Shown: positions 1 to 64,000, counted from the stretch's first letter. The stretch is DNA of 64,000 nucleotides from Macrostomum lignano (GCA_002269645.1 NIVC01000648.1:73829-137828); one strand, 5' to 3'. Notes: generated by a model not told the origin, from the sequence alone. Made by a program: numbers and translations.

Positions 1-124
1 GCCAGTCTTTGTTGCACTCGCAGTGGCTGTCTAGAAAGGTCAACACGTGACCAGTGGCGGCGTTGGCTCCGCGAATTCTCGACCGCATTAGGCCTTCACG
101 ACGATTGTTGCGGATTAGGCGAAC
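1..124 (-). CDS. GALNT2: GALNT2-like exon 3, truncated by the window edge
   Basis: Manual translation after acceptor cag at 125-127 gives [41 protein letters not shown], with the DxH metal-binding motif intact. Confidence 0.93.
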
Positions 125-429
125 CTGCCGGGTTTAGTGAAGGTGCAAGAATATTATTGCAAAATCGGTTTATATAAAACTGATAGTTGGCCCAATAGTG
201 GGTTCAGAATATAGTTGTCTCAGGTTAATTATCTCGCAAATTTATAAACTTATTAAAAGATCTCGACTCTCACATTGAAGTTCCTGGGTTGTCAGATGGG
301 CTTCCGGTGTGCCTAGCAAAATTGCATAACATGTAGCTAACACATGTTACATTGGTAATACTAATTAGATGACGAAGAATTTACGTATCTTAAAACTAGG
401 ATAGTTACTCTTGCCGTTTATCCACGCTA

Positions 430-1045
430 CAATATGGTGATAAACCCAATATGGTGATGGACCCAATATGGTAATGAATTCAATATAGTGATGGATCCAG
501 TATGATGATGGATCTAATATGGTGATGGATACAATTGGGTGATGGATCCAGCATGGTGATGGATCCAATATAGTGGTGGATCCAGTATGATGATAGATCT
601 AATATGGTGATGGATACAATAGGGTGATGAATTCAGTATGGTGATGAATCCAGTATGATAATCGATCCAGTATGATGATGGATCTAATATAGTGATGGAT
701 ACAATTGGGTGATGAATTCAGTATGGTGATGGATCCAATAGTGGTGGATCCAGTATGATGATGGATCTAATATGGTGATGGATACAATTGGGTGATGAAT
801 TCAGTATGGTGATGGATCCAATAGTGGTGGATCCAGTATGATGATGGATCTAATATGGTGATGGATACAATTGGGTGATGGATCCAGCATGGTGATGGAT
901 CCAATATAGTGGTGGATCCAGTATGATGATGGATCTAATATAGTGATGGATACAATAGGGTGATGAATTCAGTATGGTGATGAATCCAGTATGATGATGG
1001 ATCTAATATGGTGATGGATACAATTGGGTGATGAATTCAGTATGG
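430..1045. repeat. Intronic minisatellite, ~17-bp monomer with an 83-bp higher-order period
   Basis: Recurrent ggtgatggatccaatat / agtatgatgatggatctaat variants; gtggtggatcc recurs at 741 and 824. Confidence 0.9.
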
Positions 1046-1062
1046 TATCAAGCCATGCTTAC

Positions 1063-1416
1063 CTTGGCTATTTGAGTCAGCAGTTTACCAGTGTCCTCGT
1101 CCGTACTAAAATCGTCAACAAGAATAATCTCGCGAACCAGATGGTAGGGCGACATCCGGAACACGCTGAGCACAGTGCGCACCAAGGTAGACCTGGCTTC
1201 GTTATGAAACGTTATAACAACGCTAGTATCGGGCAAATCTGTCGAATCGTATTGAATCGAACGGCACTGCGATTCCCTAGTATCCGGCACATCTCGAATA
1301 GCTGAAACACTGTCGCTAACCTGCTGGTTGAATTTGTTCTTGGCGTATTTGTCCTCGCCAGCGTGCCAGGCACCGCCGGCCACGTAGGCCTTCCAATCGA
1401 AGTTGGTCCACATTAC
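1063..1416 (-). CDS. GALNT2: GALNT2-like exon 2 (start of GT-A catalytic domain)
   Basis: YAKNKFNQQVSD...DLPDTSVVITFHNEARSTLVRTVLSV...EIILVDDFS matches the GalNAc-T signature. Acceptor caag|GTA at 1416, donor AAG|gtaagc at 1063. Confidence 0.93.
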
Positions 1417-1838
1417 CTTGGCAACGGGTTGGGATCACTTAGCAACCGGTCTAATAAATGGCTGTAGTAGCCTGTATTTTAGGTTTTTGTTTTTTTGGCA
1501 AAACACTTGAAATTGACCAATAAAATCTGTCGCTATATGATTTTCTGAAGCCACACAACAAATAATAGTAATACTGAAATCGTCCATCTAAACCACAGAT
1601 AGTAGAAAAACTAGATACAGTAGGCCACTCAGCACATTTGCATGTAAGCTACTTTCAGTTCAGTACATGTAGTAAGTTGAACAGAAACATTTTAATGCAT
1701 TTTTAAAACCAAGGCTCACTAATTGTCTCTTAACCCCCCAGCTTAAACCCTCCAACCGCGCCTTTCCACACTACTCCCTACCCCTCCCCAATTTTATTGC
1801 CTTTCTCTGAATTCCAGTCTGAAGCTGCCATGTACATT

Positions 1839-2372
1839 TCAGTGGACTGGCCAATGTACATTATGGCTGAACCAATTAGCAAGCTGTTTACGCCTGCAAG
1901 CTTGAACTTCTAAACTTATCAAAGTCATTTCAGCTGCCTTTATTTCTATAAAATTGCTTATGTACTCTTCTTTGCTACTGAACTGAAAGTAGAAAGCTGT
2001 TTTACTAAGTATATGTATATGTGCCCTTAGTGTCTTTAGTATCTGTGATCTAAACCGATCAAGACTCTGAAATACAAGCAACACCAATCTCACCTGTTGC
2101 TCCTGACTAGCACTACTAGCCTGGCTGTCAGCTGCCTGTTGCCCAGTGATAACAATGTCAATATTTTTTGCCCGATCTTTTTTGTCAATCGATTCAGCTT
2201 TTGCTCGTCGAATGCTGGCGGGACCGAATCCGCCGCCGCCACCATTGTCACTATTGTCAGCAAAAGAGTTACTGGAATCGGCTGAGTTTAAATAATAAAA
2301 GTACATAGCCGAGGCAAATATCCAAACCAGAAAGAAGCCCAGCATCCATCGGCGACACGAACGGCGAAACAT
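1839..2372 (-). CDS. GALNT2: Polypeptide N-acetylgalactosaminyltransferase 2-like, exon 1 (coding 2372-2094): cytoplasmic tail, transmembrane anchor, stem
   Basis: MFRRSCRRWMLGFFLVWIFASAMYFYYL is a type II membrane anchor. Phase-0 donor CAG|gtgaga at 2094 matches the phase of exon 2; the rest of the ORF to 1839 is intronic. Confidence 0.8.
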   Translation of the reverse strand: MFRRSCRRWMLGFFLVWIFASAMYFYYLNSADSSNSFADNSDNGGGGGFGPASIRRAKAESIDKKDRAKNIDIVITGQQAADSQASSASQEQQVRLVLLVFQSLDRFRSQILKTLRAHIHILSKTAFYFQFSSKEEYISNFIEIKAAEMTLISLEVQACRRKQLANWFSHNVHWPVH

Positions 2373-5300
2373 GATTGCTTCTGCCTGTTCCTCACCAGCT
2401 TAGGGTGGCTTAGCTGACAGACTTCAGCTGATTGACAGTTTATGGTATTATAATTATCTGTGCTAGAGTTTTATTTGGTACATTGAGCTGAAGTAAGCGT
2501 TTTTTAATGCATGTAAAACATAAAGCTAAATACACAAAGCATGAGAAAAAATGCACATACAAATTTACACTGCTTATTTACAAGAGCAAATGAAGTTCCT
2601 GCATACAAATGACTTTTTGCAAAGTTGGCATACACATTCATACCATGTTTGGTATACAAATTGTGGTAGACAAAAAGTATATGTAATTTTGAAGTGCATA
2701 TTAATTTTATATAAATAAAATGTATTTATGGATGCTTGCTATCTAGGTTGCTTTCTATCTGGGAAAGCTTACTATTAGGGAGATACTTGCTATCTGCAGG
2801 ATGCTTATTGTCTTAGGGATGTTTTCCATTTAGAGGGAATGCCTGCTATCTTTGTGAAGGCTTTATTTTACTGTTTTTTTGCTACTTTTAGTAAAAAAGA
2901 TTCATAGCAAAAAATTTTGTTGTGACATCTATATACTATTTTACTCAAAAAGGCAATTTATAAAACTGAAAAAAGAATTAGTTTTTTCTCTAAAGAAAAG
3001 CCATAGGCCTATACCTATTAGAAGTTGGACAAGATAAGATCTTGATCTCATGATTGATATTTAAGATTTACTTTTTTCTAATCAAATCTCAATCAAATCT
3101 TGATTTTAAAAAGTGCCAACAATCTGAGATATAAAAAATAAGCTAAAATAAAGAGCTTTAGGTTGAATACCAAAATTATGAATACAATATAGATTACTTA
3201 GATATTAATACAAGTATATTGAATCTAAAATTCAAATTAGTGCCAAAATTGAACTCATTTTAATTTTTAGTGTTACTTATGTTAGGGATTCAGCCAAGAG
3301 TTTAGATAAATAATTATGCTATCAAAATCATATTTTTTTACAAATTAGAGGCTATGTTTTTAATGGAAGTATACAAATTTCATTTTTTAAATATATCAAA
3401 TAATTAAAAAATAGAACTGTTATTTTTTGTTTTGGCTTTCTTCTCTTTAAATTAAGTATTTCAATTTTCAAGGTCTCAATTGAATCTTATATTGGATTGT
3501 CAAATAATAATAAAACTAGTGATGGATACAAATATTTTGATTTGGAATCCAAATCTGAAAAAGTCTCACTTCTTAGAAATCCAAATGTTTTGGATTTGGA
3601 AATTTTATTTTTTAAATTTCCAAATATGCTTCCAAATATGAAAAAAATCAAAACAACTAAACAAAATTATGCAAACATAAAAGAAATAGAACTTTTAAAA
3701 CAAGAAAGTAAATTTTAAAAATGAGAATGCAAAATTTAATGTCATATTGCTTGTTTCTTTACAATTTATCTATTTTTGCAGTAATGTAGAGGCCTATATT
3801 TTAAAAAATTGTTATTAAGTAAAGTTATTTAACTTGGGACCTTTGAAGCATTTAGCCTAAAGTTGAAAAAACAGTTTTAATTAACCATTGTTTAAGTGTA
3901 ACCATTACTATTTTTTTTTCAAAATGTAAATGCAATGGACTTTACATGCATTATACATAGTAAAGTCATCAAATTGCAAAAACATAATATCAGTTAGCAT
4001 TAGTGATTGGAATTAGTTAGATTAGATATATAAGAATTAAGTTCAATTCTAAGTTCAATTCAATTTAGATACTAAATAAATTTAATATAAGCCCAAGATA
4101 GATTGAATCTTATCAGTAAATTAAAATGTAGCACTAATACAATTACTAATTAGGTGATGAGGCATTTTTGTCACTGAAAGATGGCATAGTTACTCTCACC
4201 ATTTACCTTTCACTTTTTGTCTACATTTGGAAGCACATTCGGATATTTGGATTCTGATTCTAATTTTTTTGTACATTTGGATTAAGTTTTAGAAACTTGC
4301 AAAAATCTATATTTAGTCCATCATTAATTAAAATCTTTTCAAAAATTCAATATTGTCTAGCTTCTATTATATACAAATATTTAGTCTATTGGTTGATACT
4401 AATAGGCCTACTAGTTGATTTTTTTGTTTATTATGTAGGGATTACTTCTGTCCTTATAAATAATCTTACAATGCCACCAGCTATTACAGGGGTTATTTCT
4501 TTTAGGCACTGTCTATGCTATTCTTATACTCTTCTAAAGATATTATTCTCTCAGTCCTAGGCATTCCTAAGATCAGAGGGTCATAGCTTACTTGCTATGT
4601 ATTCCGCCCTAAGGTGGGTTTTTCAGACTGAGTCTAGACTTCTTTACCCTATGGTAGGATTCTTGCTTTCTAAAGGCAATTTCTTGGATACTAGATCTGG
4701 ATTTCTCATTTTTCTGAAAATGGTTTGAACTCTCCCAATTTTGGGGCTTTTTAGGCCCCTAGTGCTTCTACCTAAATAACTAAGTCAGTAAGTATTGAAC
4801 AAGGCTTCAATTTTGAGATATTAGAATAATTTCAAGCTTGAAGCAAGTAGCAGACAAGTTGGTTTCTTCTTTCTTTTCAAATACAATAGGCCTACTTTCT
4901 AAGAAAACGAGCAATGCTAAATAAGGCCCATTTCAATTAGGCCTATATTAGTTTTCCTAAAAAACAAGTTAGACATTTTTAAAAACTAAGCTTCAGAAAG
5001 GAGGTGCAATTCCTTACTTGGCCTAGCCCTGTAGCTGTATAGAATTGAATTTGATTGCAATTTAGTAAATAAAAAATTATCAAAAATAAATGGGCTTATT
5101 ATTTATATATAGACCCTAGTAGGTTATTAATATAAGTATATAAAAAGTTCAATTTTGTTAGATAAATAGGGGCCTAATTAAGTATGAATTCAATGATTGA
5201 GAACCACAACATCCAGTATTGCAACTGAGATGCAACACATAACATCCATTAATAGGAACAAAACTCTAGTTCTAGACTTTCTAAGCTTGCATCTCAGTTA

Positions 5301-7241
5301 CATACGCCTATAAAACTTGTGCCTAAGATTTATGCCTAAGCCTATGAAGACTTAGACTAGGGCCTAGGTCTAGGTCTAGGAGCTTAATAAATAAAGTATA
5401 TTATTCAAAATTTAAATTAAATTTCCTGTCAAGCAATATAGCAATTTGCTTGGGCAATTTGTTTAGGCCTACCTAAATGCTGTAAACATAAAAATCGCAA
5501 CCTTCCGAATGGCAACACTTCTAATGATAATTTTCTGCGCGATTTTATTTATTTAGTTAGACCTATTCAAAAAACATTGGTCAACTCAACTGCTTCGCCA
5601 GTTCGCTTTAAAAGTGAGTCTATTACTACAAACGTGAGTGAAAGGGGGAGTTTATTTTTTGAAATATAACTAATACAATACATAAGGGTTCCGGTTCATC
5701 ACTGTTCTGTATCAGTATTAGCCAATTTCTAAGCCTCGTTTCGTGTAAATCTGTGGCAGGCGGATGCCACTATTGATTTGAAGTTCGAAACGGTGACAAA
5801 TTTTGCCTGTCGGAACTGCCCGTGTGGTGCTCCTTGTTTGCCCTCCAGAGTCTGGATTTGCGTCCATTGCGTTTTCCATTGTATTTTCCACGCGGTGCGC
5901 GTTCGTTCCCAGGTGCTGGTTCATTTGTTGGAATGCGCTCCCCACGGTTTATTTTTGCTCTATCCAGCGCTTGTACAGTGCGCATCCATTGCTTAGTCCC
6001 GTCACTGCTCCAGCGGGAGAGCTACTTTTACCTGTTATATAAACCCTACCTTTTGGTGCGATAATGTAAGTGTGAGTTTTTCCCCTCTGCTCGACTCTGG
6101 CTCTGTTTTAAACATCTTCCTCTGCACATTTCTCTCGTTTAACCAGTTTATAATTACCCGGCGCCGCCGACGAATTACACTCGCTCGTAGTCATTAATAT
6201 TTTAATAATAATTAGTAAGCCTGCTCAATTCCATCTTAAGGAACATTTAATAAACGATAAGCCCCATTTATTCATTAAACTATAAGCCATAGTATTTATT
6301 TGAGTCATTTGCCCGTGGGGCGTAAAACAACCAAGTTCTCATCTCAAAGATAGCTCTGAGACTTATCCGTTCCGTAATACGTAAATTACGGTGGTGGCAG
6401 CAACTACCCTACTGAAAGTAACAAACTCAGCTATTCGACGCATTATTTTACGGAGTCAGGAATCTCCGATTACAGTGTTTCATCGATTTGAACGACCTCG
6501 CCGCTACACGACTGCTCCGCTACGATTACGACTACCCTCCCCCGGAACTTGAGGACCCCGGCTGTCGGAGTAAAAAGGAGAAAAAATTTTCCTGTTGAGA
6601 TTCGTCTGCGCGATTTTCCGGTTTTAATCGTGCGAACTCAACATTCGGCGGCAATTCAAACGAGGAATCCGCCCCACCTCACTGGAGTCAGTAAATTTTC
6701 AAAACCGACCAAATTCCAAGAGAAAATCTTCTCCACCCCCACCTCATAACTCTTCGCGGAGCCGCGGGTCCAACTTGCAACTTGTGCACAGTTTAAATGA
6801 ACTTAATAGTTAAAACAAATCAACAATAGTTTCTATCAAACCAACCAATCTAATTAAAGTATCACTTTTTAGACAGAATATTGCTAAAATTTCATACTAA
6901 CAGCTTTCAAAAGCTTTATTTTGTATCAAAAGCACTGTTTTTTCAAGGCTTTAATTCTTGTTTTCTGGTTAAGTCTATTGTTTGTTACGTGTGTTGAATA
7001 ATGGCAGAAAATTGCAACTTTCAAACTTTGGCAACGTTTTCAGTATGAGTGATCTGAGATTTTATGTTAAGTATTTCATGCAATATTCAATACACTGGTC
7101 CGATTTAGAAAAATCCCTACTCGCCGTTCTTTTCCAGACTTATAGTGAGATCTGAGTATACATATCTGCTTGTAACACACGGAATTGTACCATGCCAATT
7201 GAAATTTTGTGACTTTATTGTATTCCAGGGCATATGACGAT

Positions 7242-7418
7242 GGCGACATTTGGCCGACGTTCCCGACGTCTATCGACGTCGATGACAAATATGTGCTTAA
7301 TTGTATTACATCGACGGATAACGACAACATGTGTCGGCTGAATGTCGTTGTAATGCAAAAGTACATATATTTTTTAATCAACATCGATAGACGTCGCGGA
7401 ACGTCGGCCGACGTCGCC
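7242..7418. mobile_element. Small MITE-like inverted-repeat element
   Basis: ggccgacgttcccgacgtctatcgacgt (~7252) is the near reverse complement of acatcgatagacgtcgcggaacgtcggcc (~7381). No TSD identified. Confidence 0.5.
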
Positions 7419-8377
7419 GAAAGTCGGATTGCTGCGGGAATGGGACACACTGTGTTTGTAATAGACTGAATCATATTCAGCTCACTATATATCATAATAA
7501 AAGTTTTGGCTTATTGATACGCAAGCTTGTGTTTACATTTACTTCCACAAATGTCACTAAAATATGCATGTACATAAAAAAAACATGTACATCATGAATC
7601 TGTTATCTTACTTAACTTGGAAACATCGAAGCCGCTTGCCGCCTTCTTTCAGTAGCCTATTCTAATTATTATCGTAGTCCATGTTCGGTTTAGGTTGCAC
7701 CAAATATTATTCATGGATAGCTTTGGCTTCCACAACCCAGATAAAACCCCCACCAGTCGACACTTATACAATACATGTATGATGAGATCCACCACTTAAG
7801 ACTCAACGCACCACAAACTGCGATATATAGATCTTCATTTTAAATGAAATTTTGCACTGGAAAGCCTCTAAATGCAAACGCAAAATTTAAAAGTAAGTAT
7901 ACTACATGTAAGTAGATGAACGAGAAACCTATATATAAAAAGGAAACGAATCCAGTGCCAGCTAGCACTAAGCTACTACTAGTACGAACGGATCAGTAGT
8001 GTACAAGAGTCCTAGCTAGAATGAAAAAAAGTCAAAGATGCTGTAAACTAAACAATGTTACGAGTAAATGTACTGCCCCTTTTCCGAACCGTACCAATGT
8101 TAGTGGTGTTCAGCCGATCCTATTAAAACAAAAATACAGTCGAACAAGCTAATCCGATTAAAGAAATTGCAATTGCTAGCACAATACAGGTGTACGTAGG
8201 GTTCTACCTTCTAACAATTATAAACTCCCAATCCAAGCTATTTAACGTCATTCAAGATATCCACCTACAAAAAACAAAAACAAAACATTACAAGTGCAAG
8301 TATACTTTTGCGACTGAAAAACCTGATGACAAGATATATTTGAGCAGTCAGTTGTTTTTAGCTACGATCTTTATGGC

Positions 8378-11038
8378 CTAGTTCCTGTTCTCCAGCCACT
8401 CCAGAACCTTCACCAGCAGATCCCTGGCGATGCCAGAAGCCTCCTGCACCAGCCTCTTGGCCAACTCGATAGCGGCCTGCTTGCCGTGCTCAGCCAGCTC
8501 CCTCAGGATGGCCTTGATCTGCTCCATGTCGATACCGATGATGTCCAGGATGTAGGCGTCGTCGTTGCGGTTCTCCAGCCACTCCAGAACCTTCACCAGC
8601 AGATCCCTGGCGATACCAGAAGCCTCCTGCAGCAGTCTCTTGGCCAGCTCGATAGCAGCCTGCTTGCCGTGCTCAGCCAGCTCCCTCAGGATGGCCTTGA
8701 TCTGCTCCATGTCGATACCGATGATGTCCAGGATGTAGGCGTCGTCGTTGCGGTTCTCCAGCCACTCCAGAACCTTCACCAGTAGATCCTTGGCGATGCC
8801 AGAAGCCTCCTGCAGCAGCCTCTTGGCCAGCTCGATAGCAGCCTGCTTGCCGTGCTCAGCCAGCTCCCTCAGGATGGCCTTGACCTCCTCGATGTTGATA
8901 CCGATGATGTCCAGGATGTAGGCGTCGTCGTTGCGGTTTTCCAGCCACTCGAGGACACGGATGAGGATGTCCTTCAAAGCTCCCTGGGCCTCCTGCAGCA
9001 GTCTTTTGGCCAGCTCGATAGCAGCCTGCTTGCCGTGCTCAGCCAGCTCCCTCAGGATAGCCTTGACCTGCTCGATGTCGATACCGATGATGTCCAGGAT
9101 ATAGGCGGACCTCTGACGCTCCAGGATCTCGAGCACCTTGATGAGGATGTCCTTCAGGGCTCCTTGAGCGTGCTCCAGCATCCTCTTGGCCAGCTCGATA
9201 GCGGCGTCCATACCGTTCTGAGCGAGCTCCCTCAGGATGGCCTTGACCTCTTCGATGTTGATGCCGATCAGATCAAGAATGAACGGGCTCTTGTGAACTC
9301 CGAGCTTTCCCTCGATCTCCAGAATAATGATCTTCTCCATAAGTCTCATGAGCATATCCTTCATAATTCCCTGAGCTCCATCCATGAGCTCTTGAACCAG
9401 TTTCTTCGCAGCCTCAGTACCCTCCTCTCTTAGAGTCTCCATAATGCGATCGATGATAGACTGCTCATCAAAAGCCTGAATAGATTCGTTGCGATTCTCG
9501 AGCCACTCCAGAACCTTCACCAGTAGATCTTTGACAATGCCAGAAGCCTCCTGGATCATCTTCTTGGCCAGCTCAATAGCGGCCTGCTTGCCGTGCTCAG
9601 CCAGCTCCCTCAGGATAGCCTTGACCTCCTCGATGTTAATACCGATGATGTCCAGGATGTAGGCGTCGTGGTTGCGGTTCTGCAGCCACTCGAGTACCCG
9701 AATGAGGATGTCCTTCAGAGCACCTTCGACGACCTCCTGCAGCAGCTTCTTGGCCAGCTCGATAGCGGCCTGCTTGCCGTGCTCAGCCAGCTCCCTCAGG
9801 ATGGCCTTGACCTGCTCGATGTCGATACCGATGATGTCCAGGATGTAGGCGGACCTCTGACGCTCCAGGATCTCGAGCACCTTGATGAGGATGTCCTTAA
9901 GAGCTCCTTGGGCTTCCTCCAGCATCCTCTTGGCCAGCTCGATAGCGGCCTGCTTGCCGTGCTGAGCGAGCTCCCTCAGGATGGCCTTGACCTCCTCCAC
10001 GTCGATGCCGATCAGGTCCAGGATGAAAGCGTCGTCGTTGCGGTTCTCCAGCCACTCCAGAACCTTCACCAGCAGATCCCTGGCGATGCCAGAAGCCTCC
10101 TGCAGCAGTCTCTTGGCCAGCTCGATAGCGGCCTGCTTGCCGTGCTCAGCCAGCTCCCTCAGGATGGCCTTGATCTGCTCCATGTCGATACCGATGATGT
10201 CCAGGATGTAGGCGTCGTCGTTGCGGTTCTCCAGCCACTCCAGAACCTTCACCAGCAGATCCTTGGCGATGCCAGATGCCTCCTGCAGCAGTCTCTTGGC
10301 CAACTCGATAGCGGCCTGCTTGCCGTGCTCAGCCAGCTCCCTCAGGATGGCCTTGATCTGCTCCATGTCGATACCGATGATGTCCAGGATATAGGCGGAC
10401 CTCTGACGCTCCAGAATTTCGAGGACCTTGATGAGGATGTCCTTCAGGGCTCCTTGAGCGTGCTCCAACATCCTCTTGGCCAGCTCGATAGCGGCGTCCA
10501 TACCGTTCTGAGCGAGCTCCCTCAGGATGGCCTTGACCTCCTCGACGTCAATGCCGATCAGGTCGAGAATGAATGCGTCGTCATTGCGGTTCTCCAGCCA
10601 CTCGAGGACACGGATGAGGATGTCCTTCAGAGCTCCCTGGGCCTCCTGCAGCAGCTCTTGGCCAGCTCGATAGCGGCCTGCTTGCCGTGCTCAGCCAGCT
10701 CCCTCAGGATGGCCTTGACCTGCTCGATGTCGATACCGATGATGTCCAGATGTAGGCGGACCTCTGACGCTCCAGGATCTCGAGCACCTTGATGAGGATG
10801 TCCTTCAGAGCTCCCTGAGCGTGCTGCAACATCTTTTTGGCCAGCTCGATAGCGGCCTGCTTTCCGTTCTGAGCGAGCTCCCTCAGGATGGCCTTGACCT
10901 CCTCCACGTCGATGCCGATCAGGTCCAGGATGAAAGCGTCGTCGTTGCGGTTCTCCAGCCACTCCAGAACCTTCACCAGTAGATCCTTGCAATGCCAGAA
11001 GCCTCCTGCACCAGCCTCTTGCCAGCTCGATAGCGGCC
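8378..11038 (-). CDS. Tandem helical-repeat polyprotein, copy A (5' end lost in N-gap; at least 15 units of ~60/61 aa)
   Basis: 707-aa ORF 8378-10501 continues upstream through single-base deletions (~10655, ~10749, ~10990, ~11020) to the gap. Units of 180/183 bp; ends ENRN-TAG at 8378. Confidence 0.85.
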
Positions 11039-11484
11039 NNNNNNNNNNNNNNNNNNNNNNNNNNNNNNNNNNNNNNNNNNNNNNNNNNNNNNNNNNNNNN
11101 NNNNNNNNNNNNNNNNNNNNNNNNNNNNNNNNNNNNNNNNNNNNNNNNNNNNNNNNNNNNNNNNNNNNNNNNNNNNNNNNNNNNNNNNNNNNNNNNNNNN
11201 NNNNNNNNNNNNNNNNNNNNNNNNNNNNNNNNNNNNNNNNNNNNNNNNNNNNNNNNNNNNNNNNNNNNNNNNNNNNNNNNNNNNNNNNNNNNNNNNNNNN
11301 NNNNNNNNNNNNNNNNNNNNNNNNNNNNNNNNNNNNNNNNNNNNNNNNNNNNNNNNNNNNNNNNNNNNNNNNNNNNNNNNNNNNNNNNNNNNNNNNNNNN
11401 NNNNNNNNNNNNNNNNNNNNNNNNNNNNNNNNNNNNNNNNNNNNNNNNNNNNNNNNNNNNNNNNNNNNNNNNNNNNNNNNNNNN
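11039..11484. other. Assembly gap (446 N)
   Basis: Run of N; the indels in the flanking repeat sequence are consistent with a low-quality contig end. Confidence 1.
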
Positions 11485-14400
11485 CGCTGTCGCGCAGTTG
11501 CAGGTTCGCGACTCGATTCTCTTGCTGGGCGGCCTGCACGGCAGACTGCTGAGGTGGTCGCGCGCGACCAGCTAAAATTTGAAGAATTGTCGGAAGCATT
11601 TTTGCATTCTAATTAAAAAACTATAAGCATTCTATTGGAAGCTCACACCCAGAGCCCAGTGAGAGAGCTAATTGCCTTTGAAAGCGACGCAAATTAAGCG
11701 AAAAACACAGAAATCTTAATGCTGAGAAACTCGGGAAAAGGGGGAATGAATCCGAAATGGCTGGTGCTTCAAACAGCCGTCGCAAAGCCGTCAGTTTTGC
11801 GTGATCGACAAGTTTTACTGCCTTAACTTTTCGTTCTCTTTGTACATTGTACATCCGTCGTGCGAATTGATGGCTAAACTGATGGTGATGAAAATGAGCC
11901 TCAAATCCTGGCTAGATAATGATATGTTAGATAATTCATTTCACGAAACATAAAAACGTCAATCAATATGCCGACGTCGGTTATGGCTCAAAAACCAAAT
12001 ACCGCAGTACTCTCTTATAGCTTTCCAGACAAGCAGAAGAACGGCGAGGTGTGCAATTCTGCCAAGCGTTTGTAATTGTTCTAAAAATAAAATTGTGCGC
12101 TTGAGAAAGTCTCAAACACGCTTGATCTGTAAAAACTTCAACTAGGCGTTTGTGTCTGGGATTCTGGAACCCATCCAGAATGCTAGGTTTCCGGCATCAC
12201 ATACTCTATAGACTGAGGGTTTGCATCCTTTTTGCATTTTAACATTAAAATCGGGCAAATCAGTGGCGTCGCCACCGGGGGGACATGTTCCCCCAGTAAA
12301 AGCTATGGGAGGACATACCAATGCTTTGTCCCCCACCCCACCTTGGGACCCGTTGTGGAAATCAAAAAAAATTTCTTCAGGACGCCAAAATGAGTGCCTT
12401 TGGCGCCAAAATGAGCGCTGACAACACCAACTCTCAAAATAATGGACACGTAGGAATTTAGTCATGTACGTGTACATGTTGAATTCTTGGCTTTGTCGCT
12501 CCACCATAAAATCCATGGCGATGCCCCTGGGACAGATGTCTACAAAAAGCTCTCTTTGTACTTTGCGGCGATAAAAAAATTCAGATTCATTAGCTACTAC
12601 TTAAAATAGTAGCTACAACAGACAGACCATCATCAAGCTCTGAGTTTTGTCAAAGACTGAGAGCTAGCATAATTCAATGAAGCGTCAATAAATGTGGATT
12701 CAATTCAATTTATAATTCATAATTCAATAAATTGATACCGTCTGACTGGAGCATAATTCGGTGTTTAGTTATCAATTGTCAGTAACATTTGTAGCACTGA
12801 TGTTTTCAACCTTTTTCATGTATAAATTTCAAGTTCGGATGTCCAATTCTAGCCTCGCTTGCCTTTGAGTCGAGTTTCCCGGTCAGATCAATTAAGGTTA
12901 TCATACAAAGCAATGGCAAATGTGGCAAACTGCAGTAACTACGTGTCAGAGGGCAAGCCTGACGATTTTGTGTCTCATACCACTTCGCTTATCAGTTGCG
13001 CATGTTCCTTACATGCAATAAGTGAGCGATTGACAAGTTTCCAATATACAAAAACTATGGCGTGAAGTTTTTGCAGAATATTTTAAGCGGGGAAGAATTC
13101 ACGTCCTCGAGCATTAGCGTTTAGCGTGCTAGCGCACCCGTTCCAGTACATGTTGTACTGTAAATCGCATTTTACTACATGTATGCATGCGGCACCATTC
13201 AAGGACAAGAGCTACCTTTTCATGCCAAAATTAATAGGATTTTAAATACTTTTGAGATAGGCCACTCATTGAATTCTAAGAAGCCAGAGAATCTCATGTG
13301 AATTTGGCGAAAGCACCGGTTGTTAAACTACTGAACTCAATTTAACGAGCGTATATATGCATTGTTATCGTAGTTTAATCGCATTCAGAAAATATACTCA
13401 GCAACATTGAAAAGTCGCCACTCTATGCGCCAATGAGCAATTTCTCTTGGACTATTCTGAAATAAACTCTGAAACTGAGGCGTAGCTTTAATCCATCTAA
13501 CCCTCACACACCGCGATCCCCCGACTTCATTCCTCAACTCAAGTCTGCCGTGGCGTAGCTAAGTTGCGTCACTCGCAAAGATTGAGAGACTACCTGCACT
13601 CTAGAAAGTGACGACCACAGACGGAATCTTCTGTGATGGCGACTTTTCAATGTTGCTGCAGAGTATACTTTTAAAACGTGACGAAATCACGAAAACTATG
13701 AATACAAGCCGTGTCAACCAGTCTAGCATGTCAAGCGTGACAAAACCGTTTACAAGCTTGTTCGTCGTTTTCTTTCGTGCTCTCGCAGATCTGACAGCTT
13801 TTGCTTCCAAACAGACTTTTCCGACTTTAGTCGCTGCCTCAACTGCAACCGCATTCGTACTATCGTTACACCCTCCGTTCTTGGACACGCGCATCTCAAA
13901 GTTAGATAGCCATGCTCATGTATGAAAGAATCCTTCATCCGAAGGCCATGCTTCTTTTCAGTTGAATAACAAAACAACGTCGATGTCCAAAAAGCTATTT
14001 AATTTAAAGCTCAGTACTACTGGTAGGTTTTTTGCCAAATCAAACAACTCACTGTCTAATTTGTCCTGTCGCGACTTTCTGAATCATTTCTAAGTTCATC
14101 TGCACTTGTCTATGTTTACTCTGTTTTCTTTCCCTCTCTAGTCTAGTTCAATCTTGTTCCTTTTATCTCTCTCCCTTACTGCCTTCTGATTGGCTCTTCA
14201 ATCTCCCTTTTTTCAATAGTCGCACACTCCACCCCTCCTTGTCTTATCTTGAACTCAACCCCTCCCCCTTAGTTTGACATAAATACATGTATACCCGTTT
14301 AGGCCTGCACCCCACTTGCAGCTATTTTAACTCTATGAAAATCGCCCGCCGAGGTTTGCCCGCAGTGCTTTTTTATGCATTTAGCCATGCGGTAGATTTT

Positions 14401-17400
14401 TTCTACATTGCCCCCCCCCAATCTTAGAAAATCTTAAGACAAATCTTAGAGATTTAGTATAGGTGGATAAAGAGATTTTAGGGGACAAAGCTACATGGCA
14501 TATGCATGCATGAATTATAATAACTCACAGATGTACCCCTGTGGCCTGTATGTATATAGAAATGAAAACCTACAAGAAAAATAAGAATTTGATATGCAGT
14601 TACTATCGAAACGTTTTGATCGGGTAAATCTCTTTATTAATTAAAACTTACTAAAGATTTAGGGAGAAAAAATCTGCCGCGTGGCAAAATGCAGAAAAAA
14701 AGCAATGCGGGCAAACCTCGGCGGGCAATTCTCATTGAACTAGTTTTTATAGACAAATTTTATACAGAGCCTACCATGTGTCCCAAAAATCTACCATTTA
14801 ATTGACTCTTGTTTGACACTCCTACGCCGTAATCTCTAAACTATGCTGCATACCGATAGAAAACATCTATAAATTTCATCTACATTCGATTCGAGCACCG
14901 GCTACAGCAGCTATAGCCCATGAAAATTGGCAGAACTAATTAACCTTGCACATAGACAGATGAAGACCATAGCCAGCATCTTCCAGATCGGATTGCATTC
15001 CTTCTATGGTGTCCACATCCCATTTGCAATTGCTATTTATTAAGTGTATATATCTCGCCCATTTCAATTTCAATCGGGGTTGTAGCTTAGTGCTTAGTGG
15101 ACTCACGACTGAAAGGTCGGGGGTTCTATTCTCGGCCTCATTCGGAACAATTGGTGTGTTCTTGAGCAAGGCACTTAACTCTGCATTGCTTCAGTTCACC
15201 CAACTGTAAAATGGGTGCCAGAATTAGCTGGGGTAATAGAGGGTGTGTGTGGCGACCCCCGCAGTCCTTGGACTGAACAGCCGTACGCAGCCTTCAGATG
15301 TGCACGCAATAGCTGCGGCTGAGCTTTCGGTTGCACATCTGCCCATTTAGCAAGTGTAATCGAATATTATTAATAATTATTACAAATATTTTAATTATAC
15401 TGCGAGATATCTACCCGATCGTCAATATCTAATCTTGAAACTTAAAAAGCAACTCATAAAGATATATCGTACTTAACAGCTTGCCTGTTTGGCGTAGAAT
15501 TTTGTCGACCGGCAAAGAACGCTGCTTTGACTGTTGCTGCTGCTTGCGCTGCAGATAGTGCACCGGATCCTGCAAACGCGAGCTTCTGAATTGCTCCTTC
15601 TGCTGATCACTGCCAGTCAGATTAAAATTGGTATTCGAAGAGTTCGACTGCTGCTTCTGCGGCTGCTGCAGTTGACTGCCTGCAGAGACGCCTGTAACTG
15701 CATGAGAAGCCGTCGGCGATTCGACAGAACCGCCGCCTTGAGCTGCCAGCCCGTTTCGAAGCTCAGTCAGCATGCGTAGTGCGTCGTCAACAGATCGACC
15801 GACTGGCATGTCGTTGATGGTCACCTGGCAGATTGTCTTGTTTCGGTCAATCAGAAAGGTGCCTCTGTGCAGAAGCGAGTACGAAAGAAATATCGTGTAC
15901 GAAATATAAAAGGGAAATGTAAGGAATATAGAGTGGAAAATAAGCAATGCTTTCTACTCAATGAGATGACTTTTTTGAGTAGACAAACTTTATCTTGCAT
16001 GTTGGAACTCCATCAAGTAGTGACGGTTATCTAACAGGTTGAGAACTCCAACGAGCAGGGTAAGTATAGCTAGGGGGGAGGGTAGCCCAGTTGTCCAGCG
16101 CGGTGCTCTGATGTGCCAGCGACCTAGGCTCGATTCCAAGTGCAGTCACATTAATTTTTGGGCTAAACTGGAATCTTGGTTTGGCTCTGCTCGTGCAATT
16201 AACGCCATTAAGGACCAACCTCCCAAGGCGCAGTGAAGTGTACATGCCTAACGATAAATAAAGTTAGGGCCGCTGTGCAATCCTGTGTGAGTGTGTGCCT
16301 GTGCGTATGACTGCGTACGAATCCGCACGCTTGTGTGCCTGCTCAGGGGAGTCGGCGGAATGGGCGGAATGCCTCTCGCCGGTTGTGTGACAATTTCGCT
16401 TGAAGTTCGCCAGGGTGCACACAGCCCCTGCTCTAATAAAATTGTTAAATATTTCTAATGGTCCTTGCTCTGTGCATGCAAGAATTTTAATGAGATTCAA
16501 CCGACACTTTCATTTATTTCATTTTGCTCATTTTTCAGTTGGTTTAAATTTGTCTGCACAGTCGATTGTAACAAGTGGCGCAGCCACATGCATACCTGTA
16601 GGCAGCGCCGCTAGCCGCAAGAACACCGTACGCCCTTGAGATCTCGTGCGACCTGTCGCTCAGCAGGACGATGGACTCGGCATTGCTGCCGGCTCCCAGG
16701 CCCCGTTCAGCTTTTGGCGCCTTCAACCAGGCCAGGTGAGTGTACACCGAGTCAGTGGAGCAGCACACAATGTTGCAGCTTGCGCAGCGAATTCGGAGAA
16801 CTTTTCCGTGAATTGCACTATTTCGGTTGGGCAGACGAATGTGCTGGAATGTTTAGACATATAGCATATACTATTATTAATAATAATATTCAGGCACGTC
16901 GCCACCGGATAGGACGGGAGGGGGACATGTCCCCCCCCCCCGATAAAATCTCTGAGGGGAACATGCCAATGCTTTGGCGCCTTCGGCGCTAAAATGAGTG
17001 CCTTCGGCGCTAAAATGAGTGCCTGCGGCGCTAAAATAAGTGCCTTCGGCGCTAAAATGAGTGCCTGCGGCGCCAAAATAAGTGCCTGCGGCGCTAGAAG
17101 GAATGCCTGCGGCGCTAAAAGAAATGCTTGCGGCGTCAAAATGAGTGCCTGCGGCGCCAAAATGAGTGCCAAAATTTAGTGGACATGTGCATGTTGAATT
17201 CTTGGCTTTGTCTCCCGAACATAAAATCCATGGCGACTCCCCTGATAATATTATTATTAAGTGTACACGTCGAGGGTGATAATTTTGATAGTGTATAATA
17301 TTAGAAAAAGCAAAAAATAAATAAAATGACAGAAAACATAAATATAAGGTTAGTAAATAAAGACATTTTTTGAGATGATACTGCATGGTGAACGCACTTT

Positions 17401-18002
17401 AGGTTCAGTATTATAAAGTCTACACAAAAGTTCCTACGACAGGACATTTGCCACAGGATTCACTCAGAAACACTTAAACTAAAGTTGAAATACGTCATTT
17501 AATCAGCTGTAGTCTGGCTTGTGGGTGCGCGTGCACTTAGATGTGCACGTCTGGCTGGTTTGGGGGTTGGGGTTTAGCGCTGCAGCGTCTGCGTGCTTAG
17601 GGTGGTTACACCCACCCAACTTTGGCATTAAATATATTGGCGTGAGCCAGTGAGGTCTCCTCACGTTTTGTTATTCACTGCAATTCAACCCACGGTCTTA
17701 CACAGCAATGATTGTGCATTTATTGGACGCGTTTTAAAGAATGGCCCTTACTCCCCACAAAGTGGTACTTGTACTCCCAATTACTCCATGTTATGTAATT
17801 TTAACTGTGTTACTCGGATTTTAATAATTCAAATTGGCACAACTAAGAAGTGAACTTACAAGTCAGCCGGGTAGAACACTAGTACAAGATAATCGGCACC
17901 TTTGAGGGCCTCGTCCAGAGTCAAATCGACAATTTCACCGCGACGAACAGCCTGGCTGAGCAACGGCGGCGCCGTGTCTCCGGGAGCAAGATGTGCTGGC
18001 AT
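11485..18002 (-). CDS. Peroxiredoxin (AhpC/Prx1-type)-like protein with a C-terminal low-complexity extension; exons 18002-17860, 16843-16596, 15864-15485, 11571-11485 (into gap)
   Basis: Spliced translation: MPAHLAPGDTAPP...LVFYPADF|TFVCPTEIVQF...CNIVCCSTDSVYTHLAW...LLSDRSHEISRAYGVL...R|GTFLIDRNKTICQVTINDMPVGRSVDDALR. Splice phases all match. One 1-bp deletion at ~16779. The link to the last exon uses a GC donor at 15484 and is less certain. Confidence 0.88.
12261..12529. mobile_element. hAT-type MITE (family shared with 16891-17244)
   Basis: TIRs cagtggcgtcgcca / tggcgatgcccctg; degenerate 8-bp TSD gggcaaat/ggacagat; short internal gcgccaaaatgagtgcc array. Confidence 0.75.
14329..14740. 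mobile_element. MITE with ~80-bp terminal inverted repeats
   Basis: gcccgccgaggtttgcccgcagtgc...gtagattttttct mirrors agaaaaaatctgc...gcaatgcgggcaaacctcggcgggc. Confidence 0.7.
15077..15260 (+). mobile_element. tRNA-derived SINE with a CORE-like central domain
   Basis: tRNA-like head (tgtagcttagtg...gggttctattc) followed by cttgagcaaggcacttaactc...cagttcacccaactgtaaaatgggt, which resembles the MIR/CORE-type motif. Confidence 0.65.
16074..16441 (+). mobile_element. tRNA-derived SINE, ~360 bp (same family as 49994-50353)
   Basis: A-box-like tagcccagttg and B-box-like ggctcgattcc; ends ctctaataaaa; similar along its whole length to the inverted copy at 49994-50353. Confidence 0.8.
16891..17244. 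mobile_element. hAT-type MITE carrying an expanded 21-bp internal array
   Basis: TIRs caggcacgtcgcca / tggcgactcccctg; perfect 8-bp TSD ATAATATT on both sides; about 9 copies of gcc(t/tt)cggcgctaaaatgagt. Confidence 0.88.
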
Positions 18003-18609
18003 GCCTTCCTGATGCAATAAATATGTGTATTAATATCCAAATATTTATATAGTTTTGAATTGCCCAATCTTACTAAGCTAACAGCGCTTTGACTGGCACC
18101 CAAAATGACATCCTATTTGTCTATTTGTCTTTATTGAAAACGAGAGAGAAGATTAATTAGTACAAATAGTATGACCATGGCCACAGACAGAATGTTCGCG
18201 TTCCAAAGCGTGTGTACTCAGCCAAGCAAAATGCCAACATCTCTGCTCTACCCGATCTTACACTGCGGCGAGCCTCTCTGACCCGCAGAAGTTGCAGAAG
18301 ACTGCGGACTCCATGTTTACAGATTACTCAAGTTTGAAAGTTGGTGAAGGTCTTAAGATCCCAAGCCCCAATATTTTTTATAAAATTATTGATACTTCAA
18401 ATGAAACGTGAATTACAGAAGTATTCGGAACCTAAATTTAATGGCATCTAGATTAGAATGATCTGCAATTTGGCATCCGGGATCCAAATTCAAAACGCCA
18501 AAATTAAACTTGATGCGTCGTAACACACGTTGACGCTATGGCACAAAAAACCTAATTCCAACCAATTGTATTTATTTTAAGTACTACAAATTATCTATAT
18601 ATCTACTCG

Positions 18610-19215
18610 TACATGGGGTCTACGACAAGTGACCGCCACAATTTGACCGCCGACAATTTTGCCACTGGCAGTTTCACTGCCGGATTTTTGGGACCAACAA
18701 TTTGATCGCCCTACATGTATTTTCATTTATAATCATTGACATTTTGAATTGTCAAAATGTTATTAACTACCTCTTGCTGGTTCAATGCATTTTACCCTAG
18801 CCCCTAAGCCAAATAATTAAAAAAGATCTGATGCTCAGAAAAGGCAACAAATTATACTTCATTTTCAATTTACGGCACTTCAACATTGAAACTCTACAGT
18901 CTATTTGTAATTTTTACAGTTTACAGTATAATTCTAAGGAATGGGATCTAAGAAATATTCTACCAGAAAATGTTCTGGTAGAACAAAATATCTTCCTCGA
19001 GAAACCCTTCCTTTGAGTATAGTATAGTCATTATGCAGTTTTTAAACTATCTAGAAATGTCACTTCCTCAAAAAGTCTCAAGTACATAATAACAGCTAGC
19101 ATGTTCACAATTTTAAAGAATGACCAACATCGCCGCAGAAAATAGGACGATCAAACTTCTGGGGTCCCAAATATTCCGGTCAAATTGTGGAGGTCAATTG
19201 CTGGTCTCCATCTAC
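18610..19215. mobile_element. MITE-like element with degenerate long TIRs
   Basis: gaccgccacaatttgaccg (~18631) is the reverse complement of cggtcaaattgtgg(a)ggtc (~19177); the adjacent ggtcccaaa / tttgatcg motifs are also mirrored. Confidence 0.55.
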
Positions 19216-19397
19216 ATGTGTCATGGATTCGTCTTTTATAAAGAAACTTCTGACATCACGATTCCGAATAAGTCAGTGCTCAGAATTTTCGACGGGACAT
19301 CAAGAGTTCGGGAGGGAGCTGATTCTGGGTTCGACAAGATCTGGATCTTGAAATCTCGAAAACTTCTAAAGATTCAAGAAGACTTCTTATCTTCTAC

Positions 19398-20215
<818 letters not shown>

Positions 20216-20278
20216 CTGAATTTCATTTGGAAAATCACGTCGCGTAAAAATTCTGAAAGCTATTCAATTTGACTAACA

Positions 20279-21484
20279 TGTAGTGTGAGCATCTTTTGCG
20301 TGTATTTGTTAGTTAATTGATTGTATTAGTTTCTATATTGTTAATTATTATTTTGCTTCAATTTAGTCACGCGGTCTAATGTACTTTTTTTCTTGTTAGT
20401 TAAAATCTAAATTTGTAAACAGGTTAGAAGTCAGACACCAATTCTGTGACTCAGCGGAGGGTTGAGTTTTTCTGCGAACCCCAGCTTTGCGCGGCCAGCC
20501 AATCAGAACCGGCCTGGACCCTGGCACGCGGCAAAATCCAAGTCTACCCGGCGCCGCGGGCACAGTGCAAATCAGCTTAGCGGGCGGCCGGCCAGACGAC
20601 CACCACCCGGCTTGAGGGGGGTGGTTTGAGGGTTTGACTCTGACTATATATGAAAGTGTGTTTGGCAATCGGATCTCACTTTTCCTTTTCCCTCTCTCGC
20701 TTCTGTTTTTCCGTCCCCGGTCTTGATTTTTGTCCCGGCTTTCCGGCCGCTTGCCCTTGTTTTGGTTCGCGCTTTGAGGCGTTTGAGTTCATCACCCCCG
20801 GTCCATATTTTTGTCCCCGCCCGACCGCTTCAGTCTTGTAGCGTAACGTCTACGGCAAACTTCTGTCTGAAGTCGTCGCTATCAAGCGCGGTTAGATAGA
20901 GACTGTCGGATTTGACCAAGTACGTGGCCTCGATCCTGAGGGCCTCAGTGTCACACTGAAGGGCAGCGCTGATAGAACTTAGTCAGTGCTCCGTTGAACG
21001 GTCAATTCGGCAGGGCTCTCGTTGAGTGTAGGTTCTGGTTTAGGCCAGGGGTTAGGAGTCTTCTCCGTGGTCGTGTTCGATTTTTCTTCTTCAAGCTGAG
21101 ATCTGCTTGCCATTGCGTAACTAAGTTATTATTAATCGTTTGTCTCGTTATTATTTTCCGCTATTATCAGTTCGAAATTATCTGCGCCGCGAATTGCATT
21201 GAAGCTTGTAACTTGAAGTAATCAAATTAAATCGTCTAGCCAATTATCAGTCTGTATCATATAGGATTATCACTCTCTAAATCTATTCGGTTCGTGTTCA
21301 TCTGCGTTCTTCCTTTCCTTGTGCCGTACTGTGACTGTTGGAGAAAGACTGGTAGGACTCGCCGACCGGCGATAGGCAATTAGGGCCAATAGCTTTAAAA
21401 TCTCCGAACGCTCCAAGTAGGTTTGTCTGGGGCCTAAATAATTGCTTATCGTGCATGCTATATACATTTATTGTATCTATCACA
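20279..21484. mobile_element. Probable solo LTR (1206 bp)
   Basis: Starts TGTAGTG, ends ATCACA, flanked by a 4-bp direct repeat AACA/AACA; internal TATA-like tatatatgaaag at ~20645; no coding capacity. Confidence 0.5.
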
Positions 21485-22308
21485 AACAGTAGACTAGAGC
21501 AAAAATATCATGCGAGCGTAGTTTTTCTAACATTTAAAACCGGGAGATTGTGCACAATCATTATGCATGGAAATTTGGTTTGTAATTTTTTATTTTTTTC
21601 TGCGGGAGATTTTGCTGTCACGTCAATGATCGCATCAGCAATCCCATTTGGCAGATTTTAAAAGTGCGGGTTCTTTTAGGTCTCAGGGCCCGAAATCTAT
21701 CTGAAAATCTGCCGTAGATACCAACAGTAGAACAACAGTTTTTGTTCTCAAGAAATAAAAAAATGCATCGAATGTGCATTATGCTTAAAACGATTTGTGT
21801 ACATTATTTTAGTACATGTTTATTGTAAACATCCTTAAATTTAAAAATGAAATATTGCGTATTTGACTAAGTTAAAACGTTTGAATCATTGTTATAATAA
21901 TCGTAAATACCTCTGACTTACACAGTTTAACCCTAATCTGTGTAACTATTGCTACTCGCACAATTCAAACTATGCGTGCTATTTGTCCATATACTAAAAT
22001 GGTTTGTCGGCATCTATGACTGTCGGTATGTGATCGATTTCAGAAAGAACGACTCAACCGATATTATTCGAACTTGCACCATTCGGTCAAACATTTTCCC
22101 GTGCCGGTACATGTGTCTTGGCTATTTGTTTGAACAAAAGATTCTCCTCAAAGAAATTGTGCGGAGGCAGTTCAGAGGCAGTCACAACATTCCAACTGAC
22201 TGCGAAATCACTAGAACGCATCTACACGAGTGAATTAATTGTGAGTAGGAGTAAATAAATAAGCGTATATTTCAGTCAAAAACAGCTCAGTCACGAAATC
22301 ATGGAAAT

Positions 22309-24582
22309 CTAGCTGCTGTTCTCCAGCCACTCCAGAACCTTCACCAGCAGATCCCTGGCAATGCCAGAAGCCTCCTGCACCAGCCTCTTGGCCAGCTCGA
22401 TAGCAGCCTGCTTGCCGTGCTCAGCCAGCTCCCTCAGGATAGCCTTGACCTGCTCCATGTCGATACCGATGATGTCCAGGATGTAGGCATTGCGGTTCTC
22501 CAGCCACTGAAGGACCTTGATGAGGACGTCCCTCAGTTCTCCTTCGGCATCCTGCAGGAGCTTTTTAGTCAGCCTGATGGCGGCCTCCTTTCCGGCGTTA
22601 GCCAGCTCCCTCAGGATAGCCTTGACCTCATCAATGTCAATATCGATGTTGTCCAGGATGTAGGCGTCGTCGTTGCGGTTCTCCAGCCACTCGAGGACAC
22701 GGATGAGGATGTCCTTCAGAGCTCCCTGGGCCTCCTGCAGCAGTCTCTTGGCCAGCTCGATAGCGGCCTGCTTGCCGTGCTCAGCCAGCTCCCTCAGGAT
22801 GGCCTTGACCTGCTCGATGTCGATACCGATGATGTCCAGGATGTAGGCGGACCTCTGACGCTCAAGGATCTCGAGCACCTTGATGAGGATGTCCTTAAGA
22901 GCTCCTTGGGCTTCCTCCAGCATCCTCTTGGCCAGCTCGATAGCGGCCTGCTTGCCGTGCTGAGCGAGCTCCCTCAGGATAGCCTTGACCTCCTCCACGT
23001 CGATGCCGATCAGGTCCAGGATGAAAGCGTCGTCGTTGCGGTTCTCCAGCCACTCCAGAACCTTCACCAGTAGATCCCTGGCGATACCAGAAGCCTCCTG
23101 CAGCAGTCTCTTGGCCAGCTCGATAGCGGCCTGCTTGCCGTGCTCAGCCAGCTCCCTCAGGATAGCCTTGACCTGCTCGAGGTCGATACCGATGATGTCC
23201 AGGATGTAGGCGTCGTCGTTGCGGTTCTCCAGCCACTCCAGAACCTTCACCAGCAGATCCTTGGCGATGCCAGAAGCTTCCTGCAGCAGTCTCTTGGCCA
23301 GCTCGATAGCGGCCTGCTTGCCGTGCTCAGCCAGCTCTCTCAGGATAGCCTTGACCTGCTCCATGTCGATGCCAATGATGTCCAGGATGTAGGCGGACCT
23401 CTGACGCTCCAGGATCTCGAGCACCTTGATGAGGATGTCCTTCAGAGCTCCTTGAGCGTGCTCCAACATCCTCTTGGCCAGCTCGATAGCGGCGTCCATA
23501 CCGTTCTGAGCGAGCTCCCTCAGGATGGCCTTGACCTCCTCGACGTCAATGCCGATCAGGTCGAGAATGAACGCGTCGTCATTGCGGTTCTCCAGCCACT
23601 CGAGGACACGGATGAGGATGTCCTTCAGAGCTCCCTGGGCCTCCTGCAGCAGTCTCTTGGCCAGCTCGATAGCGGCCTGCTTGCCGTGCTCAGCCAGCTC
23701 CCTCAGGATAGCCTTGACCTGCTCGATGTCGATACCGATGATGTCCAGGATATAGGCAGACCTCTGACGCTCCAGGATCTCGAGCACCTTGATGAGGATG
23801 TCCTTAAGAGCTCCTTGGGCTTCCTCCAGCATCCTCTTGGCCAGCTCGATAGCGGCCTGCTTGCCGTGCTGAGCGAGCTCCCTCAGGATAGCCTTGACCT
23901 CCTCCACGTCGATGCCGATCAGGTCCAGGATGAAAGCGTCGTCGTTGCGGTTCTCCAGCCACTCCAGAACCTTCACCAGTAGATCCTTGGCAATGCCAGA
24001 AGCCTCCTGCACCAGCCTCTTGGCCAGCTCGATAGCGGCCTGCTTGCCGTGCTCAGCCAGCTCCCTCAGGATAGCCTTGATCTGCTCCATGTCGATACCG
24101 ATGATGTCCAGGATGTAGGCGTCGTCGTTGCGGTTCTCCAGCCACTCCAGAACCTTTACCAGCAGATCCTTGGCGATGCCAGAAGCCTCCTGCACCAGCC
24201 TCTTGGCCAGCTCGATAGCGGCCTGCTTGCCGTGCTCAGCCAGCTCCCTCAGGATGGCCTTGACCTGCTCCATGTCGATACCGATGATGTCCAGGATGTA
24301 GGCGGACTTCTGACGCTCCAGAATTTCGAGGACCTTGATGAGGATGTCCTTCAGGGCTCCTTGAGCGTGTTCCAACATCCTCTTGGCCAGCTCGATAGCG
24401 GCGTCCATACCGTTCTGAGCGAGCTCCCTCAGGATAGCCTTGACCTCCTCCACGTCGATGCCGATCAGATCCAGGATGAAGGCGTCATCCTGCAGTTCAC
24501 CCTTCGCTACCTCCTGCAGAGGAGCGGCCTGGGCAAAGGCGAATGCCAAAGAGGCGAGTCCTAGTAGAATCCAAAGCTTCAT
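22309..24582 (-). CDS. Secreted tandem helical-repeat polyprotein, copy B (single exon; signal peptide, short pro-segment, 12 units of ~60/61 aa)
   Basis: Uninterrupted ORF. The likely start ATG at 24582 gives MKLWILLGLASLAFAFAQA (signal peptide), then APLQEVAKGELQDD and 12 repeats, ending ENSS-TAG at 22309. Confidence 0.93.
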   Translation of the reverse strand: MKLWILLGLASLAFAFAQAAPLQEVAKGELQDDAFILDLIGIDVEEVKAILRELAQNGMDAAIELAKRMLEHAQGALKDILIKVLEILERQKSAYILDIIGIDMEQVKAILRELAEHGKQAAIELAKRLVQEASGIAKDLLVKVLEWLENRNDDAYILDIIGIDMEQIKAILRELAEHGKQAAIELAKRLVQEASGIAKDLLVKVLEWLENRNDDAFILDLIGIDVEEVKAILRELAQHGKQAAIELAKRMLEEAQGALKDILIKVLEILERQRSAYILDIIGIDIEQVKAILRELAEHGKQAAIELAKRLLQEAQGALKDILIRVLEWLENRNDDAFILDLIGIDVEEVKAILRELAQNGMDAAIELAKRMLEHAQGALKDILIKVLEILERQRSAYILDIIGIDMEQVKAILRELAEHGKQAAIELAKRLLQEASGIAKDLLVKVLEWLENRNDDAYILDIIGIDLEQVKAILRELAEHGKQAAIELAKRLLQEASGIARDLLVKVLEWLENRNDDAFILDLIGIDVEEVKAILRELAQHGKQAAIELAKRMLEEAQGALKDILIKVLEILERQRSAYILDIIGIDIEQVKAILRELAEHGKQAAIELAKRLLQEAQGALKDILIRVLEWLENRNDDAYILDNIDIDIDEVKAILRELANAGKEAAIRLTKKLLQDAEGELRDVLIKVLQWLENRNAYILDIIGIDMEQVKAILRELAEHGKQAAIELAKRLVQEASGIARDLLVKVLEWLENSS

Positions 24583-25379
24583 GTTTGAAGTTTTCAAGTC
24601 GAGTGATGAGTCGTTTACGAAATTTGGTCCGTATATATGCATTTTCAAGTTGCTTTGCTAGTGATTTCTGACTTGTTTCGGCTGACGTTTTCTCAACGTT
24701 ATCAGTTCACCGCTTTGTTTGCTGTCTTTCAAACGTGCGTATCATTGAGAGAAATATTTCACCGATTTTTCCTTCTGGACCATTTTTAACCTTTCCTTTG
24801 GAATAATTCCAAAGTGGCCTAATGTTGCAGAAATTCCTGCACCCTGTTGATAGGAAATTGAAATTGAGTTTGCTTTTTCTGAAAAAATTCTTCGGTGGCG
24901 TGACTTGATAGCGTCACGCGTTGACGCATGCGATCCTGAAACTTACCGCCTCAGGGCAAATCTTCTATGGTTTCTATTTTTAACTTTTTAACACGTGCTC
25001 TACAGGTTTAGAGTTAGAATTTACGTTGAAGATTGAGATGCGCATTAGTTTCATTCATGAATGATGATGGATCTCAAGGCTCGTTTACGCTGCCATCAAA
25101 AGACAACATTTTTTGTTATCACAAGTCTTGTATACGCGTAAAGTTTGCGTAGCTGTGTACTATTAATTTTTTATTTGAAGGCTGTGAACAAGCCTTGAAT
25201 TCTGAACGGACTGGGCAGTATTTTTTTGAGTAATTTCATCGCATCGCAGTCATAGTCGAAAAACTTCTTTACCCAATTCTGCCAAGGTTGTTCGGATCAG
25301 CTAGAAAGTATATGGCGCCCATATTGATGGCTTGCTATGCGGCTGGGGAAGGAAAGATTCGGTGGGTCTGGTCTATTTT

Positions 25380-25389
25380 CCAAATTAGG
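25380..25389. promoter_or_regulatory. CArG box (candidate SRF site) upstream of the titin-like gene
   Basis: Exact CC(A/T)6GG match, CCAAATTAGG, about 500 bp upstream of the ATG of a muscle gene. A 10-mer can arise by chance. Confidence 0.4.
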
Positions 25390-25893
25390 AAAGCCCCCTT
25401 TCAAATCGATCCACGGCAAACCTTCCCGTTCTTTCGCTCCACTCTTCTTTCTCCCCTCAAACCTATCGTCATCTGCGCCGCCATCCCCGGCTCCACAGAC
25501 GGTTTGCCTCTGGCATTTATGCCCGCGCTCGGCGCCCCGACCCCGACAGACCGCGCTTGCACACGCTCGGCGAGGTCCAAATTTCGTCTAGAGCGCGGCG
25601 GCAGGCAGGCAAAGCTAGGGGCCATTCAGGCCGAGTTCTTCTTCTCGGCTGCGGACCTGCTGGCAGCAGACGGACGAGCAGAACCCTAGCAAAGCGCGAA
25701 GAGCAAATCTCGGATCGGCTTCCTCGAAGGAGAGGAAATCTTTTTTTCTTATCGCTTCGAACTATTCACCTTTCTTTTCTCCTTTCCTTCATTAGTATTG
25801 TTAGTTACGCTTGCCCTGTTTATTAGCCTAGAGCGACCACACAGCAATTCTGAGCAACCTAGAGACGCACACGATAACAAATACAAAAAGATC

Positions 25894-28800
25894 ATGTCGG
25901 ACCACAGTTCAGCTTCGTCGGACTTTTCGGAGACTCATCCTTCCACCACAACCATCAGCACCGTTGCTGTGCAGGCTGGTCCTGCCAGAATTGTGCTGGC
26001 TGTATTGCGGGTAGGTCTTTCCCACTGAAACATGCTTAGTTCTTTGCCCAGGAATCAACTGTGATTGTCGTGTATTAGCCTGTATAACGAATTGGATACA
26101 TAGGAGTTACACAGTTTCTACTAGAAAGACACCCAGGCTTATTGACAAGTCTGTCTTGCCGGCATTCTTATCAGGGTGCGCTTGTAGCTTCACACACTGG
26201 CTAGGGGGGGGGGGGGACCTAGCGACACATGCGAGGGATTCGCGTTTGAAAAGGGGAGCTCAAAATAGAGTAGAATACCGGCTTGTACGAGCATTGGCAT
26301 GGTTGTATGCGCATTTGAAAACTTCGAGAACAGATAACCAAATCGATGAAATTTGCAATGCATTTTATTTTAGTGCGGAGAATGGATCAGAGTTCGTATT
26401 CAGCAAATGGACCCGGACCTGTACGACATCGGCGCCAGTTTAGAGGAGGCCATGGAGATGCAGAGAGTTCACGAACAGCTGCGCTACAAACTGCAGGTAG
26501 TTAAAGTGTTCGATTATTTAAACAATTTTGCGAGTATTAGGACTCAGAACCAAGACTGCACAGACTACCTAGAAAATTTTTCACAAATTTTAGGCAAAGC
26601 AGTCGCAAATCTCAGAGCTTCTGGCCCGAGCAGACGATCTCGTGGCTCAACAGCGCACTCGCACGGAAGTTTACGAAGCCATGGCCCAGTCGCTGGGTAA
26701 AGCCTGGCAAGATCTTCAAAGCATCATGGAGCGACGCAGCGACTTGCTAGCCCATGCCGTGTTATTCTTCACGCACGTCAGCCAGTATTCGAATCAATTC
26801 GACCTAATCACCGATCTATGTCGACACTTCGACGCACCGCACGACGGACAGACAGTGGAGCGTCTGCTCCATGAGCATCACGAAATGAAGCAGAAGCTGT
26901 TGGAGCAGTCCAAAGTTACACTGGAAGTTGGACACCAGCTGCTAGATCATTTGAGGAGGCTGAGCTGTGCCACCCAGTCTGAGCAGCGGCAATCTGTTCT
27001 GACGGCCTGTAATCGCGTGGAGCGAATTCTCGAGAGCCTGACAGAGCGACGGCGTGGCCTTGACGAGCTGTGGCGCGGTCGAAAGCACCGGCTAGAAGAG
27101 GCCACCAGGCTGACTTCTCTCGACGATGAACTTCAGCGGCTGCTGAGATCGCTTGCCAGAGGCGATTACCTGGTCTCAAATTGCGAGATCGGTCGGAGCC
27201 TTCAGGAGTCTGAGATGCTGATGAAAGAAGTTCTGGCGTTCGGCAACGAGGCGGGCGATGTTCAAGACGCTCTGCTCCGATTGTGCCGTTCCGCAACGTC
27301 TCTCATGGAGCCGGGAGGCTTTGCGGACACGGACTCAATCAGACGGAGGCTTGAGAAGGCCGACCGCGTAGCAGAAGAGTTCATCCAGCGTTTGGAGACG
27401 CGAAGGCGACTGCTAAATATGGCCGTAATTTTCTACAGCGAAGTTGAAGTGCTATTTCAGCGAGCCCGTCGACTTGACATTGCGCCAAATGAGTCACTTC
27501 ACGAGGTTGAAGCCAGGCTGCCTGGGCTTCGCACTACCGGACAGGCATTGCTGGCCAAGCTTGAGCCGGACAGTCACTCTGCGCATGCGGTCAGGTCGAA
27601 GCTGAAGGAAGCTGAAGACTTCCTAGACAAGTGCTACCAGCTCGTGCGCCGTCATGAACAAGAAGATGAGAAGCGGACTTGCACTAGTCGGCTGGAGATT
27701 CTGAACACTTGGATGGTTGAGATTGTCTTCCGTCGGCTGCGCGAGGGCAACGATCCAGGAACTACGGTGGCCTCAGTGCAGAACTTCATCGATGCGCACC
27801 AGCATCTGCTAGAGGAGCTATCAAGACGCGAGGGCGAATTTCATCAGGTTGAAATTCTAATTGAACGCTACACGATAAGCGCGCATTCCTTCGGCGCCTG
27901 CAGGAGCTGCGCCAGAAACTGGGCCATGCTAAGACCATCTGCCACTTCCGCCTGGACGTTGGTCATCGCTTGCTGGCCCTACTCAGACAAGCGCAGCAGG
28001 ACGAGCTCAGTATCCAGGTGTTCCTGAGTGGCCTTGACGAGGCCAGAACCCGGGCTGACCTGCTGACAGACTACTGGTTTACGGACTCTGCGAGACAGCA
28101 GAATATGCTTGTTAGCCAGCTGTACGATCAGCAAGCGAGCATCAGGGAGATTCTAAAGAAGGTATGACTGATTTGCGTAGATTTTTATCCAATAATCCAA
28201 TGATCAAGACTGTTCATTATAGAATTTATATGATTTTCCCGTCAGATTTCTGCCAGTCGCACGGCTGAAGACGACGACTTCTCGGCTGGGCCGCTCAGCC
28301 GCTACCTGGAGTCGCAGCTGGCGCGCATCGATGCTCATCTATCGGCCCTGCACGAGCAGTGGAACTCGGCGCAGCGCCTACGCGAAGAGGTCGGCATCTA
28401 CAAGCAGCAGCTGCGCGAGTTCAACAGCGACGCCCGACGAGCCGAGGATATGATGCGCGACGCTGAGGCTAAGTTTACGTCTACTGTGCACTTTCGGTGA
28501 GCACATTTTTTGTTGCTGACATAAGTTTCTAACCCTACAAGGGAGAGACTTCTAGATACTTAAAGACTCGAGTTGAAATACATCGGGGATCAAAGCTCAT
28601 TTGAAGCTTTAAGAACCGTTGCATTCCATGCTCCATGCTCATTACATTTATTGAATAGTTCAAGCCCCAAAACGGGCCTGTCAAAAAAGGCCTTCTGCTA
28701 CTGTTTATTTGTATGCTATTAACTTTATCAATAATGTTATTGCACCTCATATTAGTATTATGAAAATTTTGCTAGCTGCTTATCTCTGCAACAATTCTCA

Positions 28801-31228
28801 AGAAATATCTTTCCACCCTCCAATGCAGTGACTTTCTCGACTTCGACCAGTTTCTAGCCGAGCACAATCGCTCTCGCGACGTAGTCAATCAATTCGTCAA
28901 TTTGACCCTGACCAAGGGTCGCGACCTGCTGCACATGCTGTCAACACGAAGCGAAGACAGCGGCGCAGCCAAGGAGACTCGCAGCGCTCTCAGCTCGCTT
29001 CAGGCGGCCAAAGAGCAATGGGATCGCGTGTGGCAGACGTCTCTAAGTCGAGCGCAGGATCAGCTGAGGTCCACGGAAGCGTTGGGGCAAATAGAAGTGA
29101 GTGCAGAAATGTGAACAACTGATGCTTCACTAAATATGCATTGATTTTAGTGCAATAATAATTTGTTTCGAAAGTCTCTGCTGAGCATCGACACACCAGA
29201 ATGAATAAAACCGTAGGCACAGAAGGATTGCTGCGTATCAGAGGGCTTCACATTGATGGGAGTTTTGCCTTTAGAATTCTTGGCACGGCTCCAGTTGCGT
29301 AAACAGACAGTCAGATTTTCTTCTGCGTCAAACTGTTCCTAATCTTTTTTCTAGCTATTTCTGGCGCCAGTGACTGGTTGCTGCTGGTAAAGATGGCGCA
29401 AACCACCGCACAAATTTGGACTCTCCCGTGACTGCATCGGGACATACGTATATTCAGCGGTTCAGCATTTTCCTCTCCCCGCACCTAGACAGGCAGCCCT
29501 CCATCACAATCGTTAGTCACGCCGAGGCAGGCAGCAGCAGGGCATCCTTCCCCCCCCTCTGCTAGAAGCCCTGCTGTCGGACTTCGATCGATAACCTCGA
29601 ACCTTTGCTAAGCTGAACATCGCGGCATAGGCATTTTCCTAGTTCAAGGGATAGGGGCAGATAAGGCGATCGGGCTAGCAGGGGAGTGTAGTTCCGCATC
29701 TCCCAGTTTCCAGAAAATTCCATTCCACCAGCGCAAGGAATTTTCCTTGTACAAGCCAGTGCAAGCGAACCGACGCTATATTCGTCGAAGGCGGTTTTTT
29801 GCGTTTTAGTCAAAACAGAACTTAGCTGGAAGCGAATCGATGTAGACGGAGAGGAAGGAACAAATGGTGGCTCGGACCTTTCCACTGCTTCAAGCGATGG
29901 ATCCATTAATAATCCTTCCGGGGGGCCGCTTGGGCCGGTCGATGCAGCTACACGAAGCGAGATATGCGCAAAAAAGCTGGCGTAATTTTCAATGCCATCC
30001 TATAGCAGATGTTTCGCTGAAATGCGGCATAGTCACGTTTTGTTCTATAAAGGTGCGATAGTCCAATGAAGCGGAAGCTGCAGTTCGGCTGACTAAAAGC
30101 TGCGAAAGAGTGGGGGGTACACAGGCACACAAGGGCTGGACACTGACTAAATTCTATTGGGACTACTGGTACGCGCTGGACGGGTCCGAGTTTAAATAGC
30201 ATAGTAGACACCGCCGAAAAAGAGAAATAGTATGGAATGGATGAATGACAATGGGCGGCGGAGGCGAGCACAATTAAGTGAGTTGTGCAGATAATTATTA
30301 ACTCAGGACTGTGCTTGGCTGGTCAGTAGCGCACATTCTCTCTAGCTCATTCTCTTTCCATCTCTTTCCTCTGTTCTTCGAGTCTTCTTTAGTCAAAGTG
30401 TTTCAATGGACTAACATGTACAGTAAAGTGGCCATGCCTGAGCTGACCTGAGCACCTGCTCATGTGGTACTCATCGTACGAGTACTCAGCGTAGACAAGC
30501 AGTTATTTCGGCTTTTTAGAAAGCCGTAAGAATTTTTTTATAAAAAACGTCAAGTCAACATGCAATCGTCATCGGGGCCCAATTTTCAGTACGTTGAGCG
30601 AGAAGTCGATCAGGCAGTGCTGGAGCTTCGCCGAGCCCGCGACGCCATGCAGACGGAGCCATCGGAGAAAACACGAGACAGCCTGCAACTGCTAGAGAAC
30701 CGAGTACCGGTACGGTTGCTGATCTACGCCTAGAGTTATGTAGAACAGAACAGAACAGAACAGAACAGAACAGAACAGAACAGAACAGAACAGAACAGAA
30801 CAGAACAGAACAGAACAGAACAGAACAGAACAGAACAGAACAGAACAGAACAGAACAGAACAGAACAGAACAGAACAGAACAGAACAGAACAGAACAGAA
30901 CAGAACAGAACAGAACAGAACAGAACAGAACAGAACAGAACAGAACAGAACAGAACAGAACAGAGCAGAACAGAGCAGAACAGAACAGAACAGAACAGAG
31001 CAGAACAGAACAGAACAGAACAGAACAGAACAGAACAGAACAGAGCAGAGCAGAACAGAACAGAGCAGAACAGAACACAACCGACCAGATCATGGTTCAA
31101 TGGTCTCAATTCCATGGTGTCATTGAATTTCTAATAAATTTTCGGACTTTTAGCAAAACTAACGAAAATTGTGAATTCAGTATCTAAAAGATCAAGTCCG
31201 AGCATCCACTGAGCGTTCGGAGAGCCAG
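25894..31228 (+). CDS. CCDC141/zormin-like helical (spectrin-repeat) exons: 25894-26010, 26374-26496, 26594-28161, 28246-28496, 28829-29096, 30590-30709, start of exon at 31181
   Basis: STTTISTVAVQAGPARIVLAVLR|CGEWIRV...DIGASLEE and VYEAMAQSLGKAWQDLQSIMERRSDLL resemble the recalled N-terminus of vertebrate CCDC141. Canonical GT-AG with matching phases; one frameshift at ~27870. Confidence 0.85.
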
Positions 31229-34200
31229 GTGACCATGGAGCGGGCCAATCAGTTAAAGAAAAAGTGGAGCCACTTTCTCATTGACTTGCAAGAGTTCCGC
31301 ACCCAAGTCGATCTCAATCTCAGCTTCCGCGACTCGTCGAAAAAGGTTGAGACGCACATCAGTGAGCTTTGGTTCTTCCTGAAAAGTAAGCGTCAGCAGC
31401 TGGATCAGTCTCAAGATCCGATTGTTTTCGATCGTATTGAGAAGGAGCTGCAGGACCGGCTGAATACGGTGCCGCAGGAAATCGATCAGGAACTGAGAAA
31501 CCTTAGCGAGTTGTCTTTCCAGCTGTATGGCTCCGCTGGACCGCAGCGGGTGCATCCGCTCACTGTGAAGGCCCAGGACTCTATCGGTGCGCTCAAGTCG
31601 CTGGATGACGAGTGCGTACAGAAGAACGAACACAGGCGCCAGTCGCAGGGTCCGCTTCAGGCGCCGGTCATCACTCAGCCGCTGCGCAACATCCAAGTAG
31701 AGGAGGGCTGCCCAGTTACACTCGAGGTGGCCTACAAGGAAGATTCTCGCTGCCAGACCGCCAGTCCGCAGTGGTTCAAAGACGGTATCACAGTTGACAG
31801 TCCTGACTACAAGACGCGTGCCTATCCGGGCCACGCCACCCTCACCATTGACGAGACATTTGCTGATGACTCAGCCAAGTACACGTGCAAGGTGAGCAAC
31901 CCCGCTGGCGCAGATGAAACTAGTGCCTACCTCAGCGTAGTCGAGACGCACCGAACTTTGGAACCGCCGGACTTTACCAAGCAACTTCGATCTGTGGATG
32001 TTCTTGAGGGAGAACCGCTAACGCTTGAGTGTCACGTGATTGGCGAGCCGTTTCCAAAGGTTTGCTGGTTTCGGAACGACATCAACCTGGACGCGTCGCC
32101 GGAGTACGTCATTACGCTAATTAACGGAGTGTGCACGTTAAAGGCGCGCAGCATGCAGACAATACACGCGGGCCGGTATCTGTGCAAAGCAACGTCATCT
32201 GCTGGATCTGCATCTACAACTTGTCTAGTTGGGATCAAACAACTTCAACGCCCTGTCATCCTGCAGCAACTTCCGTCAACTGCCGTCGATGTTGGAGTTC
32301 CAGTGCGTTTGGAGACCAAGTTTGAGGCGATGCCGCCGCCTGAAGTATCTTGGCTGAAAGACGGTGTCCCAGTGTTTGACTCGCCGGGTCGCAAAATCAA
32401 TATCGGAGCCAACGCAACCAGCCTATCGATAGACCGTGCCGAGCCCAGAGACCAGGGTCGCTATTCAGTGTCCGTGAGGAATCCGGCCGGACAGGCCCAA
32501 ACTAGCGGCACTCTAAACGTCAGCGGACCCGAAGATCTCCACCGGCCAAGCCAGATGAAGAGACAGGCCCAGCCTCAGCTGGACGATTGGCAGCAGCCAA
32601 AGCTTGCGAAAAAGCAAAACTCTAAACCAGTATTTGTATCGCCTCTAAAGGATGTTACAGTGCCAGAAGGAGCGCCCGTGCGCCTTGATTGCTCCGTCAC
32701 TGGTGTTCCTGATCCTTCTGTTGAGTGGTTTAAATCAGGCCGCTCTATAATGGAATCATCTGACTATAAATTTTCTATTGAAGGCGACAAGGTGGTCTTG
32801 ACAATACCGGAGGCCTTTTCAAATGACACGGCCGAGTACATGATCCGCGCGTTCAACGATTTCGGCTCCGCTGAGAGTCGCTGCAAAGTGAGGGTTCTGC
32901 CACCGATCACAACGAATCAGCGCCCGTCGACGAATCTGTGGCGCCGACAAGAGCGAAAAAGCCGCAGCGAGAGCTCCGCATGCCACGAGATGAAGGCGCA
33001 CCACCCGAATTTGTTCGCAAGCTGGCCGGTCAAAACTGCAGCGAGGGCGAGCCCTTAGAGATGTCAGTGCAAATCACGGGAAGTCCAGTGCCACAGGTGG
33101 TTTGGTTCAAGGATGGCAAGAAAATCGAACCATCGCCGGACTTCATTCTCGGAAACGACGGTGAGACAAGCTTCATGAAAATACCGGAAGTCTTTCAAGA
33201 GGACTCTGGTCGCTACGAAGTCGTCGCCACTAATCCGCACGGCACAGCTAAGTCTGGCGCAAACCTGCGCGTCAGACCGTTGTCAACTGAGGGAATTAAG
33301 ATCTCTCCGCAGATGTACGTGAATCAGTCGGCCCAGCAACCACCAGAATTTACTAAACTGTTCCGCGATCAGACGGCTAAAACATCAGAACCAATCACCA
33401 TCTCATGCGAAGTAACCGGCATTCCGGAGCCCATTGTCCGCTGGACATTCAACGGTCAGCCAGTTAAGCCAAGCCAAGCACGCATAACAGTGCAGGGCAA
33501 TAAGCATAGCCTGAGCATTCCCTCTATCGATAGCAGCCACGCCGGCAGGTACGCAGCCACAGCGGAAAATCCTCACGGTCGAGCCACCTGTGCCGCGCTG
33601 CTTGTAGTGGAGGATGCAAAGGAAAATCGTTACTTTCCAAGGACTACCTACGAGACTGCCACCCACGTGATTAGCAAAAAGTATTCAGCTTCAGCGGAAC
33701 ACCTGCAGCAGATGCGAGTTGTGCCCGCGATTCCATGGCGACCGGCCAGTCCAAGGTAAATCAAAGGGTATTTTACAACTTTTACATTTAACTGCCCTTA
33801 AATGTTTAATTATTTTAACATTTTATTCACATACATCCGCTCGATTCCGCAGGTCGCATTCATCCTACTACAAGACAGAACTGACTGGAAGCACTTTTGC
33901 TCCCGTCGACCTGACATTCAGCATGCCGATTCCGCCTGAGTTTATCCAGCCAATCAAGTCTGTGACTGCTAAAGAAGGGGCGAGGGTTGAATTCGACGGA
34001 TTCCTAGTTGGCAAGCCGGAGCCCACTGTTCGATGGTTCCGCGGTGGCCGAGAGTTGCACGACAGTCCCGACTTTGAAATCAAGTTCAAGGACGGTCGGG
34101 TTACCCTATCAATACCAGAAGCATTCCCGGAAGATCAGGGAACCTACACCTGCGAGGCGTCGAACAAGGGAGGGCAGACGTCTTCTTCGGCTGAACTAGT

Positions 34201-37200
34201 CATTCGCGCCAGGACTCTCGCTCCTGTTTTCCTAAAAGGACTCGAGAGCCAGCAGGTTTTCGAGGGCCAACCTGTTCACTTCGTTGTGAAGGTCGGGGGT
34301 GACGATTCAACACGAGTGTCTTGGTACCGAGACGGCAGCAAAATTGAGAGTTCACCAGACTTCACAATCGAGCAGATAGGCGACCTTCACACGCTGAAGA
34401 TTCCGGAGTGCTTCACTGAAGACAGCGGCCGTTACACAGTGACGGCAACTAATGAAAGCGGAGAGGTTGTGTCATCGGCCACTCTCACTGTTAAGGAAGT
34501 GACGGGAACTGCCGAGGGACCTCCCGTAACAAAGCGAAAGAAAACTACCGGACTAGAATACCAGTATCAAACCGACCATCCACAGTATCCTGTCGCACCA
34601 AAGGTGGCCGAGGAGTCTGTTTCGATAGCCACTATCCAACCAGCAGCTCAGCGACCCCAACAGCTGCCACCGAGATTCACGCAACGTCTTATGCCGGCCT
34701 ATTCGGCTAATGAGGGTGACAAGCTTACCCTTAATGTTCAATTCGAGGGCAAGCCTGCACCATCTGTGAGTTGGTTCAAGAATGGAGCTGCAATTTTAGA
34801 ATCATCTGACTACACCGTTGTTACCAGCGAGTTCGAATCTCGACTAACAATTCCGGAAGTCTTCCCGAAGACTCGGGCAGCTATGCGTGCTCAGTTGAAA
34901 ACCCTGCTGGCAGCGATGCTTGCGAGTCTAGCTTAGCTGTTCAGCCAAAGCCGCCTTCACAGGAGCCGCCGACTTTTGTGCGACCTCTTCGTCCAGCGCA
35001 CCTGCATACTGGAGAGCGGGCAAATTTCCAGGTAGAATTTACTGGCAAGCCAAGACCAAGCGTCGAGTGGTACCTTAGCGGCCGTCAGTTACACAACTCC
35101 CCGGCCTGTCAAATTGGCGTTGTTGGACAGAAATCGACACTTGAGATACCCAGAATCGACGAGTCATTTGCTGGGTTGCTGGAGTGCATTTTGCATAATC
35201 CGGCGGGTTCACGGTCTACTGAAGCCCCAATCACCGTTGAGCCCTCAGAGATTCCAGCTAAGTTTACACAGCGCCTGGCTCCTGAATACAGCAAGCTAGA
35301 AGGTGACAGCCTGCGCATGACAGTTCGCTTTACTGGCGATCCAGCACCTTCGATTTCCTGGTTCAAGGATGGCCAGCCCCTGGAGAGCTCACCGGACATT
35401 CAGGTGCAAATTGGCCGGGGAGAGTCGAGCATTTTCATTCCCGAAGCTTTCGCCGAGGATTCTGGAGAGTTCTCCTGCACAGTGGAGAACTCCACTGGAC
35501 GGGAGACTTGCGTGGCCGAGCTGAACGTGCTCGATGCGGCCAGGCCAGACGAGACTGCACCCGCTGAGGAGCAGCCCAGGTTCACTAAGAAGCTTTTCCC
35601 GATCAGTGTAGACGAAGGCCAAAGAGCTGTCTTCGAGGTTACAGTCGCGGGCAATCCGGCACCAACTGTCGCCTGGTACAAGGATGGAGTCCGCGTCAGC
35701 AGTTCAAGCGACGCCGATGGTCGACGCATTCAAGTTAGTCAAACAGGCGGCACTGCTACCCTAGTCATCAGCTCGGCTGTGGAGTCAGATAGCGGCGTAG
35801 TTGCCTGCGTAGCTGAGAATCCTCTTGGCCGGGAGACTACCGATGTATCGCTGCGTGTAAACCCTGCAATGCGCCCACCGAGATTCCTTGGCGGCCTCGA
35901 GCCTCAACTGTCCGCCAACACCGGCGAGGACGTTGTTCTTAGCGTTCGCTTCGACGGCCGGCCAGTGCCGCGCGTTACCTGGCTGCGAAATGGTGCACCG
36001 ATTCCGGAAGGCCCACACGCTCGCATGGAGGAGTTCGGCAATCAAGCGACAATCATGCTGACTGCATGCCAGCCTGAGCAGAGCGGTCTCATTGCCTGCG
36101 TTCTGCACAATCCTGCCGGTACCGAACGCTGCGAGTCCCTTCTAACTGTTAAACCTAAGCAGGTGGTTCCGACTTTCAAGCGGCGTCTGCAGCCAGTCAG
36201 CGTCAAGGAGGGCGAAAAAGCCATTTTTATCGTAGAGGTCGCGGGCGAGCCAAAACCTGAAGTGCTTTGGAAGCGCGAGAACCTGCCGATAGAAAGCTCT
36301 ACAGATTTTCAAATAGCCGCTGTTGGCACTGTGCACTCGCTGACTATACCGGAGTGCTTCCCAGAGGACGCTGGACTGTTTGCCTGCCAAATCAAGAATG
36401 CCGCGGGATCCGACTCCTGCACTGCGCATCTAACTGTCGAACCAAAACGTATGTATCAGATGTTTATTGTTTTTCTGTCATTCACTGTAACACTCTACAG
36501 TAATGCATCTAGTTTTTGCTATCTCTCAAATTACTTCAGCCGAGATGAAACAACAGAAGCCGCAACTGCTGAAGCCTCCGCGGAATGTCACTGTCGACGA
36601 AGGCCAACCGGCAGCTTTCGTTGCCGAGTTCAGCGGCACGCCAGAGCCGCAGGCCGTCTGGCTTCGAGAGGGCGCGCCAATTGAGGCGTCGCCAGATTTT
36701 TTGATTGAAGCGCCTCGACCCGGCTGCAGCGTGTTGCGCATCCCAGAGTGCTTCTCTGAAGACGCCGGAGCCTTCCAGCTGGCCCTGCAGAATAGCGAGG
36801 GCCGAACAGTGTGCGATGTGACGCTTACCGTACTAGCCAAAGGTGAGACTTTAGCTGTCAAAGCGTGGAATTTTTCGGCTTTTGTGTGTCTTAAATAGTA
36901 TCCTGAATATACCCCCGCTTCTCCTTGCCGTCCACGATTTGCAGCTCCAACACCACCGCCGGCGCCGCCTCCACCACCGCCACCGCCGCAGCAGCCGATT
37001 CTGCCAGCCGGCGCGGCTAAGCCGCAGTTCGAGCGACCCGCCCGCAATGCGTGCTTGATGGAAGGCCAGCCGACGCAGCTGGACGCCCGCGTCTTCGGCC
37101 GGCCGGCGCCGAGTGTGCGCTGGTTGAAGAACGGTCACCCGGTGCGTGACAGCTCCCGAGTTCAGAGCAGCTACAATGCTGACACTGGGGAAGCCGTAAT

Positions 37201-40200
37201 CTACATCTCAATGTGCCTGCCGGAGGATGCTGGAACCTACGCCTGTCAGGCAATCAATCCCGCCGGCACTGAATCTTGCACCGCCCAGCTGCTGGAGCCC
37301 GCCTCCTATCATGCCTGGCTGCAGACCGAGCAGGCGCGACAGGCCAAGGAGGCGGAAGTGGCCCAGAAGAGGTCGCTAGTGAGTGAACTTGAGTCCAGGT
37401 TTACTGCGCCACCAGCGGCCAGGCGCCGCTCCAGCCAGGCGAGCGCTGACGAGCCCGACACAGGCGCCGTGTCTGCGCCGTTCAATCTGAGCAGCTTCGA
37501 GCGCTCCCTGCTGTCCGGGCCAGCTTGGACCGATGATCAAGATCAGCAACTGCGACCTTCGGCTCGAATGGTGAAGCCAACATTTGTTGAACGCTTGCTA
37601 GACCAGCGGCTGAAGGAGAACACTGAGACTGTGTTCTACTGCCGAGTTTGGGGCGACCCGATGCCCCGGGTCAAGTGGTTCTGGAACGGCAAGGTTGTCA
37701 AACGCAACGAGCACGTCTGGTTTGGCCTAGACGAATACGGTATTGCTCAGCTGCGCATCCAGAGCACAAGACATCAAGACCGCGGCTTCTACACCGCCTG
37801 CGCCTACAATCCCGTCGGCAGAGACGTCAGCTCCGCTCAATTGTCCGTCGAGACCACTGGCGAGATCGTTTTGGATAGCTATGTCAGCGAAGATACGCTG
37901 AAGGAACTGGCCCGCCTTCGCCGAGAAAAGAAGAAGGACTATGGAGAGTCTGGCATTGACGAAAAGCTCTACCGGCCGCACTTCAAGTCGGTCCCCTCCG
38001 ACTGCGAAGCCCGAGAAGGCGCAGTTCTCCGTCTGGACTCAATCGTAAGCGGTCGGCCCATCCCGGAGATGCTCTGGTTCCGCGACTCTGTCAAGGTCAA
38101 CGAGGATGACCTGCACAAAATAGTGATTAACGAAGAAGGCATTCACTCGCTGATATTCAACAGTCTGGTAGCGGCAGACTCCGGTGAGTACCTGTGCATC
38201 GCTCGCAACCGGGCTGGCGAGGACCGGTTCCAGGTATGCGTCAACGTCAAGCCGCGAGAGCACGCCAGTGTGCCGCGATTTGTCCAGAAAATCTCTACGC
38301 TAACGGTTAACGAAGGCGAACCAGTTGAGTTCCACTGCGCTGTTGAAGGGGCGCCTCAGCCGTTGCTGTCCTGGCAAAAAGACGGCCGTATGATCAATCC
38401 GGAGCAGTGCGAGCGCTACCAGATCGCCGTGGTTGGCCTGACCACCTCATTGACTATTCCGATTGTCGAGCTGTCCGACGCGGCCTGGTTCCAGTGCACC
38501 GCGGCCAACATCGCGGGTACAGCGTGCTCCCGGGCCAAGCTGAACGTGCTGCCGGTGCTGAAGGCGCCGGAGCCCGAGCGCAAACTGGTGATCACCAAGG
38601 CCAGCAGTACGCCCCGCCGCCCGGAGCCGGAGCAGCAGCCCGAATGGATCTCCACAAGGCGCATTGACGCGTAAGTAGCTTGCATCCAGGTACTTCTGAG
38701 GGACAGAGTACCTCGGCATTGAAACGCCAACGGTATTAAATCCTCAAACTAATACATTTACACAAACAACCAACAGTACAATGGAGTCGCAGCCGCCGGC
38801 GGAGACAGAGAACTACGCCCCGACATTCACGAAGAAGCCGGCCCAGATCAAGGTTGCTCAGGGCGGCACGGCGAAGTTCATGACCCGAGTGGCTGGCAAC
38901 CCGATGCCCGAAGTCACCTGGATTCTGAATGGAAATCAAATAGAGACGGTGAGTGAGCTTGCAGAGTTTTATTTGGAGATTCAAGTCGAAACTCATTAGC
39001 TACTTTGAGTAGCCATCGGAAAATTAAAGTAAATCGTGCAATTTTTTTTATCAAACCTTTCAAAAAATCTACCGGTGTCCCACATATAATGATAATAATA
39101 AACTCAGGAGGGCTTTGGGGCACCCTGGCGCTACGACTTCAGCGACATCGTACAACAGTCCCAGCGCTGAGGCAATTCTGCCCATTCCGCTGACTTCTGA
39201 GCACATTCAATAATGTACGCAGGCACGCACTCATACACAGGCTCATGCAGGGTTTACAGCAGCCCTTTGAATTTCTAATGTACACTCTCCGAGCCTTGGG
39301 GGTTGGCCCTTCGTGTGTATGAATCGCGCAAAATCCCCGCCCGACGCACGACGGAATCGAACCAAGGGTCGTGGTGCAAGAGTCAGACGCGTTTTCCTCT
39401 GCTCTGCCCCCACTGGAGACCCCACAAGTAGGAAGCGATGTTCCGGCGAAATTTCTTTCCTTGGATCCTACTGCGAAATCGGTTTCAAGAGAACAAAACA
39501 GTACATGTACATCGAGTGTCGCTGGTCTCCATCGATTGATAGATTCTAAATGAAATAATGGTCGATTTGGAGCTTAAAATCACTATTTGCGGTTGCAATA
39601 GCTTACCAATTTTGTCACCAAATCGCATTGCAGACAAGTCGATTCCGAGTGTGGTTCGATGGCATGATGCACAACCTGGAGGTGTCTCGGGCCGAGCCCG
39701 AAGATACGGGCGTTGTTGAAGTGGTCGCTATCAACGATCTAGGCGAAGTCAGGTGCTCGACCGCGCTCACGGTGGAGCCAGCAGCTGATTGGAGATCTCA
39801 GCTTAAGCCGCTGCAGGGTAAGCTGCTTGCAACTGGCTTTATTATGCTTCTCACGTCTCTTTCGCCATCTCAACTCTTCTCTCTCACTTCTCACCTTTCC
39901 CATCTCAAATCTAATATCTTATTTCTCCGATCTCACTTGTCCAATCTCATTTTTCAACCTCATTTCTACAATCTCACCTCTCCAATCTCACCTCTTCAAT
40001 CTCATCTCTTCAATCTCACCTCTACAGTTTCCCCTCTCCAATCTCACTTCTCTAGTCTAATCTCATCTCTCCAATCTCACCTATCTAATCTCACCTCTTC
40101 TACCACACATTTACCGTTTCACCTCTGTAATCTTTCTGCTCCAAGCCCTCAAAGTCTACCAAATGGTATAACATCTCAAATCTCGTATTTTAATCCAAAG

Positions 40201-43200
40201 AGGATGTGAACTTAAGCGCAATTTGGAAGCCGTGAGTCCAGCAACCCAACCGCTGCGAAATTCTCACTATTCAGACCCAAAATAGACAAGAAAAGCGTAG
40301 TTGATCTTTCTTCCACCCCGGCCGCTTCCGCATAGGACAAATGGGGAAAATGGGGATTTCATGTGAACTTAAGGCTCTGAAATGGAAGCGGTGGCCGATT
40401 GAGCCGGTTTCTCTATCGGATCTCTCTACTGGACCGACAATGAGAGAAGAATCGTCGAAAACCGCATCTCTCTATCATTTGGGCTCCCTGAATGGGATAA
40501 ATGGGGAAAAATGGGGATTTCATGTGAACTTCCATTCAGGGAGACCAAATGATAGAGAGATGCGGTTTTCGACGATTCTTCTCTCATTGTCGGTCCAGTA
40601 GAGAGATCCGATAGAGAAACCGGCTCAATCGGCCACCGCTTCCATTTCAGAGCCTTAAGTTCACATGAAATCCCGATTTTTCCCCATTTGTCCTATGCGG
40701 AAGCGGCCGGGGTGGAAGAAAGATCAACTACGCTTTTCTTGTCTATTTTGGGTCTGAATAGTGAGAATTTCGCAGCGGTTGGGTTGCTGGACTCACGGCT
40801 TCCAAATTGCGCTTAAGTTCACATCCTCTTTATTTGTCCATCTATACTCATACATTTGCCACATAATAAGCAGGTCAATACTAAGCCAAAAATTGGTCAG
40901 TGCAGAAAGCTACATTCGCCCCCGGGTATTAGGGGATTCCCCGGGGATTCGTTACCACCCAAAAAGGCAGATACTCTTCAACAGCCCTAAAAAGCAGTTT
41001 TACCAAAGAATGAGCAGTGGAAGAGGAAAATATTGTTTAGGGCTCAGTTTACTGCGGCCTTTTTGCTGCCACACCCAGTCGGCGCTTGTCTTTTCCTCGT
41101 CTCGGCACTGCACTGTCTCTGCGATATCGAGACACGAAGAGAGAGAGAGAGAGAGAGAGAGAGCCCTCAGCATCTCAATCTGCATCGCTCTGGCCAAGAT
41201 ATTGGGCGTGGTCTAAGCGCCAGTGAGAGAGAGAGAGAGGTCAGGGTGGCATCTCTCTGCGATTGAGTCATTTATCCTACCTATCAGTCTCTGATTTTCT
41301 GCCTCTTATGTTCTACCTGTCCACCTTCTTACTCTCCACCTCTCCACCTGTCCATCAATTTTTACTTTCCACTTGTCCATCAATTCTTACTCTCTACCTG
41401 TCCATCAGTTCTTACTCTCTACCTGTCCATCAATTCTTACTCTCTACCTGTCCATCAGTTCTTACTCTCTACCTGTCCATCTTCTTACTCTCTACCTGTC
41501 CATCTTCTTACTCTCTACCTGTCCATCTTCTTACTCTCTACCTGTCCATCTTCTTACTCTCTACCTGTCCATCTTCTTACTCTCTACCTGTCCATCTTCT
41601 TACTCTCCACCTGTCCATCAATTCTTACTCTCTACCTGTCCATCTTCTTTCTCTCTACCTGTCCATCTTCTTACTCTCTACCTGTCCATCTTCTTACTCT
41701 CTACCTGTCCATCTTCTTACTCTCTACCTGTCCATCTTCTTACTCTCTACCTGTCCATCTTCTTACTCTCCACCTGTCCATCAATTCTTTCTCTCTACCT
41801 GTCCATCTTCTTACTCTCTACCTGTCCATCTTCTTACTCTCTACCTGTCCATCTTCTTACTCTCTACCTGTCCATCTTCTTACTCTCTACCTGTCCAACT
41901 TCTCACTCTCTACCCGTCCGTCTTCTTTGTCCCTTTTTATGATTAACTTCCAACTTGTTGACATGCCCTAAATTTCTTCCCAGCTAAGCTGCAACATCCT
42001 CAAAGTCTATATTCCCAGTTCCAATTTCTGCTTTGTTTATCACCTCCACAGCTGTCCAGGCATTCTGGTCTTATTTCTTGAATATCCCACGCAGTCCAAC
42101 TACGTCCTGTTTTAGCAATTAGCTATCCGTCTGGACTGCTTTACCTGCTGTTAGGCCCTCTCCCTTATCCCTTATCCTTCCATGGAAATTCTCGTGGGGA
42201 TTTTACTCGCGCCAGCTATTACGAGACGTTGGGAGTTAAATTTGACAGAATTGACAGTTTAGCAACATCACCATGCTCTTGTTTCTTATAAAATATTTAT
42301 GCTTTTTGGAATACTGTAAGCTAAGATGAGCCCTCAGATTCGTTCTATAAGATTCTTTGTACCATATAATAGATACACATAACTTTTTTTAACAGTCAGC
42401 AAAAGTAACAGCATTGAGATGCAATACCCCACTGCAGTTAAGGAGGCATAACTTTTGATAAGTTCGTGGTATTTAGAAAATTCTTTCACTGTGTCATTTT
42501 TAAGTAAAGCCGCTATGAAATAAATTGGCGGCTGTTACTCTTTCTGACTATTAAAAAGTCCCCTCGAGGGACACCCCTCGTATTTTGACAAGAAAGCAGA
42601 CATTGCATTGATTATACGATTTCCAATTTATTTGTGTAAATAAAGTTGTTAGAATACTCGTACAAGTACCAGATGAATACCGCACAAAAACGCACAATAT
42701 GTACCGCCAGACTACATCCGGGTAAGCCCTGTTCTGTGACACGCAGGGGTGCTAAAGAATCTGTTCTCCCAATACGGTGCAGTTGTGGTCATTTTTTGGT
42801 AATGTCGGCCGCTGAACCTGGGGACCGGTGTTCAATCAAGCGACCGACGCATTGACGCCTTCATCATCAGCAGCCTCCGGCGACGCCGCGGCAATCCCAG
42901 CGATGGTGTTTCTAGTGGCATCTTTCCTGACTCCGGCCTGCTGTCTGGGATCTGCTGCTGCTGTCCAGAGGGCGTCGTGCCTGCCTCCGGCCAGGTGCAG
43001 CCTCTGGCAGGCCCGGTAGGCCAGGCTGCAGGCGGGGTAGCAGCACAGGCAGGGCACAAACAAGGCCAGCAGGCAAACGCAGCTCCAGGCCTTCAGCCGG
43101 TCCAGCAGACTCGACCGGGCGTCACCGTCGTTTTCGTCGTCTTCTTCGTCGTAGTCGTCGGCTTCGTTGCCGTTGACTCCCGCGTCGGCGGCGTGACCGA

Positions 43201-46200
43201 CTTTGCCGTGGTTGTCATCCTCGCCGCAGCTGTTGGCCTCCGAGTCGCCTTGCCGGGCCGACCTGCCGCGACCAACCAGCAACTGGCAGGGGTTGATGTA
43301 GTCACCCTCGCTGTCCGCGCAGCAGTGGTAGGACACCCCGTCGGCCAGCGTCAGGCAGGTCAGGCGCTCGATGCAGACCCTGAGCCGGTCGGGCGCCTCC
43401 GGACAGGCACCTTTCAGGTTGCGCCGATCGTCGTAGAGGCGCAGGCAGTAGCGACACACCTGCTGGTGAATGCGGCCAGCTCGGCTGGAGGAGCCTGCGG
43501 CGGCGGCAGCGGTGCTTGCTGACGCGCCGTTGCGCAGAGCGTCCTGGCGAACCAGCGGCACGGTGTTTCGACGCATCGAAATCCTGTTGGAGTCGCTGCG
43601 CACGAGATTGCTGCTGTTGCTGCTTGGCTGCTCCTCCGGGTGCTGCTGCTGCTGTTGCTGGCCCAGAAGGTGCGGATCAATGTCTGCCGAGGTCAGCGAG
43701 GTCACAGACGTCAAAGCCGCCATTGCAGCCGCTTCCGGAGCAGTTGCCATTATTGCTACTAGAAGGAGAAGCGTGGAATTGGGGTGTTGATCGGTTCTAC
43801 AAAGAGGCAATAAATTTGTTGGCATTGCTTATGAAGCTTCTGGTGGTGTTGAAAAAGCTTCCAAATCCCCTTAGCTCAATTCCATACTTTTACCGTAATC
43901 TCAGCACCCCTCGTCCCAAGTTTTCATCCGCAAATAACCGCAGCAGCTGAAGTCCTCTCGATAAGTCCTCTCGCGCCTTTACTTCAAAGTAACCTACCTA
44001 CATGTATAGTTAGTCGCAAAGAGACCCACAAGCCGGAATATGAAAATTGAATAGTCCCAGTGGCCCCATAGCCCCCTTCCCGTTCACCTCTTTCACCTTT
44101 CTTGCTAGCTTTCTACGTGCCTCGCAACTGTTTCGCATAGCTTAGCTACTAGGCCTCTTTTGGAACTCGCTTATCTTGCCATTGCTTATCCCAAGTAGCT
44201 GGGCGAAGGAATTCCCTCTTTCACCTAACTGCTGGGACTTTGACAGGTGCTGTTTATCGCTCACTCACCTGCTCACTCTCCCTGTCACTCGTTGCAAAAA
44301 AGACAACTTATAGTGCGCTTATTTCTACTTTAGTCCCCGACCCAGAGCCGCGAACCCAACTCTGAACCAGTCCGACGACTGACGCTTTCCCGAACTAGTA
44401 GTACTTTTCACTGGGGCATGAGCTAAGCTAGACAAGTTTTCTTCCATGGCCCGAACAAAGTTCAATTGAAAACTGCTTACACGTGTACAAAATCGGAATT
44501 GGCTGTAGCTATTGATTTGATTCTTCTGTGTGCCTTTCTCCCGATTGTGTTTGCACAGTTCAGCTTTCTTCTTCTTCTGTTCCTGTTTCTTCCGTTGCTG
44601 GTGGGATGATGCAACTGCTAGGGTTAACTTGCGCGATTCTGCTTCCCAGCACATCGTCCGTCTTTTAATTCCTCTCGGCAAGCACTCCCCCCCCTCCTAC
44701 TGGCACCCATTATTTTTCAGTCCCGCCTGCAACCCTCGCAGTTTCTTCATTAACGAGTTCTCTTCTCTGGTTGGCTTAGGCTCCTTTAGCAACGTAGATG
44801 GCCGGGGAGAGAGAGAGAGAAAGGGAGCGGGGAGGGCAAAACAGATGGGGCGAGGTCCGCCCGCCCTCTTCCCTATCAGGGCTCGGTGTACGCAGGCTGA
44901 TGAGGAGGCGGAGCCTGTCCAGCTTCATCAAGCTGGGATGTATCGCCACCAACGCATTGTTCGACTGCTCATGCAATAGATACGACTCCTAGTTATAGAT
45001 TTTTCAAACTTACATTACGAGACTAAGCCCAAATAACCTGGTTTCGATTACGATACCGGCTACGTTAATTAATGACCGATTTGCACTGCAAACATTGTGA
45101 ACTCATGACTGGTCCTCTGTACCTGAGGACGGTGCCTGCGCAGTTGTTGCTTAATTTCTTCAGAGGAGCGATCGGCAAACTTTCTTACCTCAAGGGCCAG
45201 ACAAAGAATCCAGCGCAAGGCTGAGGGCCAGAAGAGAGAGGAAAGAATGGGGAAAAGAAAATGAGAGATTAGAGAAAAGAGGAGAAGTGAGGGATGGGAT
45301 GGGATGAGAGAAAAGATAGAAGATATGAGGAAGAGAGGTGAGAGAAGAGAGAAGAGAGGAGAGAGGAGAGGGAGAAAGGGTGGATGAGAAAGGAGTGAGG
45401 ATAGGGAAGAAGAGGAGAGAGGAGAGAGGAGAGAGGAGAGAGGAGAGAGGAGAGAGGAGAGAGAGAGAGAGAGAGAGAGAGGAGAAAGGAGAGAGGAGAG
45501 AGGAGAAAGGAGAGAGGAGAGAGGAGAGAGGAGAGAGGAGAGAGGAGAGAGGAGAAAGGAGAGAGGAGAAAGGAGAGAGGAGAGAGGAGAGAGGAGAGAG
45601 GAGAGAGGAGAGAGGAGAGAGGAGAGAGGAGAGAGGAGAGAGGAGAAAGGAGAGACGAGAGAGGAGAGAGGAGTGAAGGGAGAAGAGAACGGAGAGAGAG
45701 AGAGCTAAGAAGAGACACAAACCTTGAGGCGGGCCGGATTGCTATTGCGAAGTTCCAAAGGACCCGAGGGCCGGATAGAGAGGCTTCGCTGGTCGCATTT
45801 TGCCCTCGGGCCGGAGTTTGCCGATCCCCGTGGTCTTGGTGTTTCTAATAACACATAGTTCGTAACAACTAAAGAAAAGTATATTTTCCTCAGTTACGAC
45901 ACATTTAGAACAGGTATCTTAGATTAGAGCCGGTAGCTATGCCATCTCCCGGATTTTTTAAATCGCGTTGACACGAAAACCGTCATTCACACGGCATCAA
46001 AACTGTTAATTGCAGCATTCAGACGGTCCGCCGCGGAGGAGCTTCTCCCGGAGGCCGAGCCGCGCGACGGTGCCGGTAGGGCGCCAATTTTCAGTCGGCT
46101 GCTTCAGCCAGTTCGGGTGCACGAGCTGCAGCCGGTCAGGTGAGTGGGCAGCTGCCATCTGGTTTTGCCTTCTGCTGTGTATGCTGCTATTGATTTTTAT

Positions 46201-49200
46201 TTAGCAAATGCGTCAAGGATAACTTTTGTAAGTTTATGCACTTTTGGTCTCTGTTTGGTTTCTTCTGCAAGTTTCTTCGGCAAGTTTCTTCGGCTTTCTC
46301 TTTCCAACTTTCAAATCCAATGTGAGATCGCGTCTTATCTTTGGTCTCTCATCTCTACTCTCTTATCTCTGGTCTCTCGTCTCTACTCTCTTATCTCTGG
46401 TCTCTCATCTCTACTCTCTTCTCTCTGGTCTCTCATCTCTACTCTCTTATCTCTGGTCTCTCATCTCTACTTTCTTATCTCTGGTCTCTCATCTCTACTC
46501 TTTTATCTCTGGTCTCTCATCTTTACTTTCTTATCTCTGGTCTCTCATCTCTACTCTCTTATCTCTGGTCTCTCATCTCTACTTTCTTATCTCTGGTCTC
46601 TCATCTCTACTCTTTTATCTCTGGTCTCTCATCTTTACTTTCTTATCTCTGGTCTCTCATCTCTACTCTCTTATCTCTGGTCTCTCATCTCTACTTTCTT
46701 ATTTCTGGTCTCTCATCTCTACTTTCTTATTTCTAATCTCTAATCTCTATTCTCTTATTTCTTTCTGGTCTGTCATCTCTACTGTCTTATCTCTGGTCTC
46801 TCATCTCTACTCTCTTATCTCTGGTCTCTCATCTCTACTTTCTTATTTCTGGTCTCTCATCTCTACTTTCTTATTTCTAATCTCTAATCTCTATTCTCTT
46901 ATTTCTTTCTGGTCTGTCATCTCTACTGTCTTATCTCTGGTCTCTCATCTCTACTCTCTTATCTCTGGTCTCTCATCTCTACATGTACTCTCTTATCTCT
47001 GGTCTCTCATCTCTACTTTCTTATTTCTGGTCTCTCATCTCTACTTTCTTATTTCTAATCTCTCATCTCTACTTTCTTATTTCTTTCTGGTCTGTCATCT
47101 CTACTGTCTTATCTCTGGTCTCTCATCTCTACTCTCTTATCTCTGGTCTCTCATCTCTACTCTCTTATCTCTGGTATCTCATCTCTACTTTCTTATTTCT
47201 AATCTCTCATCTCTACTCTCTTATTTCTTTCTGGTCTGTCATCTCTACTCTCTCATCTCTACTGTCTCGTCTCTACTCACATCTCCGCTCCCATCTCTAA
47301 TCTCGAATCTATTTAGCCAGTAGCTCTATTCTAGCTCGTACTTAGCGCCACATCTGCAAGCAATACGAACTTTCAACTTCCCATCCGATGCCAGACTCCG
47401 AGTGGAGTATTTCGGCGATCCGAGTCCCCAGGTGGCTTGGCTAAAAGAAGGCGCACCAATCGAATCCTCACCGGATGTGAGCATCACGTCGGCGCCGGCC
47501 TGGTCCGAGCTGTTCATCCCGTCGGTGGCTCAGTCAGACGCTGGCATGTACACCGCCACGGCGCAGAATCCGCTGGGCGTTGCCAACACAAAGGCTCGGC
47601 TGACTGTGCTGTCTCCCGAGTCTGGCGGCCCCACCCCGGTCAGGGAGGAGGCGCCGGAGTTCGCCACTTTGATCCGGGATTTGGCTGTAAGTGGCCTACT
47701 TTACTCGTCTTTCGATACATATCGGTAATGTTGGATTCGAGATTTCTAGAGTTCGTGAACTTTATTGTCTCAGAGGAGCTTTTGCTGTTGAATACATTGG
47801 CTTTGACGTCTAATAAGGTGACATTCAGTGTCTAATAGGGTGACAAACAGTGTCTAATATGGTGACATATGGTGTCTAATAGGGTGACATACAGTGTTTA
47901 ATAGGGTGACATAATGGTGTTTAATAGGGTGACATAATGGTGTCTAATAGGGTGACATACAGTGTTTAATAGGGTGACATAATGGTGTTTAATAGGGTGA
48001 CATAATGGTGTCTAATAGGGTGACATACAGTGTTTAATAGGGTGACATAATGGTGTTTAATAGGGTGACATAATGGTGTCTAATAGGGTGACATAATGTC
48101 TAATAGGCTGATATATAATGTGTAATAGGGTGACTTTAGTGTTTAAGAATGTGACCAAGTGCCAATCAATGCCTATGAATTCACGAACAGAAAAATTGCA
48201 TTTGCATTTGTTTATCAGGTCATAAATCTGTTTTCAGTTTTTTTTTCTGAAAAGCTGCTTTTGCTCCAATCTTTTTCATTCGATAGTGTTCGCCAGTCTA
48301 CAATTGTCTAATTGGTATTGAAATATCCTACACAGGGCTACCGAGTATCCATAATCTGATGCGCATAATTAATCCTCCCCCGTAGGCAATCAGGTGAAAT
48401 CAGGTCAGTCATTCTCCCAAATCAAAGAGAACCAAAAGTATTTCAGTATAACTGGGACAGCTGGGACAGGGAGAGAGAATTCCTAATTTTATTACAGCAT
48501 TTCCCCAGGCTACTTCGCTATTATTAGCCGAATTAGCGAATTAGCGAATTAGCCGAATTAGCCTTTTGTTCCTTTTTTGTGCTTGCTATGAAAAAAGTTA
48601 ATGGAGCTAATTCTCCTCGCAACCAAGTGTCTACTCAATACAAGCGAAATACGCTATATACGCAAAATCTTTCATGAGCCATTTTTACTTATTTTGAGCA
48701 GTTCATAATGACTCTACTGGCAGTAGTGCGCATCGATCTTTCTCAAGATTCCGCGAAGCTGTTCACCTAACTTTTAAGTGCTCGCACAGTTTTACATGTC
48801 TTTAGATTCACGAGATCAATAATATTTGCATGTCACTCTCAGCTCACTCTGCATCTCATGTCACTCTCAGCTCACTCTGCATCTCATGTCACTCTCAGCT
48901 CACTCTGCATCTCATGTCACTCTCAGCTCACTCAGCATCTCATGTCACTCTCAGCTCACTCAGATCACTCGGCGTCACTCTCAGGAAGTAGAAAAAATTT
49001 CAAATCACTCACAGTTGTCACTCAGTTTTTTCGTGTCACTAAACTCTCGGGTCTCATGTCTGTCACTAAAGCCGTTGGCCCCTTGCCCTCCCAGGTGTCC
49101 GCAGGCGAACCGGTGACCCTGTCATGCACCGTGACCGGCCAGCCAAGGCCCAGCATTCACTGGCGTCACGAGGGCCGCCCGGTGCCCGAGAACTCGCCCA

Positions 49201-52200
49201 CCTGCCGCACCCTTGTGGAGGAGAGCCAAGCCATGCTCATCATTTTCGAGGCCCAACCGTCGGACGCCGGACGCTACGAGTGCGTGGCCGCCAACCCGTC
49301 CGGCCAGGCCGCCTGCTCTGCGCAGCTGACTGTGCACCCGGCCCTCACGGAGTCGGCCACCGCGCCAGTGTTCGCCAGGCCGCTGCAGAGCCAGACGGCA
49401 ACAGAGAACCAACGAGTAGTGCTCACCTGCCAGGTTGAATCGCAGCCGCCGCCTGAGGTGTCCTGGTACTTCCAGACCAATCAGATTCGACCTTCGAAGT
49501 ATTTCGAGATTCTTGAACAGCCAGAGGTCGGGGCTTACAGCCTGGTGGTGACTCGGGCGCACCCCGACGACTCCGGGACCTACACAGCAGTAGCCCGCAC
49601 CGAGCTGGGAGAGTCGCGCTCCTCAGCTGTACTGCAGGTGCAGCCGCAGCAGCAACAGCAACAACCAGCCAGAATTGTCAGGCCAATGTCAGCGGAGGTC
49701 ACCGTCCGCGAAGGCGACCGCGTCAGCCTGGAGGTTGAAGCGGTTGGCGAGCCCGAGCCGACAGCCGCCTGGTTTCGTGAGGGCACCGAATTGGACAGTT
49801 CGCCCGATTTTCAAGTGAGTCTGGCGACCATTTCTTTACTACTAATAGTAATATAGCTTTTTGCAGCCCATTTGGGCTTACGCGCATTGAATTTAATAAA
49901 AAATGCGTTTGCCAATGTAACGAAGCTTTTGTCTATGGTAGCAAGGCTGGCACAGCGGAATTTCATTTGGTCCAACAAGCATCAATTTGGTCCTTTTTTA
50001 TTAGAGGCAGGGGGGTTGTGTGGACCCTGGCGCACTTTAAGCGACATGGGCACACAACCGGCGATGCCTTACTGCCCATTCCGCCGACTCCCCTGAGCAG
50101 GCATACAAGCGCGCGGATACTTACGCAGGCACACACTCACACAGGAGTGTACAGCGGCCCTAACTTTATTTTATCGTTAGGCATGTACACTTCACTGCGC
50201 CTTGGGGGGTTGGCTCTCAAGGCCGTTAATTGCACGAGCAGAGCCAAGCCGAGATTCCAATTCAGCCCCAAATTAATGTGACTGCACTTGGAATCGAGCC
50301 TGGGCCGCTGGCAACACCAGAGCAGCTGCGCTACCGCTGGGCTACGGCCTCCTTCAATTTGGTCCATAGCTGAGTTTGCTCCTTCATTTGCAACTGCTGC
50401 GGAGGAGCAAGCTCAGCCCCAGAATTGTAGACCATATGCTAGGCTGTCGAACGAATGCCATTGGCTTGTGATCGAAGCGCTCGACAGAGGTGAACAACCA
50501 AAGGACATTGCAGATGGTTGCGAGAAGGCAAGAGTTTGTCGAATGGCTCACGAGCATTTGGACCAAAGCGATGCTTGTTGGACCAAATTTAATGCGGCTG
50601 TGCCAGCCTTGCTACCATAGACAAAAGCTCCGTTACATTGGCAAACGTATAAAAAAGCAGATTTTGGTATTTTGGTTGCTAAATAGACTGTCCTCGAAGC
50701 ATACGCGAGTTGTGATAAAATACACAGGGTAGGACTTGAAACCCAAGAAACCGTTTCAGCATTGTAAAAGCTGGAATAGATGGCCTATACAGTATGCCGG
50801 GGTTGTTTCTACTTCGTATTTCATCCTGTCAGTCACGTATCGCCATAATCTTTCGCAGATTTCAAAGTCTGGCCGGCTGTACGCTCTGATCATTCCGGAG
50901 GCGTTTCCTGAGGACAGCGGCAAATTTCTAGTGCGAGTTGTTAATCCGTTCGGCAAGGACGAGAGCCAGTGCCAGCTAAGGGTGCTCGGTGAGTTTAAAT
51001 AGCATGCCGGACATGAGCTGATGCTAGAGCAATAGAGCATGATTGCCGTGCCGTTTGCAAAGCACAGAGATAATTTAGCGTCATTTTTTAATCCAAGCTG
51101 GCTCCTGTACGAGTGTAATGTGATTTGCGATCAGACTAGACAAATAGGGGTTGCATTGTCCCACGCATTCAAGGCTGCTAAAAATACATTCGTGAGACAA
51201 TGTGCTTGTACAGATGGTTCTGTCATGAACAATCAATAAATAATCAGCGGTCCAAGTGCGTGAGTGTTGTCAAGTACTGCGACCGCTGATTCTTTGCATT
51301 GTTATGCTGCTTGACGATCATTGTTTGTAGTAATGGATTGTTCTGCATAAAAAATGTGAATAATTATCGTCAAATTACTAGAAATTGCTAGTCACTTGTT
51401 AAAAATTCAATCATTGTCTGCCTCTAAAACCACAGACACAATCTACCATTGTCTGCCTCTAAAACCACAGACACAATCTACCATTGTCTGCCTCTAAAAC
51501 CATGGGCACAATCTACCATTGTCTGCCTCTAAAACCACAGACACAATCTACCATTGTCTGCCTCTAAAACCATGGGCACAATCTACCATTGTCTGCCTCT
51601 AAAACCATGGGCACAATCTACCATTGTCTGCCTCTAAAACCATAGACACAATCTACCATTGTCTGCCTCTAAAACCATAGACACAATCTACCATTGTCTG
51701 CCTCTAAAACCACAGACACAATCTACCATTGTCTGCCTCTAAAACCATGGGCACAATCTACCATTGTCTGCCTCTAAAACCATGGGCACAATCTACCATT
51801 GTCTGCCTCTAAAACCATAGACACAACCGACCATTGTCTGCCTCTAAAACCACAGACACAATCTACCATTGTCTGCCTCTAAAACCACAGACACAATCTA
51901 CCATTGTCTGCCTCTAAAACCATGGGCACAATCTACCATTGTCTGCCTCTAAAACCATAGACACAACCGACCATTGTCTGCCTCTAAAACCACAGACACA
52001 ATCTACCATTGTCTGCCTCTAAAACCATAGACACAACCGACCATTGTCTGCCTCTAAAACCACAGACACAATCTACCATTGTCTGCCTCTAAAACCATAG
52101 ACACAACCGACCATTGTCTGCCTCTAAAACCACAGACACAATCTACCATTGTCTGCCTCTAAAACCACAGACACAATCTACCATTGTCTGCCTCTAAAAC

Positions 52201-55200
52201 CATAGACACAACCGACCATTGTCTGCCTCTAAAACCACAGACACAATCTACCATTGTCTGCCTCTAAAACCACAGACACGATCTACCATTGTCTGCCTCT
52301 AAAACCATAGAAACAACCGACCATTGTCTGCCTCTAAAACCATAGAAACAACCGACCATTGTCTGCCTCTAAAACCATAGGCACAATCTACCAGATCACA
52401 TCGCTAATATCAGTGACATGATTTGGTTCAAACGATTTAAACGAATCTTTGTTATCGAAAAACAAGTTAGCGAGCTTTTCGCCCAGGATTGCCACTCGAA
52501 CGAACGTGAGCTTAAGTGATACTATAGTAGTCCGTGAGTTTTGTATGTTCCAAAGATTATTTTCAGTAAACTTGCATGTAGATGGCATGCTTTTTTAAAG
52601 TATGAGTGACTGGCTCCAATCTAGTAGGCAGTTTCTAGTAGAGGCATACCTGCTAGGTAAAGCAGGTAAAGCACGAACTTGTATTTAAATTTATCACTCG
52701 TTGACTTTTTCATCATGCAATCCACATCTACTATATATGTGCAACACGTACGGTACTAGCCAGGTTCAGCATGCCCCATTGCATGATTAGCTGTTTGATT
52801 CAGCAAGTTCATCTACTGTCTGTCTAAAGACGCTTTATTGCTGTGCCATCTTCAATTCTGCATGGACTTCTAAATAACATTGGTGAGTTTTTGCACGCTG
52901 TTTTATATCCCTTAAATTTTAATGCAATGCTCATAGCGTTCTATAACACTTCGGAGCATCTGGAGGAAAGGGTCGATCACCGAAATTACAGTTCCAACCT
53001 TGCTAAGATTCTAATAAAAACTTTATCATTAGCAAGACCACTAGTAGAGTCATTAGCAATATCGTTAGTAGGATCATTAGCAAAACCATTAGCAGGATCA
53101 TTAGCAAGACCATTAGTAGGATCACTAGCAAGATCATTAGTAGGATCATTAGCAAGACCATTAGTAGGATCATTAGCAAGACCATTAGTAGGATCATTAG
53201 CAAGACTATTTGTAGAATCATTAGCAAGACCACTAGTAGGGCAATCGGCCATTGAATAGTGAATAGTATTCAATTCTCGCTTACAGTCGTGAAGCTCAAA
53301 CGTAAACTAACGCAAAAACATTTCAGAGGTCATCGCCGAGCCGGTGATCCCCGAGTCGCCGCCGCAGCTGGTGCAGAAGTTTCCGTCTCAGATCAAGTGC
53401 CCGCCAGGCGCCACAGCCAAGCTGGAGGTGCAAATTGGCGGCCACCCGAAGCCGACTTTCGAATGGTACCTGAACGGCAGGGCCATTAAGACGTCGAAGA
53501 AGCACGAGATTGTTGAGAACCAGGGCAGCGTCACGCTGCTCATTTACAATGTACAAGCCAACGATGCCGGGGCCTACATCCTGAAGGTGCAAAACGACCT
53601 GGGCGTGACCACCTGCAAGACTCACCTCACTGTCGATATGCACCAGGCGCATATTAACATTCCGTTCAGCGAACTCAAACAAAAACAGCAGTCAAAGATG
53701 ACTTTTCACATCGATAAGGTGCCTCTGCAACAGCTTGTAAACCTAATGTCGTCCGTTGAGTTCTCGCTGAAGTTCCTGCAACCGCTTGCTGAACAGTATC
53801 GCGTACCTGAGAACAAGACCACTTCCCTCTACTGTGAAGTGCAATCCGAGCCCCCGGCTCAGTTCAAATGGTTCGTCAACGGCATCGAAATTATGCCGTC
53901 CAATCACGACTTCAAGGTGCACACGGAGCGCAACGTGTCGGAGCTGAAGATGCTCCAGCTGCGACAGCAGCCGCACGAAAAGACAGAGCTGGTGGTCGAG
54001 GCGGCCACACCCCGCGGAAAAATCACCAGCGTCGCTCAGGTAATCGTATCGAAGGAGGCCAGCGATCTTGAGACATTCACGTCGTCGGCGACAATCACGC
54101 CCACTTTCAAGATGCCGCTAGAGCCTGTGGTGGTGACGCAGCCCAAGAAGGCTACAGTGCTCGAAGTTGAGGTTGAGGCGCACCCGCCAGCGGACTTTCG
54201 TTGGTTTAAGAACGGCATCGAAATTACGCCGTCGCAGAAGTTCGAGATTCGCCGGCCATCGCAGCACCGGTCAGAACTGCACATCCGGTCGGCTGACCTG
54301 TCGGACATGGGCCAGTACACGGTCGAGGCTACGTCGGCCATCGGCCGGGCCACCTGCAACACCGTGCTGCAGGTTGGCGATGAGCTGGCCGAGCCGGCGC
54401 TGGTTACGGAAGAGGTCCGCCTACAGCAGGTGTCAGCCCTGCACAATGTAATCCGCGCTCTGAAGCGATCCACCGCGTTGCTGTTCTGCAGCGTCACCGG
54501 TACCCAAGAGCCGGTCAGCTTCCGCTGGTTAGTGCAAGGCGAAGAGGTACAGCAATCCGACAAGTTCGCCATCAAATCGGATGGCCATCGATCCGAACTA
54601 GCAATAAGAAAGGTTGACGAATCAGATGTTGGTGATTATATATGCGAGGTGACCTCGTCGATCGGCCAGGTGCAAGCTGTTTCCAAGCTCGAGGTAATTG
54701 AAGAGGAGACCACTGGAGAAACCGCATCCGTAGAGCCACAAACGGTTGTTGCTTCGCAAGAGTCGCCAGCCTTCGTGCAACCTCTGACAGATATGCAAGT
54801 GTACGACGGCGATGAAGTTGTACTGAAGTGCTCCGTCAGTGGGTCTAAACCCATCAAGGTTGCATGGTACCACGACGACAAAGACATCACCAACGCCGAG
54901 GACTTTGTCATCAGCTTTGACGAGGAGTCTGGAGTCGCGTCGCTGGTTATTGTCGAAGTGTTCCCAGAGGATCGTGGCGTGTACAAATGCGTGGTTGAAA
55001 ACGTACACGGAAAGTCAGAGACTCAAGCTTTATTGCAAGTAGTAGCCCAAGAGCCCGCAGCTGAGGAATCAGCAGCGCCGATGGAGACAGCAGCTACGGA
55101 GGTTGAGGCAGCGATTGATCAGGTGGATTCAGCTCAGATGGAGACTGCCGCCACTGAGGAAGCTGTGCAGGTGCATGAGGCGCCTGCAGAAGAAAAGCCA

Positions 55201-58200
55201 ACTGTCCTGGCCGAATGGGAGACTTGGGAGAAGATTGAAGACAGCGCAGAGGCAACACTGGCGCCGAAAGAAAAGCGATTAGACCAGGCGGAGCTGCTGG
55301 CAGCATTCGACACTCCCTTTGAATTGCCAACTGAGACCGAGACTGAGACCGAGCCAGTTGAAGAGGATCAACTCGTGTCGGTCCAGGTGCCCCTCAAAGA
55401 AGCGGCTATTGACTTCGATCGCATTTTCGGTGCTCCAAAGGAGGATGAAGAAGCGGCTCCCATGGAAACGGCGCCTGTGGTTGAAGAAGCGCCAAAGACA
55501 ATGGAAGCCACGGTTGAAGCTGAAGCCGATGTCACAGCTGTGGCGCAAGAGGAGGCGCCCGTTCACATTGACACATCAGACGACATCAAGGAGGGAAAAC
55601 TAGAAGAGGTGATCCCAATGGACACTCAAAGTGTAGATCTGTTCTTTGAAGAGCCACTGCCGAAAGAGATGCTTGCCGTCATTGGCGAGGATGTAACGTA
55701 AGTTTTATGTTGGATGAACGTACTCGTAGCTCGTATTTAGTGTAAAAGAAAGAATTCTAAAGTTCTTGACTGTACTCAAAAATAAACATTTTCTAGGTGC
55801 TGAATTTACGACTTTCACAATACCCACATCAATTTAAATATGCTTTGTTAATTCTTTTCAGTCTCCAGTGCCTTGTTCTTGGCACCCAGCCAATCGAGGT
55901 GTGCTGGCTATTCGAGAATCAGGTTGTTGCCCCAGCAACAGGGTTCAAATTGAATACTCAGCCGACAGTGGCGTGTGCCTCTTGAAGATTCACCGAGTAA
56001 CGCTGCAGGATAGCGGAGAGTACGTATGCGAAGCCACTAATATTGCCGGCACCGATGAAACGTTCTGCGTTCTTACTGTCACAAGTAATTCTATTTCATA
56101 TTGTTTGCATTAAACGTATTCGCAAGTCCAGGTTTTAGGGGAGCTTGGGAGTTGGGTTACTCTACTAGTTGAATAGAAAATATGCTAAAACTAATTGCTA
56201 AACCCTAAAACTACGCAACCCTTTATTAGATACCGAAACCGGCCAGACTGAAGTTGTCGACTTCGAAGTATCCGAGGACGTTGCTGACGCAGAGCTGAAG
56301 GCGGCCAGCGTCGGTCAGGAGCAGCAGTCGGAAGCCCTAGCCAGCAGCGAGCAACCCGAGTCGCAAGCAGCTCCGCAACAGGCAACCTTGGCCGAAGAGA
56401 AGGCAGAAGACGTTCTGGAGGCCACCCAGGAGATGACCGAGTCGGAACTGGTGCCTCCCGTGTTTGAATGGGCTCTGCAGCCGCTGAAAGTGATGGATGG
56501 CGAGGAAGTGAAGTTGACATGCATTCTGCGCGCTAATCCGATGCCGCTAATGGTCATCTGGTACAAAGACGATGAAATCATTGAAGAAAGTAACGATATT
56601 GAAGTGTTTTATAGTCCAGAGACGGGTGAGTGCGAGCTATGGATTAGCGAAGCATTTCCAGAGGATACCGGTACATACAAAGTGGTTGCCACAACACCGT
56701 ACGGTAAGGCGATCACAGAAGCAAACCTCACAGTCGAGCAGTACGAGTACGTCTCTTCTGCAGCACCTTCGTCGCATGGATCGCTAGGTGAGGAGCTTCA
56801 AGAAGGCCCCGTGCCGCTGCAAGAGGCCGTTGTGGAAGAGGCGCCAATGCAGGAGATTTCTCGAGTCGAAGAAGTCCGAATCGAGAGCTCGCCCGAAGCG
56901 GCTACCGCAGCTACCGCAGTTTCAGACACAGTCGAAGTGCTCGCTAGCTCCGCTGTGTCTGCAGCAGCGGAGGCAACCGAGGACGCGAGTGTCTTTGAAG
57001 CCGAAGTGACTGAATCGGCTACTCAGCAAGAAGAAGAGTTTACACTCGACGCGACAGCTGAAACCACTGAAAAAGCAACTATGAAGGCTTCGGCGACCCT
57101 CAAAGAAGAAACCCAGCCTGAGGAGACAACATTCGAAGCCGATGCAGGTGTGGAAGAGTTTAGTGCAACTTCTACGGCAGAAGTGGAAGCTCCAAAAGCT
57201 GAACAGGAAGCACAGGCTTTTGTGACTCAGGAGTTAGAGGAGCAACAACCACTGGATTCAACAGAAGCCGACATGGCACCAGTAGAGGAGATACAAGCAG
57301 AAGCCGAAGAAACCATGGATAGCAAAGCTACCCCAGTTGTTCAGGAGCCTCAACAGTATGTCAGCCACGAAGTTGTTGAGGAGCAATCGGTTGATGCAAC
57401 TGCTGCTGATGTTGCACCTGTCGAGGAGCTACAAGCAGAGGCCGAAGAAACCATGGATAGCAAGGCTACCCCAGTTGTTCAGGAGCCGCAGCAGTACGTC
57501 AGCCACGAAGTTGTTGAGGAGCAACCGGTTGATGCAACTGCTGATGAAGTTGCACCTGTCGAAGAACTTCAAGCGGAACCTGAAGAGACCCTTGACAGCA
57601 AAGCCGCACCAGCTGTTCAGGAGCCGCAGCAGTACGTCAGTCATGAAATTGTTGAGGAGCAACCGGTTGATGCAACTGCTGCTGAAGTTGCACCTATCGA
57701 GGAGCTACAAGCAGAGGCCGAAGAAACCATGGACAGCAAGGCTACCCCCGTTGTTCAGGAGCCGCAGCAGTATTTCAGTCATGAAATTGTTGAGGAGCAA
57801 CCGGTTGATGCAACTGCTGCTGAAGTTGCATCTGTCGAAGAACTTCAAGCGGAACCTGAAGAGACCCTTGACAGCAAAGCCGCACCAGCTGTTCAGGAGC
57901 CGCAGCAGTACGTCAGTCATGAAATTGTTGAGGAGCAACCGGTTGATGCAACTGCTGCTGAAGTTGCACCTGTCGAAGAACTTCAAGCGGAACCTGAAGA
58001 GACCCTTGACAGCAAAGCCGCACCAGCTGTTCAGGAGCCGCAGCAGTACGTCAGTCATGAAATTGTTGAGGAGCAACCGGTTGATGCAACTGCTGCTGAA
58101 GTTGCACCTATCGAGGAGCTACAAGCAGAGGCCGAAGAAACCATGGACAGCAAGGCTACCCCAGTTGTTCAGGAGCCGCAGCAGTACGTCAGTCATGAAA

Positions 58201-61200
58201 TTGTTGAGGAGCAACCGGTTGATGCAACTGCTGCTGAAGTTGCACCTGTCGAAGAACTTCAAGCGAAACCTGAAGAGACCCTTGACAGCAAAGCCACACC
58301 AACTGTTCAGGAGCCGCAGCAGTACGTCAGTCATGAAATTGTTGAGGAGCAACCGGTTGATGCAACTGCTGCTGAAGTTGCACCTGTCGAAGAACTTCAA
58401 GCGAAACCTGAAGAGACCCTTGACAGCAAAGCCGCACCAACTGTTCAGGAGCCGCAGCTCTACATCACGCAGGAAGTTGCCGAAGAGGCTGCAGTTGATG
58501 CGACTGCCACTGAGGTCGCGCCGATCGAAGAACAGACTGTCCAATCCGATGATACACTTGATACCAAAACAAATATCACTGCACAAGAGGCACAGCACTA
58601 CGTCACTCAGGAAGTGGCGGAAGAACAGCCTGAAGAGTCCTTTTCAGAAGGCATACAAGAGAAACAGTCGACTACCGCTGCCATTCAAGAAGAGATGCCT
58701 GCCGACCAAAGTGCTGCCGAGGTGCAAGAGGCCCAACAATACGTCACTCAAGAGGTAGCTGATGAAACTCCAGTGGACGTTGCTTCAGTAGAACTTGCAC
58801 CAGTTGAAGAGCAAAAGGCTGAAGGTGAAGAAACTCTCGCTACCCCAGCTAAGCCAGAAGTTCAAGAAGCTCAGCAGTATGTAACTCAAGAGGTAGCTGA
58901 GGAGCAATCTGAAGACACTGTCACGCAGGACCTTCAAGAGAAGACTCCAGCTGTTGCTGCTGTACAAGAGGAACTACCAGCCGATGCTACAACAACTGAA
59001 GTTTCTGCCGTCGAAGAGATTCAATTAGAATCTGAGGAGACTACCGATGCGCAAGCGACTTCTACGATGCAACAAGCTCAGCAGTACCGAACTCAAGAGG
59101 TCGCTGAAGACTTCTCACTGGAAGAAGCTTCGACAGAAACCGAACAGAAGCACAAAGAGCCCGTTGCCGCTGAGCCAGTAGAAGTGGAAGAAGTCAAAGG
59201 CGATAAGAGCGTCCAGCTTCAGCCGACCAGTACAACCGAGCAAGAAGAGGCTCTCCCGATAGAGGAAGTCGGAGACATGGAGGCGAAGAAGCCGCTGCTT
59301 GTAAAAGAAGACAAAGAAGAAGTTCCAGAAGAGTCTCTGGTAGAGCAGCAGCTTCAGGAGATGCAACTCAAACCTGCAGAAGAAACTTCGAAAATGGAAG
59401 CTGCATCAGCAGCAACTGAAAGCGAAAAGGCAGAAGTTCTTACTGCTGAAAGCTCTGAGGAAACTGCGGCTGATGCCAGCATTCAGCTAGAGTCAGAAGC
59501 TACAGTTGAAGAGGAATTTTCTGCTGAAATTACTGCCACAGAAGTTGCTCCAGTAGAAGAGATGCATGTAGAAGCTGAGCAAACTCTCGAAAGTGAAGCG
59601 ACCTCTACGGTCCAGGAGGCTGCAAATTTTGAAAGCCAAGAAGCGACTAAAGAACTAAAAATGGATGTTGCATCTGCTGAGATGGCTCCCATTGAGGAGA
59701 AGCAAGCTGTTTCTGAAGAAACTGTAGAAAACAAAGCCGCTTCTACTGTACAAGAGCCGCAAGAGTATGTTACTCAAGAAGTTACTGAAGAAGCTTCTGT
59801 GGATACCCTGGAAGCCGAAGTTGCACCAATCGAAGAGCTGCAGGCTGAGTCACAAGAAACTGCCCAAGCAGAAGCGGCATCAACCAAAGAGGTTGCGCAA
59901 CAATACGTGACTCATGAGGTTGCAGAGGAAGCCCCAGTCGATGTCACAGCTGATGTTGCGCCAGTTGAAGAAAAACAAGCTGAGACCAAGGAGACGCTTG
60001 ATGCCAAGGCTGAGTCAACTGTTCAAAAAGTTCAGGAATACGTCACTCATGAAGTAACCGAAGAAGCACCTGTAGATGTCGCAACTGACGAACTGTCACT
60101 GGTTGAGGAGCAGAAGGCTGAAGCTGAAGAAACACTCGCTGCCCCAGCTAAGCCAGAAGTTCAAGAAGCTCAGCAGTATGTAACTCAAGAGGTAGCTGAG
60201 GAGCAACCTGAAGACACTGTCACGCAGGACCTTCAAGAGAAGACTCCAGCTGTTGCTGCTGTACAAGAGGAACTACCAGCCGATGCTACAACAACTGAAG
60301 TTTCTGCCGTCGAAGAGATTCAATTAGAATCTGAGGAGACTACCGATGCGCAAGCGACTTCTACGATGCAACAAGCTCAGCAGTACCAAACTCAAGAGGT
60401 CGCTGAAGACTTCTCACTAGAAGAGGCTTCGACAGAAACCGAACAGAAGCACGAAGAGCCCGTTGCCGCTGAGCCAGTAGAAGTGGAAGAAGTCAAAGGC
60501 GATAAGAGCGTCCAGCTTCAGCCGACCAGTACAACCGAGCAAGAAGAGGCTCTCCCGATAGAGGAAATCGGAGACATGGAGGCGAAGAAGCCGCTGCTTG
60601 TAAAAGAAGACAAAGAAGAAGTTCCAGAGGAGTCTCTGGTAGAGCAGCAGCTGCAGGAGATGCAGGTAAAACCCGCTGAAACAGGTGCATCTGCCGACAC
60701 AGCTCCAAAAGCAAAAGCTCAAGAGGTCCGAGCGGCTAGCCTCCAAGAGCCGATGGAACAAGAAATGGCTCAGGACATCACTGTGTCTGACGATTCCGAC
60801 TTTATTGACTCAGACTTTGAAGAGGTAAAGGTTGAGTCAGACATGGGCCAGGAGTCAGTGACCAAGATGCTTCTGGAGCAGCAGAGCCTGCTGCAAATAG
60901 CTTGCGTCGACGATTCCGAACGGCTTCAATCTCTGCCAGAAGCATCCAGCGATCAGCCAGAGGTGGCTGCTGTCGATGAGATCGCCATGACTGAGAAGCC
61001 GGAAGTCAGTGCGCAGCAGCCGGATGTCTTGGAGGCGCCAAAACCAAAACTGTTTGTCACACAAGAGCTCAAATCTGTTGAGGTGTTTGAGACAATGGAC
61101 ATCCTACTCGAGTGCGCGGTGACCGACCTACCGCAGCTGAGCGTGGCCTGGTTTCAGGTAAGCAATATCTAAAGCCGAACTGTTTTCTAACTAGTTTCTT

Positions 61201-64000
61201 TGACCTAGAACGCTTTTAATAAAGCAGCGTCAAACTTGCAATCCAATAATGCAGAATGAAATGCCAGTGAAAGCGGATAGCCGTCACTCCGCTGTTTACA
61301 CTGCGGGCGTGTGCTCGCTGCAGATTGTATCAGCCACCGCTGACGACTCTGGTGTGTACAAGGTTAAAGTGTCCGCCGAAACGGGAGAGAGTGTGTCCAC
61401 CAGTGCCGAAGTTCAAGTTATGAGTGAGTACTTTGCTGTTTTTACAAACTCCGGTCAAGGTCTTCTAGGCGTATTAGTTTCTACAGCATAGGTACTATCT
61501 AGAAAATTTCGTATGCTCGTAAAGAATTAGCTGAATTTCCTTGAAGGTCTACGCGACTGCGAATTGCACGAGGACATTGTCATCACGGAGCGTCGAATTT
61601 ACTACTATTGGGACGCCAGGCATCATCGCACAGAGTGTCATAACTAATAGCTATTAACTAGCAATGCTGCTCATTTATTGTATTCTCGTGCACATTGGCA
61701 ATGCTATTTGGCAGCACTGTGTTTATTCTGTACTTTTGTCACATCGCACATTAGATGGAAAATTTATCGATTTTCTGTACCGCGAATATTTAGACTTTCG
61801 TTTATTAGTTGCACTTGTTGCTCTCAGCTCAGTGAGAAGCTCAAGCCCCAAAAACTGATGGCTGGCGGCATCGCGCTTTCGCCAATAGTTCTCAGAATCG
61901 TTGATCAACCCTCTGCCAACAAATTCATTGCAGCGAAAGAGAAGCCAAAGGAGGCGCCAGAAAAGGCTCAGGTAGGACTCCAATAAAAATTCTCGCGCAC
62001 ACGCCTGCATGCAAACCGAAAGCCAGTGTATAGCAATAAATCACGGGTCGCTTTGTTTTTTCCTTAGACTTCCGCCTCGAGACACAGCCAACCTGCATGC
62101 CTGCCTGGCCATCAGTTTCTTTGGCTTTTTGTAAATTAACCCCCATACTGACAAACAAACTAAGGTGTTTTAAAACACTAGCTTAGTCGCATGTACGAAA
62201 CCGAAATTAATTGTGCGTCTATTATTGATTAATAAGGTAACTATGCATTGTTTGACGTGCTTTTTAAGTGTTTCGCTATCGTAAATATAGCTCGTAGTAA
62301 CACTATGATAATAAAGTACCCGAATTTTCCTCAGTATCAGAGTCTTGCATGCGGCTCTATTCTTGACTCGCTATGTACGTTTTTCTCCAACCATTGTTTA
62401 TCGGAGTTACTCTGGGATATAACCAGATTTTGTTTAAATTGCGCGCTCGCGCATGCTCAACAAGTGTTTTAAGTAAAAAGTCGGAAAACTACTGTCAACT
62501 GAACGCCAATCAGTCATTTGGCAATCGCACATCATTTTTACGCGCAACTCAACCGACAGCATCGTTTCTGATTTGTGCGATTATTTCAATAATAACTAGG
62601 CTTTTAGTTGGTCCTCTACTGTCGTCACTGGAGCCAGTCACGGGGTGGTTAATTGCAAAGCATAGTAACAGAAAATTTGCAATCCAACTGACAGTGCTAC
62701 CAGCCGAAGCCAAAGCATCCAGGCTCAAACTGCTAATTAGCGACATCGACGAAGATACGGACTCGCTAGTGCCGAGTCCGCTGTCCTGGCGCAGTCCCGT
62801 GCCCCTCTCCCTCAGCGTGACCATCAGCGATGATTTCGATCGCGTTGGAGCCCGGCTTCACACAATGCCGCCAACATATGTCAGCGTATCCTCGGTAGCC
62901 CCGTGCAGCTGCGCTACGCCTTCCGACCAGCCAATTGTAGCGTTGTCTGGACGTTCGGCGAATCCACGCTGCCAGTAGATGTGCATATTCACACCTATCG
63001 GAGCGAAAGGTTAGATGCAGAGTCTGAGACGGTGCTGCAAGTGCAAGTTGCTCGAGCTGGAATTCACGCTGGTATCTATTGTTGCGAAATCTCGAACGAC
63101 CACGGTTCGAGTGTGCCCGCGTACAGCTGTCTGTTGCCGATCCGCGGCTGGGGTGGCAACGGCAGTCTTGACTGGGAGGGTGAGGAAGTGGCCTCAATGG
63201 ATTGCAGCGCGGTCACTCAAATCAGCTAACTCTTCTCGGTATAGCGTTGCATAACTTATAATTGATAAAAACGTGCTTTAGTTGCCTAGAATTGCTTTTA
63301 ATTAAATCAACCATTACTGATATGCGCATTAACGAGATAAATGATTGTTATTAAAAGTTGCTCGTAACAAGCTGTAGTCAATAACAACTGCGATAACTCA
63401 CTTGAGTAGAAGGTATTAACTTTTTAATCTGTTTCAAAATTAGAAGTTCTTCCGCGTGCGTACACGTGACGGCTTAAATAAAAGTCTTTCTAATCCTTAA
63501 TCCCGCAGAAGAGACAATCGACGTCTCCGTTGACACGTCACGCCAAGAGGTGCCCCAGGAGGCAGCAAAACTGTCCTTCGACGTTGACGCTGACAGCAAA
63601 GAGGCGCCAGATGAACTCGACTTCAGCGTGGACGCAGACATCCAGGCTGAGGAGCCGGAAGTTGAAGAGGAGCCAATGGCGCCGGTCAAGCAACCGGAAG
63701 TTGAAAAACGTAAGTTTTTGGATTTCGTTTCAAAGCTACTTAAAGTTTTTTTCTTGAAAGTTTTTCTTCACTTTTAAGTCTTTCATTCAAACGGTAATAG
63801 ACTCATTAGTCCTTTTACCCGTACAATCTTCTTGCTCACCATTCACAGCCCGCACGGACTTCGACGCCTCCGTGGACAGCCGAGGCTCGCGCCGCGCCTA
63901 AAGAATCTGCAAAGTTTACAGCCGACGTTGACGCTTCGACCACGGAGGCCACCGAAGCCGATTTCGAAATCAGCGGCAGTGGCGAAGTCGAGGAACAGCC
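25894..64000 (+). CDS. Giant multi-exon titin/sallimus(kettin, zormin)-like muscle protein: CCDC141-like spectrin-repeat N-terminus, ~32 I-set Ig domains, acidic repeat region; 3' end outside the window
   Basis: Splice phases are consistent across the exons from 25894 to 61423. Repeated I-set Ig motifs (P.F...L, W.K.G, D.G.Y.C.A.N..G). No Fn3 or kinase domain seen in the window. Confidence 0.92.
30742..31080. repeat. (CAGAA)n pentanucleotide microsatellite
   Basis: About 68 copies, with occasional CAGAG variants. Confidence 0.98.
31181..39817 (+). CDS. Ig domains 1-20: exons 31181-33755, 33853-36448, 36540-36842, 36945-38670, 38777-38948, 39634-39817
   Basis: ORFs 31229-33058, 32938-33759, 33719-34936, 34978-36684 and 37055-38674 join via frameshifts at ~32910 and ~34865 and via short introns. 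The 36945-38670 exon resembles kettin/sallimus and titin Z-disc Ig domains. Confidence 0.92.
40197..40831. repeat. Near-perfect long inverted repeat (foldback): arms 40197-40495 and 40532-40831, 36-bp spacer
   Basis: Direct reverse-complement comparison shows only about 3 differences over ~300 bp. Confidence 0.95.
41340..41915. repeat. 23-bp pyrimidine-rich minisatellite
   Basis: ctctctacctgtccatcttctta and longer variants, more than 20 copies. Confidence 0.95.
42836..43758 (-). CDS. Spred/Sprouty-family protein, last coding exon with the cysteine-rich SPR domain, nested antisense in a titin-like intron
   Basis: CRYCLRLY...NLKGACPEAPD...CIERLTC...YHCCADSEGDYINPC...LALFVPCLCCYP...GGRH matches the SPRED SPR domain. 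Acceptor ttctag at 43759; AATAAA on the minus strand at 42627-42632. Confidence 0.88.
45161..45830. mobile_element. hAT-like MITE containing a (GAGAGGA)n expansion (~45335-45710)
   Basis: Terminal motifs gatcggcaaact (~45170) and agtttgccgatc (~45815) are inverted repeats that enclose the purine repeat. Confidence 0.6.
46016..56084 (+). CDS. Ig domains 21-30: exons 46016-46139, 47395-47686, 49095-49814, 50859-50988, 53327-55697, 55862-56084
   Basis: Phase-matched splice sites link split Ig domains (e.g. APIFSRLLQPVRVHELQPV|RLRVEYFGDPSPQVAW). Frameshift at ~55930. Confidence 0.88.
46335..47290. repeat. 28-bp pyrimidine-rich minisatellite
   Basis: ggtctctcatctctactctcttatctct recurs with a 28-bp period (46343, 46371, ...). 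Confidence 0.95.
47810..48115. repeat. 22/23-bp minisatellite with a 68-bp higher-order unit
   Basis: agggtgacat at 47881, 47903, 47926, 47949 (22+23+23). Confidence 0.92.
48829..48965. repeat. 28-bp minisatellite, ~5 copies
   Basis: catgtcactctcagctcactctgcatct at 48829, 48857, and onward. Confidence 0.92.
49905..50650. mobile_element. MITE with ~90-bp TIRs, interrupted by a SINE
   Basis: cgtttgccaatgtaacg...tctatggtagcaaggctggcacagc mirrors gctgtgccagccttgctaccatagac...cgttacattggcaaacg. Confidence 0.75.
49994..50353 (-). mobile_element. Full-length tRNA-derived SINE with a 12-bp TSD
   Basis: On the minus strand: A-box tagcccagcgg, B-box ggctcgattcc and an A-rich tail; tcaatttggtcc at both 49982-49993 and 50354-50365. 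Confidence 0.88.
51411..52392. repeat. 35-bp minisatellite, ~28 copies
   Basis: ccattgtctgcctctaaaaccacagacacaatcta with catggg/cataga/accga variants. Confidence 0.97.
53020..53245. repeat. 12-bp-based (24-bp dimer) minisatellite
   Basis: Alternating cattagcaagac / cattagtaggat. Confidence 0.9.
56230..61423 (+). CDS. 4.9-kb exon (56230-61157) with an Ig domain plus the E/A/Q/V-rich repeat region, and following exon 61255-61423
   Basis: 1594-aa ORF 56388-61172; acceptor ttattag at 56229, donor CAG|gtaagc at 61157; the Ig domain is completed by the next exon. Confidence 0.92.
61547..64000 (+). CDS. Further candidate titin-like exons (61547-?, ~61827-61972, 62695-~63229, 63509-63709, 63849-edge); connectivity uncertain
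   Basis: Acidic exon EETIDVSVDTSRQEVPQE... bounded by cccgcag and gtaagt; degenerate Ig in 62903-63229; frameshifts near 62900 and 63880. Confidence 0.55.

What the first reader, a model, noticed from the sequence alone, without database searches (positions are those of the whole stretch)
22309..24582. Secreted, cysteine-free polyprotein of 12 amphipathic four-helix units with built-in processing boundaries
Seen: a signal peptide, a 14-aa pro-segment ending LQDD, then 12 units of about 60/61 aa such as AYILDIIGIDMEQIKAILRELAEHGKQAAIELAKRLLQEASGIAKDLLVKVLEWLENRNDD. The repeats contain no Cys or Pro. Each unit reads as a short hydrophobic N-terminal segment plus three amphipathic helices broken at Gly. 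The pro-segment ends in the same DD as most linkers and the stop falls exactly at a unit end, so the units look like discrete modules. A typical unit is slightly anionic (12 D/E vs 8 K/R), unlike classic cationic antimicrobial peptides. I do not recognise the family. Inference: a precursor cut into ~6.5-kDa lipid- or membrane-binding modules, analogous in design to saposin-like/naegleriapore polyproteins, nematode polyprotein allergens or four-helix bacteriocins. Possible roles are mucus surfactant, pore former, lipid carrier or gland secretion.
Basis: partly seen in the sequence, partly recalled or inferred. Interest (0 to 1): 0.88.

Follow-up and report, generated by a model that had tools for sequence, protein, structure and literature searches.

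The report
Secreted helical tandem-repeat protein, flatworm orphan
This is a real, transcribed gene of the flatworm Macrostomum lignano for a secreted protein made of twelve ~60-residue helical units from a family with no known relatives, but nothing in the sequence shows that it is cut into separate peptides.

Summary
On the minus strand, 22309..24582 encodes 757 aa: a signal peptide, 14 further residues, then 12 units of 59-61 aa with no Cys or Pro. The window is Macrostomum lignano. The protein is 99.3% identical to an NCBI "hypothetical protein", and a second tandem copy lies at 8.4-11 kb.

Units are under purifying selection: some pairs have identical peptides with dS of about 0.38.

No Pfam, PDB-sequence or Foldseek match is significant. 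An HMM search of 1.84 billion proteins found only fragments from a few unidentified eukaryotic contigs. AlphaFold gives each unit three confident helices plus a low-confidence, strongly conserved hydrophobic N-segment (AYILDIIGID). It gives no fixed packing between units.

The "built-in processing boundaries" are not supported:
- There is no basic or furin-type site at any junction.
- The linker is the least conserved part of the unit.
- One homolog ends mid-unit, and homolog introns split the units.

My best reading, which is inferred, is an abundant secreted string of amphipathic three-helix modules that binds lipid or other hydrophobic ligands. It probably acts intact. Cleavage into roughly 6.8-kDa peptides remains possible, at about 0.2.

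This is an uncharacterised lineage-specific family of moderate interest.

The parts
22309..24582 (-). Complete single-exon CDS, 757 codons plus TAG stop at 22309-22311
   Evidence: ORF listing and translation. It is 99.3% identical to NCBI PAA53508.1, BOX15_Mlig003541g1 of Macrostomum lignano. GC3 is 0.815 against 0.44-0.74 in neighbouring ORFs.
24526..24582 (-). Signal peptide MKLWILLGLASLAFAFAQA (aa 1-19); predicted cut after A-Q-A
   Evidence: Read directly from the sequence: K in the n-region, a 14-residue hydrophobic core, A at -3 and -1. It is conserved in paralogs as MKLLILLGLASLAFAFAQA. A homolog has an analogous signal, MRFWAFLILAVVASAAA. No signal-peptide predictor was available.
24484..24525 (-). 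14-aa N-terminal segment APLQEVAKGELQDD that precedes the first unit
   Evidence: It ends in DD like the B-type linkers. The homolog P0010 has LPVEDASQTEVEVTSD before AYIID. It could be a propeptide or a degenerate remnant of a helix 3 plus linker. This is not resolved.
22312..24483 (-). Array of 12 tandem units (724 aa). Unit order is A B B A B' A B B A B' B'' B, where A is AFILD...ILERQ[KR]S and B is AYILD...WLENRNDD.
   Evidence: Unit coordinates are 24304-24483, 24121-24303, 23938-24120, 23758-23937, 23575-23757, 23395-23574, 23212-23394, 23029-23211, 22849-23028, 22666-22848, 22489-22665 and 22312-22488. Units 4/9 and 5/10 are nearly identical in DNA (dS 0.025-0.05), which points to a recent five-unit block duplication or gene conversion.
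24121..24303 (-). Representative B unit (61 aa): hydrophobic N-segment AYILDIIGID, helix 1 (res 11-24), helix 2 (26-39), helix 3 (43-57), linker NRNDD
   Evidence: AlphaFold2 with the 18-unit alignment gave mean pLDDT 82.5 and pTM 0.67. The helices are at about 88-94, while residues 1-10 average about 52. Helices are amphipathic, with hydrophobic moments of 0.46-0.58.
24631..24639 (-). TATA-like element (catatatac), about 20-25 nt upstream of the 5' end of the annotated transcript (about 24612)
   Evidence: Sequence read. The 5' end of the NCBI model P0004 starts at the codon for D of DSSLDLKTSN-MKLW. This places the in-frame upstream ATG at 24640-24642 outside the mRNA, which is an inference.
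8378..11038 (-). Second tandem copy of the same gene family (paralog of the Mlig000287g1/P0002 type with about 17 units), broken in this assembly
   Evidence: The intact ORF 8378-10501 encodes 707 aa of the same units. Further upstream the units continue only through at least 2 frameshifts and are then cut by the N gap 11039-11484. The full-length form is known from NCBI PAA48434.1, 1093 aa.

Best explanation
[quoted passage not shown] It encodes a soluble, secreted, acidic protein of about 83 kDa (mature pI 4.8).

Architecture: the protein is a string of twelve small domains. Each domain has a conserved hydrophobic decapeptide (A-[YF]-I-[LI]-D-x-I-G-I-D) followed by a three-helix bundle of amphipathic helices. 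Domains are joined by short, variable, polar or acidic linkers. The family is lineage-restricted and has no detectable relative among characterised families.

Proposed mechanism (inferred, not shown): the protein is made in large amounts and exported. It acts through its many amphipathic, unusually hydrophobic modules as a multivalent binder or carrier of lipid or other hydrophobic ligands, in the manner of exchangeable apolipoproteins or helminth lipid-binding proteins. The conserved hydrophobic N-segment would act as a lid, or as a contact with the neighbouring domain, over the wide hydrophobic face of helix 3. The protein most likely works intact or after only limited cleavage.

Step confidences:
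- Real, expressed, secreted tandem-repeat protein of an orphan family: about 0.9.
- Three-helix module plus hydrophobic N-segment: about 0.7.
- Binding of lipid or hydrophobic ligands as the function: about 0.35.

The overall confidence given is that of the least certain step.
For: Gene and organism:
- The protein is 99.3% identical to an M. lignano gene model, and the paralog models carry 5' UTR sequence.
- Coding constraint is strong. dS is 0.3-0.9 against dN of 0-0.3 between units, and some peptide-identical units have dS = 0.38.

Expression:
- Codon bias is extreme. GC3 is 0.815, CTG accounts for 92 of 125 Leu codons and AAG for 56 of 57 Lys codons, while neighbouring ORFs have GC3 of 0.44-0.74. 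This fits high expression.
- In Brand et al. 2020 (PMC7336406, Table S8), the two representatives of transcript cluster Mlig000287 have 42,213 and 62,943 reads in whole worms. Typical transcripts in that table have tens to hundreds of reads. Paralog P0002 is Mlig000287.g1.
- Those representatives are classed non-specific in position, but are about 3.7-fold lower in the head fragment than in trunk-containing fragments.

Secretion:
- There is a signal peptide and no other hydrophobic segment.
- There is no KDEL-type C-terminus, no Cys, and a single N-glycosylation sequon.

Fold:
- AlphaFold predicts three helices at pLDDT of about 90 in a single unit.
- The four-unit model has pTM 0.31 with junctions below pLDDT 50, so no rigid packing between units is predicted.

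Amphipathic character:
- Helix hydrophobic moments are 0.46-0.58.
- K/R residues lie mostly nearer the polar/non-polar interface (about 95-150 degrees from the hydrophobic moment). D/E residues lie mostly at the centre of the polar face (about 150-180 degrees), with exceptions in most helices. This resembles the class-A apolipoprotein helix pattern.
- About 51% of residues are hydrophobic, and GRAVY is +0.05 for the mature protein.

Orphan status: there are no significant Pfam, PDB-sequence or Foldseek matches. Only 3 true hits were found among 1.84 billion representative proteins.
Against: - There is no direct evidence of lipid or ligand binding, and no homology to any lipid-binding family.
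- The link between Mlig000287.g21/.g66 and this gene family rests on a shared cluster prefix and compatible CDS lengths, not on sequence I could inspect.
- Tissue of expression is unknown.
- The protein is more hydrophobic than typical exchangeable apolipoproteins. Its helices are short (14-15 residues), which favours stable small bundles over lipid-surface helices.
- The low confidence of the multi-unit AlphaFold model may reflect the shallow, self-derived alignment rather than real flexibility.
- The conserved hydrophobic N-segment is unexplained. It could instead drive self-assembly.
Confidence: 0.35

Rival explanations
1. Polyprotein precursor. After secretion or in the secretory pathway, the chain is cut at every junction just before the invariant A-[YF]-I-[LI]-D. 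This releases twelve anionic helical peptides of about 6.8 kDa, which act singly or as oligomers in lipid binding or as membrane-active or surfactant peptides.
For: - The array starts exactly at a unit start after a 14-aa leader that also ends in DD, and it ends within 2 residues of a unit end.
- A homolog likewise has a signal peptide, a leader ending in D, then AYIID.
- The residue before A-Y is nearly always D, E, N or S, and B-type linkers (NRNDD) are rich in Asn and Asp. These are the P1 residues of legumain-type asparaginyl endopeptidases (established knowledge; not tested here).
- A single unit is predicted to fold on its own, and no packing between units is predicted.
- Unit number varies between paralogs, 12 against 17.
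Against: - No dibasic or R-x-x-R site lies at any junction.
- Four junctions (RQ[KR]S) have no Asn or Asp at all.
- Linkers are the least conserved positions in the unit. Known polyproteins conserve their cleavage sites.
- The homolog in L001 ends in a 23-residue truncated unit.
- Homolog introns fall inside units, between helix 2 and helix 3.
- Regular boundaries are expected of any tandem-domain protein.
- No proteomic data were found.
Confidence: 0.2
2. Intact multivalent scaffold or matrix protein whose ligand is not lipid. The twelve three-helix modules would act as repeated binding or self-association sites, like the tandem 58-aa three-helix domains of staphylococcal protein A. The twelve hydrophobic, beta-prone AYILDIIGID segments would drive assembly into a gel, granule matrix or coating, for example of secretory granules, the gut lumen or food particles.
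For: - AlphaFold behaviour fits beads on a string.
- The hydrophobic N-segment is the most conserved stretch across units and homologs, with D5 invariant, yet it is not confidently placed within a single unit.
- Expression appears high and copy number variable.
Against: - The sequence lacks features typical of structural secretions. There are no Cys for cross-links, no Ser/Thr/Pro-rich mucin regions, no Gly/Tyr/Lys-rich adhesive or eggshell motifs, and only one glycosylation sequon.
- No ligand can be named.
- Foldseek did not retrieve protein A-type domains above noise.
Confidence: 0.22
3. Continuous alpha-solenoid. The units would not be independent domains but would stack into one superhelical helical-repeat protein of the HEAT/Sel1/designed-repeat type.
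For: - The only sequence matches in the PDB are to designed helical repeat proteins (5cwm, E = 1.5e-6, but with bias 29 of 30 bits) and to alphaRep HEAT-like proteins (E = 0.02).
- There is a weak Pfam hit to a Sel1-like repeat.
Against: - Those matches are driven by composition and fall below every curated threshold.
- AlphaFold did not build a stacked solenoid. The four-unit model has pLDDT 53 and pTM 0.31 with coil at the junctions.
- hhalign finds no relation between half-units, so the unit is not two 30-residue hairpins.
Confidence: 0.08
4. Antimicrobial or pore-forming effector: amphipathic helical modules that permeabilise membranes of bacteria or of diatom prey.
For: The helices are amphipathic, the protein is secreted, and it is probably abundant.
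Against: - The protein has a net negative charge (pI 4.8). Most helical antimicrobial peptides are cationic.
- The helices are only 14-15 residues long, too short to span a bilayer.
- It is not a member of the saposin-like or other pore-former families.
Confidence: 0.07
5. Not a functional gene: a satellite-like repeat with an accidental ORF, or a pseudogene.
For: Long antisense ORFs also run through the array. The neighbouring copy is frameshifted in this assembly.
Against: - dS greatly exceeds dN between units.
- The reading frame is intact, with a signal peptide and a stop.
- Codon bias is strong.
- Paralogs have transcript-based gene models.
- Homologs with spliced exons occur in other organisms.
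Confidence: 0.02

Closest known systems
Exchangeable apolipoproteins (apoA-I/A-IV/E, insect apolipophorin III)
   Same: They are secreted, abundant, acidic and largely Cys-free, and are built from tandem amphipathic helices. The charge layout is partly similar, with Lys/Arg mostly nearer the interface and Asp/Glu mostly at the centre of the polar face.
   Different: There is no sequence or Pfam relationship. The period here is 60-61 aa with Gly breaks, not 11/22-mers punctuated by Pro. The helices are short (14-15 residues) and predicted to form closed three-helix bundles. The protein is more hydrophobic (GRAVY +0.05).
Nematode polyprotein allergens/antigens (NPA, e.g. Ascaris ABA-1)
   Same: Both are secreted helminth proteins made of many tandem helical units behind one signal peptide. 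The NPAs bind lipid.
   Different: NPA units are about 133 aa and are released at conserved tetrabasic sites. Here units are 60 aa, there is no R-x-x-R anywhere, there is no Pfam NPA match, and cleavage is unproven.
Cestode hydrophobic-ligand-binding proteins (Echinococcus antigen B, Taenia 8-kDa antigens; Pfam Taeniidae_ag)
   Same: Both are flatworm-specific, secreted, alpha-helical units of about 7-8 kDa. The cestode proteins oligomerise and carry lipid.
   Different: Each cestode subunit comes from its own small gene rather than a 12-unit chain. No match to the Pfam family appeared even at E <= 10. Any relation is by analogy only.
Saposin-like proteins, including amoebapore/naegleriapore multi-peptide precursors
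   Same: Both are small helical membrane- or lipid-active modules. Naegleriapores are released from multi-copy precursors.
   Different: The saposin fold is defined by six Cys in three disulfides. This protein has no Cys at all and no SapB match.
Tandem three-helix-bundle arrays such as staphylococcal protein A (five domains of about 58 aa)
   Same: Both are a string of small three-helix bundles of about 58-61 aa joined by short linkers. Protein A functions uncleaved, through multivalency.
   Different: Protein A is a bacterial surface protein that binds immunoglobulin. There is no sequence or significant Foldseek similarity. Here an extra conserved hydrophobic decapeptide precedes each bundle.
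De novo designed helical repeat proteins (PDB 5cwm and relatives)
   Same: These are the best PDB sequence hits. They share an idealised composition rich in Glu, Lys, Ala, Leu and Ile, and regular helix-loop periodicity.
   Different: The match is compositional (bias about equal to score). These are artificial proteins with no evolutionary relation, and AlphaFold does not predict a stacked solenoid here.

Membership tests
Saposin-like proteins (SAPLIP; amoebapore/naegleriapore) | Six conserved cysteines forming three disulfide bonds in a domain of about 80 aa | tested here: not met
   There are zero Cys in the 724 repeat residues.
Saposin-like proteins (SAPLIP; amoebapore/naegleriapore) | Match to Pfam SapB_1/SapB_2 or to the saposin fold | tested here: not met
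   No such Pfam hit appeared at E <= 10 for single units. No saposin fold appears among the Foldseek matches, and all matches have E > 1.
Nematode polyprotein allergen/antigen (NPA) | Tandem units of about 133 aa separated by conserved tetrabasic (R-x-K/R-R) cleavage sites | tested here: not met
   Units are 59-61 aa. The protein has no R-x-x-R. The only dibasic pair in each unit lies inside helix 2.
Nematode polyprotein allergen/antigen (NPA) | Sequence membership (Pfam NPA family) | tested here: not met
   There is no hit.
Exchangeable apolipoproteins (Pfam Apolipoprotein, ApoLp-III) | 11/22-residue amphipathic repeats, often punctuated by Pro; Pfam match | tested here: not met
   The period is 183 nt or 61 aa. 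There is no Pro and no Pfam match.
Exchangeable apolipoproteins (Pfam Apolipoprotein, ApoLp-III) | Class-A amphipathic helices (basic residues at the interface, acidic residues at the centre of the polar face) | tested here: inconclusive
   Helical-wheel angles are about 95-150 degrees for K/R and mostly 150-180 degrees for D/E. The helices are only 14-15 residues long and no statistical control was run.
Exchangeable apolipoproteins (Pfam Apolipoprotein, ApoLp-III) | Reversible binding to lipid surfaces | not testable with these tools
   This needs recombinant protein and lipid-binding assays.
Cestode hydrophobic-ligand-binding proteins (antigen B / Taeniidae_ag) | Sequence membership (Pfam PF05596); single subunits of about 8 kDa encoded by small separate genes | tested here: not met
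   There is no Pfam hit at E <= 10. Here 12 units lie in one ORF. No profile-profile comparison with real family members was made.
Convertase-processed secretory polyproteins in general | A conserved protease recognition motif at every unit junction | tested here: not met
   Junctions vary (NRNDD, RQRS, RQKS, NRN; in homologs NQNQGN, GSDE, AQDE, KSED, AGD) and are the least conserved columns. None is basic.
Convertase-processed secretory polyproteins in general | Detection of the released unit peptides | not testable with these tools
   No M. lignano proteomic data containing these peptides were found.
Alpha-solenoid repeat proteins (HEAT-like, Sel1-like, designed DHR) | Helical hairpin repeats of 30-45 residues that stack into one continuous superhelix | tested here: not met
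   hhalign finds no similarity between half-units. The four-unit AlphaFold model is not stacked and has pTM 0.31. The Pfam Sel1-like hit scores 15-16 bits against a cut-off of 27. PDB hits are compositional.
Tandem three-helix-bundle domain arrays (protein A type) | Independently folding three-helix bundles of about 58 aa joined by short linkers | tested here: inconclusive
   The single-unit model has three helices with pLDDT 82.5. The multi-unit model is of low confidence. Foldseek matches to three-helix bundles such as MIT domains all have E > 1.

The most novel reading that the evidence does not exclude
The protein is a true polyprotein processed by a non-convertase protease that recognises the junction before the invariant A-[YF]-I-[LI]-D, for example a legumain-type enzyme cutting after Asn or Asp. 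Processing would release a new class of anionic, cysteine-free three-helix peptides of about 6.8 kDa. These would carry lipid or act on membranes in a free-living flatworm, as an independent counterpart of the roughly 8-kDa lipid-binding antigens of tapeworms and the polyprotein allergens of nematodes.
Probability: 0.15. Interest if true: 0.7.

Novelty: new variant of a known kind. Interest (0 to 1): 0.4.

Why it matters
Flatworms depend heavily on proteins that bind and move lipids. The small helical lipid-binding proteins of parasitic flatworms, such as antigen B, are major antigens and diagnostic targets. An abundant secreted helical repeat protein from a free-living, genetically tractable flatworm, with RNAi and transgenesis available, would be an accessible system for studying such proteins and how they arise.

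The unit is also a very small, idealised, Cys-free helical domain with no known relatives, which is of some interest for protein-fold cataloguing and design.

If the protein turns out to be one more lineage-specific secretory product with no special role, the finding is ordinary. Orphan secreted repeat proteins are common in invertebrate genomes.

Tried and rejected
- Pfam on the whole protein gave 43 apparent hits (GDH_HM3, WSLR, Ribosomal_L10 and others). These are sums of weak matches over 12 repeats. On single units nothing exceeds 16 bits and no family recurs. I rejected them.
- PDB sequence searches returned only designed helical repeats and alphaRep proteins. These matches are compositional.
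- Foldseek of the single-unit model against the PDB gave no match with E < 1. It returned only generic three-helix bundles such as MIT domains.
- I tested the idea that the 60-aa unit is two 30-aa HEAT-like hairpins. hhalign of helix 1 plus helix 2 against helix 3 plus linker plus N-segment found nothing.
- I looked for orthology between the A/B unit types of M. lignano and the two unit types in the homolog exon. Both homolog types are closer to B, so the A/B split is not shared.
- I considered the KR pair in each unit as a prohormone-convertase site. It lies in the middle of helix 2 and is not conserved in homologs.
- A scan of JGI metagenome contigs with the unit profile gave no confirmed relative.
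- The organism behind the homologous contigs (NCBI GCA_041443025.1 and ENA assemblies ERZ27264312, ERZ23499066 and ERZ27248209) could not be identified.
- Literature searches found no paper text naming Mlig003541, Mlig015561 or Mlig000287. The supplements of three further M. lignano papers also lacked them. Only Brand et al. 2020 lists Mlig000287.g21/.g66.
- No rhabdite, single-cell or proteomic source gave a tissue assignment.
- The four-unit AlphaFold model was too poor (pLDDT 53) to justify a fold search.
Full report
**Observation.** The feature is real and lies on the minus strand. The reading frame runs from ATG at 24582 to a TAG stop at 22311-22309 and encodes 757 residues.
- It starts with a typical secretory signal, MKLWILLGLASLAFAFAQA, followed by APLQEVAKGELQDD.
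- Twelve units of 59-61 residues follow, each beginning A[FY]ILD.
- The 724 repeat residues contain no Cys and no Pro, and only one Thr.
- Each unit has 10-12 acidic and 7-9 basic residues. The mature protein is about 83 kDa with pI 4.8.
- Tandem Repeats Finder reports a 183-nt period with 11.7 copies and score 2421, plus a 363-nt double period.
- There are two unit types. Type A is AFILD...ILERQ[KR]S (60 aa) and type B is AYILD...WLENRNDD (61 aa). The order is A B B A B' A B B A B' B'' B.
- Units 4/9 and 5/10 are almost identical in DNA, so a five-unit block was recently duplicated or converted.

The quoted example unit is actually the unit at 10214-10396 of a second gene copy. Only 6 of the 11 internal junctions end in DD. 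The last unit is two residues short.

**Is it a gene?** Yes.
- Between units, synonymous divergence (dS 0.3-0.9) far exceeds non-synonymous divergence. Units 1 and 6 encode identical peptides over 58 codons with dS = 0.38.
- Codon use is extremely biased. GC3 is 0.815 against 0.44-0.74 in neighbouring ORFs and 0.45 GC in the flanks. CTG accounts for 92 of 125 Leu codons, ATC for 85 of 94 Ile and AAG for 56 of 57 Lys.
- The long antisense ORFs are a by-product of this repeat and codon bias.
- The TTG start at 24648 that the ORF tool proposed comes from the bacterial code. A TATA-like element at 24631-24639 lies about 20-25 nt upstream of the 5' end of the NCBI transcript-based model. That leaves ATG 24582 as the first ATG in the mRNA. 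This last point is inference.

**Organism and paralogs.** A protein search returned one 90% cluster of four Macrostomum lignano "hypothetical proteins".
- PAA53508.1 (Mlig003541g1) is 99.3% identical to this ORF.
- PAA53513.1 (Mlig015561g1, 12 units) and PAA48434.1 (Mlig000287g1, 17 units including one divergent 66-aa unit) are about 94-95% identical paralogs.
- The window itself holds a second copy on the same strand. The ORF 8378-10501 continues upstream only through frameshifts and is then cut by the N gap 11039-11484.
- Unit number therefore varies between copies.

**Relatives elsewhere.** A profile of 18 distinct units was searched with HMMER against 1.84 billion representative proteins. 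It found four proteins with E <= 0.001. One is a fragment from M. lignano itself. Two are short fragments with 40-50% unit identity. One is a spurious repeat protein. A second word-indexed profile search added three more fragments.

These come from very short contigs of NCBI assembly GCA_041443025.1 and of ENA metagenome assemblies. I could not identify the organisms. A scan of JGI metagenome contigs found nothing.

The fragments are still informative:
- P0010 has its own signal peptide, a leader ending in D, and then AYIID.
- Contigs L002 and L004 show GT..AG phase-1 introns of about 87 nt after GAAK/GAFK, which is between helix 2 and helix 3. In L004 one exon encodes two units.
- The gene on L001 ends in a truncated unit, AYKIGMNMEKIREILQKLPILAK*.

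So the family is eukaryotic, spliced in other species, intronless in M. lignano, and very narrowly distributed in public data.

**Comparison with known families.**
- Pfam on the whole protein lists many "hits", but these are sums of weak matches over twelve repeats. On single units nothing exceeds 16 bits and no family recurs among eleven diverse units.
- PDB sequence searches return only de novo designed helical repeat proteins and alphaRep proteins, with bias about equal to score.
- AlphaFold2 on one unit, using the unit alignment, gives mean pLDDT 82.5 and pTM 0.67. It predicts three helices (residues 11-24, 26-39, 43-57) at about 88-94. The conserved hydrophobic N-segment AYILDIIGID averages about 52.
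- Foldseek against the PDB gives no match with E below 1, only generic three-helix bundles such as MIT domains.
- A four-unit model has pLDDT 53 and pTM 0.31, with all junctions and N-segments below 50. No rigid packing between units is predicted, though the alignment behind that model is shallow.
- I tested whether the unit is two 30-residue HEAT-like hairpins. hhalign finds no similarity between the halves.

**Processing boundaries.**
- No junction has a dibasic or R-x-x-R motif. The protein contains no R-x-x-R at all.
- The one dibasic pair in each unit (KR) lies inside helix 2 and is not conserved in homologs.
- Junction residues are the least conserved columns: NRNDD, RQRS, RQKS, NRN, NRNHD and NRNE, and in homologs NQNQGN, GSDE, AQDE, KSED and AGD. 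The following A-Y-I-[LI]-D is the most conserved stretch.
- A homolog ends mid-unit, and homolog exons are out of register with the units.
- The leader ending in DD could equally be a degenerate remnant of a helix 3 plus linker.
- What remains in favour of processing is that the residue before A-Y is nearly always D, E, N or S. The NRNDD linkers would suit an Asn/Asp-specific endopeptidase of the legumain type. However, four junctions have neither Asn nor Asp.

I put cleavage into single units at about 0.2.

**Expression.** No paper text names these genes. Brand et al. 2020 (PMC7336406) list two CD-HIT representatives of transcript cluster Mlig000287, the cluster to which paralog PAA48434.1 belongs.
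- Their CDS lengths are 3429 and 3807 nt.
- Read counts in fragments A to D (head only through whole worm) are 7,022 / 31,261 / 36,698 / 42,213 and 11,012 / 47,809 / 55,999 / 62,943. Most transcripts in the same table have tens to hundreds of reads.
- They are classed "Non-Specific", with a +1.9 log2 step from the head fragment to the head-plus-testis-region fragment and then a flat profile.
- One is modestly lower in worms kept in groups of eight than in isolated worms (log2FC -1.39, adjusted p = 0.043).

Cluster prefixes were assigned at 95% nucleotide identity of transcriptional units (PMC5730564). It is therefore likely, but not shown, that these are members of this family. If so, the family is among the most abundant transcripts and is expressed along the trunk rather than the head. 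That would fit gut or trunk gland cells. The extreme codon bias points the same way.

**Mechanism.** Shown or directly read from the sequence:
- a secretory signal, no other membrane segment, no retention signal, no Cys, and one glycosylation sequon;
- helices with hydrophobic moments of 0.46-0.58;
- basic residues mostly nearer the polar/non-polar interface and acidic residues mostly at the centre of the polar face, with exceptions;
- about 51% hydrophobic residues, with helix 3 having nine hydrophobic positions out of fifteen.

Inferred: each unit is a small three-helix bundle whose over-wide hydrophobic face is covered by the conserved N-segment of its own or the next unit. The protein is exported in quantity and acts as a multivalent binder or carrier of lipid or other hydrophobic ligands, most likely intact.

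I give about 0.9 to the gene and its secretion, about 0.7 to the module architecture, and about 0.35 to the lipid or hydrophobic-ligand function.

Rivals:
- true polyprotein, 0.2;
- intact scaffold or self-assembling matrix, 0.22;
- continuous alpha-solenoid, 0.08;
- antimicrobial or pore-forming effector, 0.07;
- non-functional repeat, 0.02.

**Known families.** In design the protein resembles exchangeable apolipoproteins, nematode polyprotein allergens, cestode 8-kDa lipid-binding antigens and the tandem three-helix domains of protein A. It is a member of none of them.
- It has no Cys, which excludes saposin-like proteins.
- It has no tetrabasic sites or 133-aa units, which excludes NPAs.
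- It has no 11/22-mers or Pro punctuation, which excludes apolipoproteins.
- It has no Pfam match to any of these families.

**Verdict.** The family is uncharacterised and lineage-restricted, although the sequence is already deposited as a hypothetical protein. The polyprotein and processing reading is an attractive but unsupported inference. I rate it a new variant of a known kind (secreted helical tandem-repeat protein) and of moderate interest.

Noticed in passing
window 8378-11484 (-): A second tandem copy of the repeat gene lies about 11 kb downstream on the same strand. The ORF is intact only for 8378-10501. Upstream units are reachable only through at least 2 frameshifts, and the 5' end is lost in the N gap 11039-11484. 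This is either an assembly error or a decaying copy.
   Followed up: partly
window 26642-61172 (+): Exons of a giant muscle-type gene. They include spectrin repeats (26642-28027), many immunoglobulin-like ORFs (31.2-38.7 kb and 48.9-55.7 kb), and a 1594-aa acidic PEVK-like ORF with units of about 45 aa (56388-61172). The gene looks titin-, obscurin- or UNC-89-like.
   Followed up: partly
window 42836-43825 (-): An ORF with a Sprouty domain (Pfam E = 1.6e-16) lies on the opposite strand, apparently nested in an intron of the giant gene.
   Followed up: partly
window 30555-31115, 41263-41946, 45190-47323: Long low-complexity Ser/Leu/Cys/Phe-coding simple repeats produce spurious ORFs on both strands. 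Strong GC and AT skew is seen at 40-48 kb.
   Followed up: no
L003 (ENA ERZ27309203 k141_404803), 221-496: This 506-bp metagenome contig (GC 58%) encodes a bacterial Rho N-terminal domain fused in frame to a Macrostomum-type unit (86% identity) ending LENRN*. It is most likely an assembly chimera. It also indicates that a close Macrostomum relative was present in that sample.
   Followed up: partly
L002 and L004 (ENA metagenome contigs): Homologous genes in an unidentified eukaryote have phase-1 introns of about 87 nt between helix 2 and helix 3. One exon encodes two units. The M. lignano genes have no introns across 12-17 units, which suggests intron loss or a retro-copy origin followed by expansion.
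   Followed up: partly
window 22417-24564 (+): Four to six long antisense ORFs (171-280 aa) run through the repeat array. They are explained by the GC3-rich, stop-poor repeat and are not evidence of a second gene.
   Followed up: yes
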